Source of the DNA: a virus
Length of the DNA stretch: 64,000 bases
Direction: 5' to 3' (one strand)
IMG/VR virus record: IMGVR_UViG_3300025812_000003
Shown one piece after another: positions 1 through 64,000 of this stretch. The notes under the pieces were generated by a model. It was not told the DNA's origin and did not search any database. It saw only the letters and a list, made by a program, of their open reading frames with translations. Each line of letters opens with the position of its first letter. Positions within the stretch are counted from its first letter, which is position 1. The position numbers were made by a program, and so were the translations under genes.

Positions 1-357
1 AGCAAGGTCGGGGCGGGATGGGACACCTCGGCCAAGGATGACGACCTCGTCCTGGAGGAAAGGGGGCCGGTCTGGAAGTACTACCACAAGGAGCCCCTCA
101 GCTTTTCCTCCCTCAAGGAGGAGGGCAACTTCTTCGACTGGGTCGGAGAGGCCGAGGAGGTCCGGAACCCGACCACCGGCCAGTACGCATGGACGAAGGA
201 AGAGGCGCTGGAGGCCATACGAAAGGGCGTCGCCCACGGGTTTTCCGCCTCGAACGGTCTTTTTGGGGACGGTCCCTACATCAGCGTCAAGCGGTTCAAG
301 GACCCCGGGCTGGGCGCGAGGATCGCAATCGCCACGCTGGAGGGCTTCAGGGAATAA
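1..357 (+). CDS. hypothetical protein, 3' part (runs off window start)
   Basis: Open frame 1 (SKVGAGWDTSAKDD...LEGFRE*) with codon usage like neighbouring genes. Confidence 0.6.
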   Translation, partial: SKVGAGWDTSAKDDDLVLEERGPVWKYYHKEPLSFSSLKEEGNFFDWVGEAEEVRNPTTGQYAWTKEEALEAIRKGVAHGFSASNGLFGDGPYISVKRFKDPGLGARIAIATLEGFRE

Positions 358-936
358 AGAATCGGGAGCATACACCAAAATGACAATTGGAATGAACAAT
401 GCCAAGAGTTCCGCTCCGGCGAACCTAGTGCTTCCAAAAGCAACCAAGGCCCCCAAAGCCATTGGTAAATCTGTGTCCGTAACCTTAAATGTTGAACTGC
501 GGATACTTATTTTGACTACGGGTTCATGCCCAACGGGCTTTCAGAAGTCCAGATAAGGTAGGGATAAGCCATGTGCCAGCTTTGACCGCAGGCGGCAGCG
601 GCGGTCGCCGCAGGGACGGGGATGGCGATGGTCTGGTGGAAGCACTGGGCATACAAGGCGCTGGGCCTCCTGAGGCTGGCCAGGTCGTGGGCGAGGGGAC
701 TGCATGGGACAAAGCAAAGTTAGCTTGCGGAAGCTGACCATAGTCGAACGGCTATGGATATGGGTCTTTTTGTGCAGGAGCCATGCTTGGGGGAAACCGA
801 AAACCCTCGGATGTGTGCCCTACCCGGCCCCGTTCGATTCCCAACAGTCATGCGAAAAGTGCGCATCTATGCGCCTTTACGATTTCAAGTCCATGCGACC
901 CGGACCGTGTTTTGACCTTTCCTACAACGCAGAGGG

Positions 937-1548
937 ATGGGATGGACTATGGCTCAAATAAAGGACTCTAGCACAAACCGCAGCCGGTTCGTTATGCATT
1001 ACCTGCTCAACGACTTCCAGGATTCGTCAGCGGAGTTCACGGTGAAGCTCGCCGGAATCCTGAAGGAGCACTTTCCCAGGGACCTGTTCTTCCAAGGGGG
1101 GATTCCCTACCCTGCGGGCTTCGTTCCGGGAAAATGGCCCTTCCCGCCCGCCTCGATAGCCATGCCCCCGGGCGTCGCCCCCCATTCTTTGCTGATCGGG
1201 ATCGGGACCGGCGGGAACGTGGCATGCGAGATGCAGGACGATTCGAGGTTCTCGGGTGTCTCCGTGTTCGCCGTTTCCATGCCTTCCGGGATCGACACCC
1301 ATCCAGGAAAGGGTTCCCGCGTCGACCTGAAGGGCTCCCGCGACGGGACGTACGGCCCTTCCGTGCTGCTGCGGCACCACAGAACCCCCAACCCCAATTC
1401 CATCCAGATATACCTCCTGCCGTGCCTGGCCCACGGGCCCGGGCTTGCTGCATACGCCATAGCCTACCTGATCGGGGAGTACCTGATGCGGGAGGACATA
1501 TGCGACTCCGTCATGGCGATAAGCGGCGTCTCCCCTTCCTCTCCATAA
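937..1548 (+). CDS. hypothetical protein
   Basis: 203-aa ORF; true start may be ATG 949. Confidence 0.6.
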   Translation: MGWTMAQIKDSSTNRSRFVMHYLLNDFQDSSAEFTVKLAGILKEHFPRDLFFQGGIPYPAGFVPGKWPFPPASIAMPPGVAPHSLLIGIGTGGNVACEMQDDSRFSGVSVFAVSMPSGIDTHPGKGSRVDLKGSRDGTYGPSVLLRHHRTPNPNSIQIYLLPCLAHGPGLAAYAIAYLIGEYLMREDICDSVMAISGVSPSSP

Positions 1549-1552
1549 TCCC

Positions 1553-1581
1553 TTGCCAAAGGCATCCGAGAAAGGTATAAT
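1553..1581 (+). promoter_or_regulatory. sigma70-type promoter, probably leaderless transcript
   Basis: TTGCCA-17nt-TATAAT; ATG at 1588, 6 nt after the -10. Confidence 0.7.
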
Positions 1582-1587
1582 ATGGGC

Positions 1588-2103
1588 ATGGAAACCCATC
1601 CAAGACTGGCCACCCTGACCTACAAAGGCCGGTGCTACGACGCCGGGGAGGGGGGAGGGGTTTGGTGCGGGCTCTGCGGCAGGCCTTCCGGTAGGCTCGT
1701 CTTCATACTCAAGGGTCCCTTCGGGAATGCGCCCATAGGGAAGTGCTGCTTCGAAATCTTCAAGGCCGCCAATCCGGGAATCCATTCCGCCCTCAAGGCG
1801 AGCCAAGCCTTCCTGGAAGGGGTGGCATGGGCCTCCCACAGGGACGCCAGAAGGCAGGAAGCCATCGCCAGGACATGGGGCAAGGAGGCGGCGTGGAAGG
1901 CGCTTAAAAAGGCCGCCAGGAAGCGCATAGGGGAATACAGGAAGTTCTCCGGGGACCTGAAGTGGCTTCCCAAGCCGCTATTTGACCTTCAGGTGGAGCT
2001 GGGACGGAGGCCCCGCAAGGACTACAAGAGCCCCTCCTCCCTCTCCAGGTGGTACGACCGCCGCAATTCCGCCCTCCGGGCGATATTGTTCCCGCCCGCC
2101 TGA
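1588..2103 (+). CDS. hypothetical protein with CxxC motif
   Basis: ORF directly after promoter; CGLCG...KCC. Confidence 0.6.
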   Translation: METHPRLATLTYKGRCYDAGEGGGVWCGLCGRPSGRLVFILKGPFGNAPIGKCCFEIFKAANPGIHSALKASQAFLEGVAWASHRDARRQEAIARTWGKEAAWKALKKAARKRIGEYRKFSGDLKWLPKPLFDLQVELGRRPRKDYKSPSSLSRWYDRRNSALRAILFPPA

Positions 2104-2152
2104 CCAAAACCTGCGATATTAGTATCTTTAGCTAGAGGAAGGGAGACGGACA

Positions 2153-2452
2153 ATGGCCCTGAAGATGTACCTGCGGGTCAATGGGATGGAGATATCCAAG
2201 GCGTGGGTGCGCAACAAGCTTGAGGACGGCTGCCCCTTCGGGAGGCCCGAAGTGGTCATCGAAGTGCCGCCGACCGAGAGCATCCCGTCCCTGGGGGAGA
2301 TAGCCCTCGACGAGAACCTCGTCCCGGGGATGCCCCGGTTCAGGGTGGAGGTGAGGTACGGGGATTATGGGGACTGGAAGCTCGTGACCCTCCAGGAACT
2401 GGTCGTCATCCTGGCTTCCGGCGAGTCCCCGGGCCAAGAAGTAATGGCGTGA
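2153..2452 (+). CDS. hypothetical protein
   Basis: GGAG SD; overlaps next gene (GTGA). Confidence 0.65.
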   Translation: MALKMYLRVNGMEISKAWVRNKLEDGCPFGRPEVVIEVPPTESIPSLGEIALDENLVPGMPRFRVEVRYGDYGDWKLVTLQELVVILASGESPGQEVMA

Positions 2453-2760
2453 ACTTCGAAGCCATCATGTTCCGCGACGACCAGGTCCCCGAGGACTACG
2501 ACCTGGGCGAGCCGCCATCAGAACTATTGGCTCCTTTGGAAGGGGGATGGGACGGGGGTTGCGACGTGGGCATCTTTGACTTCCTGGAGGACGAGGAAGA
2601 ACTGGACGACTCGGAGCCGACGGGCCACGAGGAGAGGGACGACGACTACCTCCTGGAGGAACTCGAAGTCGGCGAGGACGGGCACATCGTAGGGCACCGG
2701 AAGCGGAAGAAGAAAGAGGAAGAGGCGGAAGACTCGGTATTTTGTTGGTGGGATGAATGA
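2449..2760 (+). CDS. highly acidic hypothetical protein
   Basis: GTG start coupled to upstream stop; D/E-rich. Confidence 0.6.
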   Translation: MNFEAIMFRDDQVPEDYDLGEPPSELLAPLEGGWDGGCDVGIFDFLEDEEELDDSEPTGHEERDDDYLLEELEVGEDGHIVGHRKRKKKEEEAEDSVFCWWDE

Positions 2761-4726
2761 CGAACGGACAGCCTGCCCCCTCGTAACGGAATACACCAGC
2801 CAGCTTGGGATAGACCCCAAAACCCTTGAAAAACTATACCTTGTCCGCAAGTGGGACGTCCGCGACGACAATCCCATCCCGTTCAAATGGCCCTCCCTGC
2901 TCCGCACGAAAATCCTCAACCTCGACACCGAGAAGGAGGAGGAGCCCCTCGTCCTGAGGCAATACCAACTACAGGCGATCCACCACCTCGTCAGGATGAA
3001 CCGGTTCCTGGTGGGCGACAGCGTGGGCCTCAGGAAGACCAGCGACGCCATCGCCGCCGCTTGCTGGCTGAAGGACAGAATCCAGGAACTCAAGGTGCTG
3101 GTGGTGACGACAAAGTCGACGACGTACCAATGGTTCGACGAGGTGCGCCGGTTCAGCCTCCTCCGCCCGTTCGTCATGCGCGACCGCTACCGGGGGCTGA
3201 AGGGCTCCGAGGCGAGGTACCAGCAGCTCCGCGATTTCCTGGCCGGCGTCAAGAAGGACGTGCTCATCGCCAAGTACTCCTCCATGATCGGCACCCGCAA
3301 GAGGATAGAGGGAAAGTTCGACGAGGACGGGATGCCGGTAAGGAACAAAAGGGAGGCGGTCTCCAGGGAGATCAGGACGTTCGCCGAGATACTCAAGGCG
3401 GACGGGCACCGGGTCGCCCTGATATTCGACGAGGCCCACCGGTTCAAGACGCCCGGCACGCAGACTCGCGCCCTGGTGATATACCTCAACAGACCATGCC
3501 GCTGGGCATGGGGGCTCACCGGCACCGCCATGAAGAACTCCCTGGACGAGTTCTACGCGGCGATAAGCGCCCTCGGCGTCAGGCCGTTCGGGAACATGTG
3601 GGAGTTCGGGGAGGAGTTCTGCATATTCCACAAGCAGTACGTCGGCAACGGCATCAACAAGCGGGTCCTGGACGGGTACAAGAACGTCGACAAGTTCAAG
3701 AGGGGGATACGCCCGTTCTACCTCGGCCGGAGCCAGGCGCAGGTCAAGGAGCCGCTGCCGGTCCTCGACACCACCTACCATCCCGTGGACCTGGACGACA
3801 GGCAGGCAAAGTTGCTCCTGGAGGACATACCCTCCGGGGCATACGTCCTCCCGCCCTCCCTGATTAGGGTGCACGGAGAGGTGTTCGAGAAGGAGCGGAA
3901 TCCCAGCAACGCGATGACGATGCTGAGCGTCCAGCAGCTCATCGCCAACCATTGGGCGCTCATAGACCCGTCCGACGAAAAGCGGTTCTTCTCCCCCGTG
4001 CTCTCGCCCAAGGAGGAGGCGCTGCTCGACCTCCTGGATGGTGACCTGAAGGGGGAGAAGGTAATCGTCTTCACGAAGTTCCTGAGGCACATCAACCGCC
4101 TGGATCGCCTTACCCAGGCTGGCAAGTTCACCTCCCGCAGGTTCCTCCGCATAACGGGCCCCGAGGGCGAAAAGCGGAGGAACGCGGCCAAGCGCCTCTT
4201 CCAGGAGAGCCCGGATCACGACCTGATATTCATCAATGCGGCCGGCATCGAGGGCCTCAACCTCCAGCAGGCGGCCCACATGGTGTGCCTGGACCTGCCG
4301 TGGTCGTGGGGGGACCTCCTCCAACTCGTGGGCAGGATGGTGAGGTCCGCCTCCCCCCACACCACCTGCACCCTCCACATCCTCGTGGCCAGGGGCACGG
4401 TGGACGAGTACACGATAGACGTCCTGAAGGGCAAGAAGGGCGTGTTCGACGTGATCCTCGGGGAGAGCCACAGCGGGGGGCTGCTCGGGGAGGGCGGGGA
4501 GCTGGACCTCGAAAGCGGCATGGAATGCGGGACCGACGAGGAGTTCAAGCTGGAGATGCTGCGCAAGGCACACAAGCGCACCACCTCGATGAAGCGGTTC
4601 CTGGAGGGGGACCTCATCCTGGAGGCCAGGTCCGGGGACCAATACCTCATGGGGTTCGAGAAAAAAGGACGGGAAGACGGTAATAAGGCAGCATGGGCAG
4701 CCGTGGAGGAGGATGGCGAGCTATGA
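2753..4726 (+). CDS. SNF2-family (SF2) helicase/ATPase
   Basis: LRQYQ, motif I variant GDSVGLRKT, DEAH, LTGT, GIEGLNLQQA, QLVGRMVR. Confidence 0.9.
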   Translation: MNDERTACPLVTEYTSQLGIDPKTLEKLYLVRKWDVRDDNPIPFKWPSLLRTKILNLDTEKEEEPLVLRQYQLQAIHHLVRMNRFLVGDSVGLRKTSDAIAAACWLKDRIQELKVLVVTTKSTTYQWFDEVRRFSLLRPFVMRDRYRGLKGSEARYQQLRDFLAGVKKDVLIAKYSSMIGTRKRIEGKFDEDGMPVRNKREAVSREIRTFAEILKADGHRVALIFDEAHRFKTPGTQTRALVIYLNRPCRWAWGLTGTAMKNSLDEFYAAISALGVRPFGNMWEFGEEFCIFHKQYVGNGINKRVLDGYKNVDKFKRGIRPFYLGRSQAQVKEPLPVLDTTYHPVDLDDRQAKLLLEDIPSGAYVLPPSLIRVHGEVFEKERNPSNAMTMLSVQQLIANHWALIDPSDEKRFFSPVLSPKEEALLDLLDGDLKGEKVIVFTKFLRHINRLDRLTQAGKFTSRRFLRITGPEGEKRRNAAKRLFQESPDHDLIFINAAGIEGLNLQQAAHMVCLDLPWSWGDLLQLVGRMVRSASPHTTCTLHILVARGTVDEYTIDVLKGKKGVFDVILGESHSGGLLGEGGELDLESGMECGTDEEFKLEMLRKAHKRTTSMKRFLEGDLILEARSGDQYLMGFEKKGREDGNKAAWAAVEEDGEL

Positions 4727-4781
4727 GCATGCGAAACGTGCCGGACACAGCCCCAAGGCAGTCCCGAAGGAGAGGAACGAC

Positions 4782-5096
4782 ATGGGAAACCTGATCATCC
4801 AGTCGGTGACGATAAGCATCGAACTAGCGGACAAGGAGTACGGGAACGGGATTGGCAGGTTCCTGAACCTGAAGGGCTCCTACCAGGACGGCGTGACGCT
4901 GGAGGGCGTCGGCTCCGTTATCGAGGACTCCCTCGACATGTTTCTGGCCGCATGGAAATCCTTGCTGTGCAGCAAGTTCGCCCATGGATGCATGGGCGGA
5001 AAAGACCTCAAGGCAAAGTTCGAGGATGCCGTTGCAAAGACGGAAAAGGTAAAGAGCTACCTGAGGAGGGTGGATGGACAGCAACCCGGTGCTTGA
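4782..5096 (+). CDS. hypothetical protein
   Basis: GAGG SD, in operon. Confidence 0.6.
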   Translation: MGNLIIQSVTISIELADKEYGNGIGRFLNLKGSYQDGVTLEGVGSVIEDSLDMFLAAWKSLLCSKFAHGCMGGKDLKAKFEDAVAKTEKVKSYLRRVDGQQPGA

Positions 5097-5895
5097 GGCG
5101 CTCAAGGCGGAGTCCCTTCTGGAGGGCTCCCACGTCCTCGGGCAGATCGCAAAGATAAGGTGGGAGCTTTCCTACACGTCTAACGGGGACGCGGTGTCGT
5201 ACGACGACCTGTATGCCCGGCTGGCGGCCGAGGTGGACGCCCTGCCCAGGCTCGGCCTGGACCTCAGCGTTGCCCCGGGGACTGAGGGTCAATACACCGT
5301 CCAGCTCACCATGGCGATGGAGAAGGTTGCGGACGACTGCGAGCGGGTGTCCCAGCTCATAAGCAACTTTGAGTCCAGAGTGTGTGATGCCGCAGGAAAG
5401 CTGAAAAGGCTCCACGGGGAGTTCGAGGCGTGGTATGCGCTTGCCGCCAACCAGGTCGTCAACGACCTAGCCCAGCCCAGGGCCCGCCTGTCCTCGCTTC
5501 AGGTCAACCGCCTTGCGGACTCCGAGTTCTCCCGCCTGATAGGCGGCCTCGACGTGACGCTGGGCAGCATGCTCAGCGCCGTGAAGCTCCTCAAGATGGA
5601 GATCAAGGAGCACAAGAAGACGCAGATGGAAAAGTACTCCCTGGGCAAGGACCAAGTGAACGCCGCATGGACCAGCCAGATGCCCCTGTTCAACGACGGG
5701 GACGACATCTCCAGGGACGACCCGGGCAGGCTCCTGGACAGGAAGGCGCTCGAAACGGAGGAGGAAGTGCCGGACGACCTACCGGCCTACGTGTCGTCAC
5801 CCGCGGCGTCGCCCCCCGTCGAGGTCAAGGGGACGTTCTTCAAGGCCGGGACCCCCAGGCCAACGCATCTCATAGAGGAGGATGTCCATGCCTAA
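5074..5895 (+). CDS. hypothetical helical protein
   Basis: 273-aa ORF with GGAGG SD. Confidence 0.7.
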   Translation: MDSNPVLEALKAESLLEGSHVLGQIAKIRWELSYTSNGDAVSYDDLYARLAAEVDALPRLGLDLSVAPGTEGQYTVQLTMAMEKVADDCERVSQLISNFESRVCDAAGKLKRLHGEFEAWYALAANQVVNDLAQPRARLSSLQVNRLADSEFSRLIGGLDVTLGSMLSAVKLLKMEIKEHKKTQMEKYSLGKDQVNAAWTSQMPLFNDGDDISRDDPGRLLDRKALETEEEVPDDLPAYVSSPAASPPVEVKGTFFKAGTPRPTHLIEEDVHA

Positions 5896-6127
5896 GGCAA
5901 AGTTGGGCAAGAAAGCAATGCCCAGTCGCCGTCCCTTCCAGGACGACCCCGGGAAATGGAGAAGGACCCGGCCCTACTTGGAGATGTGGAGCTGCCCGGA
6001 GGGCATACCGGCACGACTGATGCATCGGGAACTCAAAACCCTGACTTCGGGCCTTTCCGACGACCAAGCAGTGACCTTCCACTTCGTGGTCTGCCAGATG
6101 CCCCCGTTTTTGGGTGTCGTGCGATAG
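5882..6127 (+). CDS. hypothetical protein
   Basis: GAGGAGG SD. Confidence 0.5.
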   Translation: MSMPKAKLGKKAMPSRRPFQDDPGKWRRTRPYLEMWSCPEGIPARLMHRELKTLTSGLSDDQAVTFHFVVCQMPPFLGVVR

Positions 6128-6150
6128 GAAGAATCCGAAAGGAGCGGGCG

Positions 6151-6399
6151 ATGTACTGCGAAAACTGCAAAAGCATAGTAGTGTGGAATTTCTGCTCCAC
6201 GTGCGGGAGGAAGGGCCCGAAACCATGGGACGTCCGCTGCCCACGCTGTGGGATAGGATGGAGCGCTTTGCCTTCAAAGGTCTACTGCGCAAACTGCGGC
6301 TGGAAGCTCGACGAGCCATACACCCCCCCTCCGTCCGGGCTCAGGTCGCTGATGGACCGGCTGATCAAGTCCTTCAACCCAGACTATGGTAAAGATTGA
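6151..6399 (+). CDS. zinc-ribbon protein
   Basis: Four CxxC pairs (CENC, CSTC, CPRC, CANC); AGGAG SD. Confidence 0.6.
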   Translation: MYCENCKSIVVWNFCSTCGRKGPKPWDVRCPRCGIGWSALPSKVYCANCGWKLDEPYTPPPSGLRSLMDRLIKSFNPDYGKD

Positions 6400-6874
6400 G
6401 GTAGACCCCGGTTTCCGGGGGCCCACGATTGCCGAGCTTGAGCCCGTCGTCCAGGACATACCGGACGATCCCCTCAGGGTGAGATGGGGAGGGACGAGGG
6501 AGGAAACCAAGCTCCTGGAGTCCCACGGGAACAGGAACTTCGTGCTGTGCGTGGCGGGGATGGAGGAGATGGGCGCGGCGGCGGGGATGCTCGGTGCCGC
6601 CCTCCAGATGGAGGGAAGGATCCTGGGCGGAGGCGGGAACGCCCTGGCCAGCAAGAAGGCGTACAACTGGAAGACGTTCTCCGAAGGCATAGGCCCCTCG
6701 GCGACCAGGAGCTTGGTGGTCAAGCTCGCCGCGGACTCCGTGCGGCAGGGGAAGCAGCCCGTGCTGGCGAGGGTGGCGGCGGACGTGCTCCTCGGGAAGG
6801 CGAGCCCGATGGACGCCGACGTCCTGATCCGCCTGCGCCCGGCAAGGCAAAGGCTGACCGGGGAGCCTGCATAG
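6386..6874 (+). CDS. hypothetical protein
   Basis: 162-aa ORF in operon. Confidence 0.6.
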   Translation: MVKIEVDPGFRGPTIAELEPVVQDIPDDPLRVRWGGTREETKLLESHGNRNFVLCVAGMEEMGAAAGMLGAALQMEGRILGGGGNALASKKAYNWKTFSEGIGPSATRSLVVKLAADSVRQGKQPVLARVAADVLLGKASPMDADVLIRLRPARQRLTGEPA

Positions 6875-6875
6875 C

Positions 6876-7661
6876 ATGCGCAGGAAGATGGGCAAGAAAC
6901 CCGAGGTGGGCTGGACGGAAAGGGACGTGGTGATCGCCCTGGCCAAGCGCTATCCCGACCCGGAATGGGCGTTCTTCCCCCAGGCCCGAAGCGGTACGGG
7001 ATACATCAGTTCCCTGAGGACGGCGGATGCCATTGCAATGAACCTCTGGCCATCGAGGGGGATGGAGGTGCATGGCTTCGAGGTTAAGGTTAACCGCAGC
7101 GACTTCCTCAACGAATTGAGGAATCCCGAGAAGGCGGACTCCATAGCCCGCTATTGCGACCGTTGGTGGCTGGTCATAGCGGGAGGATATGGAGACGAGG
7201 AAGCTAATATCGTCCGTTCCGGGGAGCTTCCCCCCGCATGGGGCCTGCTGGTGATGCACGGGAACGTGCTGAAGTGCGACGTGGAGGCCCCCAAGCTGGA
7301 GGCCCTGCCGCTCGACCGGCACTTCGTGGCCTCCCTGCTCCGTAACCAGGCCCAGTGCCCGAACAAGGAATTGCGGGAAAAGTACGAAGAGGGACTGAAA
7401 CAGGGCGAGGAGATGGCCAGGAGGGAATCCCGGAGGCTGCGGGAGGACGTGGAGAAGTTCGAGGCGGCATCGGGGATAAAGATGGCGGATTCGTGGAGTA
7501 TTGGCAACGTAGGCAGGGCGGTGAAGGTCCTCACGGGGATGCGCTACGACGTGGCGCACATCCGGGATTCAGCCGCCAGGGCGCAGACCATCGCCGACAT
7601 GCTGAGGTCGATGGTGGATGACTCGGGGCTCGGGCCCCTCGCGGACAAGACGGAGGAATGA
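6876..7661 (+). CDS. PD-(D/E)XK nuclease, MmcB-like
   Basis: ADAIAMNLWPSRG...GFEVKVNRSDFLNEL. Confidence 0.75.
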   Translation: MRRKMGKKPEVGWTERDVVIALAKRYPDPEWAFFPQARSGTGYISSLRTADAIAMNLWPSRGMEVHGFEVKVNRSDFLNELRNPEKADSIARYCDRWWLVIAGGYGDEEANIVRSGELPPAWGLLVMHGNVLKCDVEAPKLEALPLDRHFVASLLRNQAQCPNKELREKYEEGLKQGEEMARRESRRLREDVEKFEAASGIKMADSWSIGNVGRAVKVLTGMRYDVAHIRDSAARAQTIADMLRSMVDDSGLGPLADKTEE

Positions 7662-7665
7662 TGCC

Positions 7666-8040
7666 ATGAACATCGGCTACGAAAGAAACGCCAAGAAAAG
7701 GGCTTCGGAGATGGTCGCCAAGCATGGCGTGCCGGTGTATTCGGAGCTGTCGCCGAACGAGCAAGTGCAGCAGGCGGGCTGCAAGCACGACAGTTGGCCG
7801 ACCATCGTGGGCCCCGACCAGGAGTGCTGGGTCAAGGCCCGGGTTAGGACGGCCATGCGCGCCGCGCTGCTGATAAACAAATCGGCCAGCGTGAGGGCGG
7901 ACGAGGACATCGTCCTCTGCGCCCTGGAGGGGGTGGCCAACGGGGCGGCAGTCGAGATAATCAGGACGCTCGGCATGGAACCGGGGTTCGTGAACCTGCG
8001 CCGCCCGCCGGGCAGGTCAAGCCGAAGAATGGTTGGTTAA
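7666..8040 (+). CDS. hypothetical protein
   Basis: GGAGG SD. Confidence 0.55.
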   Translation: MNIGYERNAKKRASEMVAKHGVPVYSELSPNEQVQQAGCKHDSWPTIVGPDQECWVKARVRTAMRAALLINKSASVRADEDIVLCALEGVANGAAVEIIRTLGMEPGFVNLRRPPGRSSRRMVG

Positions 8041-8146
8041 GCCGGATCGCCAGCGCGACGCTGGCGGTAACCGCAGAAGGAAGGCTGGGCGACGGTGCTC
8101 CCGGAGGGCTTCGGCCAGCCATCTCAACATCGAAGGCATGTAACTT

Positions 8147-8623
8147 ATGTCAGAAAGAACCATAGTAAGCATGAACGACCAGATGAACCTCGACTTCATC
8201 GAGGGCATGACCAACCGCATGGAGACGGCCCTCTACTCCTATGGGGAGTACAAGGCGAACTACCTTGGCCGGTACAACAAGGAGTTCCTGAGGGACGTCA
8301 AGGCGGCCCTCGGCGGGATCGTCAAGAAATACAAGCGGGACAACCCGAGCACGACCGCCAACTGCAATTCCGTGGTGGCCGCCATCGAGCGCCTGCTCCT
8401 CTACCTGGTCGGGGGCGACACCCGGAAGGGAACGGTGAAGGCCGGGAACACCGAATACCTCATGGACTCCGCGAACCAGCTCATGATCGAGTTCTCGTTC
8501 CCGCAGGTCCCGAAGGCCGGGTTCGAGGCTGGCGATTCTTCGTCTTCCCCCGGGCTCGTGGGCCACCCCGAGAGGGAGGCCGAGGTGGCGGCCGGTCAGG
8601 TGTATCAAAGGCAGGGGGATTAG
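8147..8623 (+). CDS. hypothetical protein
   Basis: 158-aa ORF. Confidence 0.6.
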   Translation: MSERTIVSMNDQMNLDFIEGMTNRMETALYSYGEYKANYLGRYNKEFLRDVKAALGGIVKKYKRDNPSTTANCNSVVAAIERLLLYLVGGDTRKGTVKAGNTEYLMDSANQLMIEFSFPQVPKAGFEAGDSSSSPGLVGHPEREAEVAAGQVYQRQGD

Positions 8624-8629
8624 CGATTT

Positions 8630-9313
8630 ATGGAAAAGTTCAAAACGCTCATCATTGATCCTCCCTGGCCATACGAAAGGGCATCGGGAAACAGCAAACT
8701 TTCGGGGTATGTAATCCAGGAAGGAAACTCCAAGTATAAGACCCTCACCATCAGTGACTTAAAAAAACTTCCTATCAACGATGTCATGCACCCAGATGAG
8801 GCATACGTATTCCTCTGGACGACCGGCTCCTTTACCGAGGATGCCTACGGGTTGATGAGGGCGTGGGGATTTATCCCGAAAACCCAGTTGTGCTGGTGCA
8901 AGAGCGACAAAGGATTGGGGGTCGGGTATTGGTTCCGGGGCAACCATGAGCTAGTGCTGGTGGGCAAGAGGGCCGCCGCTCCGTCCATTCGAACTGGAGA
9001 AAGTTCCCTCATCATCCATCCGAGGATAGGGCACTCCACAAAGCCCGCCACCCTCCATGAAATAATTGAAAAAAGGCGGGAACCCTATACCAGGAAGGAC
9101 AAGAACGGGGACATCCTTGGCGTCGTTCCTACCAGCTTTCCCGGTCCTTTTTTGGAGATATTTGCTAGGGAGAAACGGGACGGTTGGACCGTTCTTGGCA
9201 ACGAGGCACCAGGGGACCTTGGGGACATCAGGGACACGTTGCCCGAACTGATAACTAGAATCAACAGCAAGCCTGCGGACACTCCCGTAATCACGAATGA
9301 AGTGGCCCCATGA
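8630..9313 (+). CDS. MT-A70-family N6-adenine methyltransferase
   Basis: IIDPPW, FLWTT, WGF...W.K, GYWFRGNHE, HSTKP, LEIFARE..GW.V.GNE. Confidence 0.88.
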   Translation: MEKFKTLIIDPPWPYERASGNSKLSGYVIQEGNSKYKTLTISDLKKLPINDVMHPDEAYVFLWTTGSFTEDAYGLMRAWGFIPKTQLCWCKSDKGLGVGYWFRGNHELVLVGKRAAAPSIRTGESSLIIHPRIGHSTKPATLHEIIEKRREPYTRKDKNGDILGVVPTSFPGPFLEIFAREKRDGWTVLGNEAPGDLGDIRDTLPELITRINSKPADTPVITNEVAP

Positions 9314-9897
9314 CCGACGACACTGACAATACGGGCAAGCTTGGGGTGAGGCTGGTCATGGAGTACCTTGGTCAGGACAAGAACGCGCAGATTGAATTGG
9401 TTGATTTCGACCCAGCCCAAGATTTTGAAAGTCAATTCCAGTTGCGATGCGGGGATGTGAGACTTACCACCAAACGGGGGACATACAACATCGAAATTAA
9501 GACCGAGTGTTCCGACAAGTTCGGGAATCTATTCATCGAAACGTGGAGCGACAGGAGGAACAAACGGCGCGGCTGGCTCCATAACCTCACGGAGTGCCAT
9601 GGGCTGTTTTACGTTTTTCTCAAGCAAAGGATAGTCTATGTCATGAACTTCGAGAAACTTCGGCATTTCGACCTGACCCCCTATGACGAGAAACTCCAAA
9701 TGACGCATCCGCAAGACAACGAAACATGGGGCCATCCAATTCCCATCAAGGACCTTCTTGCTGCTGGCGTCATCGTCTTGGTCATAAAGAAGACATCCCC
9801 CGAGGATGCGCCCGTTCCGGTATTCGAGAGCACGCATAACTACGGCGATCCGGAATACACCCCCAGGGATTGCTCCTGGAGAGAGCTGGACGGCTAG
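9310..9897 (+). CDS. putative PD-(D/E)XK nuclease
   Basis: GDVRL...IEIKTE...GNLFIETWS..RGWL; ATGA-coupled to the MTase. Confidence 0.6.
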   Translation: MTDDTDNTGKLGVRLVMEYLGQDKNAQIELVDFDPAQDFESQFQLRCGDVRLTTKRGTYNIEIKTECSDKFGNLFIETWSDRRNKRRGWLHNLTECHGLFYVFLKQRIVYVMNFEKLRHFDLTPYDEKLQMTHPQDNETWGHPIPIKDLLAAGVIVLVIKKTSPEDAPVPVFESTHNYGDPEYTPRDCSWRELDG

Positions 9898-9978
9898 GCA
9901 ACCCCAAGAAGGCTGCGTATCCGTTTGAATCAAATCAAGCGGTATTAACCATCCGATGGGTTTTGTCAGTGACCATAT

Positions 9979-10983
9979 ATGAAAACCGTGAAACTGGGAC
10001 ATGACCGGGTGAACCTGGTATGGTCGACGGACTGGCACTTGAGCGCCGTCCCCCCGGGCCGCCGCGGCGACGACTACGAGGCCGCCATCCTCGGGAAGCT
10101 GGGGTTCGTAAGGAGGATAGCGGACAAGGTATGCGGCGTGGCATTATGCGGGGGGGACGCCTTCCACATCAAGAACCCGAGGCACCCGGCGAACTCCCTC
10201 GGCATGCTCATCAGGGTCCTGCACGTCCTGCGCACCTTCCCCACGGGGATGGTATACGGGACGGTCGGGAACCACGACCTCGGGTATGGGGAGCGCATGG
10301 ACTCCCTGCCCGGGCAGCCGCTCGGCGTGCTGATTGCCGCAGGGGCGTACTTCGACCTGTCGGACGAGCCGGTGATGTTCGTAAGCTCCGACGACACCAT
10401 CATACGGGTGACGGTCGAGTCCTTTCCCTACGACCATGCGGAGGGGACGCTGGCAAGAATCCTGGCGTCCAAGCCCCATCCCGACGCCACCAACAGGGTG
10501 GCGATAGTCCATGCCTACGGGGAGCCGGGCAGAGGCGGGATGTCGTGGGCCGAGAAGACCATCGGGTACGACCAAGTAGCGGAGGCGGGGTTCGACTTCA
10601 TGCTCTGGGGCCATGACCACAGCCGCAAGGAAACGGTGAAGGTCGGGAACACGACGCATATCCACCTTGGCTCCTTGGCCAGGGCGGCCCTCGATACCGA
10701 CCAAGTGGACAGGCCGGTATCCTTGGCCATACTGTCGTTTTCAACGTCCGGGACGCTGTGCAAGGAGATGCCGGTCCCCCTCAAGCCGCTGGAGGAGGCC
10801 TTCGCGGCGGCCGACAAGGGGGTCAGGACGGTGGGGAAGTCCCAGGAGGTCAAGGACTTCTTTGCCAGGATGGACGAGGCCGTGGAGGGAGTGGAGACCT
10901 CGGATCCTGCGGAGGCGCTGAGGATGCTCTGCCCCGACGACCCGAAGCTGCTGGGGCTGGCAAAGGAGCTCTGCGGGCTGTAA
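9979..10983 (+). CDS. Mre11/SbcD-like metallophosphoesterase nuclease
   Basis: DWH, GGD, GNHD, VHA, GHDH motifs. Confidence 0.85.
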   Translation: MKTVKLGHDRVNLVWSTDWHLSAVPPGRRGDDYEAAILGKLGFVRRIADKVCGVALCGGDAFHIKNPRHPANSLGMLIRVLHVLRTFPTGMVYGTVGNHDLGYGERMDSLPGQPLGVLIAAGAYFDLSDEPVMFVSSDDTIIRVTVESFPYDHAEGTLARILASKPHPDATNRVAIVHAYGEPGRGGMSWAEKTIGYDQVAEAGFDFMLWGHDHSRKETVKVGNTTHIHLGSLARAALDTDQVDRPVSLAILSFSTSGTLCKEMPVPLKPLEEAFAAADKGVRTVGKSQEVKDFFARMDEAVEGVETSDPAEALRMLCPDDPKLLGLAKELCGL

Positions 10984-10999
10984 TGCGAAAAGAGAACTC

Positions 11000-11614
11000 A
11001 TGAAATGCCTTACGCAATCCAGCATGACAGAACTCAGTCTATGCCCGAATTGCATAAAGAAGGTAAACAGAGCAGAAGGCGGGTGGATAGAAACATACGA
11101 AGTAATCTGTAAAAAACATGAGCCGCTAGTATATCCTACAAGCGAGGCAACCATGAGCGACGCATTGACGGACCTGGCACGGGACGAACGAAGGGCGAGT
11201 GCGGTCAACTGGTATTGCATCAAGCTGCTCGAATGGCTGAAGGCGAAAGCATTGCCCGAGGCTAAGGAAGCATACGATGCCGTCGCCAAGGCCGCCGAGG
11301 ATGCCGACTCCATCCATGGGGGGTACTGGGGAAGCGGGTCGACCCACCTGAGCAAGGACCTCGAAAGCCGTCTTCGCTTGTTGGCCGCAAATGATGAACG
11401 GGAATGGATCAAGCTCGTCGCAAGCCTGGATCCCGACTGTTGCGGGCCCTTCATGGACGTTTCTCCTTTCAAGGGAATGACCCTGATGTTCTACAGGCAC
11501 GGAAGGGTGGACGGGGTCGTTAGGGGCGGGAGGGAATGCCGCATCTTCGACTGGGTATGGAACGATCCAAAATATCAAATCGGGGACAACGGCAGGTGGG
11601 AGGCCAAGAACTAG
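11000..11614 (+). CDS. hypothetical protein
   Basis: 204-aa ORF. Confidence 0.55.
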   Translation: MKCLTQSSMTELSLCPNCIKKVNRAEGGWIETYEVICKKHEPLVYPTSEATMSDALTDLARDERRASAVNWYCIKLLEWLKAKALPEAKEAYDAVAKAAEDADSIHGGYWGSGSTHLSKDLESRLRLLAANDEREWIKLVASLDPDCCGPFMDVSPFKGMTLMFYRHGRVDGVVRGGRECRIFDWVWNDPKYQIGDNGRWEAKN

Positions 11615-11639
11615 GAGTGGCGAAGGAACCCTAAGAATC

Positions 11640-11912
11640 ATGAGCAACCAAGTCGACCACCGGCAGACCCCGAACGACCGGAACCGACGTCGCAAGGAGC
11701 GGCGAGGGGCCCATAGTTGCGGGGGCGAGGGACACAACGGGGCCATCGGCAGGACGAGATGGAAGGTCCTCAGCCGGAGGTCGGAGCGTCGCGCGGCGGG
11801 CACCCGCATCCCGAAGGTCGGGAAAAGGTATGCCAAAAGGAGGCCCATATTGACCGACTCGGGCGTGGGAAACGAAGTCGATCCTCGGCAAACGGGAGAA
11901 GAACAAGGATAG
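11640..11912 (+). CDS. small basic hypothetical protein
   Basis: R-rich ORF filling the gap. Confidence 0.45.
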   Translation: MSNQVDHRQTPNDRNRRRKERRGAHSCGGEGHNGAIGRTRWKVLSRRSERRAAGTRIPKVGKRYAKRRPILTDSGVGNEVDPRQTGEEQG

Positions 11913-11919
11913 GAGGCAC

Positions 11920-12336
11920 ATGACAACGATATACCTCTCCGGGGGGATAGCAGGGCTTACGGACGAAGAGGCCTACGGATGGAGGAAAAAGGTGAGGGCG
12001 CGTTACCACCGCATAGGCTCCACGGTCATCACCGTCATCCCCACGAGGCTCCAATACCGTCCCGACATGGACCTTCGGGATGCCGCCAAATGGCTGGTCA
12101 AGCGCGACAAGTTCGACATACTCAGGTCGGACATCATCCTGGCATACTGCCCCCGCCCGAGCTGGGGCACCGCCATGGAGATCATCCATGCCTACAAAAA
12201 TGACAAATGGGTCGTGGTGGTATGCGACGACCCCGAGCCCAGCCCATGGCTCCTGGCGCATTCGGACGTGCTCGTAAAGACGTTCGAGGAAGCCTACACG
12301 GAGATAGAGAAAATCGTGAAGAACATGCTGCGATGA
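11920..12336 (+). CDS. nucleoside 2-deoxyribosyltransferase-like protein
   Basis: IYLSGGI...D..DILRSDIILAY...SWGTAMEIIHAY. Confidence 0.8.
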   Translation: MTTIYLSGGIAGLTDEEAYGWRKKVRARYHRIGSTVITVIPTRLQYRPDMDLRDAAKWLVKRDKFDILRSDIILAYCPRPSWGTAMEIIHAYKNDKWVVVVCDDPEPSPWLLAHSDVLVKTFEEAYTEIEKIVKNMLR

Positions 12337-12554
12337 GGACCTTCTACTTGTTTAGGAAAGAGGACCCAAGCGGGGTCAGCGGGACCGGCTACGTCGCCGA
12401 GGGCTGCGAGTTCTCGGATGGTGGCGTCGTCGTCCGGTGGACGGGCGGGAGGCCAAGCTTCGATATACACCGGACCATGGAGGACGCCATCGCCATCCAC
12501 GGGCACGACGGGAAGACGGTCGTCGAATGGGCGGAAGACGAACAATGGAAATAA
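12333..12554 (+). CDS. small phage hypothetical protein
   Basis: MRTFYLFRKEDPSGVSGTGYVAEGCEFSDG; ATGA overlap. Confidence 0.65.
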   Translation: MRTFYLFRKEDPSGVSGTGYVAEGCEFSDGGVVVRWTGGRPSFDIHRTMEDAIAIHGHDGKTVVEWAEDEQWK

Positions 12555-13159
12555 TGAAGGGATGCCCCAACCTGTTCTTCACCGCCGACCAGCATTTCGG
12601 GCACGACCACCTCATCAAGAAGCAGATCAGGAAGTTCGCCACCGTCGAGGACATGGACGAGGCGATCATCGCCCGGCACAACGCGGTGGTCAGGAGGGGG
12701 GACCTGGTATACTCCCTCGGGGACATGTTCCTGAAGATCGAGGTGGACCGGGCCAGGGAGATACGGAGGCGACTCGTCGGAAACTTCTACTTCATCGAGG
12801 GGAACCACGACCAGGTGGCAAGGAAGCTTGCCAAGGAAGGGGCGTTCGTCTGGTTCAGGCAGCTAGAGAGCATCAGGATAGGCCCGCCGTGGCTGGGCGA
12901 GAAGCAGACGGTCGTGCTGTGCCACTACGCCATGAGGACGTGGCAGAGCTCGCACAAGGGAAGCTGGCAGCTCTACGGGCACTCGCACAACAACCTCCCG
13001 GAGGAGCCGCACCTCCTGTCCTTCGACGTGGGCGTGGACGTCCCGGAATGGTGCATGCATCCCGTGTCGGCGGAGCAGGTCATCCAGAGGATGAGAAGGA
13101 AGATTCCCGCCTGGCTGGCGTACAAGGAGTCCCTGAAGGGGACGGACCGGGTGGAATAG
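12545..13159 (+). CDS. calcineurin-like metallophosphoesterase
   Basis: DQHFGH, LGD, GNHD, CHY, YGHSH, FDVGVD. Confidence 0.88.
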   Translation: MEIMKGCPNLFFTADQHFGHDHLIKKQIRKFATVEDMDEAIIARHNAVVRRGDLVYSLGDMFLKIEVDRAREIRRRLVGNFYFIEGNHDQVARKLAKEGAFVWFRQLESIRIGPPWLGEKQTVVLCHYAMRTWQSSHKGSWQLYGHSHNNLPEEPHLLSFDVGVDVPEWCMHPVSAEQVIQRMRRKIPAWLAYKESLKGTDRVE

Positions 13160-13396
13160 CAGTATTGGGAAACGAGGAACCATAAGGACGAGAAGGCTGG
13201 TGAACAACCCGCTCATAAGGATCGTCCACCACAACCTGTGGTCCTCCGTGAAGTGTCCCTGCGGCTTCGCCGGAAGCTACCATAGCTACTTCCGCAACAT
13301 GCGGGGGTCCTATGCGTCCAGCAAGGCGGCGGTGGCGGCCATGCGCCACGGAGGCACGGAGCACGACGGAAGGTTCAGGACGAAGGAAGAGACAAG

Positions 13397-13756
13397 ATGA
13401 TCGACGCCGCACAGATGCAGGGGATGCCCACGCCTCCGGAGGAGGGCAAGGACCAGCAGGACGTGGGGAAGTTCGTCGTGGCGAAGCTCGCCCAATGGGG
13501 GATGCCATGGACCGCCAGGGACCACGAGAAGCGGATAGACTTCGGGGAAAAGAAATATGGCCAGCGGCTCAGGACGAACAACGGGCGGAACGCCCTCCTC
13601 GACTGCTACCAGGAATGCCTCGACGCCATCTCCTACAGCGCCCAGCATTGCCTGGAGGGAGGGGGGGACGATTTGATGAAGGCATTCGCCACCCTGGCCG
13701 AGGAGATAGGAACGAAGCTGGACGAGAGGAGCGACGATGGTAGTCGGCGGGCTTGA
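13397..13756 (+). CDS. hypothetical phage protein
   Basis: GEKKYGQRL..NNGRNAL.DCYQECLDAISY. Confidence 0.65.
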   Translation: MIDAAQMQGMPTPPEEGKDQQDVGKFVVAKLAQWGMPWTARDHEKRIDFGEKKYGQRLRTNNGRNALLDCYQECLDAISYSAQHCLEGGGDDLMKAFATLAEEIGTKLDERSDDGSRRA

Positions 13757-14465
13757 CTTCGAGACGTCGGGCCGGGATCCCAAGGTGCACTCCGTCGTCG
13801 AGGCGGGGCTGGTGCTGTGGGACACCGAGCTGCGCCGACCCGTCAGGTCGGAGGGATTCCTCGTATACGACCCCGAGGCGGTATGGGAAGAAGGCGCTGC
13901 GGCGGTCAACGGCATCACGCAGGAGCGATGCAACCTGTACGGGCTTCCCGCCAAGGATGCCCTCGGGCGGGTCGTCGGGTTCTACCAGCAGGCCGACGTG
14001 CTCTGCGCCCACAACGGCACCGCCTTCGACAGGCCCTTCTACGAGAACTGGGGCGAGCGCATGGGCCGCGCCGAGCCCGGGGATCAGGGCAAGGTGTGGA
14101 TCGACACCATGGTCGACATACCCTACCCCAAGGAATGGTCGGTCAAGCTAAAGTACCTGGCCGCCGAGCACGGCATCCTCCACTACCGGGCCCATGGGGC
14201 TCTGTCCGACGCGATGGTAATGCTGGAGATACTGGATCGCTGGCTGCTGGAGCAGGTCCTGGAGTCCGCCAGGTCCCCCACCATCACGGTCAGGGCGCTC
14301 GTCTCCTACGACGACAGGGACAAGGCCAAGGCGCTGGGCTACCATTGGCGTCCCATCGAAAGGTGGTGGGTGAAGCCCGTCAAGGCCTTCCGCCTGGAGG
14401 ACGAGGAGGCCGAGGCGGTCAAGGCCGGGTTCGCCATCAGGCAGGTCAACATAGAAGGCGGATAG
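13737..14465 (+). CDS. DEDDh 3'-5' exonuclease (DnaQ-like)
   Basis: LDFETSG, AHNGTAFD, HGALSDA. Confidence 0.9.
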   Translation: MVVGGLDFETSGRDPKVHSVVEAGLVLWDTELRRPVRSEGFLVYDPEAVWEEGAAAVNGITQERCNLYGLPAKDALGRVVGFYQQADVLCAHNGTAFDRPFYENWGERMGRAEPGDQGKVWIDTMVDIPYPKEWSVKLKYLAAEHGILHYRAHGALSDAMVMLEILDRWLLEQVLESARSPTITVRALVSYDDRDKAKALGYHWRPIERWWVKPVKAFRLEDEEAEAVKAGFAIRQVNIEGG

Positions 14466-14540
14466 CATGGGCGAAGTCATGATGCTGCATGGCTGCGCCT
14501 TCGCGATGGAGGATCGCAGCGACGCAAGGCGGGAGGACTG

Positions 14541-15515
14541 ATGGAATTGGATGAGATGTACGACAGGGTGACCATTGCCTTCGCCAAACGGACAAATTCC
14601 GTTTTTGAGTCGGAAGAGTCACTCAAAGAGTGGTTCTTAAAATACTTTTCCCAATTACCTTTTGACAGGACAAATCATTGGGGAGGCTTAATCTACCTTC
14701 TTTTTCGTGATGCGTGGCTGGAGGCGGGCCCGGAGGTCAAGGGGGAGCCGACCGGGCACGACAGGAACGTCGTCCTCAGGAAGCTCTGCCCCCTCCTGGA
14801 CTACAGCCTCTTCACGCAGGTGATGCTGAACCTCCAGTCCTGCGCTGGCATGGCCTACCAGGCAAGGGACGCCGAGGCCGACATCGAGAAGCTCAGGAAG
14901 GACTGGCCGGAGGCCTCCAAGCTCAAGCCGTTCGAACCCAAGGCCAAGATGGTCAAGGAAGCGTCCACCGAGGAGGAGGACAGGTACAACCTGGTCCTCA
15001 GCACCCTGCGGTCGCTGAGGATCATCGCCGCCTTCACCCCGCAGATATCCTTCAGGGTCAGCCCCAAGGGCAGTACGCCCGCCCTGGCCGACAGCAACAA
15101 CCTGAGCAACCTCGGGATCGGGTCGGACAGGTACCTAAAGGTCCTCCCGGGCCTGAGGGCGTTCTACGTGCATTGGACGCCCGGCACCAGTCCCACCATG
15201 ACGATGCAGCTCATGGATTACTCCGAGACGACGAACCCCGAGAAGGGCATGGCGTTCGTGGCCGCGGGCATCCCCTACGTGTTCCGTTCCAAGTCGGGAG
15301 GGGAAATCCTCAACCAAGTCCTGTTCTCAAGGAAGGTCGCACGGGAAATCTTCGCCGCCCACGACCCGACCGTGGAGACCTGCATCATCCTCCCGAGGAT
15401 GAGCTCGGTGCTGGCGGTGGCGGACGAGAGGGGAGAGAACCTGAAAAAAGCGTTCGAGGCCCTGAAAGGGGTGTATAATATGCTTGAGCTTTCGGAAGGA
15501 GCGAGAAATGCATAG
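14541..15515 (+). CDS. hypothetical protein
   Basis: 324-aa ORF, GGAGG SD. Confidence 0.7.
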   Translation: MELDEMYDRVTIAFAKRTNSVFESEESLKEWFLKYFSQLPFDRTNHWGGLIYLLFRDAWLEAGPEVKGEPTGHDRNVVLRKLCPLLDYSLFTQVMLNLQSCAGMAYQARDAEADIEKLRKDWPEASKLKPFEPKAKMVKEASTEEEDRYNLVLSTLRSLRIIAAFTPQISFRVSPKGSTPALADSNNLSNLGIGSDRYLKVLPGLRAFYVHWTPGTSPTMTMQLMDYSETTNPEKGMAFVAAGIPYVFRSKSGGEILNQVLFSRKVAREIFAAHDPTVETCIILPRMSSVLAVADERGENLKKAFEALKGVYNMLELSEGARNA

Positions 15516-15939
15516 CTTTGCGTTCTATCCCTACGCCATATTCATCCTGGTATTGTCGGGGCTCGTCGCTTGGCTCATGGTGAGGTTATGCCGCCTGGAG
15601 AATCGCGTGAGCTTGCTGAAGGCCCCCGAGAATCCGACGAAGTGCCTGCTGGTCATCGCCCCGGACGTCGACCAAGGACAGGACTTGCTGGATGACTGGC
15701 TCTCCCAGGATAAGCAGGAAGAAGAGGACGTCATACGCCGTTTCAACAAGACTGTAGGCGCGAACCCCTCCGCACAGTCGGATGCCGACCCGGAGTACGA
15801 CATGGTGATCGAATTCGAGATCCCCAAGCCCACCAGCCACGCCGGTTGCACGGGGCCCGACAAGATCTCGCCCATCGACCAATTGCTGCACGAGCCCACC
15901 AGCCACGCCGGTTGCACGGGGCCCGACAAGGAGGCCTGA
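15508..15939 (+). CDS. membrane-anchored hypothetical protein
   Basis: N-terminal TM; duplicated PTSHAGCTGPDK. Confidence 0.6.
   Translation: MHSFAFYPYAIFILVLSGLVAWLMVRLCRLENRVSLLKAPENPTKCLLVIAPDVDQGQDLLDDWLSQDKQEEEDVIRRFNKTVGANPSAQSDADPEYDMVIEFEIPKPTSHAGCTGPDKISPIDQLLHEPTSHAGCTGPDKEA
15827..15930 (+). repeat. 38-bp perfect direct repeat
   Basis: AGCCCACCAGCCACGCCGGTTGCACGGGGCCCGACAAG at 15827 and 15893. Confidence 0.9.
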
Positions 15940-15940
15940 C

Positions 15941-16270
15941 ATGAAAAGGCCGATTTTCTGGTATGTTGCCATCGTCCTGTTCCTCGCCCTTTTCCCGATG
16001 CCAGCAAACACCAAGGACGACATGCGCATGTTTAGCTGGAAGGGCGAGAGGACCCCGAATGGGGTGATGCTCATCGAGCCCATGATGCCGGTCAAGCTCC
16101 GGGTGGCACCGACGTCCGCCAAGGACATACTCCCCAAAGCCACATACAAGTGCGTGCCGGTGACGCTGCCTCTCGAATACAAGGAGGACTCGAAGGACAA
16201 GGTCGTCCAGCAATTGCACCTTGACTGCGGAAACACGACGTTCGTGGTCCTGGGGATAGAGTTCCAATGA
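15941..16270 (+). CDS. secreted hypothetical protein
   Basis: Signal-peptide-like N-terminus. Confidence 0.6.
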   Translation: MKRPIFWYVAIVLFLALFPMPANTKDDMRMFSWKGERTPNGVMLIEPMMPVKLRVAPTSAKDILPKATYKCVPVTLPLEYKEDSKDKVVQQLHLDCGNTTFVVLGIEFQ

Positions 16271-16542
16271 GCTTCCTGGTCATAGCGGGCTCGTGCTTGT
16301 TCCTGATTCTTGCGGGATGGATCATCCACGAGATGCTGGGAAGGCCGGTCGCCCCGGACGGGGTGTTCAAGGAAGTCCTGAGGATGCTCCTGTTCTATCC
16401 CTCCATGATCTTCGGCAACGGCGAGTTCGTGGCAAAGAGCGGGACGCTCAAGTTCCGGTTCCTGGAATGGCTGTACGGGCCAGGGGAGCCCGAGTTCGAC
16501 GTAATATGGCCAGACGATGACAAAGAGGACGGGAATCCATGA
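16267..16542 (+). CDS. membrane hypothetical protein
   Basis: Hydrophobic N-terminus, ATGA overlaps. Confidence 0.55.
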   Translation: MSFLVIAGSCLFLILAGWIIHEMLGRPVAPDGVFKEVLRMLLFYPSMIFGNGEFVAKSGTLKFRFLEWLYGPGEPEFDVIWPDDDKEDGNP

Positions 16543-16908
16543 AGAAGCTTTCGAAATCCAAGGTCAACTACCGGAAGCACGAGCGCAAGATGTTCGCCCG
16601 GCAGGACAGGCGAGAGGCCGCCAGGCAGGCATCGAAGGCCATGAGGCAGCCCGAAAGGAAAGCGGAAGGTTGAGGAGGTCGGGCAGATGAGCGATCACCT
16701 CAGCACCAATGAATGGATGGTCATATTCGCTTTGAAGAAGGACCCTCGTTGCAAAATCATCGGGGACCAAGCGGAGACGGCGGAGAAAATGGTCGGGGAT
16801 GGACTACTCCTGCGCAGCGCCAAGAACAAAGGAGAATATAGCGTAACATCCCAAGGATGGAGGCAGTACTACCACGTGGTAACGGGATAGCACAACGGAG
16901 GAAAACAA

Positions 16909-17103
16909 ATGAGGAACCCATCGGTGTACACGGCGTCGGAACTGGCCGCCTGGCGGACAGCCAAGCAGTGCGCGCCCGGAAGGTGGCAGCCGTCGAGGCC
17001 GCTGCCGTTCTACGGCCTGAGGCTGATCCGCAGCTTCCGGCTCGCCTGGCGGGTCTTGGTCGGGCGCTATGACGCCCTGGACTGGGAAGACGGGGCGGCC
17101 TGA
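16909..17103 (+). CDS. small hypothetical protein
   Basis: GGAGG SD. Confidence 0.55.
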   Translation: MRNPSVYTASELAAWRTAKQCAPGRWQPSRPLPFYGLRLIRSFRLAWRVLVGRYDALDWEDGAA

Positions 17104-17147
17104 AAAGATTTCCTTGAAATTTTTGACTACGGAAGGTATTATATGGA
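17103..17147 (+). promoter_or_regulatory. sigma70-type promoter of tRNA array 1
   Basis: TTGAAA(17114)-17nt-TATTAT(17137); 41/45 identical to 39722-39766. Confidence 0.85.
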
Positions 17148-17293
17148 CGAACGAAGTTTGGCATTCGAAGCAGTTTGGCGTAGGGGCTGGTCAGCAGCCC
17201 CTACGCCTTAGGAAAGCGTCCCGTGCGGGCAGTTGGCTCTAGGCACCATTGAATTCCGGACGACGTTCCGGCCACGGGGCATGAGGTTTGGAA

Positions 17294-17386
17294 ATGAAGA
17301 ACCTGTCGAGCAACCCGTCATCGTCGCTAAGCTATCCGTCCTTGCTTAGTAGCGTGCCTGTGTCGCTCGAAGAAGGCGACTCCTAG
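17294..17386 (+). CDS. putative attenuator leader peptide (Ser/Leu/Tyr-rich)
   Basis: MKNLSSNPSSSLSYPSLLSSVPVSLEEGDS*; GAGG SD; 11 Ser, 5 Leu, 1 Tyr; precedes terminator and Tyr/Leu/Ser tRNAs. Confidence 0.75.
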   Translation: MKNLSSNPSSSLSYPSLLSSVPVSLEEGDS

Positions 17387-17413
17387 AGGGAGCGCAATTC
17401 GAGTTTAAGACCC

Positions 17414-17447
17414 AGGCCGCCAGAGAGTTTGGCGGCCTTTTTGTTTT
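17414..17447 (+). terminator. intrinsic terminator (attenuator) before tRNA array 1
   Basis: AGGCCGCCA-7nt-TGGCGGCCT then TTTTGTTTT. Confidence 0.85.
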
Positions 17448-17449
17448 GT

Positions 17450-17538
17450 GTCAGGGTGGGCGAGCGGCTAATGCCAGCAGACTGTAAATCTGCCGCCCCT
17501 TGCGGGCTCCGCAGGTTCGAATCCTGCCCCTGGCACCA
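17450..17538 (+). tRNA. tRNA-Tyr(GTA)
   Basis: GCAGA-CTGTAAA-TCTGC, long V-arm, encoded CCA. Confidence 0.93.
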
Positions 17539-17543
17539 GATTT

Positions 17544-17629
17544 GCGGTCGTGGCGGAATTGGCAGACGCACAAGGTCGAGGGCCTTGCGGTTAACAGCCA
17601 TGGGGGTCCGACTCCCCCCGACCGCACCA
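17544..17629 (+). tRNA. tRNA-Leu(GAG), C33/C55 variant
   Basis: CAAGG-TCGAGGG-CCTTG; T-loop TCCGACT; CCA. Confidence 0.88.
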
Positions 17630-17634
17630 GGATC

Positions 17635-17739
17635 GTTCGGCTAATTCTATGAAACGGAAGCTGGCAGACCCCCCAGTGACCGGCGAAAGCTGTGGCAGGC
17701 GAGATCACGCCAAGGCGCTTGAGTAGCTGGTCGTCGAAC
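17635..17739 (+). ncRNA. unassigned structured RNA
   Basis: Closing stem GTTCGGC/GTCGAAC, internal hairpins including CGGC-GAAA-GCTG. Confidence 0.4.
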
Positions 17740-17748
17740 ATAGGATTT

Positions 17749-17826
17749 GCGCAGGTGAAGGGAACCGGCAGACCTCCCTGGCTTAGAACCAGGGGCTTGG
17801 GGGTTCGACTCCCCCTCTGCGCACCA
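17749..17826 (+). tRNA. tRNA-Leu(TAG), short variable loop
   Basis: CCTGG-CTTAGAA-CCAGG; A73; CCA. Confidence 0.85.
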
Positions 17827-17832
17827 AGGTTT

Positions 17833-17919
17833 GCGGCTGTGCTGAAATAGGCAGACAGGCCAGGCTCAGAACCTGGTGGTGGAAACACCGTGGAGGTTCA
17901 ATTCCTCTCAGCCGCACCA
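17833..17919 (+). tRNA. tRNA-Leu(CAG)
   Basis: CCAGG-CTCAGAA-CCTGG, long V-arm, CCA. Confidence 0.92.
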
Positions 17920-17924
17920 AGTTT

Positions 17925-18011
17925 GCCCTCGTGTCGGAATCGGCAGACGAGCACGGCCCAAACCCGTGTGGCCGAAAGGCCATGGAGGTTCAAGTCCTCT
18001 CGGGGGCACCA
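17925..18011 (+). tRNA. tRNA-Leu(CAA), C33
   Basis: CACGG-CCCAAAC-CCGTG, long V-arm, CCA. Confidence 0.88.
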
Positions 18012-18017
18012 GGATTT

Positions 18018-18102
18018 GCCGGGCTGGCGGAAACGGCAAACGCGGGGCACCTAAAACGCCCTGGCGAAAGCCTTGAGGGTTCGAGTCCCTCGCCCGGCAC
18101 CA
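18018..18102 (+). tRNA. tRNA-Leu(TAA), C33
   Basis: GGGCA-CCTAAAA-CGCCC, long V-arm, CCA. Confidence 0.87.
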
Positions 18103-18108
18103 ATTTTC

Positions 18109-18196
18109 GGAGGGGTGGTCGAGCGGTCTATGGCACTCGACTGCTAATCGAGTAGGGGTAACACCCTCGCGGGTTCGAATCCCGCCCCCTCCGCCA
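18109..18196 (+). tRNA. tRNA-Ser(GCT)
   Basis: CTCGA-CTGCTAA-TCGAG, G73, CCA. Confidence 0.93.
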
Positions 18197-18203
18197 AAGC
18201 TTA

Positions 18204-18289
18204 GGAGGGCACCGCCGAATGGTCGGCAACTGGCTTTGAACACCAGGGCCGGGTAGCACCGGGGCGTTCGATTCGTCTGCTCTCCGCCA
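18204..18289 (+). tRNA. tRNA-Ser(TGA), 8/4 fold
   Basis: 8-bp acceptor GGAGGGCA/TGCTCTCC, 4-bp T-stem, loop TTTGAAC. Confidence 0.85.
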
Positions 18290-18347
18290 TTGCTAAAGCG
18301 GATTTGCTCATTAAACCAGATTGGTTTAGAGAGCAATCCCAATTTAC

Positions 18348-18435
18348 GGAGAGGTGGCCGAGCGGCCTAAGGCGCACGCCTGGAAAGCGTGTAGCCCGCA
18401 AGGGCTCGTGGGTTCGAATCCCACCCTCTCCGCCA
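18348..18435 (+). tRNA. tRNA-Ser(GGA)
   Basis: CACGC-CTGGAAA-GCGTG, CCA. Confidence 0.93.
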
Positions 18436-18592
18436 TTTTGCCGTGTTCACGGCTCCATGAACACGGCTCAGATCGTGAACACAAGATGGAAATATCTTAC
18501 GAGCAGTTCATTAACGAGATTTCGACCTCCATCGCAACGGGCCACAAAGTGACACTGGAATGCGGTGGCAAGACTTACGCCTACAAGTTCAC

Positions 18593-18678
18593 GGAGGACG
18601 CCGCCGAACGGCCGGCAACCGGCCTCGAAAGCCGGGGCAGGGCAAAACCTGGGGGTTCGATTCCCACGTCCTCCTCCA
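18593..18678 (+). tRNA. tRNA-Ser(CGA), 8/4 fold
   Basis: 8-bp acceptor GGAGGACG/CGTCCTCC; CCGGC-CTCGAAA-GCCGG; U73. Confidence 0.8.
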
Positions 18679-18729
18679 ACTCCCTTCCCTAGAATCCCTG
18701 CTTTCCATACCTAAACAGAGGGCGAAAAC

Positions 18730-18912
18730 GTGAAGAGGGCCATCCGGCTGTCCGTGGAATGGCAGATGCTCAGCAAGACGGTGGAGTTCGGCATCATATT
18801 CCTGGTGCTGGGGCGGCTGTCCCTCAGCCTCCTCATCACGGGGATCACCACGGCGGTGCAGGTCGCCCTGCTCGCCCTCTGGATCAGGTTCCGCCTCAAG
18901 GAACGGGGGTAA
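18730..18912 (+). CDS. small membrane protein
   Basis: Two hydrophobic stretches. Confidence 0.5.
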   Translation: MKRAIRLSVEWQMLSKTVEFGIIFLVLGRLSLSLLITGITTAVQVALLALWIRFRLKERG

Positions 18913-18914
18913 AC

Positions 18915-19382
18915 ATGGCCAAGGAAGTACTGGCCCCGAACAAGTACGGCCCCGAGGGCTACAAGGTGTTCCTGGGCGGTGCCATAGACCAGGGGACCGC
19001 CGAGGACTGGCAGTCTCGGGTGGTCGATGCGCTGGCGGACGTGGACGTCGTCGTCCTCAACCCCCGCCGCGAGGACTGGGATTCTTCATAGGAGCAGTCC
19101 GCCGACAACCCCGAGTTCAGGCGGCAGGTGGAATGGGAGCTCAAGGCCCAGGAGGATGCCGATCTGTGCGTCTACGTGCTTCTCAAGGACAGCAAGGGCC
19201 CCGTCACCATGCTGGAAATCGGCCTGTTCGCCCCGAAGAAGGACGCCGTCCTGTGCATCGAGGACGGGTTCCACAGGCAGGGCAACCTCCAAATCGTGGC
19301 CAGACGCTACGAGATTCCGTTCTACCACGGCCTCGACGAGATGCTGGCGGACCTCAAGGAAGTCTTGAAGGGACGTGCCTGA
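18915..19382 (+). pseudogene. nucleoside deoxyribosyltransferase-like gene with in-frame TAG (19089-19091); pseudogene or read-through
   Basis: VFLGGAID..DWQ..NPRREDWDSS*EQSADNPEFRRQVEWEL...GPVTMLEIGL, one frame. Confidence 0.8.
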
Positions 19383-19819
19383 TGGACGGCAGGCTGGGCT
19401 GGCAGGAACTCGGATCGACCTACCTATACCACGGCACCACGCAGGACCGCCTGTCCGGAATCCTGAGGGAGGGCATCAGGGGGCCTAGCTGGTGGGGCAC
19501 GGAGCGCGTCGCCGAATACTACTCCGAGGACAGGGAGGCATCCAGGAACGACGACGAGCTGGTGGACCTGGACTACATCGAGGAACCCCCAGCGGAGCCG
19601 CTCGTCGTCCGCGTCCCGCTGTCGAGGTTCGACAAGGGGTCGCTTGCGGCGGACGAGAACTCCATCGCCGAGCCGCTCACCAACGTCCTCGGGCGGGACG
19701 AGGAACGTCTGTATCACCAGTGGATGCTATCCAGGCGCACTTGGCAGGACTGCCTGAGGATATACGAGTCGGTGTGGTACAACGCACCCATGGAAGTCAC
19801 CGAGGCCGACATCCTATGA
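19382..19819 (+). CDS. putative ADP-ribosyltransferase-fold protein
   Basis: YLYHGTT...ILREGI motif. Confidence 0.5.
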   Translation: MDGRLGWQELGSTYLYHGTTQDRLSGILREGIRGPSWWGTERVAEYYSEDREASRNDDELVDLDYIEEPPAEPLVVRVPLSRFDKGSLAADENSIAEPLTNVLGRDEERLYHQWMLSRRTWQDCLRIYESVWYNAPMEVTEADIL

Positions 19820-19850
19820 CGCGGAAGGAAATCCCGGGGAAGGAGGCCCG

Positions 19851-20402
19851 ATGCTGAAGCTCGCGGCGGAGTTCCTCGTCAGGGCGAGGCTCCCCAGGCG
19901 TCCGGGGATGGTCGGGCCGGTCTACCACGGCACCTCGCAGGAATTCGAGGACTTCAGCCTGCCCGAGGACGTCGCCGATGAGGACTTCGAGGGGATCGGC
20001 GTCCACTTCGGCACCGTGGGGCAGGCGGAGACCGCCGCCAGGCGGTCCCCGGGCATCATCCGCGACGAGGGTTCGCCGGGGGAGGGGGCCAACATACGCC
20101 CGGCATACCTGAAGATTGGGAAGCCCCTGCGCATGCCGGACATGAACGAATGGGACCCCGAGGAGGTCGCCTACTGGCTCCTGGGGCACGGGGTCGTCGA
20201 CCGGGGGCAGCTCTCCCGCATGCTGGCCATAAGCCGGGCCCCGGGGGGCATCGACTACACGGCGGGATACAGGCTCATCCGGGAATGGCTGGACGCCAAG
20301 GGATACGATGCCATCGTGTACAGGAACAAGAAGGAGGGCAAGGGCGACAGCTACGTCGTGTGGCACCTGGGGCAGATAGTGCCCGCCCTGAGGGAGGAAT
20401 AG
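19851..20402 (+). CDS. ART-PolyVal-like ADP-ribosyltransferase
   Basis: VYHGT..FEDF..GVHFGT..AYLKI.KPL..GYDAIVY.N..EG..SYVVW..GQI. Confidence 0.7.
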   Translation: MLKLAAEFLVRARLPRRPGMVGPVYHGTSQEFEDFSLPEDVADEDFEGIGVHFGTVGQAETAARRSPGIIRDEGSPGEGANIRPAYLKIGKPLRMPDMNEWDPEEVAYWLLGHGVVDRGQLSRMLAISRAPGGIDYTAGYRLIREWLDAKGYDAIVYRNKKEGKGDSYVVWHLGQIVPALREE

Positions 20403-20403
20403 C

Positions 20404-20733
20404 ATGAACATCACCAAAGCGGCGTTCTTACCCGTCATACTCCTGCTCGCCGTGGGCACCATGGCCCAGCAGCAGGCCGAGCAAACGTTCCCGCAGGACA
20501 AGGTCAAGGCGGTGGCCGCCTCCACCGCCACTTCCACCGCCTCGTCCGCAGAGACGAAGCCAACGGTACCCGCAAAGACGCATGAGAAGGCATCCGTGGC
20601 GTTCCAACGGCACGTCGACAACGCCAAGCTGCACCTCCAGCACGCCAAGCAGCACCTCAAGGACGCCAAGCAGCGCCTCAAGGACGCCAATGCGCCCGCC
20701 AAGAAGCCCGCTCCCACGGAGGAGGACAAATGA
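20404..20733 (+). CDS. secreted hypothetical protein
   Basis: Signal peptide; heptad-like AKxxLxx repeats. Confidence 0.6.
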   Translation: MNITKAAFLPVILLLAVGTMAQQQAEQTFPQDKVKAVAASTATSTASSAETKPTVPAKTHEKASVAFQRHVDNAKLHLQHAKQHLKDAKQRLKDANAPAKKPAPTEEDK

Positions 20734-21218
20734 GCCAGCTACCGTTCCGAGAAAGGGCGAAGGGATGGCTGGACCTGCTCCAGGTCGCCCTGACCATCGC
20801 CGCCATCCTGACGGCGGGATGGTGGTTCCACAGGCAGGGGCAGAACCGCCCCCACCTCAAGGTGGAGCACCGCGTCACCAGCCGCAGGCTGTCCCCCGAC
20901 CGGCAGCTCCTCGTCGTGGACGTGAGGATGTCCAACGTGGGGAGCATCCCCCTCAGCCTTGGCGAGGTCAAAATCAAGGTGTACGAAATCCTCCCCGAGG
21001 GAAGGGTGCTCGCCTACAGCGAGCAGAGGGGGAAGACCCTGGAGCCGGGCGAGGAGACTCACGTGTACGAGGAGTTCGACCAAATAGAAGGGGACGTGTC
21101 CGTCGTGAGGGTCTACTCGTTCTTTGAGAACTCGGTCACCAGAGGACGGGGATGGGACCTGGCCACCATCTACGACATGGGGGAGTCAGGAACGGAAACC
21201 GTTGGGAAGGAGCATTGA
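20730..21218 (+). CDS. membrane-anchored hypothetical protein
   Basis: N-terminal TM then beta-rich domain. Confidence 0.65.
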   Translation: MSQLPFRERAKGWLDLLQVALTIAAILTAGWWFHRQGQNRPHLKVEHRVTSRRLSPDRQLLVVDVRMSNVGSIPLSLGEVKIKVYEILPEGRVLAYSEQRGKTLEPGEETHVYEEFDQIEGDVSVVRVYSFFENSVTRGRGWDLATIYDMGESGTETVGKEH

Positions 21219-21596
21219 ATGGCGGAGGACTGGGGCATCGACGTGGGGGTACCGGACATCGGCGACAAGGTGGAGTACAAAGACAGGACCTTCAATGTCA
21301 CCGGCTGGCTCCGGGAGCGCAAGAAGGTAAAGCCTCGTTGGGACTACGAGGTCGGCGACGTCAGGGACCCGGACTTCTTTGACGAGGTCATCTTCGAGGC
21401 TCAGCGGCCAATCCATGGCAAGAAGCTGGAGTGGTGCTACCGGGACGAGGCGGAGTTTCTCTCAGCCACCCCCTACGGCTGCATCCCCGTCATAGAGGCA
21501 AGGATTGTGGGGAGGGCCCCCTGGGCGGAGAGCATCCTGCAGGAGTTCAGGAATTCGGCAAAACGCTTTGCCGACACCCATCAAATCGTGTTCTAA
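21219..21596 (+). CDS. hypothetical protein
   Basis: AGGAG SD. Confidence 0.6.
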   Translation: MAEDWGIDVGVPDIGDKVEYKDRTFNVTGWLRERKKVKPRWDYEVGDVRDPDFFDEVIFEAQRPIHGKKLEWCYRDEAEFLSATPYGCIPVIEARIVGRAPWAESILQEFRNSAKRFADTHQIVF

Positions 21597-21725
21597 GATC
21601 AAGTCCCACGACTATCAGTATTATGGTTGGGGGCGAAAAGCAATCCCCCAGTCAGCCGCCAGGCTGGCCATCCAGCCGACTTTAAGCATACAAGCCCTCA
21701 GTCGGCGGGCTTAGAGGTGACTTAA

Positions 21726-22634
21726 ATGCATTCCCATTCGTTCGTAACAGCGATCAAGGTGGACGGGAACGTGCTCCGCGAGGACCGGGGGGTGGTGTCG
21801 GTGCCGTTCGGGTCCGAGTACAGCATATTCCTGAAGAACCTGGGGACCGTGAGGGCCCTGGCCAAGGTGTCCATCGACGGCGAGGACGCCACCGACGACA
21901 CTTGGCTGATCGTCAACCCCAACCAGTCGCTGGACTTGGAGAGGTTCATCCGCAACGGGAACATGGACCGGGGCAACCGGTTCAAGTTCATCAAGAGGAG
22001 TGCCAAGGTCGAGGAGCACCGAGGCATAAAGGCCGAGGATGGCCTCGTCAGGGTGGAGTACAAGTTCGAGAAGGTGTACGAGCCCCCGAAGGTCGTCGAG
22101 CACCACTACCACCATCACCACGACTGGGATTACTACTATCCCTATTATCCTTATCCCTACCCGTACCCCTATTTGCCCCATTACCCATATACGACCTACT
22201 ACACCACCAGCGGAGGACAGGGAGAGGCGTGGGACAACAGCGTCCAAGGAAATGCCTGTAACAGCGACAACGTGAGCGATGCCTCCGCCAACCATGCCTT
22301 CACCCACACCAGCGGTTCCCTCCATTCCAAGGGGGCCGTCGCGGCAAACTTCTGCTCCACCAGCCATGCTGAGGGACTCCTCAGGCAGGCGGAGGACCCC
22401 GGCATCACCGTGCCGGGCAGCCTCAGCGAGCAGAAGTTCGTGGACGGGGAATGGTTCGACACCGAGGCGAAGTCCCATGTCATCGTCCTCAGGCTGGTCG
22501 GGGCGGTAAGGGGCAAGGAAGTCAGGCGGCCCATCACCGTCAAGACCAAGACGAAGTGCCCCACGTGCGGCACCACGAACAAGAGCGGGGTCAAGTTCTG
22601 CAAGGAATGCGGGACCGGCCTCGAACTTATCTAG
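21726..22634 (+). CDS. phage protein with C-terminal zinc ribbon
   Basis: VPFGSEYSIFLKN N-domain, H/Y/P-rich linker, CPTCG...FCKECG. Confidence 0.75.
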   Translation: MHSHSFVTAIKVDGNVLREDRGVVSVPFGSEYSIFLKNLGTVRALAKVSIDGEDATDDTWLIVNPNQSLDLERFIRNGNMDRGNRFKFIKRSAKVEEHRGIKAEDGLVRVEYKFEKVYEPPKVVEHHYHHHHDWDYYYPYYPYPYPYPYLPHYPYTTYYTTSGGQGEAWDNSVQGNACNSDNVSDASANHAFTHTSGSLHSKGAVAANFCSTSHAEGLLRQAEDPGITVPGSLSEQKFVDGEWFDTEAKSHVIVLRLVGAVRGKEVRRPITVKTKTKCPTCGTTNKSGVKFCKECGTGLELI

Positions 22635-22694
22635 TAGTACAGCCGCCCCGGCCCCCGGAGACGGGGGCCGGGGGCTTGTCCGAGGAGGAACGAC

Positions 22695-22892
22695 ATGAAG
22701 GACTTTCCGATGTGCGGCCATCCGGAATGGCCGGTATTCCCTCCCCCAGCGCCGGTGCGCACGGTGGGTACCTGCCCCGAGCACGACTACGTCTGCCCCC
22801 TGTGCGGGTTCGGACGAGGCCAAGCGCCCCCGTGCGGGTGCGGGACGTCCGTCCTCGGGACCGACCCGCTCGTGATCGCCCAGTCCAATTAA
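22695..22892 (+). CDS. small Cys/Pro-rich protein
   Basis: GAGGAGG SD; CPEH..VCPLCG. Confidence 0.5.
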   Translation: MKDFPMCGHPEWPVFPPPAPVRTVGTCPEHDYVCPLCGFGRGQAPPCGCGTSVLGTDPLVIAQSN

Positions 22893-22902
22893 GGAGAATG
22901 CC

Positions 22903-23145
22903 ATGGTTACCCCGTTCATCCAGCCAGTCATCACGGTCATCCCATCGAGGAGGCCCGTCCCGATGTTCCCCCGGCGATGCCCCCGGCCCCGCCCCGTCCC
23001 GGTCCCCTTTCGCGACCCATAGGTCGAGTCCCAGTGCATCCTCAACAAGCCCCTGCTGATGGTCATACCCCCAGGGGGGATCGTCCTGCCGTGCCCCGTT
23101 CATCCCGGGAGACATTTCGTCCACGGATCGCCCGTCATGTGGTAA
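22903..23145 (+). pseudogene. small Pro/Cys ORF with in-frame TAG (23020-23022)
   Basis: AAGGAG SD; MVTPF...FRDP*VESQCILNKPLLMVIPPGGIVLPCPVH...VMW*. Confidence 0.45.
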
Positions 23146-23180
23146 GGCGCGGAATCCCCGCCCATGCGGTATTGTAGGGC

Positions 23181-23639
23181 ATGGAAGAATGGGACTTGGC
23201 CCCGGATGGTCGCAAGCGATACTGCGTGGGCTACGTGCTTAGCCCCGACCTCTCCGACGTCGTGCTCATCCGCAAGAATCGGCCGGAATGGCAGAAAGGC
23301 CTCCTCAACGGCGTGGGCGGAAGGCTGCAAGACGGGGAGGATTCCCTCCATGGCATGGCAAGGGAATGCCGCGAGGAGGCAGGACTGGACATCGCGATAT
23401 GGCGTCGCCTCGCCCGGCTGGAGTTCCCGTTGGCAGTCGTATGGTTCTTCTGGACGATAGACCCCCATTATCGCCTTGCCAGGACCATGACGGACGAAAA
23501 GATAGAGATCGTGGACGTAGCCAGAGTCATGTCGATGACGGATGGCACCGTCCCCAATTCCGCCTGGCTCATCCAGATGGCCATATCCCACGTCCGAGGA
23601 GAGCGGGCGGAATGGTTTATCGTGCGGGAGGTATACTGA
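23181..23639 (+). CDS. NUDIX hydrolase
   Basis: GVGGRLQDGEDSLHGMARECREEAGL Nudix box. Confidence 0.88.
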   Translation: MEEWDLAPDGRKRYCVGYVLSPDLSDVVLIRKNRPEWQKGLLNGVGGRLQDGEDSLHGMARECREEAGLDIAIWRRLARLEFPLAVVWFFWTIDPHYRLARTMTDEKIEIVDVARVMSMTDGTVPNSAWLIQMAISHVRGERAEWFIVREVY

Positions 23640-24400
23640 TGGACAAGAAAGGCTTTTCCTACGCCCAGGCCAAGTTCCTGCCCAGGAATTACGAGTTCGC
23701 CCCGGTGACCCTGTCAAACCGCAGGGTCGTCTCGGACAGGGAGGCCCAGGAGCTGGCCGGAATGCCCCAGCTTAAAAACACCCTGCAACTCCTGCAACGC
23801 TACGACTACATCATTCGCGGCATGGTCCTGGAGCTCACGGGATGGATCCTGAGGGACAAGTACGAGCACGAGCTCGTGACGAAGACCGTTGAACTCCCGT
23901 TGACTTGGTGGGACATGTTCAGGGATAAATATTTCCCCCTATGGTGGTTGAAGTGGCGACCGTCCAGGACGGCGACGAAGACCTTCACCTTCGAGCAGCA
24001 AATAAGGGTGTGCCCGCACGCCAATGTCGCCTGGCCGGACAAGAGGCACCTGGATTTCCTGACGTTTGAAAACGAGAACCCCTTCGTCACTATCAACCAA
24101 ACCACCCCGGAATGCTTGGTGCACCACGTTCCCATGGTTTTGTGTTTCTACAGCCGGGGTCCCGGGGACCCCCCGGGAAACGGATGGACATGCCGGGAAT
24201 GCACCAAGGAGCGGGAAGGGGAGGCGACGGGGAAGAACGGGACGGACACCAATGGCGATGGCGACTGCATGTATTGTGGTCCCAGTCTTCGGCATCCGCC
24301 GAAAGAATCCAAAGAACAAGAGAAACTATGCCCGACGTGCGGGGTGAAGGAATCCGAGCCCCATGCTGACCCAAGGTGCTACGTGAGAGAAAGAAGATGA
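23639..24400 (+). CDS. hypothetical protein with Cys-rich C-terminus
   Basis: Stop-start overlap, several CxxC. Confidence 0.55.
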   Translation: MDKKGFSYAQAKFLPRNYEFAPVTLSNRRVVSDREAQELAGMPQLKNTLQLLQRYDYIIRGMVLELTGWILRDKYEHELVTKTVELPLTWWDMFRDKYFPLWWLKWRPSRTATKTFTFEQQIRVCPHANVAWPDKRHLDFLTFENENPFVTINQTTPECLVHHVPMVLCFYSRGPGDPPGNGWTCRECTKEREGEATGKNGTDTNGDGDCMYCGPSLRHPPKESKEQEKLCPTCGVKESEPHADPRCYVRERR

Positions 24401-24807
24401 ACGAGACAATCATCGGCTGGAAGGCCTTCCGGGGCCCGGACGAGGAAGGCCGATGGGACTGTAGGAACTTGGGCTTTCTTTACCACGGGCTCGGCGGGAG
24501 CAGGCATGTGCCCGTGGGTACGTGGATGGTCGCCAAGGCCGGGATTGTGAGGGACGGCGTGGGGCAGCGATACAGGTCGGGCTTCCACTTCGTTAGGAGC
24601 CTCGACGACGCCAGGGCCTTCGACCGACTGACGAAGGGAAAGTACGTTTTCTTCCGAGTGCAAGCCTACGGGATCAGGCCCAAGCCGGGCAGCCGTACCG
24701 GCATATGGCTGGCCAAGAAGATGCGGGTAATCCCGCATTCCTGGACGGACCTGAGAACGGGCGAAACAATGGCAGTAGTGGCCAATCTGAGCAGGAGCAG
24801 CCTATGA
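24397..24807 (+). CDS. hypothetical protein
   Basis: ATGA overlaps; GWKAF...SGFH motif. Confidence 0.6.
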   Translation: MNETIIGWKAFRGPDEEGRWDCRNLGFLYHGLGGSRHVPVGTWMVAKAGIVRDGVGQRYRSGFHFVRSLDDARAFDRLTKGKYVFFRVQAYGIRPKPGSRTGIWLAKKMRVIPHSWTDLRTGETMAVVANLSRSSL

Positions 24808-25514
24808 TTGATCTAAAATGGGATTTGCATTTTCTGGACATGGCGAAGCTCGTGTCCTCGTGGTCCAAGGACCCCTCCACCCGGACCGGGGCCGTCATAA
24901 CGAGGCCCGACAGGACGGTGGTGTCGGTGGGGTTCAACGGCTTTCCCATGTCCATGCCCGACGATCCCGCCTTCCTCGGGGACAGGGAGGAGAAATACAG
25001 CAGGGTCATCCATTGCGAAATCAACGCCCTGCTCTTCAGCCGGGAGCCGCTGAGCGGATACAGCCTCTACACCTACCCCTTCCTGTCGTGCGAGAGGTGC
25101 GCCGTGACGATGATACAGGCGGGCATAAAGCGCCTCGTCGCCCCCGTGGCGGCACCCGACAAGCTGGAACGGTGGGGGAAGTCGTTCGAGAAGACGAGGC
25201 ATTACTGCGGGGAATGCCACGTAGAAGTGGTGGAGATAGAGTACGAAACGAAGCCGAACGACGCCCCAAAGCCGGGGGACGAGAAGGCCACGAAGGCGAC
25301 GATCATAGAGATAGACGACAAGCTCATGGAAAGGCTGGCCTCCGGCAAGAAGGCCGAATTCAAGACGTCTGAGCCCGTCACCAGGGTCATCGTCTCCCTG
25401 AAGGAAGGGACGGACCTTCCTGCCACGGCAAGGACGAAGAGCCTGTTCTTCAACACCTTCGGCCCAGGGGGCTTGTTCGACCAGGTGTTCGGTCGGCGCG
25501 GGCGCTACCTGTAA
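24804..25514 (+). CDS. dCMP deaminase
   Basis: SKDPSTRTGAVI, GFNGFP, HCEINAL, SCERC. Confidence 0.9.
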   Translation: MIDLKWDLHFLDMAKLVSSWSKDPSTRTGAVITRPDRTVVSVGFNGFPMSMPDDPAFLGDREEKYSRVIHCEINALLFSREPLSGYSLYTYPFLSCERCAVTMIQAGIKRLVAPVAAPDKLERWGKSFEKTRHYCGECHVEVVEIEYETKPNDAPKPGDEKATKATIIEIDDKLMERLASGKKAEFKTSEPVTRVIVSLKEGTDLPATARTKSLFFNTFGPGGLFDQVFGRRGRYL

Positions 25515-25545
25515 TTCGTCTTTTCGCCTCCTTAATGAGGGAAAG

Positions 25546-26175
25546 ATGAGATACTTCACGATAGACGAGAAGGGCCTTGCCTCCCTGATGCGGGGGCTGG
25601 AGCTGATCGAGCGCCTGGATGCCGAGAAGGTAAGCGAGCTGCGCCTGCACCTCTACGGGATGACCTCCGAGCAGGGCGTGATATACGAGGCCAAGGCGTA
25701 CCTGATGGACAATCTGGACGAGTACATGGACGAGGACGGGCAGACCACCCTGGAGGAAGATGACATCTCCCTCCCCGAGGTCGCCATCGCCATCCCCCTG
25801 TCGGCCGACACAATCTATGCCCTTACCGGATCGGGGATAGACATGCATCGCATGGAGTTCGCCTATCTGTCTGGGGAGGGGGAGGGGGTAAAGACCGGGA
25901 CCTTCTACAACGAAAGCGCGAAGAGGACCAGGGTGACGATGGGCAGCCTCTCCCGCATGGCCCTGGCCAGCGACGACATATGGCTCAGGGACTTCCTGCT
26001 GGAGAGAAGGACGAACCAATCCATGTCGATCAGGAAGAAGGAAAGAAGGACCGAGCCCGCAATCCCCGTCGAAGGGGAAGAAATGCCGCCCGAAGCACCC
26101 GTTGGAGGCGAGCCGACGCCCAGGATAAGCAGCCTCGGGCAGCTAATGGAGGAATTCCTTGACCGGAAGCAATAG
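25546..26175 (+). CDS. hypothetical protein
   Basis: 209-aa ORF. Confidence 0.65.
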   Translation: MRYFTIDEKGLASLMRGLELIERLDAEKVSELRLHLYGMTSEQGVIYEAKAYLMDNLDEYMDEDGQTTLEEDDISLPEVAIAIPLSADTIYALTGSGIDMHRMEFAYLSGEGEGVKTGTFYNESAKRTRVTMGSLSRMALASDDIWLRDFLLERRTNQSMSIRKKERRTEPAIPVEGEEMPPEAPVGGEPTPRISSLGQLMEEFLDRKQ

Positions 26176-26531
26176 GCGGGTCATCAAGCCCCGGGCCGCA
26201 AAGGCGGGAATCGCCCCCTCCCTTCCGGGGCACGTCAAGGTGAGGCTCCAGTACCTCACCCAAGAGCCAGCGCACCTAAGGAGCATGATCCTGGCGCAGC
26301 AGGGGGCCGAGCCGCCGTTCGTCGAGGAGGTATGCGTCCTCCTCCCCCACATGAAGGTATACCCCATGCTGGAATGCTTCCTTCCAACCTTCGAGACTCT
26401 GCGCAAGGACGGAATAGTGCCGGAGAAGTCCGAGCTCCAGGACTTCCGCATCCTCGACAGGGATGCCCTCACTCTCTCCTACGTAATCTAATTTTTCCGA
26501 CAAATCCCCAAAAATCCGGTATAGTGTATCC

Positions 26532-26795
26532 ATGGGAACAAAACGGAAGCCCGTGTCGATAGAAAGGCTGCTCGACTGCGCCGAGGTCCTGCAGGCATGG
26601 CGCGACAGCCTTAGGAGGGATTTGGACCGCGCCCGTGCCAACTGGGAACAGACGCCGCTGGTGGACCTGCCGGACGTCCAAAGGAAGGACATCCAGACGA
26701 TGAGCCTGATACGGGCGCTGCAGGTGGAGCTGCTGGACATGGTGGAAATGCATTACTTGGCCAGAAGGGCACGCAAAAAGCCGCAACAGGGGTAA
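26532..26795 (+). CDS. hypothetical protein (probably leaderless)
   Basis: TATAGT 6 nt before ATG. Confidence 0.55.
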   Translation: MGTKRKPVSIERLLDCAEVLQAWRDSLRRDLDRARANWEQTPLVDLPDVQRKDIQTMSLIRALQVELLDMVEMHYLARRARKKPQQG

Positions 26796-26904
26796 AGCAA
26801 TGAAACTGAGCAGAGAAACGAAGGTGTCCATAGGCCTCGTGGCCCCGTACCTCGCCTACCTGCTGTACGCCGTCTGGTCCATCTCCATGAAGGGAGGAAG
26901 GTAG

Positions 26905-27369
26905 ATGGACTTCACGCTGGAATTCGCCGACGACGGCAGCCCGAAATGCCTGTCGGAAATCGAGTGCTCCTATCCCTCCACTCCCATGCACCACACATGC
27001 CTGCGAAAGGCCGGGCACGCAGGGCCGCATGCCACGCACGTCTTCTGGCAGCAGGAAGCAACCTTCAAAGGCACGACATTCAACGTCCAGTCGGGCGGGA
27101 TCGTGACGTGGGAGCCCAAGGGAAGGAAGCCAAGGTGCGAATGGAACCCCGCGAAGAAAAGGGCCGCATACCCGACGGACCGGGGCGGGCACGAGGCCAA
27201 CGGAATCGCATACAGCCCCGTAAGCATCTGGGGGCCCTACCAGAATGACATCTTTATATGCAGGGAATGCTGGAGCACCCCGGTGGCACGGGCAAAGTTT
27301 GCCGGGTGGAGGTGGGTGGAGACAAAGCCGGACGATCACGGCTGCATGCACGTTTCGCTCGGAGGGTAA
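26905..27369 (+). CDS. hypothetical protein
   Basis: GGAGG SD; Cys/His motifs. Confidence 0.55.
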   Translation: MDFTLEFADDGSPKCLSEIECSYPSTPMHHTCLRKAGHAGPHATHVFWQQEATFKGTTFNVQSGGIVTWEPKGRKPRCEWNPAKKRAAYPTDRGGHEANGIAYSPVSIWGPYQNDIFICRECWSTPVARAKFAGWRWVETKPDDHGCMHVSLGG

Positions 27370-27376
27370 GGCAGGC

Positions 27377-28165
27377 ATGAAAAGGGAAAAGAACGCCCTG
27401 ACGGCCAGGATGAAGGACAGCTACGAGCTGCGGTGCAGGCGCTACTTCCCGCGGCGGACGCACGTCATCGTCCGCGTGGACGGAAGGGCGTTCCACACCT
27501 GGACCAGGGGCCTCCGGAAGCCCTACGACCCGGACTTCATGGCATGCATGGACGCCGCCGCCCTGGCGCTATGCAAGGAGGTCTCGGGATGCAAGCTCGG
27601 GTACGTCCAGTCGGACGAGGTGAGCCTGCTCCTGACGGACTTCGACTCCGTGGAGACCCAGGCGTGGTTCGACAACTGCCAGGACAAGATCGAGAGCATC
27701 ACGGCCAGCATCGCCACCATGGCGTTCAACCGGCACGTGGGGTGGTTCCGCCAGGACTTCGTCCTCGGCATCAACCCCGAGGGCGTCAAGGCCCACCCCA
27801 TGGCGGGCAAAAAGCCCGACGCCACGTTCGACTCCCGGGCCTTCGTCATCCCGGACTACGTCGAAGTGGAGAACTACTTCATCGACCGGCAGAAGGACGC
27901 CATCAGGAACTCCATAACGATGCTGGCCAGCGCCCATGCCAGCCCCAAGCAGCTTTTCGGGAAAAAATCCGCAGACAGGCTCGCGCTCGTAGGCGAGGCG
28001 GGCCTCGAATGGAAGGCGCAGCCGGTGCGGTTCAGGCGGGGGGCGGCGGTATGGAAGGCCGAGGACGGATGGGTGGCGGACCCCTGCACGCCCGAGTTCA
28101 CGAAGCACAGGGATTTCCTGAGGAACTCCATTCCGCGCCATTGGCAGGAGGACGAAAATGTCTGA
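27377..28165 (+). CDS. Thg1-like tRNA(His) guanylyltransferase / 3'-5' polymerase
   Basis: RVDGRAFHTWT, YVQSDEVSL, FDSRAF, YFIDRQKDAIRNSI. Confidence 0.92.
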   Translation: MKREKNALTARMKDSYELRCRRYFPRRTHVIVRVDGRAFHTWTRGLRKPYDPDFMACMDAAALALCKEVSGCKLGYVQSDEVSLLLTDFDSVETQAWFDNCQDKIESITASIATMAFNRHVGWFRQDFVLGINPEGVKAHPMAGKKPDATFDSRAFVIPDYVEVENYFIDRQKDAIRNSITMLASAHASPKQLFGKKSADRLALVGEAGLEWKAQPVRFRRGAAVWKAEDGWVADPCTPEFTKHRDFLRNSIPRHWQEDENV

Positions 28166-28436
28166 AAAGGTGACGGTAGAACGGGCCGTGGAGCTGGCCG
28201 GGGAGAAAGATGCGGACGGCATCCTGAGGGACATCTTCTGGGAGTTCCAGGACTCCCCGTTGGTCTCCGGGACGGAGCAGAGCCTCCTGTCCATAGCAAA
28301 GCACTTCGGGTGGCCCGCCGAGCGCACCCTGGCGGCCCTGGCGCTCGTGATGTGCGTCCGTGCAAGGAGCCTGGAAAAGGCCCTCGTCGACGTCGTCATG
28401 ACGACCCCCACACGACCCTTGATGCTCCCCCTCTGA
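28158..28436 (+). CDS. hypothetical protein
   Basis: GGAGG SD. Confidence 0.55.
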   Translation: MSEKVTVERAVELAGEKDADGILRDIFWEFQDSPLVSGTEQSLLSIAKHFGWPAERTLAALALVMCVRARSLEKALVDVVMTTPTRPLMLPL

Positions 28437-28466
28437 AAACCGCCTAAGGTTTAGTATTTGCCCGTC

Positions 28467-28988
28467 ATGGACGCATTGAAGGAACGAGAGAAGGAAACGG
28501 GCTTCAAGAAGGTCTCGGAGGCGGACCACCACTACAGCACAGGCATGCAGCGGGACACCCGGGAAGGCAAGGGGGGCCTCCACTGGATGCCGTGGGATGC
28601 CGTCTGGCTCGTCTCCACGATCTACGAGACGGGGAACAAGGGGCGCAGCAAGACGGGGGACGGCAACGACCGGAACTGGGAGAACGGCGGGGACATCCTG
28701 GACTTCCTCCAGAGCGCCCTGAACCACATCACGGCCTACATCGCCGGGGACCGCTCCGAGCCCCACCTGCCGCAGGCGGCCTGGAACCTTCTGAACGCAA
28801 TCCAGATATCCATATGGGTGTACCTGGGCTTCCGGCCGAAGGAGCTCAACAAGCTCCCCAACCATCGCTCCCCATGGAAGCCGGGCGACGAACCCCCCTG
28901 CCCGCTCTCGCCCGTCGAGGTCGAAAGGCTGAAGTTCAAGGGCGTCATCGCCGTCCCCGAGGAAGCGCAAAAGGACATTCCGTTCTAG
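28467..28988 (+). CDS. dATP/dGTP diphosphohydrolase-like (DUF5664) protein
   Basis: STGMQRD..GKG...YETG.K...RNWE.G...SA.NH...G...EPHL..AAWN. Confidence 0.75.
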   Translation: MDALKEREKETGFKKVSEADHHYSTGMQRDTREGKGGLHWMPWDAVWLVSTIYETGNKGRSKTGDGNDRNWENGGDILDFLQSALNHITAYIAGDRSEPHLPQAAWNLLNAIQISIWVYLGFRPKELNKLPNHRSPWKPGDEPPCPLSPVEVERLKFKGVIAVPEEAQKDIPF

Positions 28989-29011
28989 CCGCCTCTTATA
29001 CAGAGGCCCCT

Positions 29012-29893
29012 ATGCTGGAAATCTTCCTCCGTTCCTACATCGACACCGCCCTCTGGTCGAGCACGGGGGGGCTGTACGAAGGCGACCAGGAGCCCCTGGA
29101 CAAGAACTACGGCAGGTCCGACCTGTCCCCCGCCACCCTCGCCGCCATGAGGGAGGACTGCGCCAAGTTCTGCAGGGAGAACGAGGACCTCCTATGGAAG
29201 GCAAGGACGGAGGATGGCCAGGACTATGCCCGGCAGGGGCACGACTTCTGGCTCACCAGGAACCACCATGGGGCCGGATTCTGGGACGGGGACTATCCGT
29301 CCACGGGCGAGGCCCTGACGGAGGCGGCGCAGGCATTCGGGGAAGCAGATTTGTACGTCGGGGACGATGGCTACATCTACCAATCGGGGGCGGAAGACAA
29401 GGGAAGGCTGCCCATCAAGCCGAGGTACCAGTTCGACGAAAGCGACAGGCAGAGCCTCAAGTCCATGGGCATCATGGGCTCCAAGAAAAAGTCGGCATCC
29501 TTTGCCGAGGAGCAGTGGGGGGATGCCCTCCTGCGCAAGGGATGGCACATCGACAACGAAAGGACGGGAAGGCACGACTGGGAAGACGACATATGGACGC
29601 ACAACGATTTTCCCCGCCTAGAAATGCGGGTGCACGAGGGCAAGGACGGCTCCTGGTTCGAGGCCCGGGAGGACGGGCAGGAAGCCCTTCATGGGGACGA
29701 CACGGACGAGCTCTGGCGCTGGCTGTCCGACGTCGAGGTGGCCGGGGAGGCGGAGAAGGAAGCACCGATCTTCCACAGCAGGGAGCCCGACGAGCAGGAC
29801 CTTGAGGAGCTTGAGGAAATGGGGGTAAGGTGGGCGGCCAAAAGCCCGTTGCTCAGGAAAAACAGGAGACGGAGGATTCGGGGTTCTGCGTGA
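29012..29893 (+). CDS. hypothetical phage protein
   Basis: YIDTALWSS...GHDFWLTRNHHGAGFWDG. Confidence 0.7.
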   Translation: MLEIFLRSYIDTALWSSTGGLYEGDQEPLDKNYGRSDLSPATLAAMREDCAKFCRENEDLLWKARTEDGQDYARQGHDFWLTRNHHGAGFWDGDYPSTGEALTEAAQAFGEADLYVGDDGYIYQSGAEDKGRLPIKPRYQFDESDRQSLKSMGIMGSKKKSASFAEEQWGDALLRKGWHIDNERTGRHDWEDDIWTHNDFPRLEMRVHEGKDGSWFEAREDGQEALHGDDTDELWRWLSDVEVAGEAEKEAPIFHSREPDEQDLEELEEMGVRWAAKSPLLRKNRRRRIRGSA

Positions 29894-30024
29894 AAGGCGC
29901 ATGAGCAGCGTAGGGTTGGATTGAGTCGACCGTCACCGAAACTGCGAGAAAATTGGGCGAAATTCCCTGCACCCCGCCAACATGCAGGAAGGGAGGCACA
30001 CCATGACATAAGGAGGAACTCCTT

Positions 30025-30369
30025 ATGTCCAACTCGTACCGCAAGCCCTACGCATCGTGCTGCGGGACTGCGTCTGCCAAAAACGATAAGACGCGGGCCG
30101 CTCGCGGGGTGAGGAGGGCGCAGAACGCCGCCGCCAGGCGGATGCTCTCCGACCCGGACCTGCTGATGCCCCATCGCCTCGAATGCTCCTGGAACAACAC
30201 CTATAGCTGGTCCCGCGATGGCGGGAAAAGGCTGCAGATTCCCACGGCCAGGGACTGGAGTCGCCATGTTCAGGCGCTCCTGGACCTCGAATGCTACGGG
30301 AGAGGGTGGGCATGGGAGTGCTATCTCGAATGGCCCCCGGCATGGTACGCCGAGTTCACGAGGAAATGA
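30025..30369 (+). CDS. basic hypothetical protein
   Basis: AGGAGG SD; MSNSYRKP. Confidence 0.6.
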   Translation: MSNSYRKPYASCCGTASAKNDKTRAARGVRRAQNAAARRMLSDPDLLMPHRLECSWNNTYSWSRDGGKRLQIPTARDWSRHVQALLDLECYGRGWAWECYLEWPPAWYAEFTRK

Positions 30370-30527
30370 CGGCGGACCCCCTTATCCCCATTCAAGATTT
30401 TTCCGCTTTTTTCGTAGAATTCCGGTATAGTATAGGCTGGAGGCACCATGGGGAGAAAATTTCGAGCCTATTCCTGGAACGAGGGGCAAAAGCCTACCGA
30501 GGTGCCGTGAGAAAGGGAGGATAAGCC

Positions 30528-30911
30528 ATGAAAGGGCTGGTTTTGAATTTCGTATTCAAATATGCGCTATGGGCATGTGCCGCCATCGTCGCCGTTATGG
30601 CCCTGAGGAACATGGTCAGGGAATTCCTCAGGCTGTTCTTTCCCAAGAAGGCAAACCCCCTGGTCCCTGCCAAGTACAGGCTGAGGTTGTCGGACGTCAT
30701 GGCGGTCCAGTTCCTTGACCAGCCCGTAAGGGGAATGTGCCTGGAACCCAACTGTTTGGTAAAGGTGTCCTTTGCATGTGCGGCACACGTCCATTACCCA
30801 TGCGGATATGGCGAAGTGAAGTACGGGAGCTGGATAGTGACCGAAGAGGACGGAACGACATGGGTTTGCGGCGATGCGGACTTCTGCGAGGACTACAAGC
30901 CGGTCGGCTGA
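30528..30911 (+). CDS. membrane-anchored hypothetical protein
   Basis: GGAGG SD. Confidence 0.55.
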   Translation: MKGLVLNFVFKYALWACAAIVAVMALRNMVREFLRLFFPKKANPLVPAKYRLRLSDVMAVQFLDQPVRGMCLEPNCLVKVSFACAAHVHYPCGYGEVKYGSWIVTEEDGTTWVCGDADFCEDYKPVG

Positions 30912-30983
30912 GGCAAAGAATCCCGTCGAATCCTTCTCTGGCCGATGTATAGTATGGTTGAGGGCAAAAGGCCCCCAAGGAGA

Positions 30984-31319
30984 ATGACAATGCTGCACAA
31001 CCACGGCATACTGTTCTGGGTGTTCATTGGATTCCTGCTGAACGAGGCCATCGAGGCCGTCATCGTCGTCGTCGTCCTGTTCCTTCTGCGCAAGATCGTA
31101 AGCCTGCGGCGCTTGGCTGCCGCCCTGTCCTTCCTGCTCACCGACCCCAGGTCGTTTGCAAGGGCCATCAACGCCTACGACTTTCCCGGGTTGTCCGAGG
31201 AGGATAATAGCGACCCGGAAGGGGAAGAGCTAACCGAAGAGGCCGAAAGGCAGTGTGAGTGCTCACGCCAACGTCGGATGGCAGAGCACCTCCGGCTAAC
31301 CGAAGAGGCCGAAAGGTAG
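30984..31319 (+). CDS. membrane protein; possible TAG read-through to 31409
   Basis: TM segments; internal repeat LTEEAER(Q/*)C.CS. Confidence 0.5.
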   Translation: MTMLHNHGILFWVFIGFLLNEAIEAVIVVVVLFLLRKIVSLRRLAAALSFLLTDPRSFARAINAYDFPGLSEEDNSDPEGEELTEEAERQCECSRQRRMAEHLRLTEEAER

Positions 31320-31405
31320 TGTGGGTGCTCTGCATGCAAGGCGGACGAAGAGGCGGACACGGCACAACTATACAACTCCGGTATGCTAGATAAACAAGGT
31401 GATGT

Positions 31406-32266
31406 ATGAAACAACAAGTCCTGATCTACGGCAACAGGAAGCAAGACGACATACAGTTCCCATTCTCAACGCAGAAAGAGAAGGAAGCTGCCTTCCTCAG
31501 GCTCTTCGAATACCTGCGCATCGCATGGGAAGTCTACGGCGACCTGACGCCCAAGCAGAGGGCCCTCTACGAACAGGCTAAGCAGAAGAATGGCAAGGCA
31601 GCCATCAGGCTACTCTCCCTGCGCAGGGCCTACGAATACGAGCGCTGGCACGTCGAGAAGGTGCCTGCCAAGGCGGCTAGGCAGTTGTCCAGACTCCTCG
31701 TGCCAAAGCCGCATTGGGCGGACGTCAAGGCGGTCCGTACCGACCGCCAAGGCGATTGTACAATCGTCAGGCTGACCCTCAGCGGCAAACAGCAAGTGGC
31801 CCTTGCGCTGGTGCCCTACATGGTGCAGGGGCACGATGTCTGGGAAAAGCTCAACGAAGCGCAGCAGTTCGTCATTGCCACCCTAGATTCCGGAGCCCAG
31901 CATGAAATGCACAACGCCGAAGCACTAAAGAAGGCGCTGCACACGGTCAACGAGCTCCGGCACTGCCTCCACTACGCAAGGTTCCCGGAAACGGCACCAC
32001 CCAGATGCTCGCCAGACAGGCTGTTCGACCGGGTTAGCCAGTCGGCGGAGGCCTTCCTGGTCGAGCATTCCAACACGCCACTGGAGGAGCTAACGCATGC
32101 CAAGCGGGTGCCCACCGAGCTCGACGAGGCCAAGGAACTGCTGGCGGAGGCAAGGCGGTGCATAGGTGCCTTGGCATATCACTTCAAAAAACTGGGCAAT
32201 GCCGAACTACTGAAGGACTTGCTCCGTACCTACAAACAGGTCATGACGGAGGACATGCCAGTATGA
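31406..32266 (+). CDS. hypothetical protein
   Basis: 286-aa ORF. Confidence 0.65.
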   Translation: MKQQVLIYGNRKQDDIQFPFSTQKEKEAAFLRLFEYLRIAWEVYGDLTPKQRALYEQAKQKNGKAAIRLLSLRRAYEYERWHVEKVPAKAARQLSRLLVPKPHWADVKAVRTDRQGDCTIVRLTLSGKQQVALALVPYMVQGHDVWEKLNEAQQFVIATLDSGAQHEMHNAEALKKALHTVNELRHCLHYARFPETAPPRCSPDRLFDRVSQSAEAFLVEHSNTPLEELTHAKRVPTELDEAKELLAEARRCIGALAYHFKKLGNAELLKDLLRTYKQVMTEDMPV

Positions 32267-32505
32267 GAAGGGCGTGGCTGGCCGCCATCCTGATGGTCCC
32301 CGTGCTCATGGGGGCGGCAGGGAAGAAAGGGTGCAAGGACGAACCCCCGTGCCGGTATTGCATGTGCGGCAAACCCGAGTCGCAGTGCGACAAGGCCTGC
32401 TGCGCCGGAAAGAAAACATCGGCGACCGCCCACGAAAGATACCAGTGCGCGGCGAAATGCTGGCACCGTGACAAAAAGCTGGAAAAGAATCCGCAGTCCT
32501 GGTAG
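32263..32505 (+). CDS. secreted Cys-rich small protein
   Basis: Signal peptide, 9 Cys. Confidence 0.5.
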   Translation: MRRAWLAAILMVPVLMGAAGKKGCKDEPPCRYCMCGKPESQCDKACCAGKKTSATAHERYQCAAKCWHRDKKLEKNPQSW

Positions 32506-32523
32506 GCCGGAACGGAGGATGAC

Positions 32524-33030
32524 ATGGCACCCCTGCAGTCCCTTATGTCGGAGCTGGAAAAAGACAAGCACCACCGATTCCCCAACCTGGCCGTAACCAA
32601 GTGCCTCTATGACCACGAAGGCGAACCCCTGAGGAACGAGAAGGTATTCAAAGAAACGGACGACGCCGTATGTGCGGAGCTTGCCGCCGCTGGCCTGGAG
32701 AAGGAAAGCATATTCCAGAATGATGCCTTGCGGTACAGCGGCAAGGGACGGTACTTCGAGGTCCCGGCCTCCGTCGTCGGCCTGCCGCACCGCTGGCAGC
32801 TCCGGCGTGCCTGGGGGTACTGGATCGCTACCGGACCCGGAATTCCCCCCGAGCATGCCATCCCGTTTGACGAGGAGTGGGGAAAAGAAGTCAGGGTGGC
32901 GGGGGACTGTGCCTGTCGCGGAGCCGAGTTCTGGGGCCAGGGGTTCGCCATCGGGGTGTACCACATCGACACCCAGGAGGGCCTCAGCGCCTTCGTGAAG
33001 CTCCTGGAAAAGGTCCACAGGCCAAGGTAG
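32524..33030 (+). CDS. hypothetical phage protein
   Basis: FPNLA...W.LRRAW.YW...RVAGDCAC...YHIDTQEGL. Confidence 0.65.
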   Translation: MAPLQSLMSELEKDKHHRFPNLAVTKCLYDHEGEPLRNEKVFKETDDAVCAELAAAGLEKESIFQNDALRYSGKGRYFEVPASVVGLPHRWQLRRAWGYWIATGPGIPPEHAIPFDEEWGKEVRVAGDCACRGAEFWGQGFAIGVYHIDTQEGLSAFVKLLEKVHRPR

Positions 33031-33045
33031 CAAAAGGAGGGGACG

Positions 33046-33318
33046 ATGTTCCTGGAATTGCACCAAATACAAGGAAGAGATCCCGTGCTGATCGGCGCTT
33101 CCCATATAGCCTACATCCTGCAAAAGGAGGACCACACCATCGTAAAGCTGGGCGGAGCCGTCAGAAACACCGAACCCGTGCAGTTTATCGTGGAGGAATC
33201 ATACGAGACCGTCAAGGCCATGATACGGCTCAAGAGCAGGCTGGTGACGAAGGGCATGTCCTTCTTTCCCGACACGACGTGGGGCGAAGCACGAGGCACG
33301 GACGTAGAAGGACGTTAG
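33046..33318 (+). CDS. hypothetical protein
   Basis: AGGAGG SD. Confidence 0.55.
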   Translation: MFLELHQIQGRDPVLIGASHIAYILQKEDHTIVKLGGAVRNTEPVQFIVEESYETVKAMIRLKSRLVTKGMSFFPDTTWGEARGTDVEGR

Positions 33319-33321
33319 GCA

Positions 33322-33651
33322 ATGCCCGAAAAAGAAACCTCCGAGAAGCCCGAGAAGCCCCCGTGGTCGCCGGTGCCCGAGAGCAAGGCCGGGAAGGCAG
33401 CGTTCTTCTTCTTCTCCCAGCTCGTCTCGTACTTCCTCCTGGCCGCCAACTTCCGGGCGATTGCCAAGGGGTATTACCTCTACACGGCGAGCACCGACCT
33501 CCTGATAGCGTTCCAGGGCATCGTCGTGACCAAGCTGATGATAGAGGACAAGAGGTCGAGGGACTGGGTGGTGGTGGGGGCCTACACCCTCGGGGGGGCG
33601 TTCGGCTCCCTCCTGTCCATCTGGCTGACCAAGAAGCTGTACGGAGGATGA
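33322..33651 (+). CDS. small multi-pass membrane protein
   Basis: Three hydrophobic segments. Confidence 0.6.
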   Translation: MPEKETSEKPEKPPWSPVPESKAGKAAFFFFSQLVSYFLLAANFRAIAKGYYLYTASTDLLIAFQGIVVTKLMIEDKRSRDWVVVGAYTLGGAFGSLLSIWLTKKLYGG

Positions 33652-33652
33652 C

Positions 33653-34003
33653 ATGCACACGATAAGCCAGGCCCAGTTGTTCGTGCTGGCGCTCCAGCTT
33701 TCCGACGCCCTGTACGGCAACAACCAATGGGGAGGGGACACGGCGGAAATCTACGCTTATACGCTCCAGAGAGCCAATCCCGCGGCGACATACGGCAAGG
33801 ATACGTCCTTCGGGCGGGAGGCCCTGCGGAAGATTTCCCTCGAAGCGGGCAGGGCGCTGCGCCAGGTGCTGGAGCTGTTCTGCAAGGAAAAGGAATGCCG
33901 GGCGGAGGTGGACGGCGTGCCCCTCAAGAAGCTGGGGAAAAACTGGATGCTGGTCCATAGGAGCCACGTCAGGATCATAAAGAAGAAGGAGCGGCGAGGA
34001 TGA
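33653..34003 (+). CDS. hypothetical protein
   Basis: GGAGG SD. Confidence 0.55.
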   Translation: MHTISQAQLFVLALQLSDALYGNNQWGGDTAEIYAYTLQRANPAATYGKDTSFGREALRKISLEAGRALRQVLELFCKEKECRAEVDGVPLKKLGKNWMLVHRSHVRIIKKKERRG

Positions 34004-34665
34004 CCAAGGGCAGGGAGCCAAAGGCAAGCATGTCGGCGAGCGGCAACCCCGTGCTGGAGGCGGCGGTCATGGAAATCAGCTTGGTGGCCGTTTCCGGCGT
34101 GCCCCAGGGAAAGGGGTACGTTTTCTATGCCGACAGGGCAAGGGCCGTGCTCAAGAAGCTGGTGGACGACTGGACGACGGGGCCCGGTCCCTGCGGGATT
34201 CCTGGCCACATGTCGTACTGGGAGGGCCCGACCGGGCATGAGGACCATTGTTGTTGTTTCTCCTTGCCCGAGCTCATGGACGGCAACTACGGCACGCAGA
34301 AATGCAATTGCGGCTTCGAGAACGCGGGCTGCAGCAAATGCAGGTCCGGACAGTCGTTCGAGGCCGAGGTCGGCGCGTCGCGGGCCCTCAGGCCGGGGGA
34401 GACGTGGACGGGCATGGTCAGGTCCGCCTGCGAGGGCGAGCTGGGCATCCGCATCCCGCCGCTCGACCCGGAAAAGTTCAAGCAAGGGTACATGGTCAGG
34501 GTGACGGTGGAATGCCTGGGGCCGAGGTGGAAGCCGTTCGAGCGGGCCTGCGGGGACATGCCCTGCGGGGAATGCGGCAAGTCCCTCTATTCCCACCCGC
34601 AGCCGATCAAGGAGGAATGCCCCACCATGGTCGAGGACTGCGGGGGAAGGTGGTGGAAGCTATGA
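34000..34665 (+). CDS. Cys-rich hypothetical protein
   Basis: ATGA overlaps. Confidence 0.55.
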   Translation: MTKGREPKASMSASGNPVLEAAVMEISLVAVSGVPQGKGYVFYADRARAVLKKLVDDWTTGPGPCGIPGHMSYWEGPTGHEDHCCCFSLPELMDGNYGTQKCNCGFENAGCSKCRSGQSFEAEVGASRALRPGETWTGMVRSACEGELGIRIPPLDPEKFKQGYMVRVTVECLGPRWKPFERACGDMPCGECGKSLYSHPQPIKEECPTMVEDCGGRWWKL

Positions 34666-35768
34666 GGGAGATTCTCGTCCTGGTCGGTCTGGCAGCGGGA
34701 TTCGTTTTGGCATTCGGGATATCATGGTCGCTCCATTGGACCCGCAGGGCATGGAAGGCCGACTGCGAGTATGCCGCCATCCGGGCCAAGGAGAGGCGGA
34801 ACCTTGAGCTCGATGCCATAGGGGCGGCAAGGAATGCCCTCAGGGCATGGGGGCTCTGCCCCAGGTGCGGGACGGCCGATGGGCTGCTAGGAATCGACGG
34901 CACCCCAGAGAGCTCGGCGGATTATCGCTGGTGCGACGATGCGTTTCATGCCGTAGGGGAGTTCGATAGGTGGCCAGTCGGGGAGGCGCATGCCAGGGCG
35001 GAACGGAAGCTCATAAAGTACGGCATGAGAATCCTAAGGGGGGTCAAGGAGGCATGCTGACATGGGCATGATACTCGACACCAGGGACGACGTCCTTGGG
35101 CTGGAGGAACGGCGGGAGTCGTTCGTAGTGGTGGACAAGAAAAGGCTCTACCCCTGCGAGCAGGACCCGAGGCCGAAGGACCGGACCGTCCTTGCGGTCA
35201 AGTCGGAGTACATCTTCGCCAATGCGGACGGGGAGATAGAGGTTTCCAAGGAATTCTTGATCAAGCTGGTGGAGTTCTTCGGCCTGCCGGAGAACCGCGA
35301 CATGCTCAGGAGAAAATAACATGGGCCGGGGAATGTTGACCTTCAAGGAAACTATGAGGTTGACGGCAAGCGACGGGTGCGCCGTAAGGCGGCCCTACCC
35401 GAGGACGGCCCCATGCGCCGTGCTTTGCGAGGCGGACGGGGACCAAATCGTGGCCATGATCGGCCCCAACCCCATGGAAGGCGTGTGCGGGTACGGCGAC
35501 ACGCTGCCGGAGGCGCTGCGAAACCTGGCCAATGAGCTGGAGCGGGAAGTGGGGGAGGACCCGAAGACGGGATGACCTTCGCCATGAAGAAAAACGGGCG
35601 ATACGAAGCGGGGCCAACGCCGCATGGGACGTGGGAAATCCGGGTGCTGGACGAGGACGGCACTTGGGTATTGGTTGTATGGGTGGACGAATCATCGGGG
35701 CTCGACGAGCACTGGGGGGCGTCGAACCCCGGTTTGTTTTACAAGGAAGGGTACGCCAAGGTATTTCC

Positions 35769-36716
35769 ATGAACGAACATCTCTACGGCAAGCTCAAGCA
35801 GGCAATGGTCCAGTTCGGGAAGGTCGACCCCGACAGCGTCATCCTGGCATTCGCCTCGGGCTCCCGCTTGCACGGGGCAAGGCACGAGGGGGAGGGGGAC
35901 CTCGATGTGGCGGGAGCGTTCATAGGACGCCCGCACGAGGAGCTGCGCCTGGACAGCGAGGACCCGAAGAAGGGGGGCCACGCCAGCGCCAGCACGTCCT
36001 CGGACAAGAGGAAGAACTCCAAGGACGACGTCGACGTGAAGGCCTACAGCCTCAGGCGGTGGGCGGGCCTGGCCCTGAAGGGGAACCCCGCCGCCCTGTC
36101 GTTTCTGTTCGTCCCGGACGAGGTCCGGGACATGTCCGTGGAGCCCAAGTGCATATGGTCCTGCCCAACCGACGAGCAGCAATGCGAGTACCCGAAATGC
36201 CTGACGGAATGCCCGGACTTCGTCGGGGACAACGAATGCAAGCGCAGGAACAGGGAGGCGCACAGCCTGACGGCATGGGACCTCTTCGTCCTCCCGAACA
36301 AGGGCGTGTTCCTGGCGTCGAAGCATGCCAAGGCATTCCTGGGGCTGGGGAACGACCAGTTTGATCGGATGACGGAAAAGAACTGGGTGCGGACCCACAT
36401 CTCCCCGGTCGTTCCCGCCACGCAAGGCTACAAGAGCAAGCCCGCCATGCACATGATAAGGGGGATGATGGAAGGCATCGAGCTCCTGGGCACGGGAACC
36501 GTGACGTTTCCGAGGCCCGAGAAGGAGCTCCTCCTGGACATCAAGGAGGGAAGGATGAGCCTCCGGGAAATCCTGGACCTGTACAAGAGCCTGAGGGACA
36601 AGCTGAAGGAGGCGGAAAAGCGCTCGCCCCTCCCTCCGGAATGCGACAGGGAGGCCGCAGGCAGGCTGGTAGCGGACGCCATGCTCTGGCATTGGAAACT
36701 GAGGGGGTGGACATGA
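35769..36716 (+). CDS. RlaP-like (Pol-beta superfamily) nucleotidyltransferase
   Basis: GSRLHG....GDLDV.G.F, YSLRRW..LALKGNP, K.AMH.IR. Confidence 0.8.
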   Translation: MNEHLYGKLKQAMVQFGKVDPDSVILAFASGSRLHGARHEGEGDLDVAGAFIGRPHEELRLDSEDPKKGGHASASTSSDKRKNSKDDVDVKAYSLRRWAGLALKGNPAALSFLFVPDEVRDMSVEPKCIWSCPTDEQQCEYPKCLTECPDFVGDNECKRRNREAHSLTAWDLFVLPNKGVFLASKHAKAFLGLGNDQFDRMTEKNWVRTHISPVVPATQGYKSKPAMHMIRGMMEGIELLGTGTVTFPRPEKELLLDIKEGRMSLREILDLYKSLRDKLKEAEKRSPLPPECDREAAGRLVADAMLWHWKLRGWT

Positions 36717-37030
36717 AAGAGACCAACCTACGACCGATAGGGACCGAGTTCTGGATAGCATACCCCGTCAGCAGTGCAATCTCTCTTGGAAGGACACAGG
36801 AGAGGTTCCTGTACCGCATCGTCGCTCATGATGAGTGTGCATACTCACTCGACCCCGATAGCCTGACCTACAAGACCGAAAGAATCGTCGCCATTGCATC
36901 GCAGGGCAGGCCGGTAATCGGCATGAGGTCCGTCGAGCTCTCGGATCGCACAATCATGGACTACGTCTTCGGCGAGTGGGAAGAGATAAGCTGGAAGGAA
37001 AGCGAGACTCCGCATCACGTGGAGCCATAG
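36713..37030 (+). CDS. hypothetical protein
   Basis: ATGA overlap. Confidence 0.5.
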   Translation: MKETNLRPIGTEFWIAYPVSSAISLGRTQERFLYRIVAHDECAYSLDPDSLTYKTERIVAIASQGRPVIGMRSVELSDRTIMDYVFGEWEEISWKESETPHHVEP

Positions 37031-37053
37031 GAAAAGGAAGCGGGAGGATACCC

Positions 37054-37503
37054 ATGAAAGCAGCAACGGCCAGGGCAGCGAGCGAACGGGCAGCGGAGGC
37101 CCCCCGCATCAAGAGGGAGAAGGAATCCGAGGAGCGCAGGTTCCGGGACAAGAAGGCGAAGTCCAAAAAACACAAGGATTTCTATGCAAGCCTTCTCAGG
37201 CACATTTACGCTTCCATCGACTATACAGTCAAGGATGGAAAGAAGTCCATCTCTCGGACCCTCGTATCTGAGCACTGGGTAAGCGACAAGTCCGTCTATG
37301 GGGACTTCTTCAAGAGGTTCGAGTTCGCCAAGGAAGTCAAGCTAGTGCTGAGGAAGCTCCACAAGGACGGCTACAAGGCAGTCATCGAGGGCAGGTGCGT
37401 GGAGCACGACACCAGCGCCGCCTACATGAATAGCGGCGGCGAGTGCGGCTCCGAGACGCCTTACCATACTTACGATAGCATCCTCGTAGTTTCCTGGGAG
37501 TGA
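37054..37503 (+). CDS. hypothetical protein
   Basis: GGAGG SD. Confidence 0.55.
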   Translation: MKAATARAASERAAEAPRIKREKESEERRFRDKKAKSKKHKDFYASLLRHIYASIDYTVKDGKKSISRTLVSEHWVSDKSVYGDFFKRFEFAKEVKLVLRKLHKDGYKAVIEGRCVEHDTSAAYMNSGGECGSETPYHTYDSILVVSWE

Positions 37504-37506
37504 CTT

Positions 37507-38499
37507 ATGCCCACAAAAATCCTGATAACGGGCGGTGCGGGGTTCATCGGCCACCATTTCGTGGAGCACGTCCTCAAGGCCACGGACTGGGACGTCGTCG
37601 TCCTGGACAAGCTCACCTACGCCTCCGAGGGGTTCGACCGGCTCAGGGACATCGAGGCGTTCGACAGCCGCAGGGTCAGGACATACCCGGTGGATTTGAG
37701 GTCCAGGGTGGGGGAGGGGCTGGAAAGGGAGCTACACGTCGACTATTTGGTCCACATGGCCGCGGAGACCCACGTGGACAACTCGATTGCGGCCCCCCGC
37801 ATATTCGTGGAGTCCAACGTCATGGGGACGTTCGAGATGCTGGAGCTGGCCCGACGCCTTCCCGGGCTCAGGCGGTTCCTCTACTTCTCGACCGACGAGG
37901 TCTTCGGCCCGGCCCCCAGGACCACGGCGTACAAGGAGTGGGACAGGTACAATTCCACCAATCCCTATGCCGCCACGAAGGCGGCTGGGGAGGAGCTCTG
38001 CCTGGCGTGGGCCAACACCTACAAGGTGCCGGTGATCGTGACCCATTGCATGAATGCGTTCGGGGAAAGGCAGCATCCGGAGAAGTTCATCCCCAAGGTC
38101 GTGAAGTCCCTGCTGAGGGGGACGACCATACCCATCCACGCGTCCCCGGACAGGAAAGTCTCGGGCAGCCGCTTCTGGATACACTGCCGCAACATCGCCT
38201 CGGCCGTCCTCTTCCTCCTGGCGAACGCGTCGTTCCGGCAGAAGTACAACATAGTGGGGGAGAAGGAAGTATCCAACCTCGAACTGGCGAAGAACATCGC
38301 CTCGGTGCTCGGGAGGGACCTGAGCTACGAGATGGTGGACTTCCATTCCTCCCGCCCGGGCCACGACCTGCGCTACGGGCTGTGCGGGGACGCCATGTGG
38401 AACATGGGCTGGGAAGTCCCGATGAGCTTCGAGGACAGCCTGGCCAAGACCATCGGGTGGATGACGAGCCCCGAACACATCCATTGGCTGGGGATGTAG
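37507..38499 (+). CDS. rfbB: dTDP-glucose 4,6-dehydratase
   Basis: ITGGAGFIG, LDKLTYA, AAETHVDNSI, STDEVFG, YAATK, QHPEKFIP, RPGHDLRY. Confidence 0.9.
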   Translation: MPTKILITGGAGFIGHHFVEHVLKATDWDVVVLDKLTYASEGFDRLRDIEAFDSRRVRTYPVDLRSRVGEGLERELHVDYLVHMAAETHVDNSIAAPRIFVESNVMGTFEMLELARRLPGLRRFLYFSTDEVFGPAPRTTAYKEWDRYNSTNPYAATKAAGEELCLAWANTYKVPVIVTHCMNAFGERQHPEKFIPKVVKSLLRGTTIPIHASPDRKVSGSRFWIHCRNIASAVLFLLANASFRQKYNIVGEKEVSNLELAKNIASVLGRDLSYEMVDFHSSRPGHDLRYGLCGDAMWNMGWEVPMSFEDSLAKTIGWMTSPEHIHWLGM

Positions 38500-38513
38500 C
38501 CGGGAGGCAAACG

Positions 38514-38825
38514 TTGGAACTATGGCTCGACGACATACGCAAGCCCCCGGATAGCTGGCAGAGCGACCACATCATCGTATGGGCTAAGACCGCCGCCGAG
38601 ACCATTGCCCTGCTCAGGACGGGAGAAGTCACGTATGCCTCCCTGGACCACGACCTCGGGCTCCAGGAGGGCAACTCAGGCTATGCCGTGGTGTGCTGGA
38701 TGGAGGAGAACGGCATCTGGCCGAAGGACGGCGTGGACGTCCATTCCATGAACGTGGTCGGCCGGAAAAGGATGGAGGCAGTCATCGAGAGGGCGTACGG
38801 AAGGATGGGGAGGGGACATGGATAG
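38514..38825 (+). CDS. cyclic-phosphate-processing receiver-like domain protein
   Basis: LWLDDIR.PP, SLDHDLG, GY.V..W, HSMN.VG. Confidence 0.75.
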   Translation: MELWLDDIRKPPDSWQSDHIIVWAKTAAETIALLRTGEVTYASLDHDLGLQEGNSGYAVVCWMEENGIWPKDGVDVHSMNVVGRKRMEAVIERAYGRMGRGHG

Positions 38826-39388
38826 GCGTGGGTTTTTGGGGATGTTCCTGGCAATTCCAGCCGCCGTGATGGCGGCGGGCACGCTGCCTTTCGACAATGG
38901 GCCCTGGCCCGCGCCGACCGTGCCGGTCCCCTACCTCCCGCTGTACAGTTGCCCGACGATAAGCCTCCAGAGGATGCGGGACATGAGGATTCTGCGGTAT
39001 TGCGTCAACGACGCCAAACTCGCAGTGCTGAGGGAACATTGGCCGATGAAGATGAGAACGGAGGGGGAGAATGCGATACCATGACCCGGAAAAGGACTCG
39101 CTGGAATACCGGCAAAGGCACCGCCTGAACAAGGAGACCGAAATCCGCAGGGCCAGGAACCGCTCCAAGAATAAAATGCAGAAGGCGTCGCGAAGGCACA
39201 ATCGGAGACGGTAGAGGAAGGCGGGAATGGGCGGCCATAGATTTCAAAGGAAGGCGCACGCCGACTATGCCATCGCGGCCTACGGGTCGGAGCTTGCCGG
39301 GGACATCCTGAACTGCGAAGTCTGCGGCAGGCCGTACGAGGAGCACGACCACGGAGACGTGGAAACCAAGGACAAGGGGGGAAAGGCA

Positions 39389-39667
39389 ATGAAAAGGGAA
39401 GAAGCATTGAAGCTGATCGACAGGGAGCGGGAGGCCCAGGATAGGGAATGGCCGAGGGACGCATACAGGAGGCAGCTCTACTCCACCATCCCCCCGCACA
39501 TCCTCCTGCTGGAGGAGCAGGTAGCGAAGCTCCGGTCCGACTGGTACAGGTCCGAGCGGGAGGACTGCCTGGACCGCATCGTCAAGACGGCGGCAATCGC
39601 CCTCCGGGCGCTGGAGGAGATAGTCCCGGAGGGGTGCCCCGTCCCGGACAGCGAGAAGGCGGCATGA
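39389..39667 (+). CDS. small helical (MazG-like?) protein
   Basis: IDREREAQD..W...LLEE...VKTAAIA. Confidence 0.5.
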   Translation: MKREEALKLIDREREAQDREWPRDAYRRQLYSTIPPHILLLEEQVAKLRSDWYRSEREDCLDRIVKTAAIALRALEEIVPEGCPVPDSEKAA

Positions 39668-39721
39668 CGACGCTTGCCAACGACGAGGACGTCCAGTTCA
39701 GCGACAAGCTGGTCTAGCCGA

Positions 39722-39766
39722 AAAAGATTTCCTTGAATTTTTCGCCTACGGGAGGTATTATATGGA
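39722..39766 (+). promoter_or_regulatory. sigma70-type promoter of tRNA array 2
   Basis: TTGAAT(39733)-17nt-TATTAT(39756); near copy of 17103-17147. Confidence 0.85.
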
Positions 39767-39974
39767 TGGCAGGAGGAATCCTGGCCAGTACCAGTCCATA
39801 CGGGTTCGCATCGGGCGATGGTTTCCCGCGAGTCGCCGGGGTCGAAGCTAGGAGTGGGCGGCCCGGTAGGGCCGTGAAAGCGGCCCGCATCAAAACTTCG
39901 ACTATGAGACTGGTATTTAGACGGTGGAGATGCCGGACGAAAGAGTTACCCGGTCGACCGTCGAAGAGAGCGAA

Positions 39975-40070
39975 ATGCGAAACAGGAAACCCAATCCGAT
40001 GCAGTGGCAGCCCAAGCGGAACCATTTCCGCCCGGGCTACGGTGGGCCTCCTTTCGCAGGCAGCGCGTAG
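39975..40070 (+). CDS. putative attenuator leader peptide (R/N/K/P/M/Q/W/H/F)
   Basis: MRNRKPNPMQWQPKRNHFRPGYGGPPFAGSA*; first 20 codons use only amino acids of the downstream tRNAs. Confidence 0.75.
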   Translation: MRNRKPNPMQWQPKRNHFRPGYGGPPFAGSA

Positions 40071-40095
40071 GAAGCGCAAAGCGAACAGAGATTTG

Positions 40096-40133
40096 AGGCC
40101 CGCCGGGAGGATTTCGGCGGGCCTTTTGCTTTT
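40096..40133 (+). terminator. intrinsic terminator (attenuator) before tRNA array 2
   Basis: AGGCCCGCCG-9nt-CGGCGGGCCT then TTTGCTTTT. Confidence 0.85.
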
Positions 40134-40260
40134 GGGCGGGATAGATGGGAGGCGGTGAGCAGGATAGGCTGGGGCGACCCAAGCACTGCGGGCCTCCCGA
40201 ACGGCGTGAAGTCCCCGCTCCAGGATTAAGACGCCCCGAAGGAAGGACGGGGCGCAGGAT

Positions 40261-40335
40261 GTGGCCGAACCCAAACGGCGCGGGGGCTGGCTGTGAACCA
40301 GCTTCTAGTCGGTTCGACTCCGACCGGTCACCCCA
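40261..40335 (+). tRNA. tRNA-His(GTG), G-1 not encoded
   Basis: GCTGG-CTGTGAA-CCAGC; C73; base -1 is T. Confidence 0.9.
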
Positions 40336-40340
40336 GTGGG

Positions 40341-40460
40341 GGGATCAACAGGGTCAGGGCGGTTAAAGTGAGCCGCGCTCCAGACGTGGGCCGGTGCCCA
40401 CGGGCAGCAGGAGCCGCCCATCCTTGCGGGACGCGGGTTAACCTGCACTCGGTTGATCCC
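40341..40460 (+). ncRNA. unassigned structured RNA
   Basis: 9-bp closing stem GGGATCAAC/GTTGATCCC with internal hairpins. Confidence 0.5.
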
Positions 40461-40594
40461 AGGAATTGCGGCGGAAAGTTGCTGGCAAGTCGATCCAGGC
40501 TGGGCGGGGACCTAAAAAGTACCCGGGAGTCATGACCCGGAGAAACCCAGGCCGCCCCGGATATCGTGACCAGTGGACGCCGCCCTTAGATTGA

Positions 40595-40670
40595 GGTCCC
40601 GTCGTCCAAATGGAGAGGGCATAGCCCTCCGAAGGCTAGAATCCCGGTCCGAGTCCGGGCGGGACCTCCA
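40595..40670 (+). tRNA. tRNA-Arg(CCG), C55
   Basis: TAGCC-CTCCGAA-GGCTA; T-loop TCCGAGT; CCA. Confidence 0.83.
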
Positions 40671-40690
40671 GGATTGAAGGAGGATGATTC

Positions 40691-40765
40691 GCTCCCATAG
40701 CTCAGCGAAAGAGCGCTCGCCTTCGAAGCGAGGGGACGCAGGTCAAAGTCCTGCTGGGAGCACCA
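40691..40765 (+). tRNA. tRNA-Arg(TCG)
   Basis: CTCGC-CTTCGAA-GCGAG; atypical T-loop TCAAAGT. Confidence 0.83.
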
Positions 40766-40781
40766 AAATTGAATGGGTTGT

Positions 40782-40860
40782 GCCCCCGTAGCTCAGCCCG
40801 GACCAGAGCGCTCCGCTACGAACGGAGAGGTCGTGGGTTCAAATCCGACCGGGGGTACCA
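40782..40860 (+). tRNA. tRNA-Arg(ACG)
   Basis: CTCCG-CTACGAA-CGGAG, CCA. Confidence 0.92.
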
Positions 40861-40943
40861 GTTCTTGGCGGATGGCCACGCCATCGATCCTGCCTGGGGG
40901 CAGGGGAGGCGACTGGCCGGTTGGTTCCGCCGGAACGCATTGC

Positions 40944-41017
40944 TGGCATGTCATCCAACGGTAGGATGCCCGGCCGTTACCCGGAGAATGGGGGTCCGAC
41001 TCCCTCCGTGCCAGCCA
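40944..41017 (+). tRNA. tRNA-Asn(GTT), C33/C55 variant
   Basis: Loop CCGTTAC; T-loop TCCGACT; G73. Confidence 0.8.
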
Positions 41018-41046
41018 AGGATTGGAAGAGGAGGAAGGCTCAGCGT

Positions 41047-41121
41047 TCCTGGGTAGCTCAACGGTAGAGCATACGGCTGTTAACCGTAGCGTTGGGGGTT
41101 CGATTCCCTCCCCAGGAGCCA
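41047..41121 (+). tRNA. tRNA-Asn(GTT)
   Basis: TACGG-CTGTTAA-CCGTA, canonical. Confidence 0.93.
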
Positions 41122-41229
41122 AAAATCGAAAGGCAATGTTGGCGCGAAAAGGGAGGCGAGCACGCCTCGCCCGGTCCTCGAAGCTCCGGGGCGAATGTCC
41201 GTGGAAGCCGGGCTGCGCCAGCTAGGTTC

Positions 41230-41308
41230 GGAGTCGTAACTCAAACGGGTCAAGAGTAGCCGCCTTTTAAGCGGAAGGCTGCGGGCCCCCAATCCGCCGA
41301 CTCCACCA
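41230..41308 (+). tRNA. tRNA-Lys(TTT), aberrant T-loop
   Basis: Loop CTTTTAA; T-loop CCCCCAA; CCA. Confidence 0.75.
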
Positions 41309-41319
41309 AGTTTCGACGT

Positions 41320-41395
41320 GCGCTCGTAGCTCAACTGGCAGAGCAGCGGCCTCTTAAGCCGAAGGTTGCAGGATCGTCCCCTGTCGGGCGCACCA
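41320..41395 (+). tRNA. tRNA-Lys(CTT)
   Basis: Loop CTCTTAA; T-loop ATCGTCC; CCA. Confidence 0.85.
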
Positions 41396-41401
41396 GGATT
41401 T

Positions 41402-41478
41402 GCCTCCTAAGCCGATGCGGTGCATGGCGTTCGCCTGAAGAGCGAGAGAACCCCGTTCGACTCGGGGAGGGGGCACCA
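41402..41478 (+). tRNA. tRNA-Phe(GAA)
   Basis: TTCGC-CTGAAGA-GCGAG, CCA. Confidence 0.88.
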
Positions 41479-41482
41479 GGAT

Positions 41483-41564
41483 TGCAGGGGAGTGGATCGG
41501 ATACGGAGACCACGCCAGCCCCATAAGCTGGAAATTGCGGGTTCGACTCCCGTCTCTGCTACCA
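41483..41564 (+). tRNA. tRNA-Met(CAT), 1:72 mismatch, C33
   Basis: CCAGC-CCCATAA-GCTGG, CCA. Confidence 0.78.
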
Positions 41565-41577
41565 ATTGAGGGATTGC

Positions 41578-41654
41578 AGCGGGGTGGAGCAGCCAGGTAG
41601 CTCGGAAGGCTCATAACCTTCAGGTCGGCGGTTCAAATCCGCCCCCCGCAACCA
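41578..41654 (+). tRNA. tRNA-Met(CAT), initiator-like
   Basis: A1:A72 mismatch, fMet-like D arm, loop CTCATAA. Confidence 0.88.
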
Positions 41655-41658
41655 TTTT

Positions 41659-41736
41659 GGCGGAGTAGACTGGAGACGGTCCCAGCACGGCCTCATAACC
41701 CGTTCTACGTGGGTTCGATTCCCACCTTCGCCACCA
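41659..41736 (+). tRNA. tRNA-Met(CAT) (elongator Met or Ile2 not distinguishable here)
   Basis: Loop CTCATAA, CCA. Confidence 0.8.
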
Positions 41737-41790
41737 GATATTTTGTGCGACGAAACCCCCCCGGGAAGGGGGTTTCGCTACAGGGAATGT

Positions 41791-41867
41791 CAGGGCGTAG
41801 CTTAGCTTGGTAAAGCGCTAGCTTGGGGTGCTAGAGATCGAAGGTTCAAATCCTTTCGCCCTGACCA
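41791..41867 (+). tRNA. tRNA-Pro(GGG)
   Basis: CTAGC-TTGGGGT-GCTAG; C1:G72, A73. Confidence 0.93.
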
Positions 41868-41928
41868 TAAATGCCCCGGACACGGGAAGTCCAGCGGAGG
41901 ACAACCGCTCCCGGCCGGGACCAGATTG

Positions 41929-42002
41929 CGGGGAGTAGCTGGAAGGTCGAGCTTACGCTTTGGGAGCGTATGACCCGGGTTCGATTCCCGGCTCCCCGAC
42001 CA
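41929..42002 (+). tRNA. tRNA-Pro(TGG)
   Basis: TACGC-TTTGGGA-GCGTA, CCA. Confidence 0.9.
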
Positions 42003-42009
42003 GATTTGT

Positions 42010-42088
42010 CAGGGTGTAGCTCAGCCTGGTCCAGAGCGCACGCCTCGGGCGCGTGAGGTCGGGGGTTCGAATCCCTCCATCCTGACCA
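42010..42088 (+). tRNA. tRNA-Pro(CGG)
   Basis: CACGC-CTCGGGC-GCGTG, CCA. Confidence 0.92.
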
Positions 42089-42093
42089 AGTTT

Positions 42094-42182
42094 GGATGTG
42101 CTAGAACGTAGGGTTCGACTCCCGGGGCCACCGGTCCCTTCGGGGAAAGGGTTCGACTCCCGAGGCCAATGGCGGCACATCC
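42094..42182 (+). ncRNA. structured RNA with two tandem T-arm+CCA motifs
   Basis: Closing stem GGATGTGCT/GGCACATCC; AGGGTTCGACTCCCG(G/A)GGCCA x2. Confidence 0.55.
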
Positions 42183-42221
42183 GTTTTGCGAGAGAAAAGG
42201 TAGCCACCTTTTCTCTCGTGT

Positions 42222-42296
42222 TCCGAGGTCGTCTAATTGGTAGGACGGGTGATTCTGAATCATCAAATCGGGGTTCGAGTCCCTGCTTCGGAACCA
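42222..42296 (+). tRNA. tRNA-Gln(CTG)
   Basis: GGTGA-TTCTGAA-TCATC, CCA. Confidence 0.9.
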
Positions 42297-42375
42297 AAGA
42301 TTGAATGGATGCCCCAGCCTCAAAACTCCGGGCATTGATGGCAGCGGCCACGGAGGGGCTGGCGGGGCATCCGCA

Positions 42376-42494
42376 AGGATAGGCCGGAGACGCGGGTCCG
42401 AATCCCGCCGGGCAGAACGCATGGAGCAGTCCTTCTCTTCAGGCAGAAAAACTCCCAGCGGCCTGTCGTCTAGTGGTTAGGACACCGGCATTCT
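42376..42494 (+). ncRNA. circularly permuted tRNA-like (YrlA/Y-RNA-like) unit A
   Basis: T-arm precedes closed acceptor-like stem and D-arm; ends pair GCCGG/CCGGC. Confidence 0.6.
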
Positions 42495-42637
42495 CAAACC
42501 TGGAGATGCGGGTTCGAGTCCCGTCGTCCTCCTTTGTCCCTGCCGAATCGGCCGATAAGACGGGGGCTGCCCGACATAGCCCTAATGGTAGCTGGGCAGG
42601 GGGGGCGTCGTCCAATGGTAGGACGCCAGAGCGTTTG
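42495..42637 (+). ncRNA. circularly permuted tRNA-like (YrlA/Y-RNA-like) unit B
   Basis: CAAAC-CTGG...T-arm...CGTCCTCC/GGGGGGCG...D-arm...CCAG-agc-GTTTG. Confidence 0.65.
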
Positions 42638-42638
42638 C

Positions 42639-42727
42639 AGGTGAGTGGCCCAGCGGCGACGGCACTGGTCTCCAAAACCAGCGGGCTTACATGCCCTTCG
42701 GGGGTTCGAGTCCCTCCTCACCTGCCA
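42639..42727 (+). tRNA. tRNA-Trp(CCA) with long variable arm
   Basis: CTGGT-CTCCAAA-ACCAG; V-arm GGGC-TTACAT-GCCC; A1:U72, G73. Confidence 0.85.
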
Positions 42728-42804
42728 GATTTCGCAGTATTATGCGTGCGAGGACTCGAACCCCCCGCCCGCCCAAGGCGCGGCGAATGGCCACGGAGGG
42801 AAAC

Positions 42805-43005
42805 ATGAAAGTCGGCGACTTGGTGACACTAAAGAGCGAGCACATAGGCATGACGGTAACAAAGGTGACCTCGAAGGACACGGGGACCCTGACACCGGAG
42901 AGCATCATCACGGTCGTATGGCTCAACCCCTGCACCGGGGCAATCGAGGAGGCGAGCCTTCCCGAACCCTGCTTCGACCTCCTGCCTGCCCAGGGCGATC
43001 ATTAG
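42805..43005 (+). CDS. YodC/DUF2158-like small protein
   Basis: MKVGDLVTLKS..GMTV...VVW. Confidence 0.55.
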   Translation: MKVGDLVTLKSEHIGMTVTKVTSKDTGTLTPESIITVVWLNPCTGAIEEASLPEPCFDLLPAQGDH

Positions 43006-43013
43006 GAGGTACA

Positions 43014-43214
43014 ATGTTGGACCTGAAAGACATGGCGGAGGCGTTTGACGAGGTCCAGCGGTTCCCCCTCGATCCGAAGGTCATGATAGTGGGCAGGGAG
43101 GTATGGGACAGCCTGCCCGAGGGCGAAGCCAAGGTCGTGGAATTCGACGGGTTCAGGCACCTAGCGGTCGAGCACGGCGGGACCCTGTACCTCCATCCCA
43201 TCTCGGAGATTTAG
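43014..43214 (+). CDS. small hypothetical protein
   Basis: AGGAGG SD. Confidence 0.55.
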   Translation: MLDLKDMAEAFDEVQRFPLDPKVMIVGREVWDSLPEGEAKVVEFDGFRHLAVEHGGTLYLHPISEI

Positions 43215-43425
43215 GATTGGCCTCCCCGCCCCCGGAAAGCCCCCGCCGAAACGGCGGCCTCCAACATTTTCTGGAAGTGCCGGGGCTCCCGAGGTATTAT
43301 GTAGGTGCCGCCCCCGCTCTGCCTAAGCCGCGGCAAGCTGGCAATTGGCGTGGCGATGTCTCAAGGGCGTGGCCAGCGGGGGCGGTCGATAAACGGCTTT
43401 TCGTCCCCTTAGAAGGGGGGATTCC

Positions 43426-43974
43426 ATGAGCGACGTTCTCGTTCTCGACATGAATTGGACGCCGGTCGGCTTCATGAGCTGGCAGAACGCCGTGAAGCTG
43501 TGGTACGAGGACCGCGCCAAGATCGTCAAGGAGGACGAGGGCGGCAGGGTCCTGCATTCCCAGTCCTTCGAGATGGGCATGCCCCGGGTCATCGTCGTCC
43601 GCAATGCCTGGACGCGGCGGAAGAGGCTGTCGGTGCCCTGCACGAGGCGGAACCTGCTGGTCAGGGACAACGCCGAGTGCCAGTACTGCGGCAGGGTCGT
43701 CAGGACGCACGAGTACACGAACGACCACGTGGTGCCCCTGTGCCAGGGGGGCAAGTCGGACTGGGAGAACCTCGTCACCGCCTGCATGCGCTGCAACAAG
43801 CAGAAGGGCGGCAGGACGCCCGCGCAGGCGGGCATGAGGCTGCTCTCCAGGCCGGTGGCCCCGAAGGCCACGGACCCCCGCTTCAACTTCAAGCTGCACA
43901 TACGCAGGATGCGGCCGGAATGGAAAGAGTGGGAGGGATGGCTATATTGGAACGCCGTCATCGACAAGGAATAG
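43426..43974 (+). CDS. HNH endonuclease (McrA-like)
   Basis: RDNAECQYCG...DHVVP..QGG..WENLVTACMRCN..KG. Confidence 0.9.
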   Translation: MSDVLVLDMNWTPVGFMSWQNAVKLWYEDRAKIVKEDEGGRVLHSQSFEMGMPRVIVVRNAWTRRKRLSVPCTRRNLLVRDNAECQYCGRVVRTHEYTNDHVVPLCQGGKSDWENLVTACMRCNKQKGGRTPAQAGMRLLSRPVAPKATDPRFNFKLHIRRMRPEWKEWEGWLYWNAVIDKE

Positions 43975-44165
43975 CGACATATGCTAAGATGGCTGCAACA
44001 TTTTCTTTTCGTGCTCCCCTATAGGCTGACTGGCAGCTACCCGACCTTGACGAGGCGGCAGAGGGTTGGGCTTGGAGAGCAACGATGGTGCTTGCGCGGG
44101 GACGCGTTCAATGATTATTCAAGGAGGGGTGAGCCATCCATCCTTCTCGTTTTTCAAAGGGTTAG

Positions 44166-44243
44166 GCCCCTGTAGCTCAGCGAAACCAGAGCGTCCGGCC
44201 TCTACCCGGAGGGTCGCGGGTTCGAATCCCGCCAGGGGTCCCA
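44166..44243 (+). tRNA. tRNA-Arg(TCT), C33, C73
   Basis: TCCGG-CCTCTAC-CCGGA, CCA. Confidence 0.82.
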
Positions 44244-44249
44244 GGTTGT

Positions 44250-44399
44250 ACCGGCGTAGCTCAGCCAGGTGGGGCAAAGCTCCGGGCGCTATATGCGACC
44301 CGCAAGGGCACGCAACGGCGGCGTCAGGGGCTCCCAGCACTCAGAGCGCTCGGTTTCTAACCGAGGGGCCGCGTGGTTCGAATCCCGCCGCCGGTGCCA
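44250..44399 (+). tRNA. tRNA-Arg(TCT) with ~75-nt hairpin insert in D-loop
   Basis: ACCGGCG/CGCCGGT acceptor, GCTC/GAGC D-stem around insert, CTCGG-TTTCTAA-CCGAG. Confidence 0.75.
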
Positions 44400-44405
44400 A
44401 GTTTC

Positions 44406-44482
44406 GGGCCTGTAGCTCAGATGGACGGAGCAGCGGTTTCCTAAACCGCAGGTCGGGAGTTCGAGCCTCCCCAGGCCTACCA
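44406..44482 (+). tRNA. tRNA-Arg(CCT)
   Basis: GCGGT-TTCCTAA-ACCGC, CCA. Confidence 0.9.
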
Positions 44483-44500
44483 TTTTTCCGAGGAGGATCC

Positions 44501-44818
44501 ATGCAGGTCGTCCCCATCCCGGAAGGCACGGTCGAGTACGACGGGAAGGTCTACCGGAGCCAGCCCTGGAGGGGCGGGTTCAACGCCCTGGTGCTCGTAG
44601 GGAACCTGGCTGCCGTAAAGGGCGAGGACGGGAAGCCCACGGGGGACAGGACCTTCGTGCCGCTGGCGAAGGCCGAGGAGGCCGCAGACCCCCGCAGGGC
44701 GGCGCAGAAGGCATTCCAGAGGGCGGCGCAGAAGGCGACCAAGGCCGCCGCAAGGCCCTCCGAAAAGAAGGCAGAAAAAAAGCCCGCCGACAAGCGGGCC
44801 CCGGAGAAAAAGAAGTAG
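44501..44818 (+). CDS. hypothetical protein with K/A-rich tail
   Basis: GAGGAGG SD. Confidence 0.6.
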   Translation: MQVVPIPEGTVEYDGKVYRSQPWRGGFNALVLVGNLAAVKGEDGKPTGDRTFVPLAKAEEAADPRRAAQKAFQRAAQKATKAAARPSEKKAEKKPADKRAPEKKK

Positions 44819-44937
44819 GAGGGAGCCGTGTGGGTCGATTCCGACGAGGACAATAACAGGAGAGGGCCTACCTGGTTCGAGGCCGCAATCATTTTGACGG
44901 CAACAGCCATCCTGCTTTTTCTTTGTTGGCAGGTTAC

Positions 44938-45012
44938 GCCCCCGTAGCTCAGTGACAGAGCGTCTCCCTCCTAAGGAGAAGGTCGTGGGTCAGATTCCCA
45001 CCGGGGGTTCCA
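44938..45012 (+). tRNA. tRNA-Arg(CCT), variant T-loop
   Basis: TCTCC-CTCCTAA-GGAGA; T-loop TCAGATT. Confidence 0.82.
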
Positions 45013-45090
45013 GGTTCGAGGAAAAGGAGGACGGCTTCATGGCAACCATGCCCCATGCCGGGTGAAGAGACCGGCGGAAGGAAGGTAGCC

Positions 45091-45465
45091 ATGAATCATC
45101 CCTCGTCCAGGGCGGAGCGCCGCGCCGTCCGCCTCGGATGGATCGCCCGCCGCCGCTTCGTCGCCGAACACATCTGGAGAAATTTCGACCCCCCGCCGTA
45201 CGAACACAACAGGCATTACTACGTCGGCAGGGTCCCCCCCGCTTGGTACCGTCCCTGGAGGCCGTTCCAGTGGGGACGGTGGTCCAAGTTCAACATGAAC
45301 TGCGGCTGCAGGCTCTGCCACCTCGGCAAGTATTTCAAGGAAAAAAGGAAGAGACGCCGGGCCCTGGCCGAGGAGGCCGCCCTGAACCTGGAATCGTGGG
45401 GAATCGACGTCGGGATCAGATTGGCCAGTCCACGCTCGGGACGGCGATCCTGGCCGGTGGCCTGA
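45091..45465 (+). CDS. basic hypothetical protein
   Basis: R-rich, CGCRLC. Confidence 0.5.
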   Translation: MNHPSSRAERRAVRLGWIARRRFVAEHIWRNFDPPPYEHNRHYYVGRVPPAWYRPWRPFQWGRWSKFNMNCGCRLCHLGKYFKEKRKRRRALAEEAALNLESWGIDVGIRLASPRSGRRSWPVA

Positions 45466-45712
45466 ACTCCGTGGGAACGGGGGGCCTCGCCCTTTCGCTG
45501 CACCCGCAAGGCTCCGCTATGACGGGACGCACCTGCCCGTCCCTGCATTTCCAGGAGGTCACGTCCTTGGCGGGATCGTAGACGGCCTGGTGCTCGCATT
45601 GGTAGCACCCGCCGCAGCGGGAGCACCTGTAGGACCTCCAGCCGCAGCCGTGCCCGGAGGGCCCGCCGGAGACGCACCGCAGGTCATGCACCGGGCAGTT
45701 CGACTGGGGCAT
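45416..45712 (-). CDS. Cys/His-rich zinc-binding protein
   Basis: CPVH, CSRCGGCYQCEH. Confidence 0.5.
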   Translation of the reverse strand: MPQSNCPVHDLRCVSGGPSGHGCGWRSYRCSRCGGCYQCEHQAVYDPAKDVTSWKCRDGQVRPVIAEPCGCSERARPPVPTEFRPPARIAVPSVDWPI

Positions 45713-46007
45713 CCCCCACCTTCCCCGGCTTCTTGAGCTTCATGTACTTGTCCACCAGCCTGCCGAAGGCGGACCCCCATTGGCTGCCATGGAAGTGCTG
45801 CCCCTTGCCGAGCGTTTCCGGGAACGGGTAGAGGGCGTGCGCGACCTCGTGCAGGAATCCGACGTGCCCCGTGCTCGGATACACCATGATTCTCTTGCTG
45901 CCCATCCAGCAGTAGGGCTCCCCGTAGACGATGGTCCAGTCGCCCAAGCCCTCGGCCTCCAGGACGGACCTCCTCCACCTCTCGACCTTCTTCGCGGCTT
46001 CCGCCAT
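45684..46007 (-). CDS. SprT-like HExxH metallopeptidase
   Basis: FLHEVAHAL...HFHG..W. Confidence 0.6.
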   Translation of the reverse strand: MAEAAKKVERWRRSVLEAEGLGDWTIVYGEPYCWMGSKRIMVYPSTGHVGFLHEVAHALYPFPETLGKGQHFHGSQWGSAFGRLVDKYMKLKKPGKVGDAPVELPGA

Positions 46008-46034
46008 TTTTTTCCCCCGACAGTAATAGATACC

Positions 46035-46853
46035 GTGAACAGGATTTTCCTCGACATGGACGGCGTGGTCGTGGACTTCGACGGCTACAAAAAGCGGCTC
46101 GGCCTCGGTGACGACGAGATCAAAGGGATGGACGGCGCATACCTCCAGATGGAGGCCATGCCGGGTGCCATCGAGGGGATCGGGAAGCTGATCGGGGCGG
46201 GGTACGAGGTGTGGCTGGCCACCAAGCCCCCCACCGGCGTGGCGCATGCCTATTCCGACAAGGCGGAGTGGGTGTTCCGCAACCTCCCGGGGCTGAAGCG
46301 CCGCCTGATAATCACCCACGACAAAGGGCTCCTCGGGGACGAGGGGGACTTCCTGGTGGACGACCAACCCGAAAAGGCCAACAGCAGGGAGTTCCGGGGG
46401 AGCCTCCTGGAGTTCGGCAAGGACGGCCTCGGCTGGCCGGAGATCGTCAGGTACTTCGGGGGAGGCAAGACAAGACGGGTGGATGTGCGGAGGTCCGACA
46501 CCGGGAAGGCGGTGCCGATGCACGTGCGCCCGGATCGGCTGGACGCGTTCGTCGAGCTGACGGGCAGGCGATCCATGATCGGCTGGCTGGCGGACAGGCA
46601 CACCCCCATGGTCGTATGGCCGGGGCAGCCCAAGACGACGACCGACTGGGGGGAGGGAATCACGGGGGCGGCGGCAATCGGGATCAGCACCATCTTCGCG
46701 GACGTCCCCTCCAAGTTCCCGGTCGTGGACATCCTCCGGTTCCTGCAATTCCGGGGGGGCATGAAGACAAGCCTGGAGAATACGGAACGCCTGCTGGAGG
46801 AAATGGGCCGGACCTATCCCTGCATCGACTGCGAGGGGAACGATGCGCCGTAG
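46035..46853 (+). CDS. HAD-family 5'(3')-deoxyribonucleotidase with C-terminal extension
   Basis: IFLDMDGVVVDF, ATKPP, DK.EWV, FLVDD. Confidence 0.85.
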   Translation: MNRIFLDMDGVVVDFDGYKKRLGLGDDEIKGMDGAYLQMEAMPGAIEGIGKLIGAGYEVWLATKPPTGVAHAYSDKAEWVFRNLPGLKRRLIITHDKGLLGDEGDFLVDDQPEKANSREFRGSLLEFGKDGLGWPEIVRYFGGGKTRRVDVRRSDTGKAVPMHVRPDRLDAFVELTGRRSMIGWLADRHTPMVVWPGQPKTTTDWGEGITGAAAIGISTIFADVPSKFPVVDILRFLQFRGGMKTSLENTERLLEEMGRTYPCIDCEGNDAP

Positions 46854-46940
46854 AACAGGAGAAGCACCATGACGATCAACGAAGCGATACTCCTCGGAGT
46901 CAAGGAAGCAAGGGGCAAAACCTAGCAAACGGAGAACCAG

Positions 46941-48644
46941 ATGGACATCTCAATTCAGAAGCTCCTGGGGATAGCGGACGACGCCAAGCGCATGTACAGG
47001 TTCGCCGAGGGCGAGGTCGAGAGGGAGGAGTTCGAGTACTGCCAGCTCATCGACCAGCTCGTGTTCGGGGACAAGGGATACGTGGAAACCCTCGGCCAGA
47101 CATGGGAGATGATACACGACCCGCGCTTCCTGAAGATCGAGGGTGCCTTCATAGTCAATAGGAAGGCCGTGTTCGGGGGGGACGCCAAGCTGGGCAAGCA
47201 GTACATGTCGTCGGACGGCATGTTCGTCTCGACCATAGCGGACCTGGAGGAATACAGCGAGGTCCTGGGCGAGGGACGGTACTTCTGGCTGGTCCTGTCG
47301 CATCCCGGGGAGGACTGCCCCGTCCGCCTGTGGCACGAGCGAATCTATCCCGGGGTGCTGGCCGCCAGGAAAAAGGAGGCACCGCCGGCCGGCGGCCTCG
47401 CATGCACATGCCTGGAGGCCGTGGAGATGGGGCTGGAGGGCGGCTGCAAGTGCGGGCCGGAGGACCTCAAGGACGCCCCGGACGAGGCCCTCTGGGCGCT
47501 GATCAAGCAGGAATGCCCCAACTACTTCGACCAGGCGGGAAAGCCCAACGGCATGGCCAAGCGGCTGCTCGGCCTGTTCCGGGCGGACCTGGTGGGGCTC
47601 ATCGCCGACTACTCCCCGACGCCCCTGGTGGACGTCTACGTCGAGCTCGACACGGGGGACGTGGTCCACGACAACGAGTATTCCCGCGACCCCATGGAAC
47701 GGCCCCCGCTGGTCTTCCTGGAGGTCGACATTTTGGAGAAGGCCCTGACCTACCGGGCGACGATGCGGGCGACGGCGGCCAAGATCCTCCGCAGCCTCGG
47801 CATCCAGTCCCAGCTCAAGGCGCTGGGCGGGGGGGACCCGCGGCTTACGGACGAGGAGCGGGACAACCTACTCCGCATGGTCTACCAGTCCGATTGGCCG
47901 GACGACAAGCCGGGCCTGATAACGAAGCTCATTTCCTACATCTCCGCCCTTACCCGCATCCCCTTCGAGGCCAGGGAGAAAGAGCAGTTGTCCAGCGCAT
48001 CCGAATGGGCCCTCAGATACTGCAACGCCCTCCAGACGGGAGAAGAGCAGCCCATCAACTCCTATACCGAGCCGCAGGTGGAGGTCCAGGCCGACCCCCA
48101 TGCCGCCGTCATGGAGGCGATACTCCACAACCCGCTCAAGCAGGAGCTCTTCATCATATGGGCGAACGCCGAGCGCCTGGGGCAGGAGAGCAAGGTAGAG
48201 AGGGTACGGCTTGACATGCGCCAGCTCTACTCCATCCTTACCCCCGTGTTCACGGACCCGGCCTTCGTCGTAGACGACGAGAAGTTCTGGGAGTACATGA
48301 ACCAAGCGAAAAGGCTGGGATACTACGACCCGGGGACGGTCTCCGCATCCATGGAGGGGGACCTGGTGCCAGACGAGGATGCGTTCCTCGCCAACCGACG
48401 CCTCAGAGAGGCCCGCGGGGAGAAGAGGACGCCCGTCCCCTCCGAGGAAGGCCCCTCCGGGCAGCCGGAGGGAGGACGGACCTTCGAGCGCCTCGACAAG
48501 ATAGACGCCATCATCAAGGAGGCCGAGGGCCCACCTGCGGATTCCGCCCCGGCACTACAGAACGTACAAGAAACGGGGAATGCGCCACAGACCCCCATGG
48601 AAAAACACGATCCGGGCTTCGGCCCGAATTCCGACGACAAGTGA
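46941..48644 (+). CDS. large hypothetical protein
   Basis: 567-aa ORF. Confidence 0.7.
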   Translation: MDISIQKLLGIADDAKRMYRFAEGEVEREEFEYCQLIDQLVFGDKGYVETLGQTWEMIHDPRFLKIEGAFIVNRKAVFGGDAKLGKQYMSSDGMFVSTIADLEEYSEVLGEGRYFWLVLSHPGEDCPVRLWHERIYPGVLAARKKEAPPAGGLACTCLEAVEMGLEGGCKCGPEDLKDAPDEALWALIKQECPNYFDQAGKPNGMAKRLLGLFRADLVGLIADYSPTPLVDVYVELDTGDVVHDNEYSRDPMERPPLVFLEVDILEKALTYRATMRATAAKILRSLGIQSQLKALGGGDPRLTDEERDNLLRMVYQSDWPDDKPGLITKLISYISALTRIPFEAREKEQLSSASEWALRYCNALQTGEEQPINSYTEPQVEVQADPHAAVMEAILHNPLKQELFIIWANAERLGQESKVERVRLDMRQLYSILTPVFTDPAFVVDDEKFWEYMNQAKRLGYYDPGTVSASMEGDLVPDEDAFLANRRLREARGEKRTPVPSEEGPSGQPEGGRTFERLDKIDAIIKEAEGPPADSAPALQNVQETGNAPQTPMEKHDPGFGPNSDDK

Positions 48645-48656
48645 GGAGGCATCGCA

Positions 48657-48917
48657 ATGGCCATAACGACGTATGAGCACCACGGGACGAAGGTCTTCGT
48701 GGACGAGAAGCTGAAGGGCACCCACAGGGAGCACTGCCTGTGCTGGAAATGCAAGAGCTTCAAGCCTGGCACGCCGGAGAACTGCCCCAAGGCGCAGAGG
48801 CTGTACCAGCTCTGCGTCGAGGAGGACATGACGACGCCAGTCTTCGAGTGCCCCGTGTTCGTTCCCATTCCCAATCCCCCAAACCCTCTCCCAGGCATTG
48901 AGCCCGCCAGCGCCTGA
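48657..48917 (+). CDS. small Cys-rich phage protein
   Basis: LKGTHREHCLCWKC...NCP.A. Confidence 0.6.
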   Translation: MAITTYEHHGTKVFVDEKLKGTHREHCLCWKCKSFKPGTPENCPKAQRLYQLCVEEDMTTPVFECPVFVPIPNPPNPLPGIEPASA

Positions 48918-49035
48918 TCCCTTAGGCATTTGGCAAGGCCATGAGGTCGATGCTCGGCATGTCGGACAAGGGGTTTGCGAGAATCCCTCCCATCCTTGTG
49001 TCCTCCGATGTATAATACAGGTGGGGAGGTCACCC

Positions 49036-49275
49036 ATGAAAGACAAAGGGACGTGTCCACACTGCCAGGAAGAGTTCGAGACGGAAGAGTACGGGTACGG
49101 ACTCAGGTGCCCGCATTGCGATGGAAAAATTGACGTATTGCCCAAGGCGGATCACTGGGTGCATACTCCATGGGGAGTTTTTGGATTCTCGGGAGAATGG
49201 GAAGGCATCGCTTGGCTGGCCCTCAAGCTTGCCGGACTTTGGACGAAAAAGAAAAGCAACACACAAGGATGCTGA
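49036..49275 (+). CDS. zinc-ribbon protein
   Basis: CPHC x2; own promoter TGTATAAT ~49008-49015. Confidence 0.55.
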   Translation: MKDKGTCPHCQEEFETEEYGYGLRCPHCDGKIDVLPKADHWVHTPWGVFGFSGEWEGIAWLALKLAGLWTKKKSNTQGC

Positions 49276-49352
49276 CGGCCACAAAACGGCCAGCAGAATC
49301 CCCGAGAAAATTCCCGGCCTCCGTGTATACTTAAGGCGGAGGACAAAACCAA

Positions 49353-51848
49353 ATGGTATACGGGACGGCAAAGGCCACCAAGACCGAGACCAGCGGGGAG
49401 ATGGGCGCACCGCAGCAGTTCAGCATACAGAACAGCAGGATAGCCTTCGAAACGCTTTCTTCCCGCCTGTACAGCGACCCCATAAGGGCGGTCATCCGCG
49501 AGCTTAGCTGCAACGCCTACGATGCCCACGTCGTGTCGGGAAAGAAGGACATGCCCTTCGTCGTAAGCCTGCCGACCAGCTTCGACCCCTCGTTCAGGAT
49601 CAGGGACTTCGGCCCGGGGATGGACCACGAGCAGGTCATGAGCCTGTACTGCACCTACTTCGCATCGGACAAGACGAAGAGGAACGACGCCATCGGGGCG
49701 TTCGGGCTCGGCTCCAAGTCCCCGTTCGCCTACTTCCTGAGGAACGGGAAGGGGGGCGTGTTCTCCGTCACCAGCTACCAGGGGGGCAGGGCCCGCACCT
49801 ACACCGCCTTCATCGACGACGGGTTCCCGAAGGTGGAGAAGCAGTTCGAGGCCGACACCCAGGAGCCGGACGGCCTCGAAGTGACGTTTCCCGCCGAGCA
49901 GAAGGACGTCTGGGAGTTCGAGAACAAGTCCCGGGTGGTCTTCGAGTTCTTCGACCCCCTGCCGAAGCTCAACAAGGAACTGGGGATAACTGGCCCCGCA
50001 TATTCCCTCAAGACGCCCCGGTGGGGCCTGAGGGAGGTCGCCGTCACGGCCCAGGGCAGCAAGGTCCGGGCGGTGATGGGCGGGGTGGCATACGCCGTGG
50101 GAGAGATCGACGTAAGCCGGATGAACCAGACGCAGCAGAGGATATTCGGCCTCCCCCTCGACATATTCCTCGCCATCGGCGACGTCAACCCCGCCGTAAG
50201 CCGCGAGTCCCTCCAGCTCGACGAGGGCACGATAGCGGCGATCCTCAAGGCATTGGACGAGGCCCACTCCGGGCTCATCGAGCAGGTGAAGAAGAAGATA
50301 GACGAGGCCAGGAGCCCGTGGGAGGGCCGGTTGGTGGTGTGGAACCTCCTCCGGAACGAGGCCATAGGCAAGATCGTCAACGAGGAGTACGACACGGGGC
50401 TGCTGGCCGGGTCCTACTCCAACTTCAACCTGGACAACGGGGCGCGCCCCGTGGTCAGCGAGCTGGACTACTCCAGCATCCAGGTCTGGCATTTCGAGAG
50501 AACGTGGCGCAAGGGCAAGAAAGCGGAGAAGAAAGCGATGTTCGAGTCCACCTCCGAGGAACAACGGGCCATCCGGGCATCGGTCAAGGCCGGGGCGAGC
50601 AGTGCGAAGGACTACGACCTGGAGTTCGAGGCGGGCCCCGACGTCGCCTTCGTCCTAAACGACATGAAGCCCGGAAGGGCTACAAGGTACGTGCATTTCT
50701 TCGTCCAGAACAAGGCCGGGGACAACGGCGAGAAAAGGGTCGTGTACCTTGTGTCCGGGATCGAGGGGGCCGAGGGAAAGGACGTCACAAAAGAGACGGC
50801 AGGCCTGCTTTCCGCCCTCGGATGCCCCCCGACCATCCTCGCCTCGTCCCTCAAGGAAAAATACGACCGGTTCTTCCCCAAATACCGGCCCGCACCCCTG
50901 GAGCGGGGACTGCTGACATTCAAGGAAGGCTCGTGGTACCCCTCCCACCGTCCCACCTGGAGGCGGGCATGGGCTGCCGCCGACGCCAGCGAGCTGGCGA
51001 ATCCCGGGATCAAGCTCTACGTCACGATAGAAGGAAGGAACCGGGAGGCCAAGACGGGGATCGACGACATCGAGAACGCCAAGGAATTCGTCTCGTTCCT
51101 CGCCCACCTGCGCCAGTCGAAGATGTTCGGGCTGAAGGACGGCAACCCCGTATACGGACTGAGGAAGAACGCAAAGCTGAGGAAGGATCCCAATTGGATG
51201 GAACTCAAGGGCCACGTGGAAACCGTCCTGAAGGGCCTCATGACCCCCGCGAGGGAGGCCGCGCTCAGCCTGAACGTCGTTCCCTTCAGGAGCGACTGGG
51301 AGAGCGCCCTGGACCACATAGCAAAGCACCTTCCCCTGGGGCCGGGAAGCCAGCTTCAGGAGTTTGCCGTTTCCCTTGCGGCCGCCAGGAAGGAAGCCAA
51401 GGCGTCGAACGCCCACCTTGCCCCCATCCTTGAGACGATGGGGTACAAGGCCGCCCATGTCGTAGACTTCAACGAGCTGTGGAAGAAGGTGGGGGGAGCC
51501 TACCCCGTGCTCAAAGCGTTCGAGAAAAGGGGGTACGGCTCCTGCACCGCCGATGACATAAAAATCCTGGTGGAGTATGCAAGGATGACCGAACAGGATG
51601 CCCAAAAGCAGAAGGGGCCCGCCAAGGAAGACCTGCACCGGGCCCGCAAGGCCAAGGCGCAGCGGGAGTACTATGCAAGGAGGAAAAAGGCGGCGCTGGC
51701 GGCAAAGGAAACGTTCGCCGGATACGAGGTAGCCGGGGTGGACATGGCCTCCGGCAAAGACTGCATGGCGCTTGCGCTCGTGGAGTTCCCGCCCGCAGGC
51801 AGCGGCGAGGACCCAAAGATCACGGAGGAAACGGCGGTGAGGGCATGA
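49353..51848 (+). CDS. rIIA: rIIA-like protein (GHKL/HSP90-type ATPase domain)
   Basis: LYSDPIRAVIRELSCNAYDAH, IRDFGPGM, IGAFGLGSKSPFAY; upstream of rIIB-like gene. Confidence 0.85.
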   Translation: MVYGTAKATKTETSGEMGAPQQFSIQNSRIAFETLSSRLYSDPIRAVIRELSCNAYDAHVVSGKKDMPFVVSLPTSFDPSFRIRDFGPGMDHEQVMSLYCTYFASDKTKRNDAIGAFGLGSKSPFAYFLRNGKGGVFSVTSYQGGRARTYTAFIDDGFPKVEKQFEADTQEPDGLEVTFPAEQKDVWEFENKSRVVFEFFDPLPKLNKELGITGPAYSLKTPRWGLREVAVTAQGSKVRAVMGGVAYAVGEIDVSRMNQTQQRIFGLPLDIFLAIGDVNPAVSRESLQLDEGTIAAILKALDEAHSGLIEQVKKKIDEARSPWEGRLVVWNLLRNEAIGKIVNEEYDTGLLAGSYSNFNLDNGARPVVSELDYSSIQVWHFERTWRKGKKAEKKAMFESTSEEQRAIRASVKAGASSAKDYDLEFEAGPDVAFVLNDMKPGRATRYVHFFVQNKAGDNGEKRVVYLVSGIEGAEGKDVTKETAGLLSALGCPPTILASSLKEKYDRFFPKYRPAPLERGLLTFKEGSWYPSHRPTWRRAWAAADASELANPGIKLYVTIEGRNREAKTGIDDIENAKEFVSFLAHLRQSKMFGLKDGNPVYGLRKNAKLRKDPNWMELKGHVETVLKGLMTPAREAALSLNVVPFRSDWESALDHIAKHLPLGPGSQLQEFAVSLAAARKEAKASNAHLAPILETMGYKAAHVVDFNELWKKVGGAYPVLKAFEKRGYGSCTADDIKILVEYARMTEQDAQKQKGPAKEDLHRARKAKAQREYYARRKKAALAAKETFAGYEVAGVDMASGKDCMALALVEFPPAGSGEDPKITEETAVRA

Positions 51849-52270
51849 GGGGAAAGCCACCGGAGAACCTAGTAAGGATTGCGGAAAAGGGATATCGCCC
51901 GGCATTCGTTGCGGGAGGGGAGCGCTGCCTGGAAGCGTCTGGGGCGTACTACGCCATGCTGGAGGCGGCGTTCCCGAAGCTTGCCCTGGGATACCTGGAC
52001 CTCAGCTTCAAGCAGAGGGACAAGGTCCGCGAGATGCCGCATATCGGAGTCTTCTATCCGCACGGCATCTACCCCGCCATCCTGCAGATGACGCCGAAGC
52101 AGCAGGCCGCGGCGAACGAACTGTGGCGGAAAGTCCAGGAGGCCCTGGAGGCCGCATACGATGCCGGGCTGAAAAGGGGGAAGAGCCTCCTGATCCAGTT
52201 GGCGGACGGGGGCCTGACCGTCAAGGACTTCGATTCGGCCAGGGAAGAAAGGCCGAAGGAAGAAGAATAA
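51845..52270 (+). CDS. hypothetical protein
   Basis: ATGA overlap. Confidence 0.6.
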   Translation: MRGKPPENLVRIAEKGYRPAFVAGGERCLEASGAYYAMLEAAFPKLALGYLDLSFKQRDKVREMPHIGVFYPHGIYPAILQMTPKQQAAANELWRKVQEALEAAYDAGLKRGKSLLIQLADGGLTVKDFDSAREERPKEEE

Positions 52271-52326
52271 CCGAAAAATCTCCCATCGGCAATGTATAAT
52301 ACAAGGGAGACCAAAAGGAGAGTGCC

Positions 52327-53532
52327 ATGAGTCAAGCCATACCGTATGTCATGCACGACAATTACATTTCCGTGATCGTCGACGGGAAGCCCTACCAGCT
52401 CCTGGAGAGCCATCCGACCTTCAAGGCGATGGGCAAGGCGATCAGGAAGAAGCAATGGGACAAGGTCCCGAACCTCGTCACGGTGGCGCAGGCCATCAGC
52501 AACCGCTCCCACGGGAACGTGGAAGTCAAGGGCGGCGAGGTGTTCTACAAGGGATCGAGGGTGGATTCCTCGCTGACGCAGAAGATGGTCGCGCTGATCG
52601 AGCATAGCAAGCCGGTCGCCCACATGCTCAGGTTCATGGACAACCTGTTCAAGAACCCCGACCAGAAGACCATCCAGGAACTCTACGACTTCATGCACCT
52701 CCACCACCTTCCCATCACGGACGACGGGTGCTTCGTCGCCTACAAGCGCGTGAACCAGGACTACACGGACTGCTACACCGGCACCGTGGACAACCACGTC
52801 GGGCAGGTAGTGGCGATGCCCCGCAGGGAGGTAGACCGCAGCCCCAGCGTAGCCTGCTCCCAGGGGTACCATTGCTGCTCCCGTGCGTACCTCGGCGGGT
52901 TCCACAGCAAGGAGGGGCACCTGATGGTCATCAAGGTGAACCCCGCCGACGTCGTGTCGGTCCCCGACAGCAGGGAGGGAAAGGTCCGGGCGTGGCGCTA
53001 CGAGGTCATCCAGGAAATCCCCAACCAGGACTACCGCGAGCAGGACGCCAAGTACTTCCAGACCCCCCTCATACCGATAACCAGGGATCGCAGGGCGCTC
53101 ATCGCCAAGCTGCTCCTGCTGCCCTCCGTGAAGCGCCTGGTCGCCCGGACCGAGCGTGCCGCCAAGAAGGCGAAGCGCCGCAAGAAGTCGAGCGCGCATC
53201 CGCCCGTGCAGGTGGCGGGCCTGACCCGCAAGGCGCTGGGCAAGGCCGCCCTCGGCAGGCTCCAGCTCTGGTACGAGCGCTTCGCCAAGGCACAGCCGGT
53301 CCCCCCGCAGGACTCCCCGCTCTTCGGGAACCCGATGCTCCCGTTCCGCGTGGCGGCAAAGCTGAGCGTCGTGCAGGTGGCGGATGCGATGGGCGTGAAG
53401 GCCTCGGACGTATACCGGGCCGAGAAGGACAAGCAGCCCAGCCAAGCATTCGTCGACAACTACCTCGGGGCAATAAGGCGGATCAAAGGCGGAGCGGGGG
53501 TGACGCATCCTGCCCTTGCCGCAAAGGCATAA
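52327..53532 (+). CDS. rIIB: rIIB-like protein with C-terminal HTH
   Basis: PITDDGCFVAYKRV..DY.D..TG..DN.VG..V.MPR..VD...CSQGYH, KVNPADVVSVP. Confidence 0.85.
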   Translation: MSQAIPYVMHDNYISVIVDGKPYQLLESHPTFKAMGKAIRKKQWDKVPNLVTVAQAISNRSHGNVEVKGGEVFYKGSRVDSSLTQKMVALIEHSKPVAHMLRFMDNLFKNPDQKTIQELYDFMHLHHLPITDDGCFVAYKRVNQDYTDCYTGTVDNHVGQVVAMPRREVDRSPSVACSQGYHCCSRAYLGGFHSKEGHLMVIKVNPADVVSVPDSREGKVRAWRYEVIQEIPNQDYREQDAKYFQTPLIPITRDRRALIAKLLLLPSVKRLVARTERAAKKAKRRKKSSAHPPVQVAGLTRKALGKAALGRLQLWYERFAKAQPVPPQDSPLFGNPMLPFRVAAKLSVVQVADAMGVKASDVYRAEKDKQPSQAFVDNYLGAIRRIKGGAGVTHPALAAKA

Positions 53533-54015
53533 GCATGAGCAAGGCCGGAAATAGGACGATAAGCCGGTGGTCCATCATGAGGCTGATGCGGCTGTGGCCG
53601 AGGGCCTCGTGGATTTTTGGCCTGGACCCGAACGACCGGGCGGCACGGCTGGCATGGGGCAACGGAATCCTCGTGCCGAGGTTCCGGGAACGCCCGACAG
53701 AAAGCTGGACCGCCCTGACGATGCGCCAGGGAGCGATACTCCGAGGCATCCTGGGCAGGATATTGGCAAGGAGCGAAAAGGAACCGGCGGCGCAGCTAAG
53801 CCTGTTCTAGGAGGACAGCATGGACCAACCATTGAGCGGCAAAGATGCCCTTTTTCTGGCCAGGATGGTGCTGATCGCCGAGAAGGCCAAGGGCAGGATA
53901 CGGGAGATTCCCCTGGCCCTGGACTGGAAGGAGCTGGTCAGGCACGCGGAATTGCTGAGGGACCGGGGGGAGAGATGCGGTTGCTTCGAGGCTTCCGTCT
54001 GCCTGAAGTAGCCCC

Positions 54016-54573
54016 ATGGCAATGATACGCCTATTCAACCATACCCGGCACCAAGACGGCCCCATCAGGGCCGTCCTTTCCTTCGCGGCGAGGGCAATCG
54101 GCGTGAGGGAGGAAGTGTGCGTGAAGGTGACGCGCTCCCGGCATGCCTCCCCGGAGGCCTATGCCGACTTGGTATTCCCCTACAGGGGGTTCATGAAGGG
54201 CACGGGGGACCGGGAAGGGAGAAATGGCGACCTGCTCGGCAAGCTGCCGGGATACGCCGTCCTGTCCCTTCCGAACTTCCTCATCCTCCGCGAGGACTGG
54301 CTGGATACGGCCGAATGGTTCATGCACTGCGCCCTGCACGAGATGGCGCACATCCGGCAGTATCGGGAAGGAAGCTACGGAGGGCTCAGGCGGAAAGAGA
54401 TGGAGCCGTTCGGGAGGCGACGCAAAAGACATAGTGCCCGCCCCTGCGAAATCGACGCCGAAAACCAAGAGTACGACGTAATCCAGGACCGGAGGAAGAA
54501 CGCAAGGCGTCAGGACCTCGTGGTAGCCCTGGCCCTGGCGCTGGAATCTACGGAGAAAGGAAGTGGAAAATGA
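54016..54573 (+). CDS. putative HExxH metallopeptidase
   Basis: ALHEMAHIRQY...PCEIDA. Confidence 0.6.
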   Translation: MAMIRLFNHTRHQDGPIRAVLSFAARAIGVREEVCVKVTRSRHASPEAYADLVFPYRGFMKGTGDREGRNGDLLGKLPGYAVLSLPNFLILREDWLDTAEWFMHCALHEMAHIRQYREGSYGGLRRKEMEPFGRRRKRHSARPCEIDAENQEYDVIQDRRKNARRQDLVVALALALESTEKGSGK

Positions 54574-54789
54574 TCCATCTGCACTGTCACAGTTTCGACA
54601 AGGTCAGGAGCGTGCAGCTCGTGCCCCCCGCCATCGACTTCGACTCCTGGAACTTCAGGGGGTCCCCGGGCATGATGGAAAAGCTGGTAGAGGAATCGAA
54701 GACCAAGACCTCCGTGGTGAAGGAATGCAGCACATGCGGGGCGCTGAGGGAGTACTTGTTCCTTGGCGACCATGTAAAGGAGTTCTCCA

Positions 54790-55155
54790 ATGGCAAAAAA
54801 GAAGAAAAAGAAGGCTAGCGGCATCCCAAGCGAAAGGCTCAAGAAATGCATCAGCACCGGAAGCGTGGAGGCCCTCTTCCCGCTTCTCCGGGACTGGCCG
54901 AAGAAGGAGCTCAAGGCACTGCTCAAGGACGTGGAGACCTTCTACGACGGCTACATGAAGGTGGTGGACGGAAGGCTCAAGAAGATCGTCACGCGCCTCA
55001 AAGGCATATCGGAGCCCCAGCTCCGCCTGCTCCCCCCGGCGACGAAAGCGTTCAGGCGGGATGTGGCATTCAGGCTCCTGGCGCTGTGCTCGGAGATATC
55101 GTCCGTGGCGTTGTACTACCTCGCAAAGAAAGGGCAAGGACATGCCAAGGCGTAA
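54790..55155 (+). CDS. hypothetical protein
   Basis: AGGAG SD. Confidence 0.5.
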   Translation: MAKKKKKKASGIPSERLKKCISTGSVEALFPLLRDWPKKELKALLKDVETFYDGYMKVVDGRLKKIVTRLKGISEPQLRLLPPATKAFRRDVAFRLLALCSEISSVALYYLAKKGQGHAKA

Positions 55156-55606
55156 CGGGAAGGGACCGAAATCCTGGAAGGGCAAACGCATTTATTGCAT
55201 CGTCGCCAAACACGTCGTGACGCCCATGGGCTGGCACGTCGACCAACCGCCCGGGAGGCTCGCCGCCCAGGCGGCGCATGCCGTCAGCAAGGCCCGGCTG
55301 GCAATGGCAAGGAAGCAGGTAGACCGGCTGGGAAGCCTCGGCAGGCTGCACGACGACGAATGGTGGGACTCCGTGTCGATGCCCATCACCACGATAGTCC
55401 TGGGGGCCAGGGACATAAAGGAGCTCCTCCACGTGGAGGGGCTGCTCTATCAGGTCGGAATCCCCGTCTACCTATTCTACGACACCGACCAGCCGGACTA
55501 CGGGGGCGAGCATGTGTGCGTACTCACGGCCCTGGCGACGGAACCAGTAGATGAGGGCGAGGTCGCGGGAATCCTGGACTACTTGCCGCTGTGGAGCCCA
55601 GAATGA
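55142..55606 (+). CDS. peptidyl-tRNA hydrolase PTH2-like protein
   Basis: YCIV...GRLAAQAAHA...TIVL...D...TALA..P...LPLW. Confidence 0.7.
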   Translation: MPRRNGKGPKSWKGKRIYCIVAKHVVTPMGWHVDQPPGRLAAQAAHAVSKARLAMARKQVDRLGSLGRLHDDEWWDSVSMPITTIVLGARDIKELLHVEGLLYQVGIPVYLFYDTDQPDYGGEHVCVLTALATEPVDEGEVAGILDYLPLWSPE

Positions 55607-56217
55607 AAACGGCGCATCGCCTCAAGACGCCCAGGCCGCAGAAGCGCCCCAAGGGGCTGCGGAGGCTCCTCTGCGCCATCATAGTGGACGAGATGGGGAC
55701 GCAATGCGGCGGCGGGCCCGAACAGGAGATCAGGGAGCTGAAGAAAACGTTCAGCAAGGAGGTCTTCCTCAACCCCATCACCTACTACAGGGCATTATAC
55801 GCCAGAGAGGGCGGCCAGGGCATAAAGCCCGGGACGGACCTCGTCCTGTTCGACTACGGGGGGATGAGCCTGGGGAACGACCTGCTCGGCTCCAACTCCA
55901 GGGAGCTCATCAAGTGGCTCCAGGACCACCCGAACTCGCTGGCCATCATCGTGTCGGCCTTCACCTACCAGAACGGCATCGAGCCCGAGCTGAGGGAGAT
56001 GGGGTTCCAGACGGACGCTGGCCTGCGGTGGGACGGGCTGACCACGGGCGAGGCGGGAAAGCGCCCCCTCTTCCACAACCTGGTCAACTGGTACGAGCGG
56101 TATTCCTTGATCCACGAGGGGCAAAAGAGGTGCTATACGACCATCCCGGAGTGGTTCGATGCCGAACTGCGGGAGTTCGAGAAGGGCGAGGAAAGGAAGC
56201 TGAAAGAGGGGCAATGA
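55603..56217 (+). CDS. receiver-like domain protein
   Basis: IIVDE...DLVLFDYGG...IIVSA. Confidence 0.5.
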   Translation: MKTAHRLKTPRPQKRPKGLRRLLCAIIVDEMGTQCGGGPEQEIRELKKTFSKEVFLNPITYYRALYAREGGQGIKPGTDLVLFDYGGMSLGNDLLGSNSRELIKWLQDHPNSLAIIVSAFTYQNGIEPELREMGFQTDAGLRWDGLTTGEAGKRPLFHNLVNWYERYSLIHEGQKRCYTTIPEWFDAELREFEKGEERKLKEGQ

Positions 56218-56377
56218 GGGCATGGGACGAATGGCGGCTCATGTGCGAGGCGGCGGAGAGGCTCCCCGGGATGTTCAAGGGAGCCAGGGCGGCCGTCCTC
56301 TGCGAGGACCCGGGCATCAAGGAGTTCATGAAGGAGGAGTTTCCGGAACTCTACGCCGAGGCGGGCCTGGAGGAGCG

Positions 56378-56737
56378 ATGAGCCAGATCGTGTACGCAGT
56401 AGTGTTCGCCAACTCCAGCCCCAAGGAACTCAACAGCCTGTGGACCACCCGGGAGCTGGCCGAGAAGATGGCCTCCATGCTCAACGACGAGGATGGTCGC
56501 AGCATGTGGGGAGTCGAGGAGCTCGTCGTCCGGGACGAGGACGACGAGCTCCTGAAAGGCACATGCAAGTGCGAAGCACTCGGGCGCAACCTGTGCCATG
56601 AGGACGCCACCGAGGAGTGCCTGCATTGCCACGGGCTGTTCTGCGGTGCGTGCATAGACCCAGGGAAACACGCCTGCACCGCCCCGTGGCGGACTGGGGA
56701 TTCCTGGAGCCATCCATTGAAGGAAGGTGCCCAATGA
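56378..56737 (+). CDS. hypothetical protein, Cys-rich C-terminus
   Basis: ATGA overlap. Confidence 0.5.
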   Translation: MSQIVYAVVFANSSPKELNSLWTTRELAEKMASMLNDEDGRSMWGVEELVVRDEDDELLKGTCKCEALGRNLCHEDATEECLHCHGLFCGACIDPGKHACTAPWRTGDSWSHPLKEGAQ

Positions 56738-57009
56738 GCGACAAGCTGACCAACGAGCAGGTCCTGGCGTACATAGAACAACACAAAAAGGACGGGTGGG
56801 ACGGGAGGGAGAGGCTCAAGGCCCCCAAGGGACGATACCGCGTGGTCGGCGTCGACACGTTCGAGGGGCCGAGAGACGACTTCCTGATGGGCGACTTCGA
56901 CGTCCTCGAAGATGCCAAGGAAGAGGCCAGGTCCAACGGCGGGGAGATGAACGTGACCTACGTGTTCGACGACGAGGGAAACACGTTGGCGAGGTTCGGG
57001 AGCGTATGA
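56734..57009 (+). CDS. hypothetical protein
   Basis: APKGRYRVVGVDTF. Confidence 0.55.
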   Translation: MSDKLTNEQVLAYIEQHKKDGWDGRERLKAPKGRYRVVGVDTFEGPRDDFLMGDFDVLEDAKEEARSNGGEMNVTYVFDDEGNTLARFGSV

Positions 57010-57196
57010 TGCCTACCGACGATCAGAAAGAGGCATTCCGCGAGCGGTTCCGCAAGGTCATCCTGATGGCCGGGTACAAGGACCCGGGGCCAATCCTCGC
57101 AGAGTGGTTCGAGCCCTACTGGAACGGCGACCGGGGGACGTTTGAGGAGATGCTGGCGAGGTACGAGGCCGACTGCGCCAGGGACGGAGAAATCAT

Positions 57197-57619
57197 ATGA
57201 CCTACACGGTGCTGGCATACAAGCAGGACAGTAAGGACTTCTGTATGGGATGCCTCATGGCGTCCTATGGTTCCGACTTCGAGTTCGAGGCCTTCAAGAC
57301 GGAGCAAGAGGCAATCGACTTCGCCGCCAAATTCCTTGCATACGACAGAAAGATAGGGGAAACAGGCTACGACGTCACCATCCTGGTCAACGGTAGGAAC
57401 TGGTGGGACGACGTCGCCTGCGAGGAATGCGTTGCCTCCGAACGGATCATAGCGGCCGCCTCGGTATTGGGAAAGAAGCTTCGGGATGGGAGGAAAGAAC
57501 GGCAGGCCTTGGATAAGCAGAAAGCGGAGGAAGCCAAGAAAAAGAACCAGGAGGCGGTCAGGGAGGCCCACGACGTTCGGGAATACGCCCGCCTCAAGGC
57601 GAAGTTCAAGGACATGTAG
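57197..57619 (+). CDS. hypothetical protein
   Basis: ATGA overlap. Confidence 0.6.
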   Translation: MTYTVLAYKQDSKDFCMGCLMASYGSDFEFEAFKTEQEAIDFAAKFLAYDRKIGETGYDVTILVNGRNWWDDVACEECVASERIIAAASVLGKKLRDGRKERQALDKQKAEEAKKKNQEAVREAHDVREYARLKAKFKDM

Positions 57620-58073
57620 GAGGACGGCAATGAACGGAGAGGCCAAGATGGGCATCGTTTTCGCGATGATCGGGGCGGCATGTGTCCTCCTGGGGGGACA
57701 GGCGCTCTGGCAACAGTTCCCTAACAGGCTCCCATTGGAGTGCATGCTTGGCGGGGCGGTCCTCCTCGCGGGGGGCATCGCAGCAGTGAAGAAGTATAGG
57801 CGGCCCCCAGGGCTAAGGCGCGGATGAGAGAGGACACAGCCCTCATTCAGGCCGAAGAAATCATATGATGCATTGGACATGCGATGGTTGCGACTTCCGG
57901 CTTGGGCCCATCGACCCGGCAAGGCTCCTCGACCACGTGGAGGAGACGGGGCACAGGGACGGCAGGATAAACTTCGACCCCCTAGTCCCCGACACCGAGG
58001 CGGGACGGAGGATGGTGCGCTTCCTGGCAGCCGACCTGGAGAAGAGAATCCATAAGGAGTATGAAAAACGGCT

Positions 58074-59039
58074 ATGAACGCCCAGCTCCTATCCCGGGAC
58101 GAGTTCCGCACGGCGGTCTTCCTCCGCGACGGGGGCAGGTGCGTCCTGTGCGGCGGGCCGGGCGCAGACGCCCACCACATCGTCGACAGGAAGCTGTTCC
58201 CCGATGGCGGCTACTACCTGGACAACGGGGCGACCCTCTGCGAAGGATGCCATCTCCAGGCGGAGACTTCCTCCGACCCCGAATTCCTCCCCTCCCGCAT
58301 CCGAGAGACGGCGGGGATTGCCAGCGTCGTCCTTCCCCCGGGGCTGGACCCGGGCGCGGGGTACGACAAGTGGGGAAGGCCCATCGTGTCCGGCCCAATC
58401 CGTTATCCCAAAACGCCTCATCTTCCCTGGAGTCCGGGATACGACGCCCAAGAGGACATGGTGCTGGAGTCCACGGATCATTGGACTGGCGTGGAGGTGG
58501 TCATCACCGAGAAGATGGACGGGGAGTGCACGACCCTGGCCAGGGACTACATGCACGCCCGGTCCCCTAACTACGGCCCACATCCGTCCAGGACGAAGGT
58601 CAGGGCGATGTGGGGGAGGATCAGGCATGAGATACCGGATGCCTGGAGGCTTTGTCTTGAGAACGTCTCGGCCAGGCATTCCATCAAATACGTCGGCCTT
58701 CCTTCCTACTTCCTGGTATTCTCCATATGGGATCAGCTCGGGACGGCCCGGGGTTGGGACGACACCGAGGAATGGTGCCAGCTCCTCGGCCTCCATACCG
58801 TGCCGGTGCTGTGGCGCGGGACGTGGGACAGGCAGGCATGCTGCGAGGTCATCGCCGGGCTGGACCTCGACGGGCAGGAGGGTATCGTCGTGCGTCCGGC
58901 GGGAGGGTTCCGGTGGGGCCAGATCGCCGACCCGAGGGCGGGGGTGCTGGGCAAGTGGGTGAGGAAGGGGCACGTAACTACAGATCAACATTGGATGGAA
59001 CGCCCGGTCGAATGGAACGGGCTGAGGAAGGGGGCATGA
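58074..59039 (+). CDS. HNH domain fused to ATP-dependent RNA ligase
   Basis: RDGGRCVLCG..DAHHI..NGATLC..CH; YPKTPHLPWSPG, ITEKMDGE, EGIVVR, KWVR. Confidence 0.85.
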   Translation: MNAQLLSRDEFRTAVFLRDGGRCVLCGGPGADAHHIVDRKLFPDGGYYLDNGATLCEGCHLQAETSSDPEFLPSRIRETAGIASVVLPPGLDPGAGYDKWGRPIVSGPIRYPKTPHLPWSPGYDAQEDMVLESTDHWTGVEVVITEKMDGECTTLARDYMHARSPNYGPHPSRTKVRAMWGRIRHEIPDAWRLCLENVSARHSIKYVGLPSYFLVFSIWDQLGTARGWDDTEEWCQLLGLHTVPVLWRGTWDRQACCEVIAGLDLDGQEGIVVRPAGGFRWGQIADPRAGVLGKWVRKGHVTTDQHWMERPVEWNGLRKGA

Positions 59040-59137
59040 TGGGCAGCTTCTTCATGCAGGACGGGTGGAACGACCGCAGGCTGGACGGTATTGGCCCTTG
59101 CAAGGGGCCAAAAAAGGGCAAAAGGAGGACGGCGGCC

Positions 59138-59485
59138 ATGGAAAACAAGTGGAGGGAATTCAAGGTCAGGGTCAAGAAGGAGACCTTTTGCGACGCCTAC
59201 TACAACCTGAAAGGGGAGCTCCAGGCATACATGGGAAGGCAGTGCCCCATCGACATCACGTTCCTGCCTCCCGCCGCGCGGAAGCTTCTGGGGAAGCCCG
59301 GCACATACAAGGTCCAGAGGGTGACCAGGGGGGGCATCGAAGTTGGGCTTGTCTCCAACCGGAATCACTGGAACCCCGCCCGGTACAAGGACAGCGAGAC
59401 GGTGCTCTGCCGCCGCCTGTGCAACCTCCTCGGGTACAAGGCCGAGAAGCCGGAAACCATCAGGGTCAGGATAACGAGGGCGTAA
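59138..59485 (+). CDS. hypothetical protein (paralog 1)
   Basis: Shares KPGTYKVQRV.RGGIEVGLV and KPETIRV.IT with next gene. Confidence 0.7.
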   Translation: MENKWREFKVRVKKETFCDAYYNLKGELQAYMGRQCPIDITFLPPAARKLLGKPGTYKVQRVTRGGIEVGLVSNRNHWNPARYKDSETVLCRRLCNLLGYKAEKPETIRVRITRA

Positions 59486-59513
59486 AAACGTAAAGGACAA
59501 ACAGAAGAAAACC

Positions 59514-59867
59514 ATGAAAGGCAAATGGAAGAAATTTGAAGTCAGGGTGGTGACGAACAACGACGTGTTCGGCCTAGACACCTGTGCGTACCTGGGAGAA
59601 AAGGACGATCCCGTGAACGTCAAAAACCTCCCATACCCAGCAAGCGGGCTCCTGGAGAAGCCCGGCACGTACAAGGTCCAAAGAGTGAACAGAGGGGGCA
59701 TCGAGGTGGGGCTCGTGCCTTTCTTTGGCAATTACCATCACCATCCCGCCCAGTACGGCAACAGCCACACGCTGCTTTGCCGCCACCTCTGCGACCTTCT
59801 CGATTACGACGCCCAGAAGCCGGAAACCATCAGAGTTAAGATAACGAAGGTAAAAAAGCAATCCTGA
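59514..59867 (+). CDS. hypothetical protein (paralog 2)
   Basis: Tandem duplicate of 59138..59485. Confidence 0.7.
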   Translation: MKGKWKKFEVRVVTNNDVFGLDTCAYLGEKDDPVNVKNLPYPASGLLEKPGTYKVQRVNRGGIEVGLVPFFGNYHHHPAQYGNSHTLLCRHLCDLLDYDAQKPETIRVKITKVKKQS

Positions 59868-59886
59868 TCCACAAAAGGAGATCAAA

Positions 59887-60315
59887 ATGCCCTGGAAAAT
59901 AGCCGAAAAGAACGTAAGGTGCTGGAAGGGATTCGTCGGCGAGGACGGTTCTCGCGGAAGGCTCCTCTCCCCCGTGCAAGGGCACGACTGGGGGAGGCTG
60001 AAGAAGGGCAAGGCGTTGATATCGTACCTGGACGACTGCGATGACGACTGTTGCGGCATCGGCGTGCATGCCGCCCTCAGCAGGCTCGACGCCGCATGGG
60101 GGGCGAGGCAGATAGGCAACTGCGGGAGGCGGCGGAAGCGGGTCGTCGTCTGGCAGTGCATCATCCCCAAGGGGGAGCGCTACCACGAGTCGAGCCGGGA
60201 GGACGCGCAGACGTACTGGTACGCCACCAGCAGGGGATACCCCAAGCACGGCAAGGTCAGGGCCAGGAGGATCGTCCTGGTCAGGAAGGTCTACGACAGG
60301 GTGGTGGCGGTCTAG
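59887..60315 (+). CDS. hypothetical protein
   Basis: AGGAG SD. Confidence 0.55.
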   Translation: MPWKIAEKNVRCWKGFVGEDGSRGRLLSPVQGHDWGRLKKGKALISYLDDCDDDCCGIGVHAALSRLDAAWGARQIGNCGRRRKRVVVWQCIIPKGERYHESSREDAQTYWYATSRGYPKHGKVRARRIVLVRKVYDRVVAV

Positions 60316-61031
60316 CGTCCGTCCGCAAGGACGCGAAAGAAGGCATGCATGAAGAAAAGCGACAGGTTCCCGCTGGCCAATGACGTCATGAAGCCGGTGC
60401 AGGACTTCAAGATAGGCGAACGCATTTTAAGCTTGTACTTCGTTACGGGAAGGAGTCCGTGGACCGCCTACAGCCTGTATTGGAACGACGCCCCCGGCCT
60501 CCCCCTCCAGCACGCCATGAGCGACGTGGAGGTGTTCACCGTCCTGCACCACCTGCTGGAGCCGGAAGATGCATGAGGAAGGAAGGTAGGACTGCCATGT
60601 GGACGAGGGCGCAGTACGAATCCTCCGTCGCGATCTCCGCGCTGGAGCGCATTTCCCGCAAGCCCTGGTCGATGGTGCACAAGTCGTCGTACCGGACGTT
60701 CGTCAGGAAGGCCGATGACGATATCAAAATTGTGACCGCCGCCATGGTCGACTTCGGCAAGCTGCTCGATCCCCTCTGGAAGCCGGAATGGGCGTCCGGG
60801 GAGTACAATCCCTGCGACTGCGAGAAGTGCATCGCCGTCCGGGCGCTGCACGTCATCCGCACGGCCCCCTGAACGCGGACAAGCCATGGAGGACTGCCCC
60901 AAGCACGGGAAACGGCACATGAGGTCGCGGACGATCCGGGACGTACGCCGCTACGAGACCGACGACGATTCCGACGCGGGCCTCACGTCGGAGCAATACT
61001 GCGAGGCCTGCGAGAAAGAGAAGGAGGAACA

Positions 61032-61415
61032 ATGCCCGATCCACCCATCATAGACGTGCCCGAGACCGATGGAAAGACGCCGATGGAAATCAGGGAGCTG
61101 ATCTATGGCCCCACGGACATCCAGAAGGCCATCCTGGAGAGGTTCCCGGAGGCGAAGTTCGAGGACGCCAGGGACTGGATACACGACGAGCGGTTCCTGG
61201 TGGTGATCCCGAGCGCCACCAGGCGGGAGTTCTTCCGGTTCGCCGTGAAGGAGGGGATAGCCCTGATATGCCTGGGGATCCAAGTGGAAATCTACCAGCC
61301 TCCGGCGTGGATGAAGGAAGAGCTGGAGATCCTCAAGGCGGAGAGGATGGAGAAGGAAGGGGAATGCGAAAAAACGACGGGGACGGCCCCCGAAAAGGGC
61401 CCGCCCTCTACATAG
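61032..61415 (+). CDS. hypothetical protein
   Basis: AGGAGG SD. Confidence 0.6.
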   Translation: MPDPPIIDVPETDGKTPMEIRELIYGPTDIQKAILERFPEAKFEDARDWIHDERFLVVIPSATRREFFRFAVKEGIALICLGIQVEIYQPPAWMKEELEILKAERMEKEGECEKTTGTAPEKGPPST

Positions 61416-61924
61416 ACGTGGACCACACCATCATGGCGAGGAACTTCCCAGAAGGCTTCCTTGAGCTCCGGCCCGGCGTCATGGGGCAGCTCCGAATCCT
61501 GTCGAGGCTGTTCGACTGCCGGTGGCTGACGTGCTGGCCATGGGACGACGGGGCGGGCATGGACGTCCGGTCCCTCCTGCGGGCGCTCTATTCCGACGAC
61601 CTCGTCCCGAAAATCGGATACTGCACCTGGAAACGAGGGCATCCGGACGGGAAGGCCGGGACGGTCCTGGCCCCGGGTGCCCCGACGGACTTCTGGTGGC
61701 TCGAAGACCCCCTCGGGAGGAACGAAAGGCGTGCGCTGGAAAGGGCCGGGAGGCTCGACAGGTACGTGGAGGTCAGCCCCAGTGGGCCATGGGGGTTCGC
61801 CGACGCATGCCTGGACCTTTTCGAGAGGGTTGGGATACGCGATGACGACCTCGCAGCACCGGGAGGCAGCCTGAGGATGTTCCGCAAGGAAAGCTACTTC
61901 TCGCCCACCATGTTCCCCGCCTGA
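61364..61924 (+). CDS. HAD-like protein
   Basis: LYIDVD.TI...WLTCW...FWWLED. Confidence 0.5.
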   Translation: MRKNDGDGPRKGPALYIDVDHTIMARNFPEGFLELRPGVMGQLRILSRLFDCRWLTCWPWDDGAGMDVRSLLRALYSDDLVPKIGYCTWKRGHPDGKAGTVLAPGAPTDFWWLEDPLGRNERRALERAGRLDRYVEVSPSGPWGFADACLDLFERVGIRDDDLAAPGGSLRMFRKESYFSPTMFPA

Positions 61925-61960
61925 CATCAACCCCAAGGTTCCCGCCTACGGCTGTCTTAA

Positions 61961-64000
<2,040 letters not shown>

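Follow-up and report, generated by a model that had tools for sequence, protein, structure and literature searches.

The tRNA genes of this phage are probably controlled by ribosome-mediated transcription attenuation, with each tRNA array preceded by a leader open reading frame (ORF) written in the array's own codons. At the sequence level, a promoter, a leader ORF, a run of cognate codons, a terminator and a tRNA array are found together and are conserved, in the 64,000-nucleotide stretch analysed here (the window), which belongs to a virus record of 95,171 bases with 62% G+C, and in its relatives.

Arrays and leaders of the window

Array 1 is preceded by a sigma-70-type promoter on the plus strand (TTGAAA-17-TATTAT, 17114..17142), of which a near-identical copy precedes array 2. 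It is the sole promoter-like match between positions 14000 and 24000, where shuffled sequences yield 2.2 such matches, so that the promoter scan by itself is no proof. Further along the same strand, the 5' leader holds a 13-bp perfect hairpin with no U tract (17177..17207), followed by a Shine-Dalgarno-like GAGG (17283..17286) placed 7 nt upstream of the ATG of leader ORF 1; the leader ribosome-binding sites of relatives are weaker (GAGA or GAAG). Leader ORF 1 (17294..17386, plus strand) has 30 codons, encodes MKNLSSNPSSSLSYPSLLSSVPVSLEEGDS, and contains a putative control run at codons 4-20 (17303-17353). An intrinsic terminator (17414..17447, plus strand) with an 11-bp stem at 17414-17438, a T tract to 17447 and a predicted stability of −18.8 kcal/mol ends 2 nt upstream of tRNA-Tyr, where the array begins (17450..18678, plus strand). 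The array consists of Tyr(GTA), Leu(GAG, TAG, CAG, CAA, TAA) and Ser(GCT, TGA, GGA, CGA); ARAGORN recovered nine of these ten tRNAs at default settings and Ser(TGA), at 18204-18289, at relaxed stringency. The coordinates given in the preliminary description for promoter, leader ORF, terminator and array all hold, as does its tRNA content of one Tyr, five Leu and four Ser genes.

Serine, leucine and tyrosine make up 17 of the 29 residues after Met in leader 1, a count already reported in the preliminary description and now set against a background of 0.172 (P 6e-7; 7645 codons from 22 long phage ORFs). Within codons 2-20, 14 of 19 are read by array-1 tRNAs (P 1e-7), and the peptide reaches 13 S/L/Y residues in a stretch of 16, where the next-best ORF reaches 10. 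In this comparison, which took in both strands of the 95-kb genome and its 869 ATG-started ORFs of 20-60 codons, leaders 1 and 2 are each the best match for their own array, the lengths of the compared stretches having been picked after the peptides were seen. The feature as first described is real and very unlikely to be due to chance. Several of its codons are rare in phage genes (CTA 4%, TTG 4%, TCA 2%). Its five Leu codons are all distinct, as first described (P 0.004 under phage codon usage); the variety of its Ser codons is likewise as described but falls short of significance (P 0.10). The suggestion that the peptide samples nearly every isoacceptor of the array is borne out for nine of the ten tRNAs, which have their own codon within codons 2-20, and does not extend to Leu(TAA), which has a wobble codon only, TTA being absent from the window leader. 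A mismatch also occurs in the relative G004, whose leader contains TTA and in which ARAGORN found no Leu(TAA). Leader 1 also holds five array-2 codons, and its codons 21-30, which lie within or beyond the strand of the antiterminator, do not belong to the control codons. Recoding of stop codons in this phage was considered and rejected, because TAG ends 8 of the 22 long ORFs.

The same window contains a second array of the same design, which the preliminary description had overlooked. Its promoter (TTGAAT-17-TATTAT, 39733..39761, plus strand) shares with that of array 1 a 45-base piece with 4 differences, and leader ORF 2 (39975..40070, plus strand) has 31 codons around the core MRNRKPNPMQWQPKRNHFRP. 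All 19 of codons 2-20 are read by array-2 tRNAs, and the first 20 residues, which correspond to this core, contain array-2 amino acids only, a 20-residue run that is unique in the six frames of the genome. An 11-bp predicted antiterminator (40040..40105, plus strand), in which 40040-40050 pairs with 40095-40105, occupies in the predicted fold the 5' arm of an intrinsic terminator at 40095..40134 (plus strand, −25.1 kcal/mol). Array 2 (40261..45012, plus strand) carries His, Arg, Asn, Lys, Phe, Met(CAT), Pro, Gln(CTG) and Trp tRNAs with an HNH gene inside; the Lys(TTT) anticodon of the window was read by eye within an Rfam match at 41230-41305.

Codon match and conservation across relatives

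The closest relatives found are G001 (238 kb) and G002 (317 kb, rated 99% complete), and the 95-kb record is, given these sizes, regarded as a fragment of a jumbo phage. G002 has four tRNA arrays, each with its own matching leader. These arrays read 14, 21, 18 and 7 codons with zero overlap, and so cover 60 of the 61 sense codons; GGG, the one codon left over, fits a tRNA-Gly(CCC) gene that stands alone and lacks a leader. In G002, array 3 (Val, Gly, Ala, Asp, Glu, Cys, Ile-TAT) and array 4 (Ile-GAT, Thr, Gln-TTG) are each preceded by a promoter, then a leader ORF of matching make-up, then a terminator. Before these two arrays had been retrieved, it was predicted that they would carry the remaining amino acids behind matching leaders, and this is what was found.

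Leader composition follows array content in the relatives, a relationship raised in the preliminary description: each leader matches its own array, including all four of G002. Within codons 2-20, own-array codons number 14, 16 and 15 of 19 in leader 1 of the window, G002 and G004, respectively, 19, 18 and 18 of 19 in leader 2, 12 of 19 in leader 3, and 10 of 19 in leader 4, with counts of 0-5 for codons of other arrays. The probability of the own-array match is <1e-6 (1e-7 to 1e-10) except for leader 3, where the match is weak (P 0.017). Cognate codons, as expected of leader-peptide attenuators, are accordingly present in eight of eight leaders, weakly so in leader 3 of G002. The correspondence extends to single codons: for Gln, leader 2 uses CAG and stands before the array with tRNA-Gln(CTG), leader 4 uses CAA and stands before the array with the TTG anticodon, and the Ile codon ATA sits in leader 3, ahead of the array with Ile(TAT). 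Across G002, the control run contains the matching codon for 42 of the 44 anticodons; the run is defined here as codons 2-20 (2-23 for leader 3), with codons ending in U credited to anticodons starting with G and with ARAGORN calls lacking a defined anticodon excluded from the lists. Leader 3 opens with Thr and Ile codons that belong to array 4.

Leader ORF 1 is kept in the homologous arrays of three lineages (the window; G001, G002 and L032; G004 and G005), two of which are nearly identical in the helices, and leader 2 is kept in G002 and in G003-G006. An ungapped comparison of codons 2-20 of leader 1 between the window and G002, for which a one-codon shift at 15-19 fits too, yields 11 differences, namely 6 synonymous changes and 5 replacements, all to Ser or Leu. 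The changes include two Ser AGC-to-TCC switches and a CTG/CTA swap at codons 4 and 12. The stop codon is TAG in the window and TAA in G002, and the G004 leader is two codons shorter, with in-frame indels. Past codon 20, eight residues vary freely with the RNA helix retained, a pattern as expected if this part of the leader serves structure. In a comparison comprising two independent helix sequences only, 5 of 16 antiterminator pairs are changed on both sides, 3 of these through a one-base register slip; a clean two-sided change is found at 17367:17402 (T-A to C-G). It is codon class that is conserved, not peptide sequence, with the four leader peptides sharing nothing, and there are indirect signs of coding selection in the putatively translated leaders.

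A similar layout is found in the cultured phiCbK-group Caulobacter phages CcrPW, phiCbK and Kikimora, with leader sequences unrelated to those of the window. Two of four tRNA blocks examined in CcrPW have a matching leader, one with a strong terminator and the other with a hairpin and a poor U tract; the Trp/Gly block lacks a leader behind its promoter, and at the Glu/Asp pair a matching leader is missing. Matches to the block with the strong terminator occur in 38 records from phages of Caulobacter and Brevundimonas. In the two of these records that were opened, phiCbK and Kikimora, a leader of 30-32 codons, in which codons for Tyr, Arg, Gln, Val, Ile, Asn and Phe abound, is followed by a terminator and then by a block of mostly its cognate tRNAs. 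In phiCbK, this leader lies at about 51341-51439 of JX100813.1 and its terminator at 51465-51502.

A scan of 29 proteins places rIIA/rIIB, a tail-fibre gene and several tRNA-handling genes in the window, the latter encoding a tRNA-His guanylyltransferase, a nucleotidyltransferase and an RNA ligase. The 20 sequencing runs with the region are labelled as peat or wetland metagenomes and all are flagged as possible sources; no RNA dataset is listed among them. Four assemblies compared over 17050-18750 have zero differences in the leader region, all four being possibly the window's own source, and contigs compared over both leaders have no variants, with the same possibility applying to all runs. 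Searches of genome contigs with the leader-2 pattern (for a host) and of viral contigs with the promoter pattern gave 0 matches each, and a comparison of array 1 with named phages returned 444 records with single-tRNA matches only and none with 80% coverage. The nucleotidyltransferase used as bait recovered six distant loci, two of them with 2-3 tRNAs, and the array is absent at two (L009, L010) of the four loci recovered with the HNH bait. One of three metagenome matches to the leader-1 pattern (L031) lacked tRNAs and was dropped as a chance match.

Predicted RNA switch and competing explanations

With a ribosome set at each codon in turn, and with two footprint sizes, structures were predicted for the downstream RNA as far as the terminator loop; full-length equilibrium folding was rejected as a switch model, because the terminator wins almost everywhere. 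In the early, untranslated transcript, a protector (1:2) hairpin is predicted at 17303..17372 (plus strand, −24.2 kcal/mol). Early protector hairpins are predicted at −24 to −32 kcal/mol across leaders 1-3, and that of leader 4 is weak (−15.5 kcal/mol). The predicted antiterminator (2:3; 17352..17420, plus strand) pairs 17352-17371 with 17398-17420, encloses a stop-codon hairpin at 17376-17395 and would absorb the 5' arm of the terminator (3:4); both the helix and the stop-codon hairpin had been proposed in the preliminary description and recur in the predicted fold. When terminator and antiterminator states were folded, the predicted switch point fell at the end of the cognate codons. In eight of eight leaders, the 5' arm is predicted to be captured with the ribosome in the cognate run and freed at about codons 15-22. 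For leader 1 of the window, capture drops from a value of about 0.67 and is close to 0 at codons 19-21, and the antiterminator is predicted to be lost with the ribosome past codon 17-20, where the cognate run ends; in the full transcript, the terminator forms at 0.99 with the ribosome at codons 19-31. Folding thus predicts mutually exclusive antiterminator and terminator structures that are exchanged just after the regulatory codons.

Per 1000 dinucleotide shuffles, the antiterminator duplex was matched by 34, 0 and 0 for leader 1 (window, G002 and G004), by 33, 8 and 0 for leader 2 (33 in the window), by 5 for leader 3, and by 94 for leader 4 of G002, which is not significant; the predicted duplexes of the window (34 and 33) are only marginal. 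Capture in leader 1 rebounds to 0.4-0.8 at codons 24-29. As a control, 25 terminator-like hairpins of this GC-rich genome were folded, of which 10 capture at least 0.65 and two have a drop of at least 0.4, namely leader 1 and an unrelated site at 34097, leader 2 just missing at 0.38; the largest drop of the 25 is that of leader 1 (0.73 to 0.12). Because of the rebound, the common capture of arms, and the results for 34097 and leader 2, folding is treated here as consistent with the attenuator model and not as its main support, which, as far as sequence comparison goes, is the codon match and its conservation. The attenuator reading survived every comparative test run.

In the mechanism that we infer, which includes the direction of control and the trigger, the leader would be translated in coupling with transcription. 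The signal would be a scarcity of decoding-competent aminoacyl-tRNA for the control codons, whatever its cause. Slow decoding of any one control codon, up to about codon 17, would keep the ribosome short of the antiterminator strand, so that 17352-17371 could pair with the terminator 5' arm and the polymerase would continue into the array; once beyond about codon 18-20, the ribosome would break the helix and let the terminator form. New tRNAs would then relieve the stall, giving negative feedback with one loop per array. The untranslated transcript is predicted to prefer the antiterminator at the decision point and the protector hairpin early, so that loss of the ATG could shift read-through either way.

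The attenuator could instead respond in a general way to translation that is slow or fails, with codon identity adding little. The antiterminator is predicted to be favoured with the ribosome anywhere in the first ~14 codons in eight of eight leaders, so that any early stall would suffice; leader 1 also retains Lys, Asn and Pro codons of array 2, and a cyanobacterial trn array is described, in the covered part of the source, as responding to general translational stress (PMC10272220). We nevertheless consider this explanation unlikely, as it leaves unexplained four near-disjoint codon sets that match leaders to arrays down to Gln CAG/CAA and Ile ATA. The late codons of the leaders bear on a reverse logic, in which a leader translated to its stop blocks the terminator and fast decoding switches the array on. 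The stop lies just 21-27 nt from the terminator, and capture rebounds at late codons in leader 1 of G002 and G004; however, the conserved competing helix can form only if no ribosome covers the strand just behind the cognate run, leaders 2 (G002) and 4 have almost no capture at the stop, and in the full window transcript the terminator forms at 0.99 with the ribosome at codons 19-31. We regard this second reading as very unlikely.

Less credible still is the view that the terminator is a constitutive, leaky insulator or processing signal, with an ORF that is incidental or encodes a peptide with its own job. Probabilities of 1e-7 or less in several independent leaders exclude chance, and codon class is kept where the peptide is not, four peptides having nothing in common, even though terminator-like hairpins and arm-capturing folds are common in the genome. 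The CcrPW block headed by Trp/Gly and the lone tRNA-Gly(CCC) of G002 both lack a leader, which fits an insulator and means that leaders are not required for phage tRNA genes. The codon-level match to anticodons would equally be predicted if an untranslated leader sensed tRNAs by direct codon-anticodon pairing, in the manner of a T-box. This we hold to be the least likely explanation of all: ATG, stop and frame are conserved, indels included, and no T-box is present among the 28 Rfam covariance-model matches at E up to 10 over 17050-18750, nor at gathering score in the window.

Known regulatory systems and the role of phage tRNAs

The proposed leaders resemble the attenuators of the trp, his, leu, thr, ilvGMEDA and ilvBN operons and of the pheA operon, as described in the covered part of PMC1183508, in having regulatory codons within a leader ORF, 2:3 and 3:4 hairpins that exclude each other, and an intrinsic terminator ahead of the first gene, and they are multivalent, as are the thr and ilv attenuators (PMC1183508). 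Unlike in amino-acid operons, the regulated genes would be the tRNAs themselves and the carrier is a phage; a phage leader samples 10-16 isoacceptors for up to nine amino acids through varied synonymous codons, and four leaders divide the code among themselves. The trp/his/leu/thr/ilv class in its strict sense has amino-acid synthesis genes downstream, where these loci have tRNAs, and Rfam leader families gave no match at 17050-18750 at E up to 10. The E. coli pheST attenuator likewise controls part of the translation machinery through a leader peptide that senses charged tRNA, but it responds to one amino acid and targets a synthetase, not tRNA genes. T-boxes lie upstream of tRNA genes in some Firmicutes, an arrangement of which our literature search found no account. 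They are similar in that tRNA status picks terminator or antiterminator, and differ in binding one uncharged tRNA directly, with no translation.

The trn array of Anabaena PCC 7120, which is repressed by TrcR and silent until translational stress, is also a tRNA array that is long and mobile and has an HNH gene linked to it; it differs in being controlled at initiation by a ribbon-helix-helix repressor (covered parts of PMC10272220 and PMC8421152). The covered main text of PMC8421152 contains none of the terms attenuat-, leader or uORF, and no codon specificity of trn control is described in the covered parts of these two papers. A survey of premature terminators leaves phages unmentioned in its covered part, its four tRNA passages dealing with T-boxes, synthetases and a reporter (PMC2965389). 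The authors of the preliminary description knew of no leader-peptide attenuator for a tRNA array, and a search of the literature outside subscription journals and supplements likewise yielded no description of one. The finding is probably a known mechanism, ribosome-mediated attenuation, on a target not found in print, namely tRNA genes, and this locus adds a code divided four ways, together with the out-of-sample test of a prediction.

The varied synonymous codons of the leaders, several of them rare, suit a sensor of individual tRNAs better than a sensor of amino-acid supply, and such sensing would fit the replacement of host tRNAs cleaved by nucleases; a ribosome cannot distinguish host from phage tRNA, nor cleavage from a lack of charging. 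We put forward as a serious possibility, short of a probable one, that the phage family has split the entire code into four tRNA operons with isoacceptor-resolving sensors, which would detect the destruction of a host tRNA class, for instance through an anticodon nuclease, and resupply it, serving as both a counter-defence that is inducible and specific to codons and a tRNA homeostat. Bacterial anticodon nucleases differ in specificity: colicin D acts on Arg tRNA, and PrrC on Lys tRNA (PMC10264068).

The purpose of phage tRNAs has been debated for decades, between codon compensation and the replacement of tRNAs depleted by host nucleases (PMC10264068, covered part). A sensor hard-wired to each array implies that tRNAs are supplied on demand, and the codons of the leader show which shortages the phage is built to detect. 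A reporter of 150 nt makes the question testable, and the presence of this layout in phiCbK opens a model phage-host pair to the same test. Control of this kind would take leader-peptide attenuation beyond enzymes, to tRNA genes, and the leaders offer natural multi-codon biosensors of tRNA depletion.

Unusual tRNAs and structured spacers of array 1

Both tRNA-Ser(TGA) (window 18204-18289) and tRNA-Ser(CGA) (18593-18678) combine an 8-bp acceptor stem with a short T stem, which is the 8/4 type described for phage tRNAs (PMC5389517); the discriminator of tRNA-Ser(CGA) is U. The tRNA-Leu(TAG) of the same array (17749-17826) spans only 78 nt and lacks a long variable arm, unlike the other Leu tRNAs. 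Two spacers between array-1 tRNAs were predicted to be structured by folding (17630-17748, -38.0 kcal/mol; 18290-18347, -20.5 kcal/mol), and a search of both against Rfam gave no convincing match. Downstream of the array, a gene at 18927-19382, the first part of which matches phrog_30579, is broken by an in-frame TAG (19089-19091) beyond which the frame stays open.

tRNA-His, tRNA-handling genes and array 2

At position -1, the tRNA-His that opens array 2 (window 40261-40335) has a T instead of a G. A tRNA-His guanylyltransferase gene (27245-28165) is part of the phage's own repertoire. Other tRNA-handling genes in the window code for a nucleotidyltransferase (35532-36716) and for an RNA ligase fused to an HNH domain (58074-59039). 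For the leader ORF of array 2, use of an upstream in-frame ATG (39930-39974), preceded by GGTGGAG, would extend the ORF to 46 codons; no corresponding upstream start was found in G002, the near-complete 317-kb relative. The control run of leader 2, the stretch of codons read by the array's own tRNAs, contains no AGA codon. Within array 2, two further GTATTAT promoter-like sites (42736 and 43293) lie upstream of the HNH gene and of the distal Arg(TCT, CCT) tRNAs.

Surroundings of leaders and terminators in relatives

Directly 5' of leader 1 in the relative G004, an ORF (locus L034, about 790-1056) displays a C-x-x-C-N motif and appears HNH-like by eye. Because its TGA overlaps the ATG of leader 1, the sequence suggests that the two are translationally coupled. 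At L032, a locus whose leader 1 groups with that of G002, the sequence differs wholly from G002 more than about 90 nt upstream of the leader ATG, and several small hairpins occupy the place where a promoter would be. Upstream of the leader promoters of arrays 1 and 3 in G002, there is another promoter together with non-coding sequence rich in hairpins (L019 525-900; L021, reverse, 1745-1940). In array 4 of G002, the first tRNA follows the terminator at a distance of ~370 nt, the intervening sequence (L022 1650-2015) being apparently coding, and a protein gene would therefore share the control of this array.

Follow-up and report, generated by a model that had tools for sequence, protein, structure and literature searches.

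Here, we describe a short open reading frame (ORF) at the head of a tRNA array in an uncultured large phage that is probably the leader of a ribosome-mediated transcription attenuator gating the tRNA genes behind it. The unit belongs to array 2 of the window, a stretch of 64,000 nucleotides from the IMG/VR virus record IMGVR_UViG_3300025812_000003 (Table 1), and the predicted attenuator likely senses the supply of the array's own tRNAs. An initial annotation, made from the DNA letters, had proposed a multi-amino-acid tRNA-pool sensor, and this proposal is supported at the level of sequence by codon enrichment, synonymous conservation, a terminator/antiterminator pair and the composition of 19 leader-array pairs.

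Leader composition and array content

The array content given previously, 17 tRNAs for nine amino acids, was recovered by combining ARAGORN, Rfam and anticodon reading. ARAGORN called 13 tRNAs in 40595-42727 (Arg ccg/tcg/acg, Asn gtt, Lys ctt, Phe gaa, Met cat twice, Pro ggg/tgg/cgg, Gln ctg, and Trp cca), and Rfam contributed three more that passed its gathering score, at 40944-41014, 41230-41305, and 41659-41733, with the anticodons gtt, ttt, and cat as read by coordinate. The tRNA-His(gtg) at 40261-40335 appeared only at a relaxed ARAGORN threshold, together with a sub-threshold match of 22 bits; a standard tRNA-His occupies the same first array position in relatives. A partial tRNA-like stretch at 42464-42526, scoring 27.1 bits (cut-off 29) over model positions 6-65, was left out of the count. 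An HNH endonuclease gene (43426-43974) separates array 2 from further Arg tRNAs (44166-45012), for which no leader of their own was seen; the order is the same in relatives. Genes of the tRNA/RNA-repair type (Thg1, RlaP, and cREC_REC) neighbour the arrays.

Translation of the leader ORF matches the annotated product exactly, and codons 1-20 are indeed confined to M, R, N, K, P, Q, W, H, and F, i.e., 20 of the first 20 codons specify amino acids of the array. The AGG codon among them is decoded by Arg-cct tRNAs at 44406 and 44938, beyond array 2. Coincidence had been judged unlikely and its probability was put forward for calculation; because the nine residues make up a fraction of 0.357 of the phage's predicted proteins, a run of 20 consecutive residues from this set has P = 1.2e-9. 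In a six-frame translation of the 95,171-base contig this run is the longest of its kind and the sole one above 13, the length of the runner-up. Past the start codon, array-2 tRNAs read 22 of 30 leader codons (0.34 expected, P = 1.3e-5). The variety of synonymous codons, which the initial annotation had also pointed out, is no greater than expected when codons are resampled by phage usage, full coverage of the 16 anticodons arising 28% of the time. Across the tested leaders, synonymous resampling gave P = 0.09-0.96 for codon-level design, which is within chance.

The ORF is promoter-proximal. Its promoter sits within a 44-nt motif (39722-39765) common to the promoter of array 1 (17103-17146), and a 17-mer occurs at these two promoter sites alone in the window (2 matches versus 0.16 expected). 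Equivalent TATTAT promoters precede the leaders of relatives. The long 5' untranslated region is partly conserved with the phages G002 and G003 and is absent from phage G007, in which the leader starts 10-40 nt past the -10 box. The candidate ribosome-binding site is weak, with a purine-rich, Shine-Dalgarno-like GAAGAGAG tract 8-15 nt upstream of the ATG at 39975; weak tracts of the GAGA/GAGG type also lie upstream of the relatives' leaders.

The same layout is repeated at 17103-17450, at the head of the Tyr/Leu/Ser array, whose tRNA-Tyr begins at 17450. That the leader of this array follows the same logic had been suggested before and is borne out by its richness in Leu, Ser, and Tyr codons, as 16 of 29 codons are cognate to its own array (0.167 expected, P = 2.6e-6).

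Table 1 Features of the two predicted leader units in the window
Feature	Position	Strand	Description
Sister unit ahead of array 1	17114-17449	+	Promoter, leader ORF and terminator ahead of Tyr, Leu x5, Ser x3
Array-1 promoter	17114-17142	+	
Array-1 leader ORF	17294-17386	+	Predicted product MKNLSSNPSSSLSYPSLLSSVPVSLEEGDS, then stop
Array-1 terminator	17414-17438	+	Followed by T tail
Sigma-70-like promoter, array 2	39733-39761	+	TTGAAT-17 nt-TATTAT, consensus scan
Long 5' untranslated region	39768-39974	+	From sequence
Leader ORF, array 2	39975-40070	+	31 codons and TAG; predicted product MRNRKPNPMQWQPKRNHFRPGYGGPPFAGSA, then stop
Putative regulatory stretch	39975-40034	+	Leader codons 1-20, each cognate to an array tRNA
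Segment 1	39976-39998	+	Pairs with segment 2 (40040-40058) in untranslated full-length RNA
Segment 2	40039-40056	+	Antiterminator strand in ORF, codons 22-28; core CGGTGGGCCTC at 40040-40050
Small hairpin	40063-40077	+	GCGC-GTAGGAA-GCGC; stop codon (40068-40070) in loop; enclosed by antiterminator
Intrinsic terminator, array 2	40095-40133	+	Stem 40095-40108/40112-40125, loop GGA, tail TTGCTTTT
tRNA array 2	40261-42727	+	17 genes: His, Arg x3, Asn x2, Lys x2, Phe, Met(cat) x3, Pro x3, Gln(ctg), Trp
Downstream Arg tRNAs	44166-45012	+	tct, cct, cct; decode the AGG codon of the leader

Predicted folding and ribosome position

The leader is separated from the tRNA genes by an intrinsic terminator (40095-40133). 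Its hairpin has a stability of -25.1 kcal/mol and starts 24 nt past the leader stop codon, and a consensus scan also called it at 40095-40125 plus T tail. Segment 2 (ORF nt 65-82) can form a duplex of -26.6 kcal/mol with the terminator 5' arm, as compared to the -25.1 kcal/mol of the hairpin itself, and this duplex was equalled by 1.6% of 2000 shuffles (P = 0.016). In silico, these energies support the earlier proposal that the ORF segment 40040-50 excludes the terminator by pairing with 40095-105. The stop codon was likewise found in an apical loop (GCGC-GTAGGAA-GCGC) as described, and the related phages G002 and G003 have an equivalent stop-codon hairpin of other sequence (TTTGCG/CGCAAA and TTCGC/GCGAA). 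The naked full-length leader of array 2 folds as segment 1:2 pairing plus terminator (z = -3.74), with the 1:2 pairing present in both the minimum free energy and the centroid fold of 39975-40133 and seen again in the fold of G002. Such pairing is present in leaders of the array-2 type (B-type) and absent in A-type leaders, whose naked fold is the antiterminator.

In the truncated array-2 transcript, the antiterminator formed with a ribosome placed at codons 6-17, and placement at codons 6-14 retained it in seven of seven usable cases. A ribosome at codons 18-20 covers segment 2, and at codon 20 the antiterminator was lost in most cases. In these models, antiterminator and terminator are mutually exclusive, and a ribosome that has moved beyond the regulatory codons covers the antiterminator strand. 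With the footprint alone at the stop codon, the antiterminator was still paired in six of seven usable cases, so that termination in the unstalled state is a steric and kinetic argument, by which a ribosome inside the 44-nt enclosed loop would prevent closure of the antiterminator.

The intact antiterminator around a stop-codon footprint (6/7) and the masking of segment 2 at codons 18-20 could also be read in the reverse sense, i.e., efficient leader translation would promote read-through by ribosome-polymerase coupling or by unwinding of the terminator, and the tRNA genes would be expressed only once decoding already works. We regard this as very unlikely. In all 13 terminator-bearing leaders, 21-27 nt separate the stop codon from the terminator stem, a distance over which a terminating ribosome could not unwind the terminator. 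The regulatory codons precede segment 2, which is the order of classical designs in which stalling gives read-through, and positive feedback would render the arrays useless during tRNA shortage.

Leader-array pairs in other phages

The promoter-leader-array layout was found in 19 leader-array pairs from six phages, some of which have a GC content of 28-35%; the pairs from the window, G002, and G003 are non-independent, these phages being relatives. The tRNAs are partitioned differently and leader composition tracks each partition. Among the 19 amino-acid sets, that of a leader's own array ranked first in 13 pairs, second in four, third in one, and sixth in one, and binomial enrichment was found in 14 of 14 pairs tested (P = 0.035 to 1.5e-7). 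Four arrays partition all 20 amino acids in G002, a 317-kb phage, and its leaders hold 18/29, 22/28, 17/32, and 10/23 own-array codons versus 0-6 for other arrays. G007, a 463-kb phage with a 46% identical Thg1, partitions its tRNAs into Ser; Tyr/Leu; Trp/His/Arg/Asn/Gln/Lys/Cys; Pro/Met/Phe/Gln; Val/Gly/Ala/Asp/Cys/Glu; and Ile/Thr/Gln. Its six leaders match their own partitions, the true pairing being the best of 720 permutations, although the Tyr/Leu leader also contains five Ser codons while the Ser tRNAs are located elsewhere. In the low-GC phages G012 and G013, a leader with NQQWQPQP precedes Gln/Pro/Trp tRNAs, SSSRSSR precedes Arg/Ser, and HSIHTISISTSSS precedes Ser/His/Thr/Ile. Of 16 array starts from other phage loci that encode Thg1, 12 had no matching ORF within 600 nt.

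Codons 1-15 of leader B differ between three lineages at four columns, each of them a synonymous third position; sequence past the stop codon is far more diverged, with few invariant columns. One Ser codon of leader A alternates between AGC and TCC. These substitution patterns, which involve few sites, suggest that the leaders are translated and that selection acts on their translation. Identity of the first 15 residues in three lineages would also be expected of functional micro-proteins whose composition match is a side effect, yet we find this scarcely credible, as it is the composition class and not the sequence that is conserved across lineages (MRNRKPNPMQWQ..., MTSMKHNTVARKQWRN..., ...NQQWQPQP...). 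Moreover, the make-up of the C-terminal halves is set by RNA pairing, their Gly-rich GGN codons being complementary to terminator arms, and no homologue was found among cultured phages.

A hairpin with T tract begins 21-27 nt past the stop codon in 13 of 14 leaders; no recognisable terminator was found for the remaining one, the Pro/Met/Phe leader of G007. In 8 of the 13, the first tRNA lies 8-21 nt beyond the terminator stem, so these arrays would be transcribed by read-through only. In all 13 terminator-bearing leaders, the 3' part of the ORF is able to form a duplex with the 5' arm of the terminator. These duplexes have energies of -13.7 to -26.6 kcal/mol, as compared to -12.7 to -25.1 kcal/mol in the terminator hairpins, and a mean z of -2.8 relative to shuffles (P < 0.05 in 11/13). 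A fixed, leaky terminator could in principle set a low constitutive tRNA transcription, with translation of the ORF irrelevant or absent, as might fit the weak Shine-Dalgarno-like tracts and the antiterminator adopted by naked A-type leaders anyway. It leaves unexplained, however, the composition match in 19 differently partitioned pairs, the exclusively synonymous changes in codons 1-15, and the complementarity of ORF 3' end and terminator arm in 13 of 13 leaders, and we consider it quite unlikely.

Proposed mechanism and signal

The working of the predicted attenuator at array 2 is modelled by analogy on the trp, his, and ilv leaders. Briefly, scarcity of even one of the nine aminoacyl-tRNA kinds would stall the ribosome within codons 1 to about 17, leaving segment 2 free to pair with the emerging segment 3; the terminator would be blocked and RNA polymerase would continue into the tRNA genes. 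With all aminoacyl-tRNAs plentiful, the ribosome would cross segment 2 to the stop codon, and the terminator would form and end transcription because the stop codon sits inside the loop that the antiterminator must close. Untranslated RNA, in which segment 1 folds onto segment 2, would terminate too. The net effect would be a negative-feedback supply loop that makes a tRNA set while its decoding is slow and stops transcribing the array once the phage's own tRNAs have restored decoding.

Classical attenuators respond to tRNA charging. A true attenuator might therefore answer to amino-acid starvation, i.e., uncharged tRNA, or to general translation capacity, with the array as a stress-response output, given that a stalled ribosome cannot distinguish a missing from an uncharged tRNA and that the predicted structures would be identical. 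We think this unlikely, since extra tRNA is useless when the amino acid is missing, and the sorting of tRNAs into blocks, each behind a matching leader, is expected of a supply loop but would be superfluous for a general stress signal. As additional tRNA would not free a ribosome stalled for want of an amino acid, the adaptive logic of the supply loop fits tRNA shortage only. With less confidence, we further suggest that such shortage might arise from host tRNA-cleaving defences or tRNA loss during infection. That the purpose is to counter tRNA nucleases of the PrrC, RloC, VapC, or PARIS type is speculative.

On balance, we lean towards the broader view that tRNA supply in large phages is driven by demand, the tRNA genes being divided among a few regulons. 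Each regulon would stand behind a multi-codon 'test track' leader that gauges, on the ribosome, how well its own codons are decoded and permits transcription only while decoding is slow. If true, this would represent a product-sensing attenuator class for RNA genes across unrelated large phages with 28% to 62% GC, and a phage so equipped could ride out host tRNA loss from anticodon nucleases or host shut-off.

Comparison with known systems

The available parts of recent reports discuss phage tRNA genes as a counter to tRNA-targeting defences (eLife 2023, PMC10264068), with PARIS (Nature 2024, PMC11464382) and retron evasion (Nat Commun 2024, PMC11555353) on the same theme. Like the phages described in those parts, the one studied here carries a large tRNA set, in this case beside Thg1, RlaP, and cREC_REC. 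In the same parts, the three papers treat what the tRNAs do and not their transcriptional control, and the available text of PMC10264068 mentions neither promoter nor terminator. Our literature search found no published case of a leader attenuator gating a phage tRNA array.

Several known systems share elements with the array-2 unit. T-box riboswitches likewise sense the state of specific tRNAs and switch between terminator and antiterminator ahead of translation-related genes. They need no ribosome, as uncharged tRNA is bound directly, and carry a specifier loop and T-box motif, whereas the phage codon series lies in an open reading frame and Rfam detected no T-box features; no leader-family or T-box match was obtained in the window at gathering score, nor in 39600-45200 at E <= 1. 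The pheST (pheM) leader attenuator controls phenylalanyl-tRNA synthetase in E. coli and, like the phage leaders, places a decoding component under a leader peptide for the same amino acid, but its target is a synthetase, it concerns one amino acid, and it is host-encoded.

The classical attenuators of amino-acid operons in enterobacteria (trpL, hisL, leuL, and pheL), and above all the multivalent leaders of thr (Thr/Ile) and ilvGMEDA (Leu/Val/Ile), are parallel in layout, as they also have a promoter-proximal ORF with regulatory codons and a terminator before the genes. The mutually exclusive antiterminator built from the 3' part of the ORF and the 1:2 pairing in untranslated RNA (here in the B-type leader) are shared as well. 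In contrast to the single-codon runs of enterobacterial leaders, the phage leaders sample as many as nine amino acids and 16 anticodons, mostly one to four times each, and the stop codon of the phage leader lies in the antiterminator loop. Moreover, the phage unit would regulate tRNA genes and not biosynthetic enzymes, so that the sensed molecule would be the product itself. To our knowledge, all described ribosome-mediated attenuators regulate amino-acid biosynthesis or related enzymes. As its regulated genes are 17 tRNA genes, the array-2 unit would be a variant of the ribosome-mediated attenuator and not a standard member of this class.

The leader peptide mirrors the content of tRNA array 2

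The open reading frame at 39975-40070, in front of tRNA array 2, translates as MRNRKPNPMQWQPKRNHFRPGYGGPPFAGSA*, and on re-reading it matched exactly the initial annotation, which had placed codons 1-20 within a set of nine amino acids. In array 2, ARAGORN detected 13 tRNAs and Rfam added three more above the gathering score, with anticodons gtt, ttt and cat as assigned by coordinate. tRNA-His(gtg) at 40261-40335 was detected by ARAGORN solely at a relaxed threshold, and the first array position in the relatives is held by a standard tRNA-His. The total of 17 tRNAs serves exactly the nine amino acids of leader codons 1-20, with none missing or extra, as had been claimed. Since these nine amino acids make up a fraction of 0.357 of the residues in the phage's predicted proteins, the probability of 20 consecutive codons from this set is 1.2e-9, and the run is the longest in the contig, no other exceeding 13 in the six frames.

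At least one leader codon matches each of the 16 distinct anticodons of array 2 and of the Arg tct/cct genes at 44166-45012 (array 3), for which an own leader was looked for and none was seen. The variety of synonymous codons had been read as a further sign of design. This argument adds nothing, because redrawing synonymous codons from phage usage gave full 16-anticodon coverage in 28% of cases; synonymous-codon design was thus not significant by resampling, and the coverage is explained by the amino-acid composition.

All 25 tRNAs that ARAGORN found on the 95,171-base contig lie inside the window, as three blocks. A T precedes the first G of tRNA-His(gtg) (40260-40335), so that G-1 is not templated, and the phage's own genes include a tRNA-His guanylyltransferase of the Thg1 type; in the relative G002 the preceding base is G. 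The tRNA-Trp(cca) at 42639-42727 is 89 nt long with a long, class II-like variable arm, a form also found in the relative G003 (90 nt, L166:4810-4899), while the two Trp tRNAs of G002 are ordinary, at 76 nt each. An apparent second tRNA-Arg(tct) at 44243-44400 carries an insert of ~75-80 nt that splits the D-loop region, and Rfam matches its 3' part alone (44329-44388, 25 bits). The spacers at 42090-42175, 42464-42526 and 42560-42640 contain tRNA-like pieces, namely two T-arm-like GGGTTCGACTCCC hairpins, one partial tRNA without acceptor stem (27.1 bits) and one Glu/Asp-like D-arm fragment.

Features of the window and leaders of two low-GC phages
Feature	Genome	Coordinates	Remarks
Sigma-70-like promoter TTGAAT-17-TATTAT	window	39733-39761	consensus scan
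Intrinsic terminator	window	stem 40095-40125	tail TTGCTTTT; first base 24 nt past leader stop codon
Thg1	window	27245-28165	tRNA/RNA-repair-type gene group
RlaP	window	35532-36716	tRNA/RNA-repair-type gene group
cREC_REC	window	37500-38825	tRNA/RNA-repair-type gene group
RIIA/RIIB, collagen-like tail fibre, SNF2 helicase, HNH endonuclease	window		encoded in window
RNase T-like exonuclease	window	13737-14465	
ART-PolyVal ADP-ribosyltransferase match	window	19851-20402	weak, below Pfam cut-off
Cytidine/dCMP-deaminase-family protein	window	24705-25514	could act as tRNA or nucleotide deaminase
Leader NQQWQPQP	G012		before Gln/Pro/Trp
Leader SSSRSSR	G012		before Arg/Ser x4
Leader ILNTTLLSISIILLL	G012		before Leu/Ile
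Leader HSIHTISISTSSS	G013		before Ser/His/Thr/Ile; ATA used where Ile(tat) tRNA present
Leader KRRGNMDNFVNWFGFNRAADKDGG	G013		before large mixed array

The leader can pair with its terminator

The promoter lies within a 44-nt motif that occurs only here and before array 1, whose leader region spans 17103-17450. As proposed initially, a segment of the reading frame is able to pair with the 5' arm of the terminator: ORF nt 65-82 (codons 22-28) do so at -26.6 kcal/mol versus -25.1 kcal/mol for the terminator itself, a strength matched by 1.6% of shuffles. The folds also bear out that the leader stop codon lies in the apical loop of a small hairpin, which is enclosed by the antiterminator. In the untranslated full-length leader RNA, ORF nt 2-24 fold onto nt 66-84 and the terminator forms (z = -3.74). 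With the terminator 3' arm omitted, a ribosome placed at codons 6-17 lets the antiterminator form and a ribosome at codon 20 disrupts it; with the stop-codon footprint as sole block it stays intact. Ribosome placement was folded for seven usable leaders of eight (G002_D was left out), and pairing between the ORF stretches 1 and 2 was absent from leaders of the array-1 type (leader A). Rfam leader and T-box models gave no match to the leader region. As modelled, the leader-terminator layout would be the three-state arrangement of a classical attenuator. A CCGGACGA...CCGG hairpin recurs in both 5' UTRs of the window (39930-39960, 17255-17275).

Conservation of the leaders in close relatives

A Thg1 search recovered two relatives with 59% identity, G001 (237-kb contig) and G002 (317-kb contig), and a degenerate pattern of the leader yielded a third leader variant, G003. 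In G002, which shares synteny with the window, four arrays jointly cover all 20 amino acids, and each lies behind a promoter with TATTAT, a short ORF and a terminator. The G002 leader codons are read by the own array at 18/29, 22/28, 17/32 and 10/23 positions and by the other arrays at 0-6. CAA is used in the leader before Gln(ttg) and CAG in the leader before Gln(ctg). Residues 1-15 of the array-2 type leader (leader B) are identical across three lineages, and all four variable columns are synonymous third positions; beyond the stop codon the sequence is far more diverged, with few invariant columns, and still folds as terminator and antiterminator. In leader A one Ser codon is switched between AGC and TCC.

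The 5' regions vary. A ~1.4 kb insert separates promoter from leader A in G003 (L165:300-1850), which shows that the leader-terminator-array unit tolerates a long 5' insertion. Three short GC hairpins lie in the long 5' UTR of leader B in G002 (L152:1960-2050), and all of them end in ACCA as tRNA minihelices do.

Other searches were less productive. The promoter 17-mer occurred at 118 loci in viral contigs, which we regard as chance matches because none has the remainder of the motif, and searches via the upstream 146-aa protein and via RIIA gave no related loci. Among cultured phages, blastn of 39000-43500 returned tRNA matches only and tblastn of the leader peptide only matches with E >= 2. 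No close cultured relative was found: Thg1 matches stayed below 60% identity, and none of the 25 records listed, out of 156 from cultured phages, exceeded 42%.

Leaders in distant phages

The Thg1 alignment search led to 78 further loci. The 463-kb phage G007 (Thg1 46% identity, 69 tRNA matches) partitions its tRNAs otherwise than the window, and its six leaders match its own partition. Pro/Met/Phe form a separate array with the leader MNLMRPFTMFRPCMPTM..., and the leader for His/Arg/Asn/Lys/Gln/Trp is without Pro and has a single late Phe. Among 720 permutations of leaders and arrays, the true pairing scores best. G007 leaders are almost without 5' UTR, and all six end in TAA. Three tRNA genes with the amber-reading anticodon cta (L247, G007:234800-241400, minus strand, ~2336-2660) suggest that TAG is recoded in this phage.

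Array starts in other Thg1-phage loci, 16 in all, were scanned blind; four rows reached the cut-off of P < 0.002, with one leader shared by L178 and L180, and the other 12 had no significant ORF. A match at L202 (MIMIILFLMLII) was taken as spurious, as it lies out of frame within an apparent longer coding region. Follow-up of the low-GC phages picked out by the scan revealed five leaders, three of them from G012 and two from G013 (see table), all followed by a hairpin and a T tract. When the amino-acid sets of 19 leader-array pairs were ranked for each leader, the own set came first in 13, second in four, third in one and sixth in one; the four second-ranked pairs were outranked by a near-equivalent set alone. 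Translation of 14 small ORFs in the tRNA region of phage T5 gave no peptide that, by eye, mirrors the downstream tRNAs. T5.070 is Cys-rich and precedes tRNA-Cys, yet it looks like a CxxC zinc ribbon.

An architecture survey covered 14 leaders from the window, G002, G003 and G007. A canonical terminator begins 21-27 nt past the stop in 13 of them and is absent from the G007 Pro/Met/Phe leader. In all 13, the 3' part of the ORF pairs with the terminator 5' arm about as strongly as the terminator pairs with itself (mean z -2.8; P < 0.05 in 11). The first tRNA follows 8-21 nt past the terminator stem in 8/13, which leaves no space for a second promoter, so that these arrays would be made by read-through only. 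Terminator and first tRNA are separated by one or two small protein genes in the Ile/Thr/Gln units of G002 and G007 and in the G007 Tyr/Leu unit (L154:1663-2015; L247rc:4136-4520; L249:1495-1720), and these genes would be co-regulated with the tRNAs.

Proposed mechanism and relation to known attenuators

What these genomes show directly is the set of parts and how it is laid out, the match in composition, the way this match covaries with array content, and selection acting on the reading frame. The core interpretation of the initial annotation, that the leader mirrors its array and is wired to terminator and antiterminator, is supported at the sequence level as the best explanation of composition match, covariation and architecture. 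A ribosome stalled within codons 1 to ~17 would allow read-through into the tRNA array, and an unhindered ribosome would lead to termination. In the unstalled state, the helix would be unable to close round the ribosome in the 44-nt loop. This state is the weak point of the mechanism, since the antiterminator survives the stop-codon footprint block in silico, and it relies on this steric argument and on timing.

The initial annotation also proposed a role against tRNA-cleaving host defences. It is speculative that the sensed shortage is due to such defences, an idea that fits the repair-type neighbour genes and the role described for phage tRNAs (PMC10264068).

The tRNA genes appear to be under leader-peptide attenuation, with the product feeding back via the ribosome and up to nine amino acids sampled at once by one leader. 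If true, this would account for the sorting of large-phage tRNA genes into fixed blocks and be a first account of phage tRNA expression control. It would also provide a compact natural sensor of specific tRNA supply and a possible reporter for anticodon-nuclease defences. Short synthetic constructs would make the device directly testable.

Leader-peptide attenuation is a textbook mechanism that is not known to act beyond genes for the synthesis or handling of amino acids. A search of literature outside subscription journals found no leader-peptide attenuator described in front of tRNA genes. The device appears to be a variant of this known mechanism present in several unrelated large phages. 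Its predicted mode of action resembles that of the thr and ilv leaders, which are multivalent; unlike in those systems, the genes regulated here would be tRNA genes.
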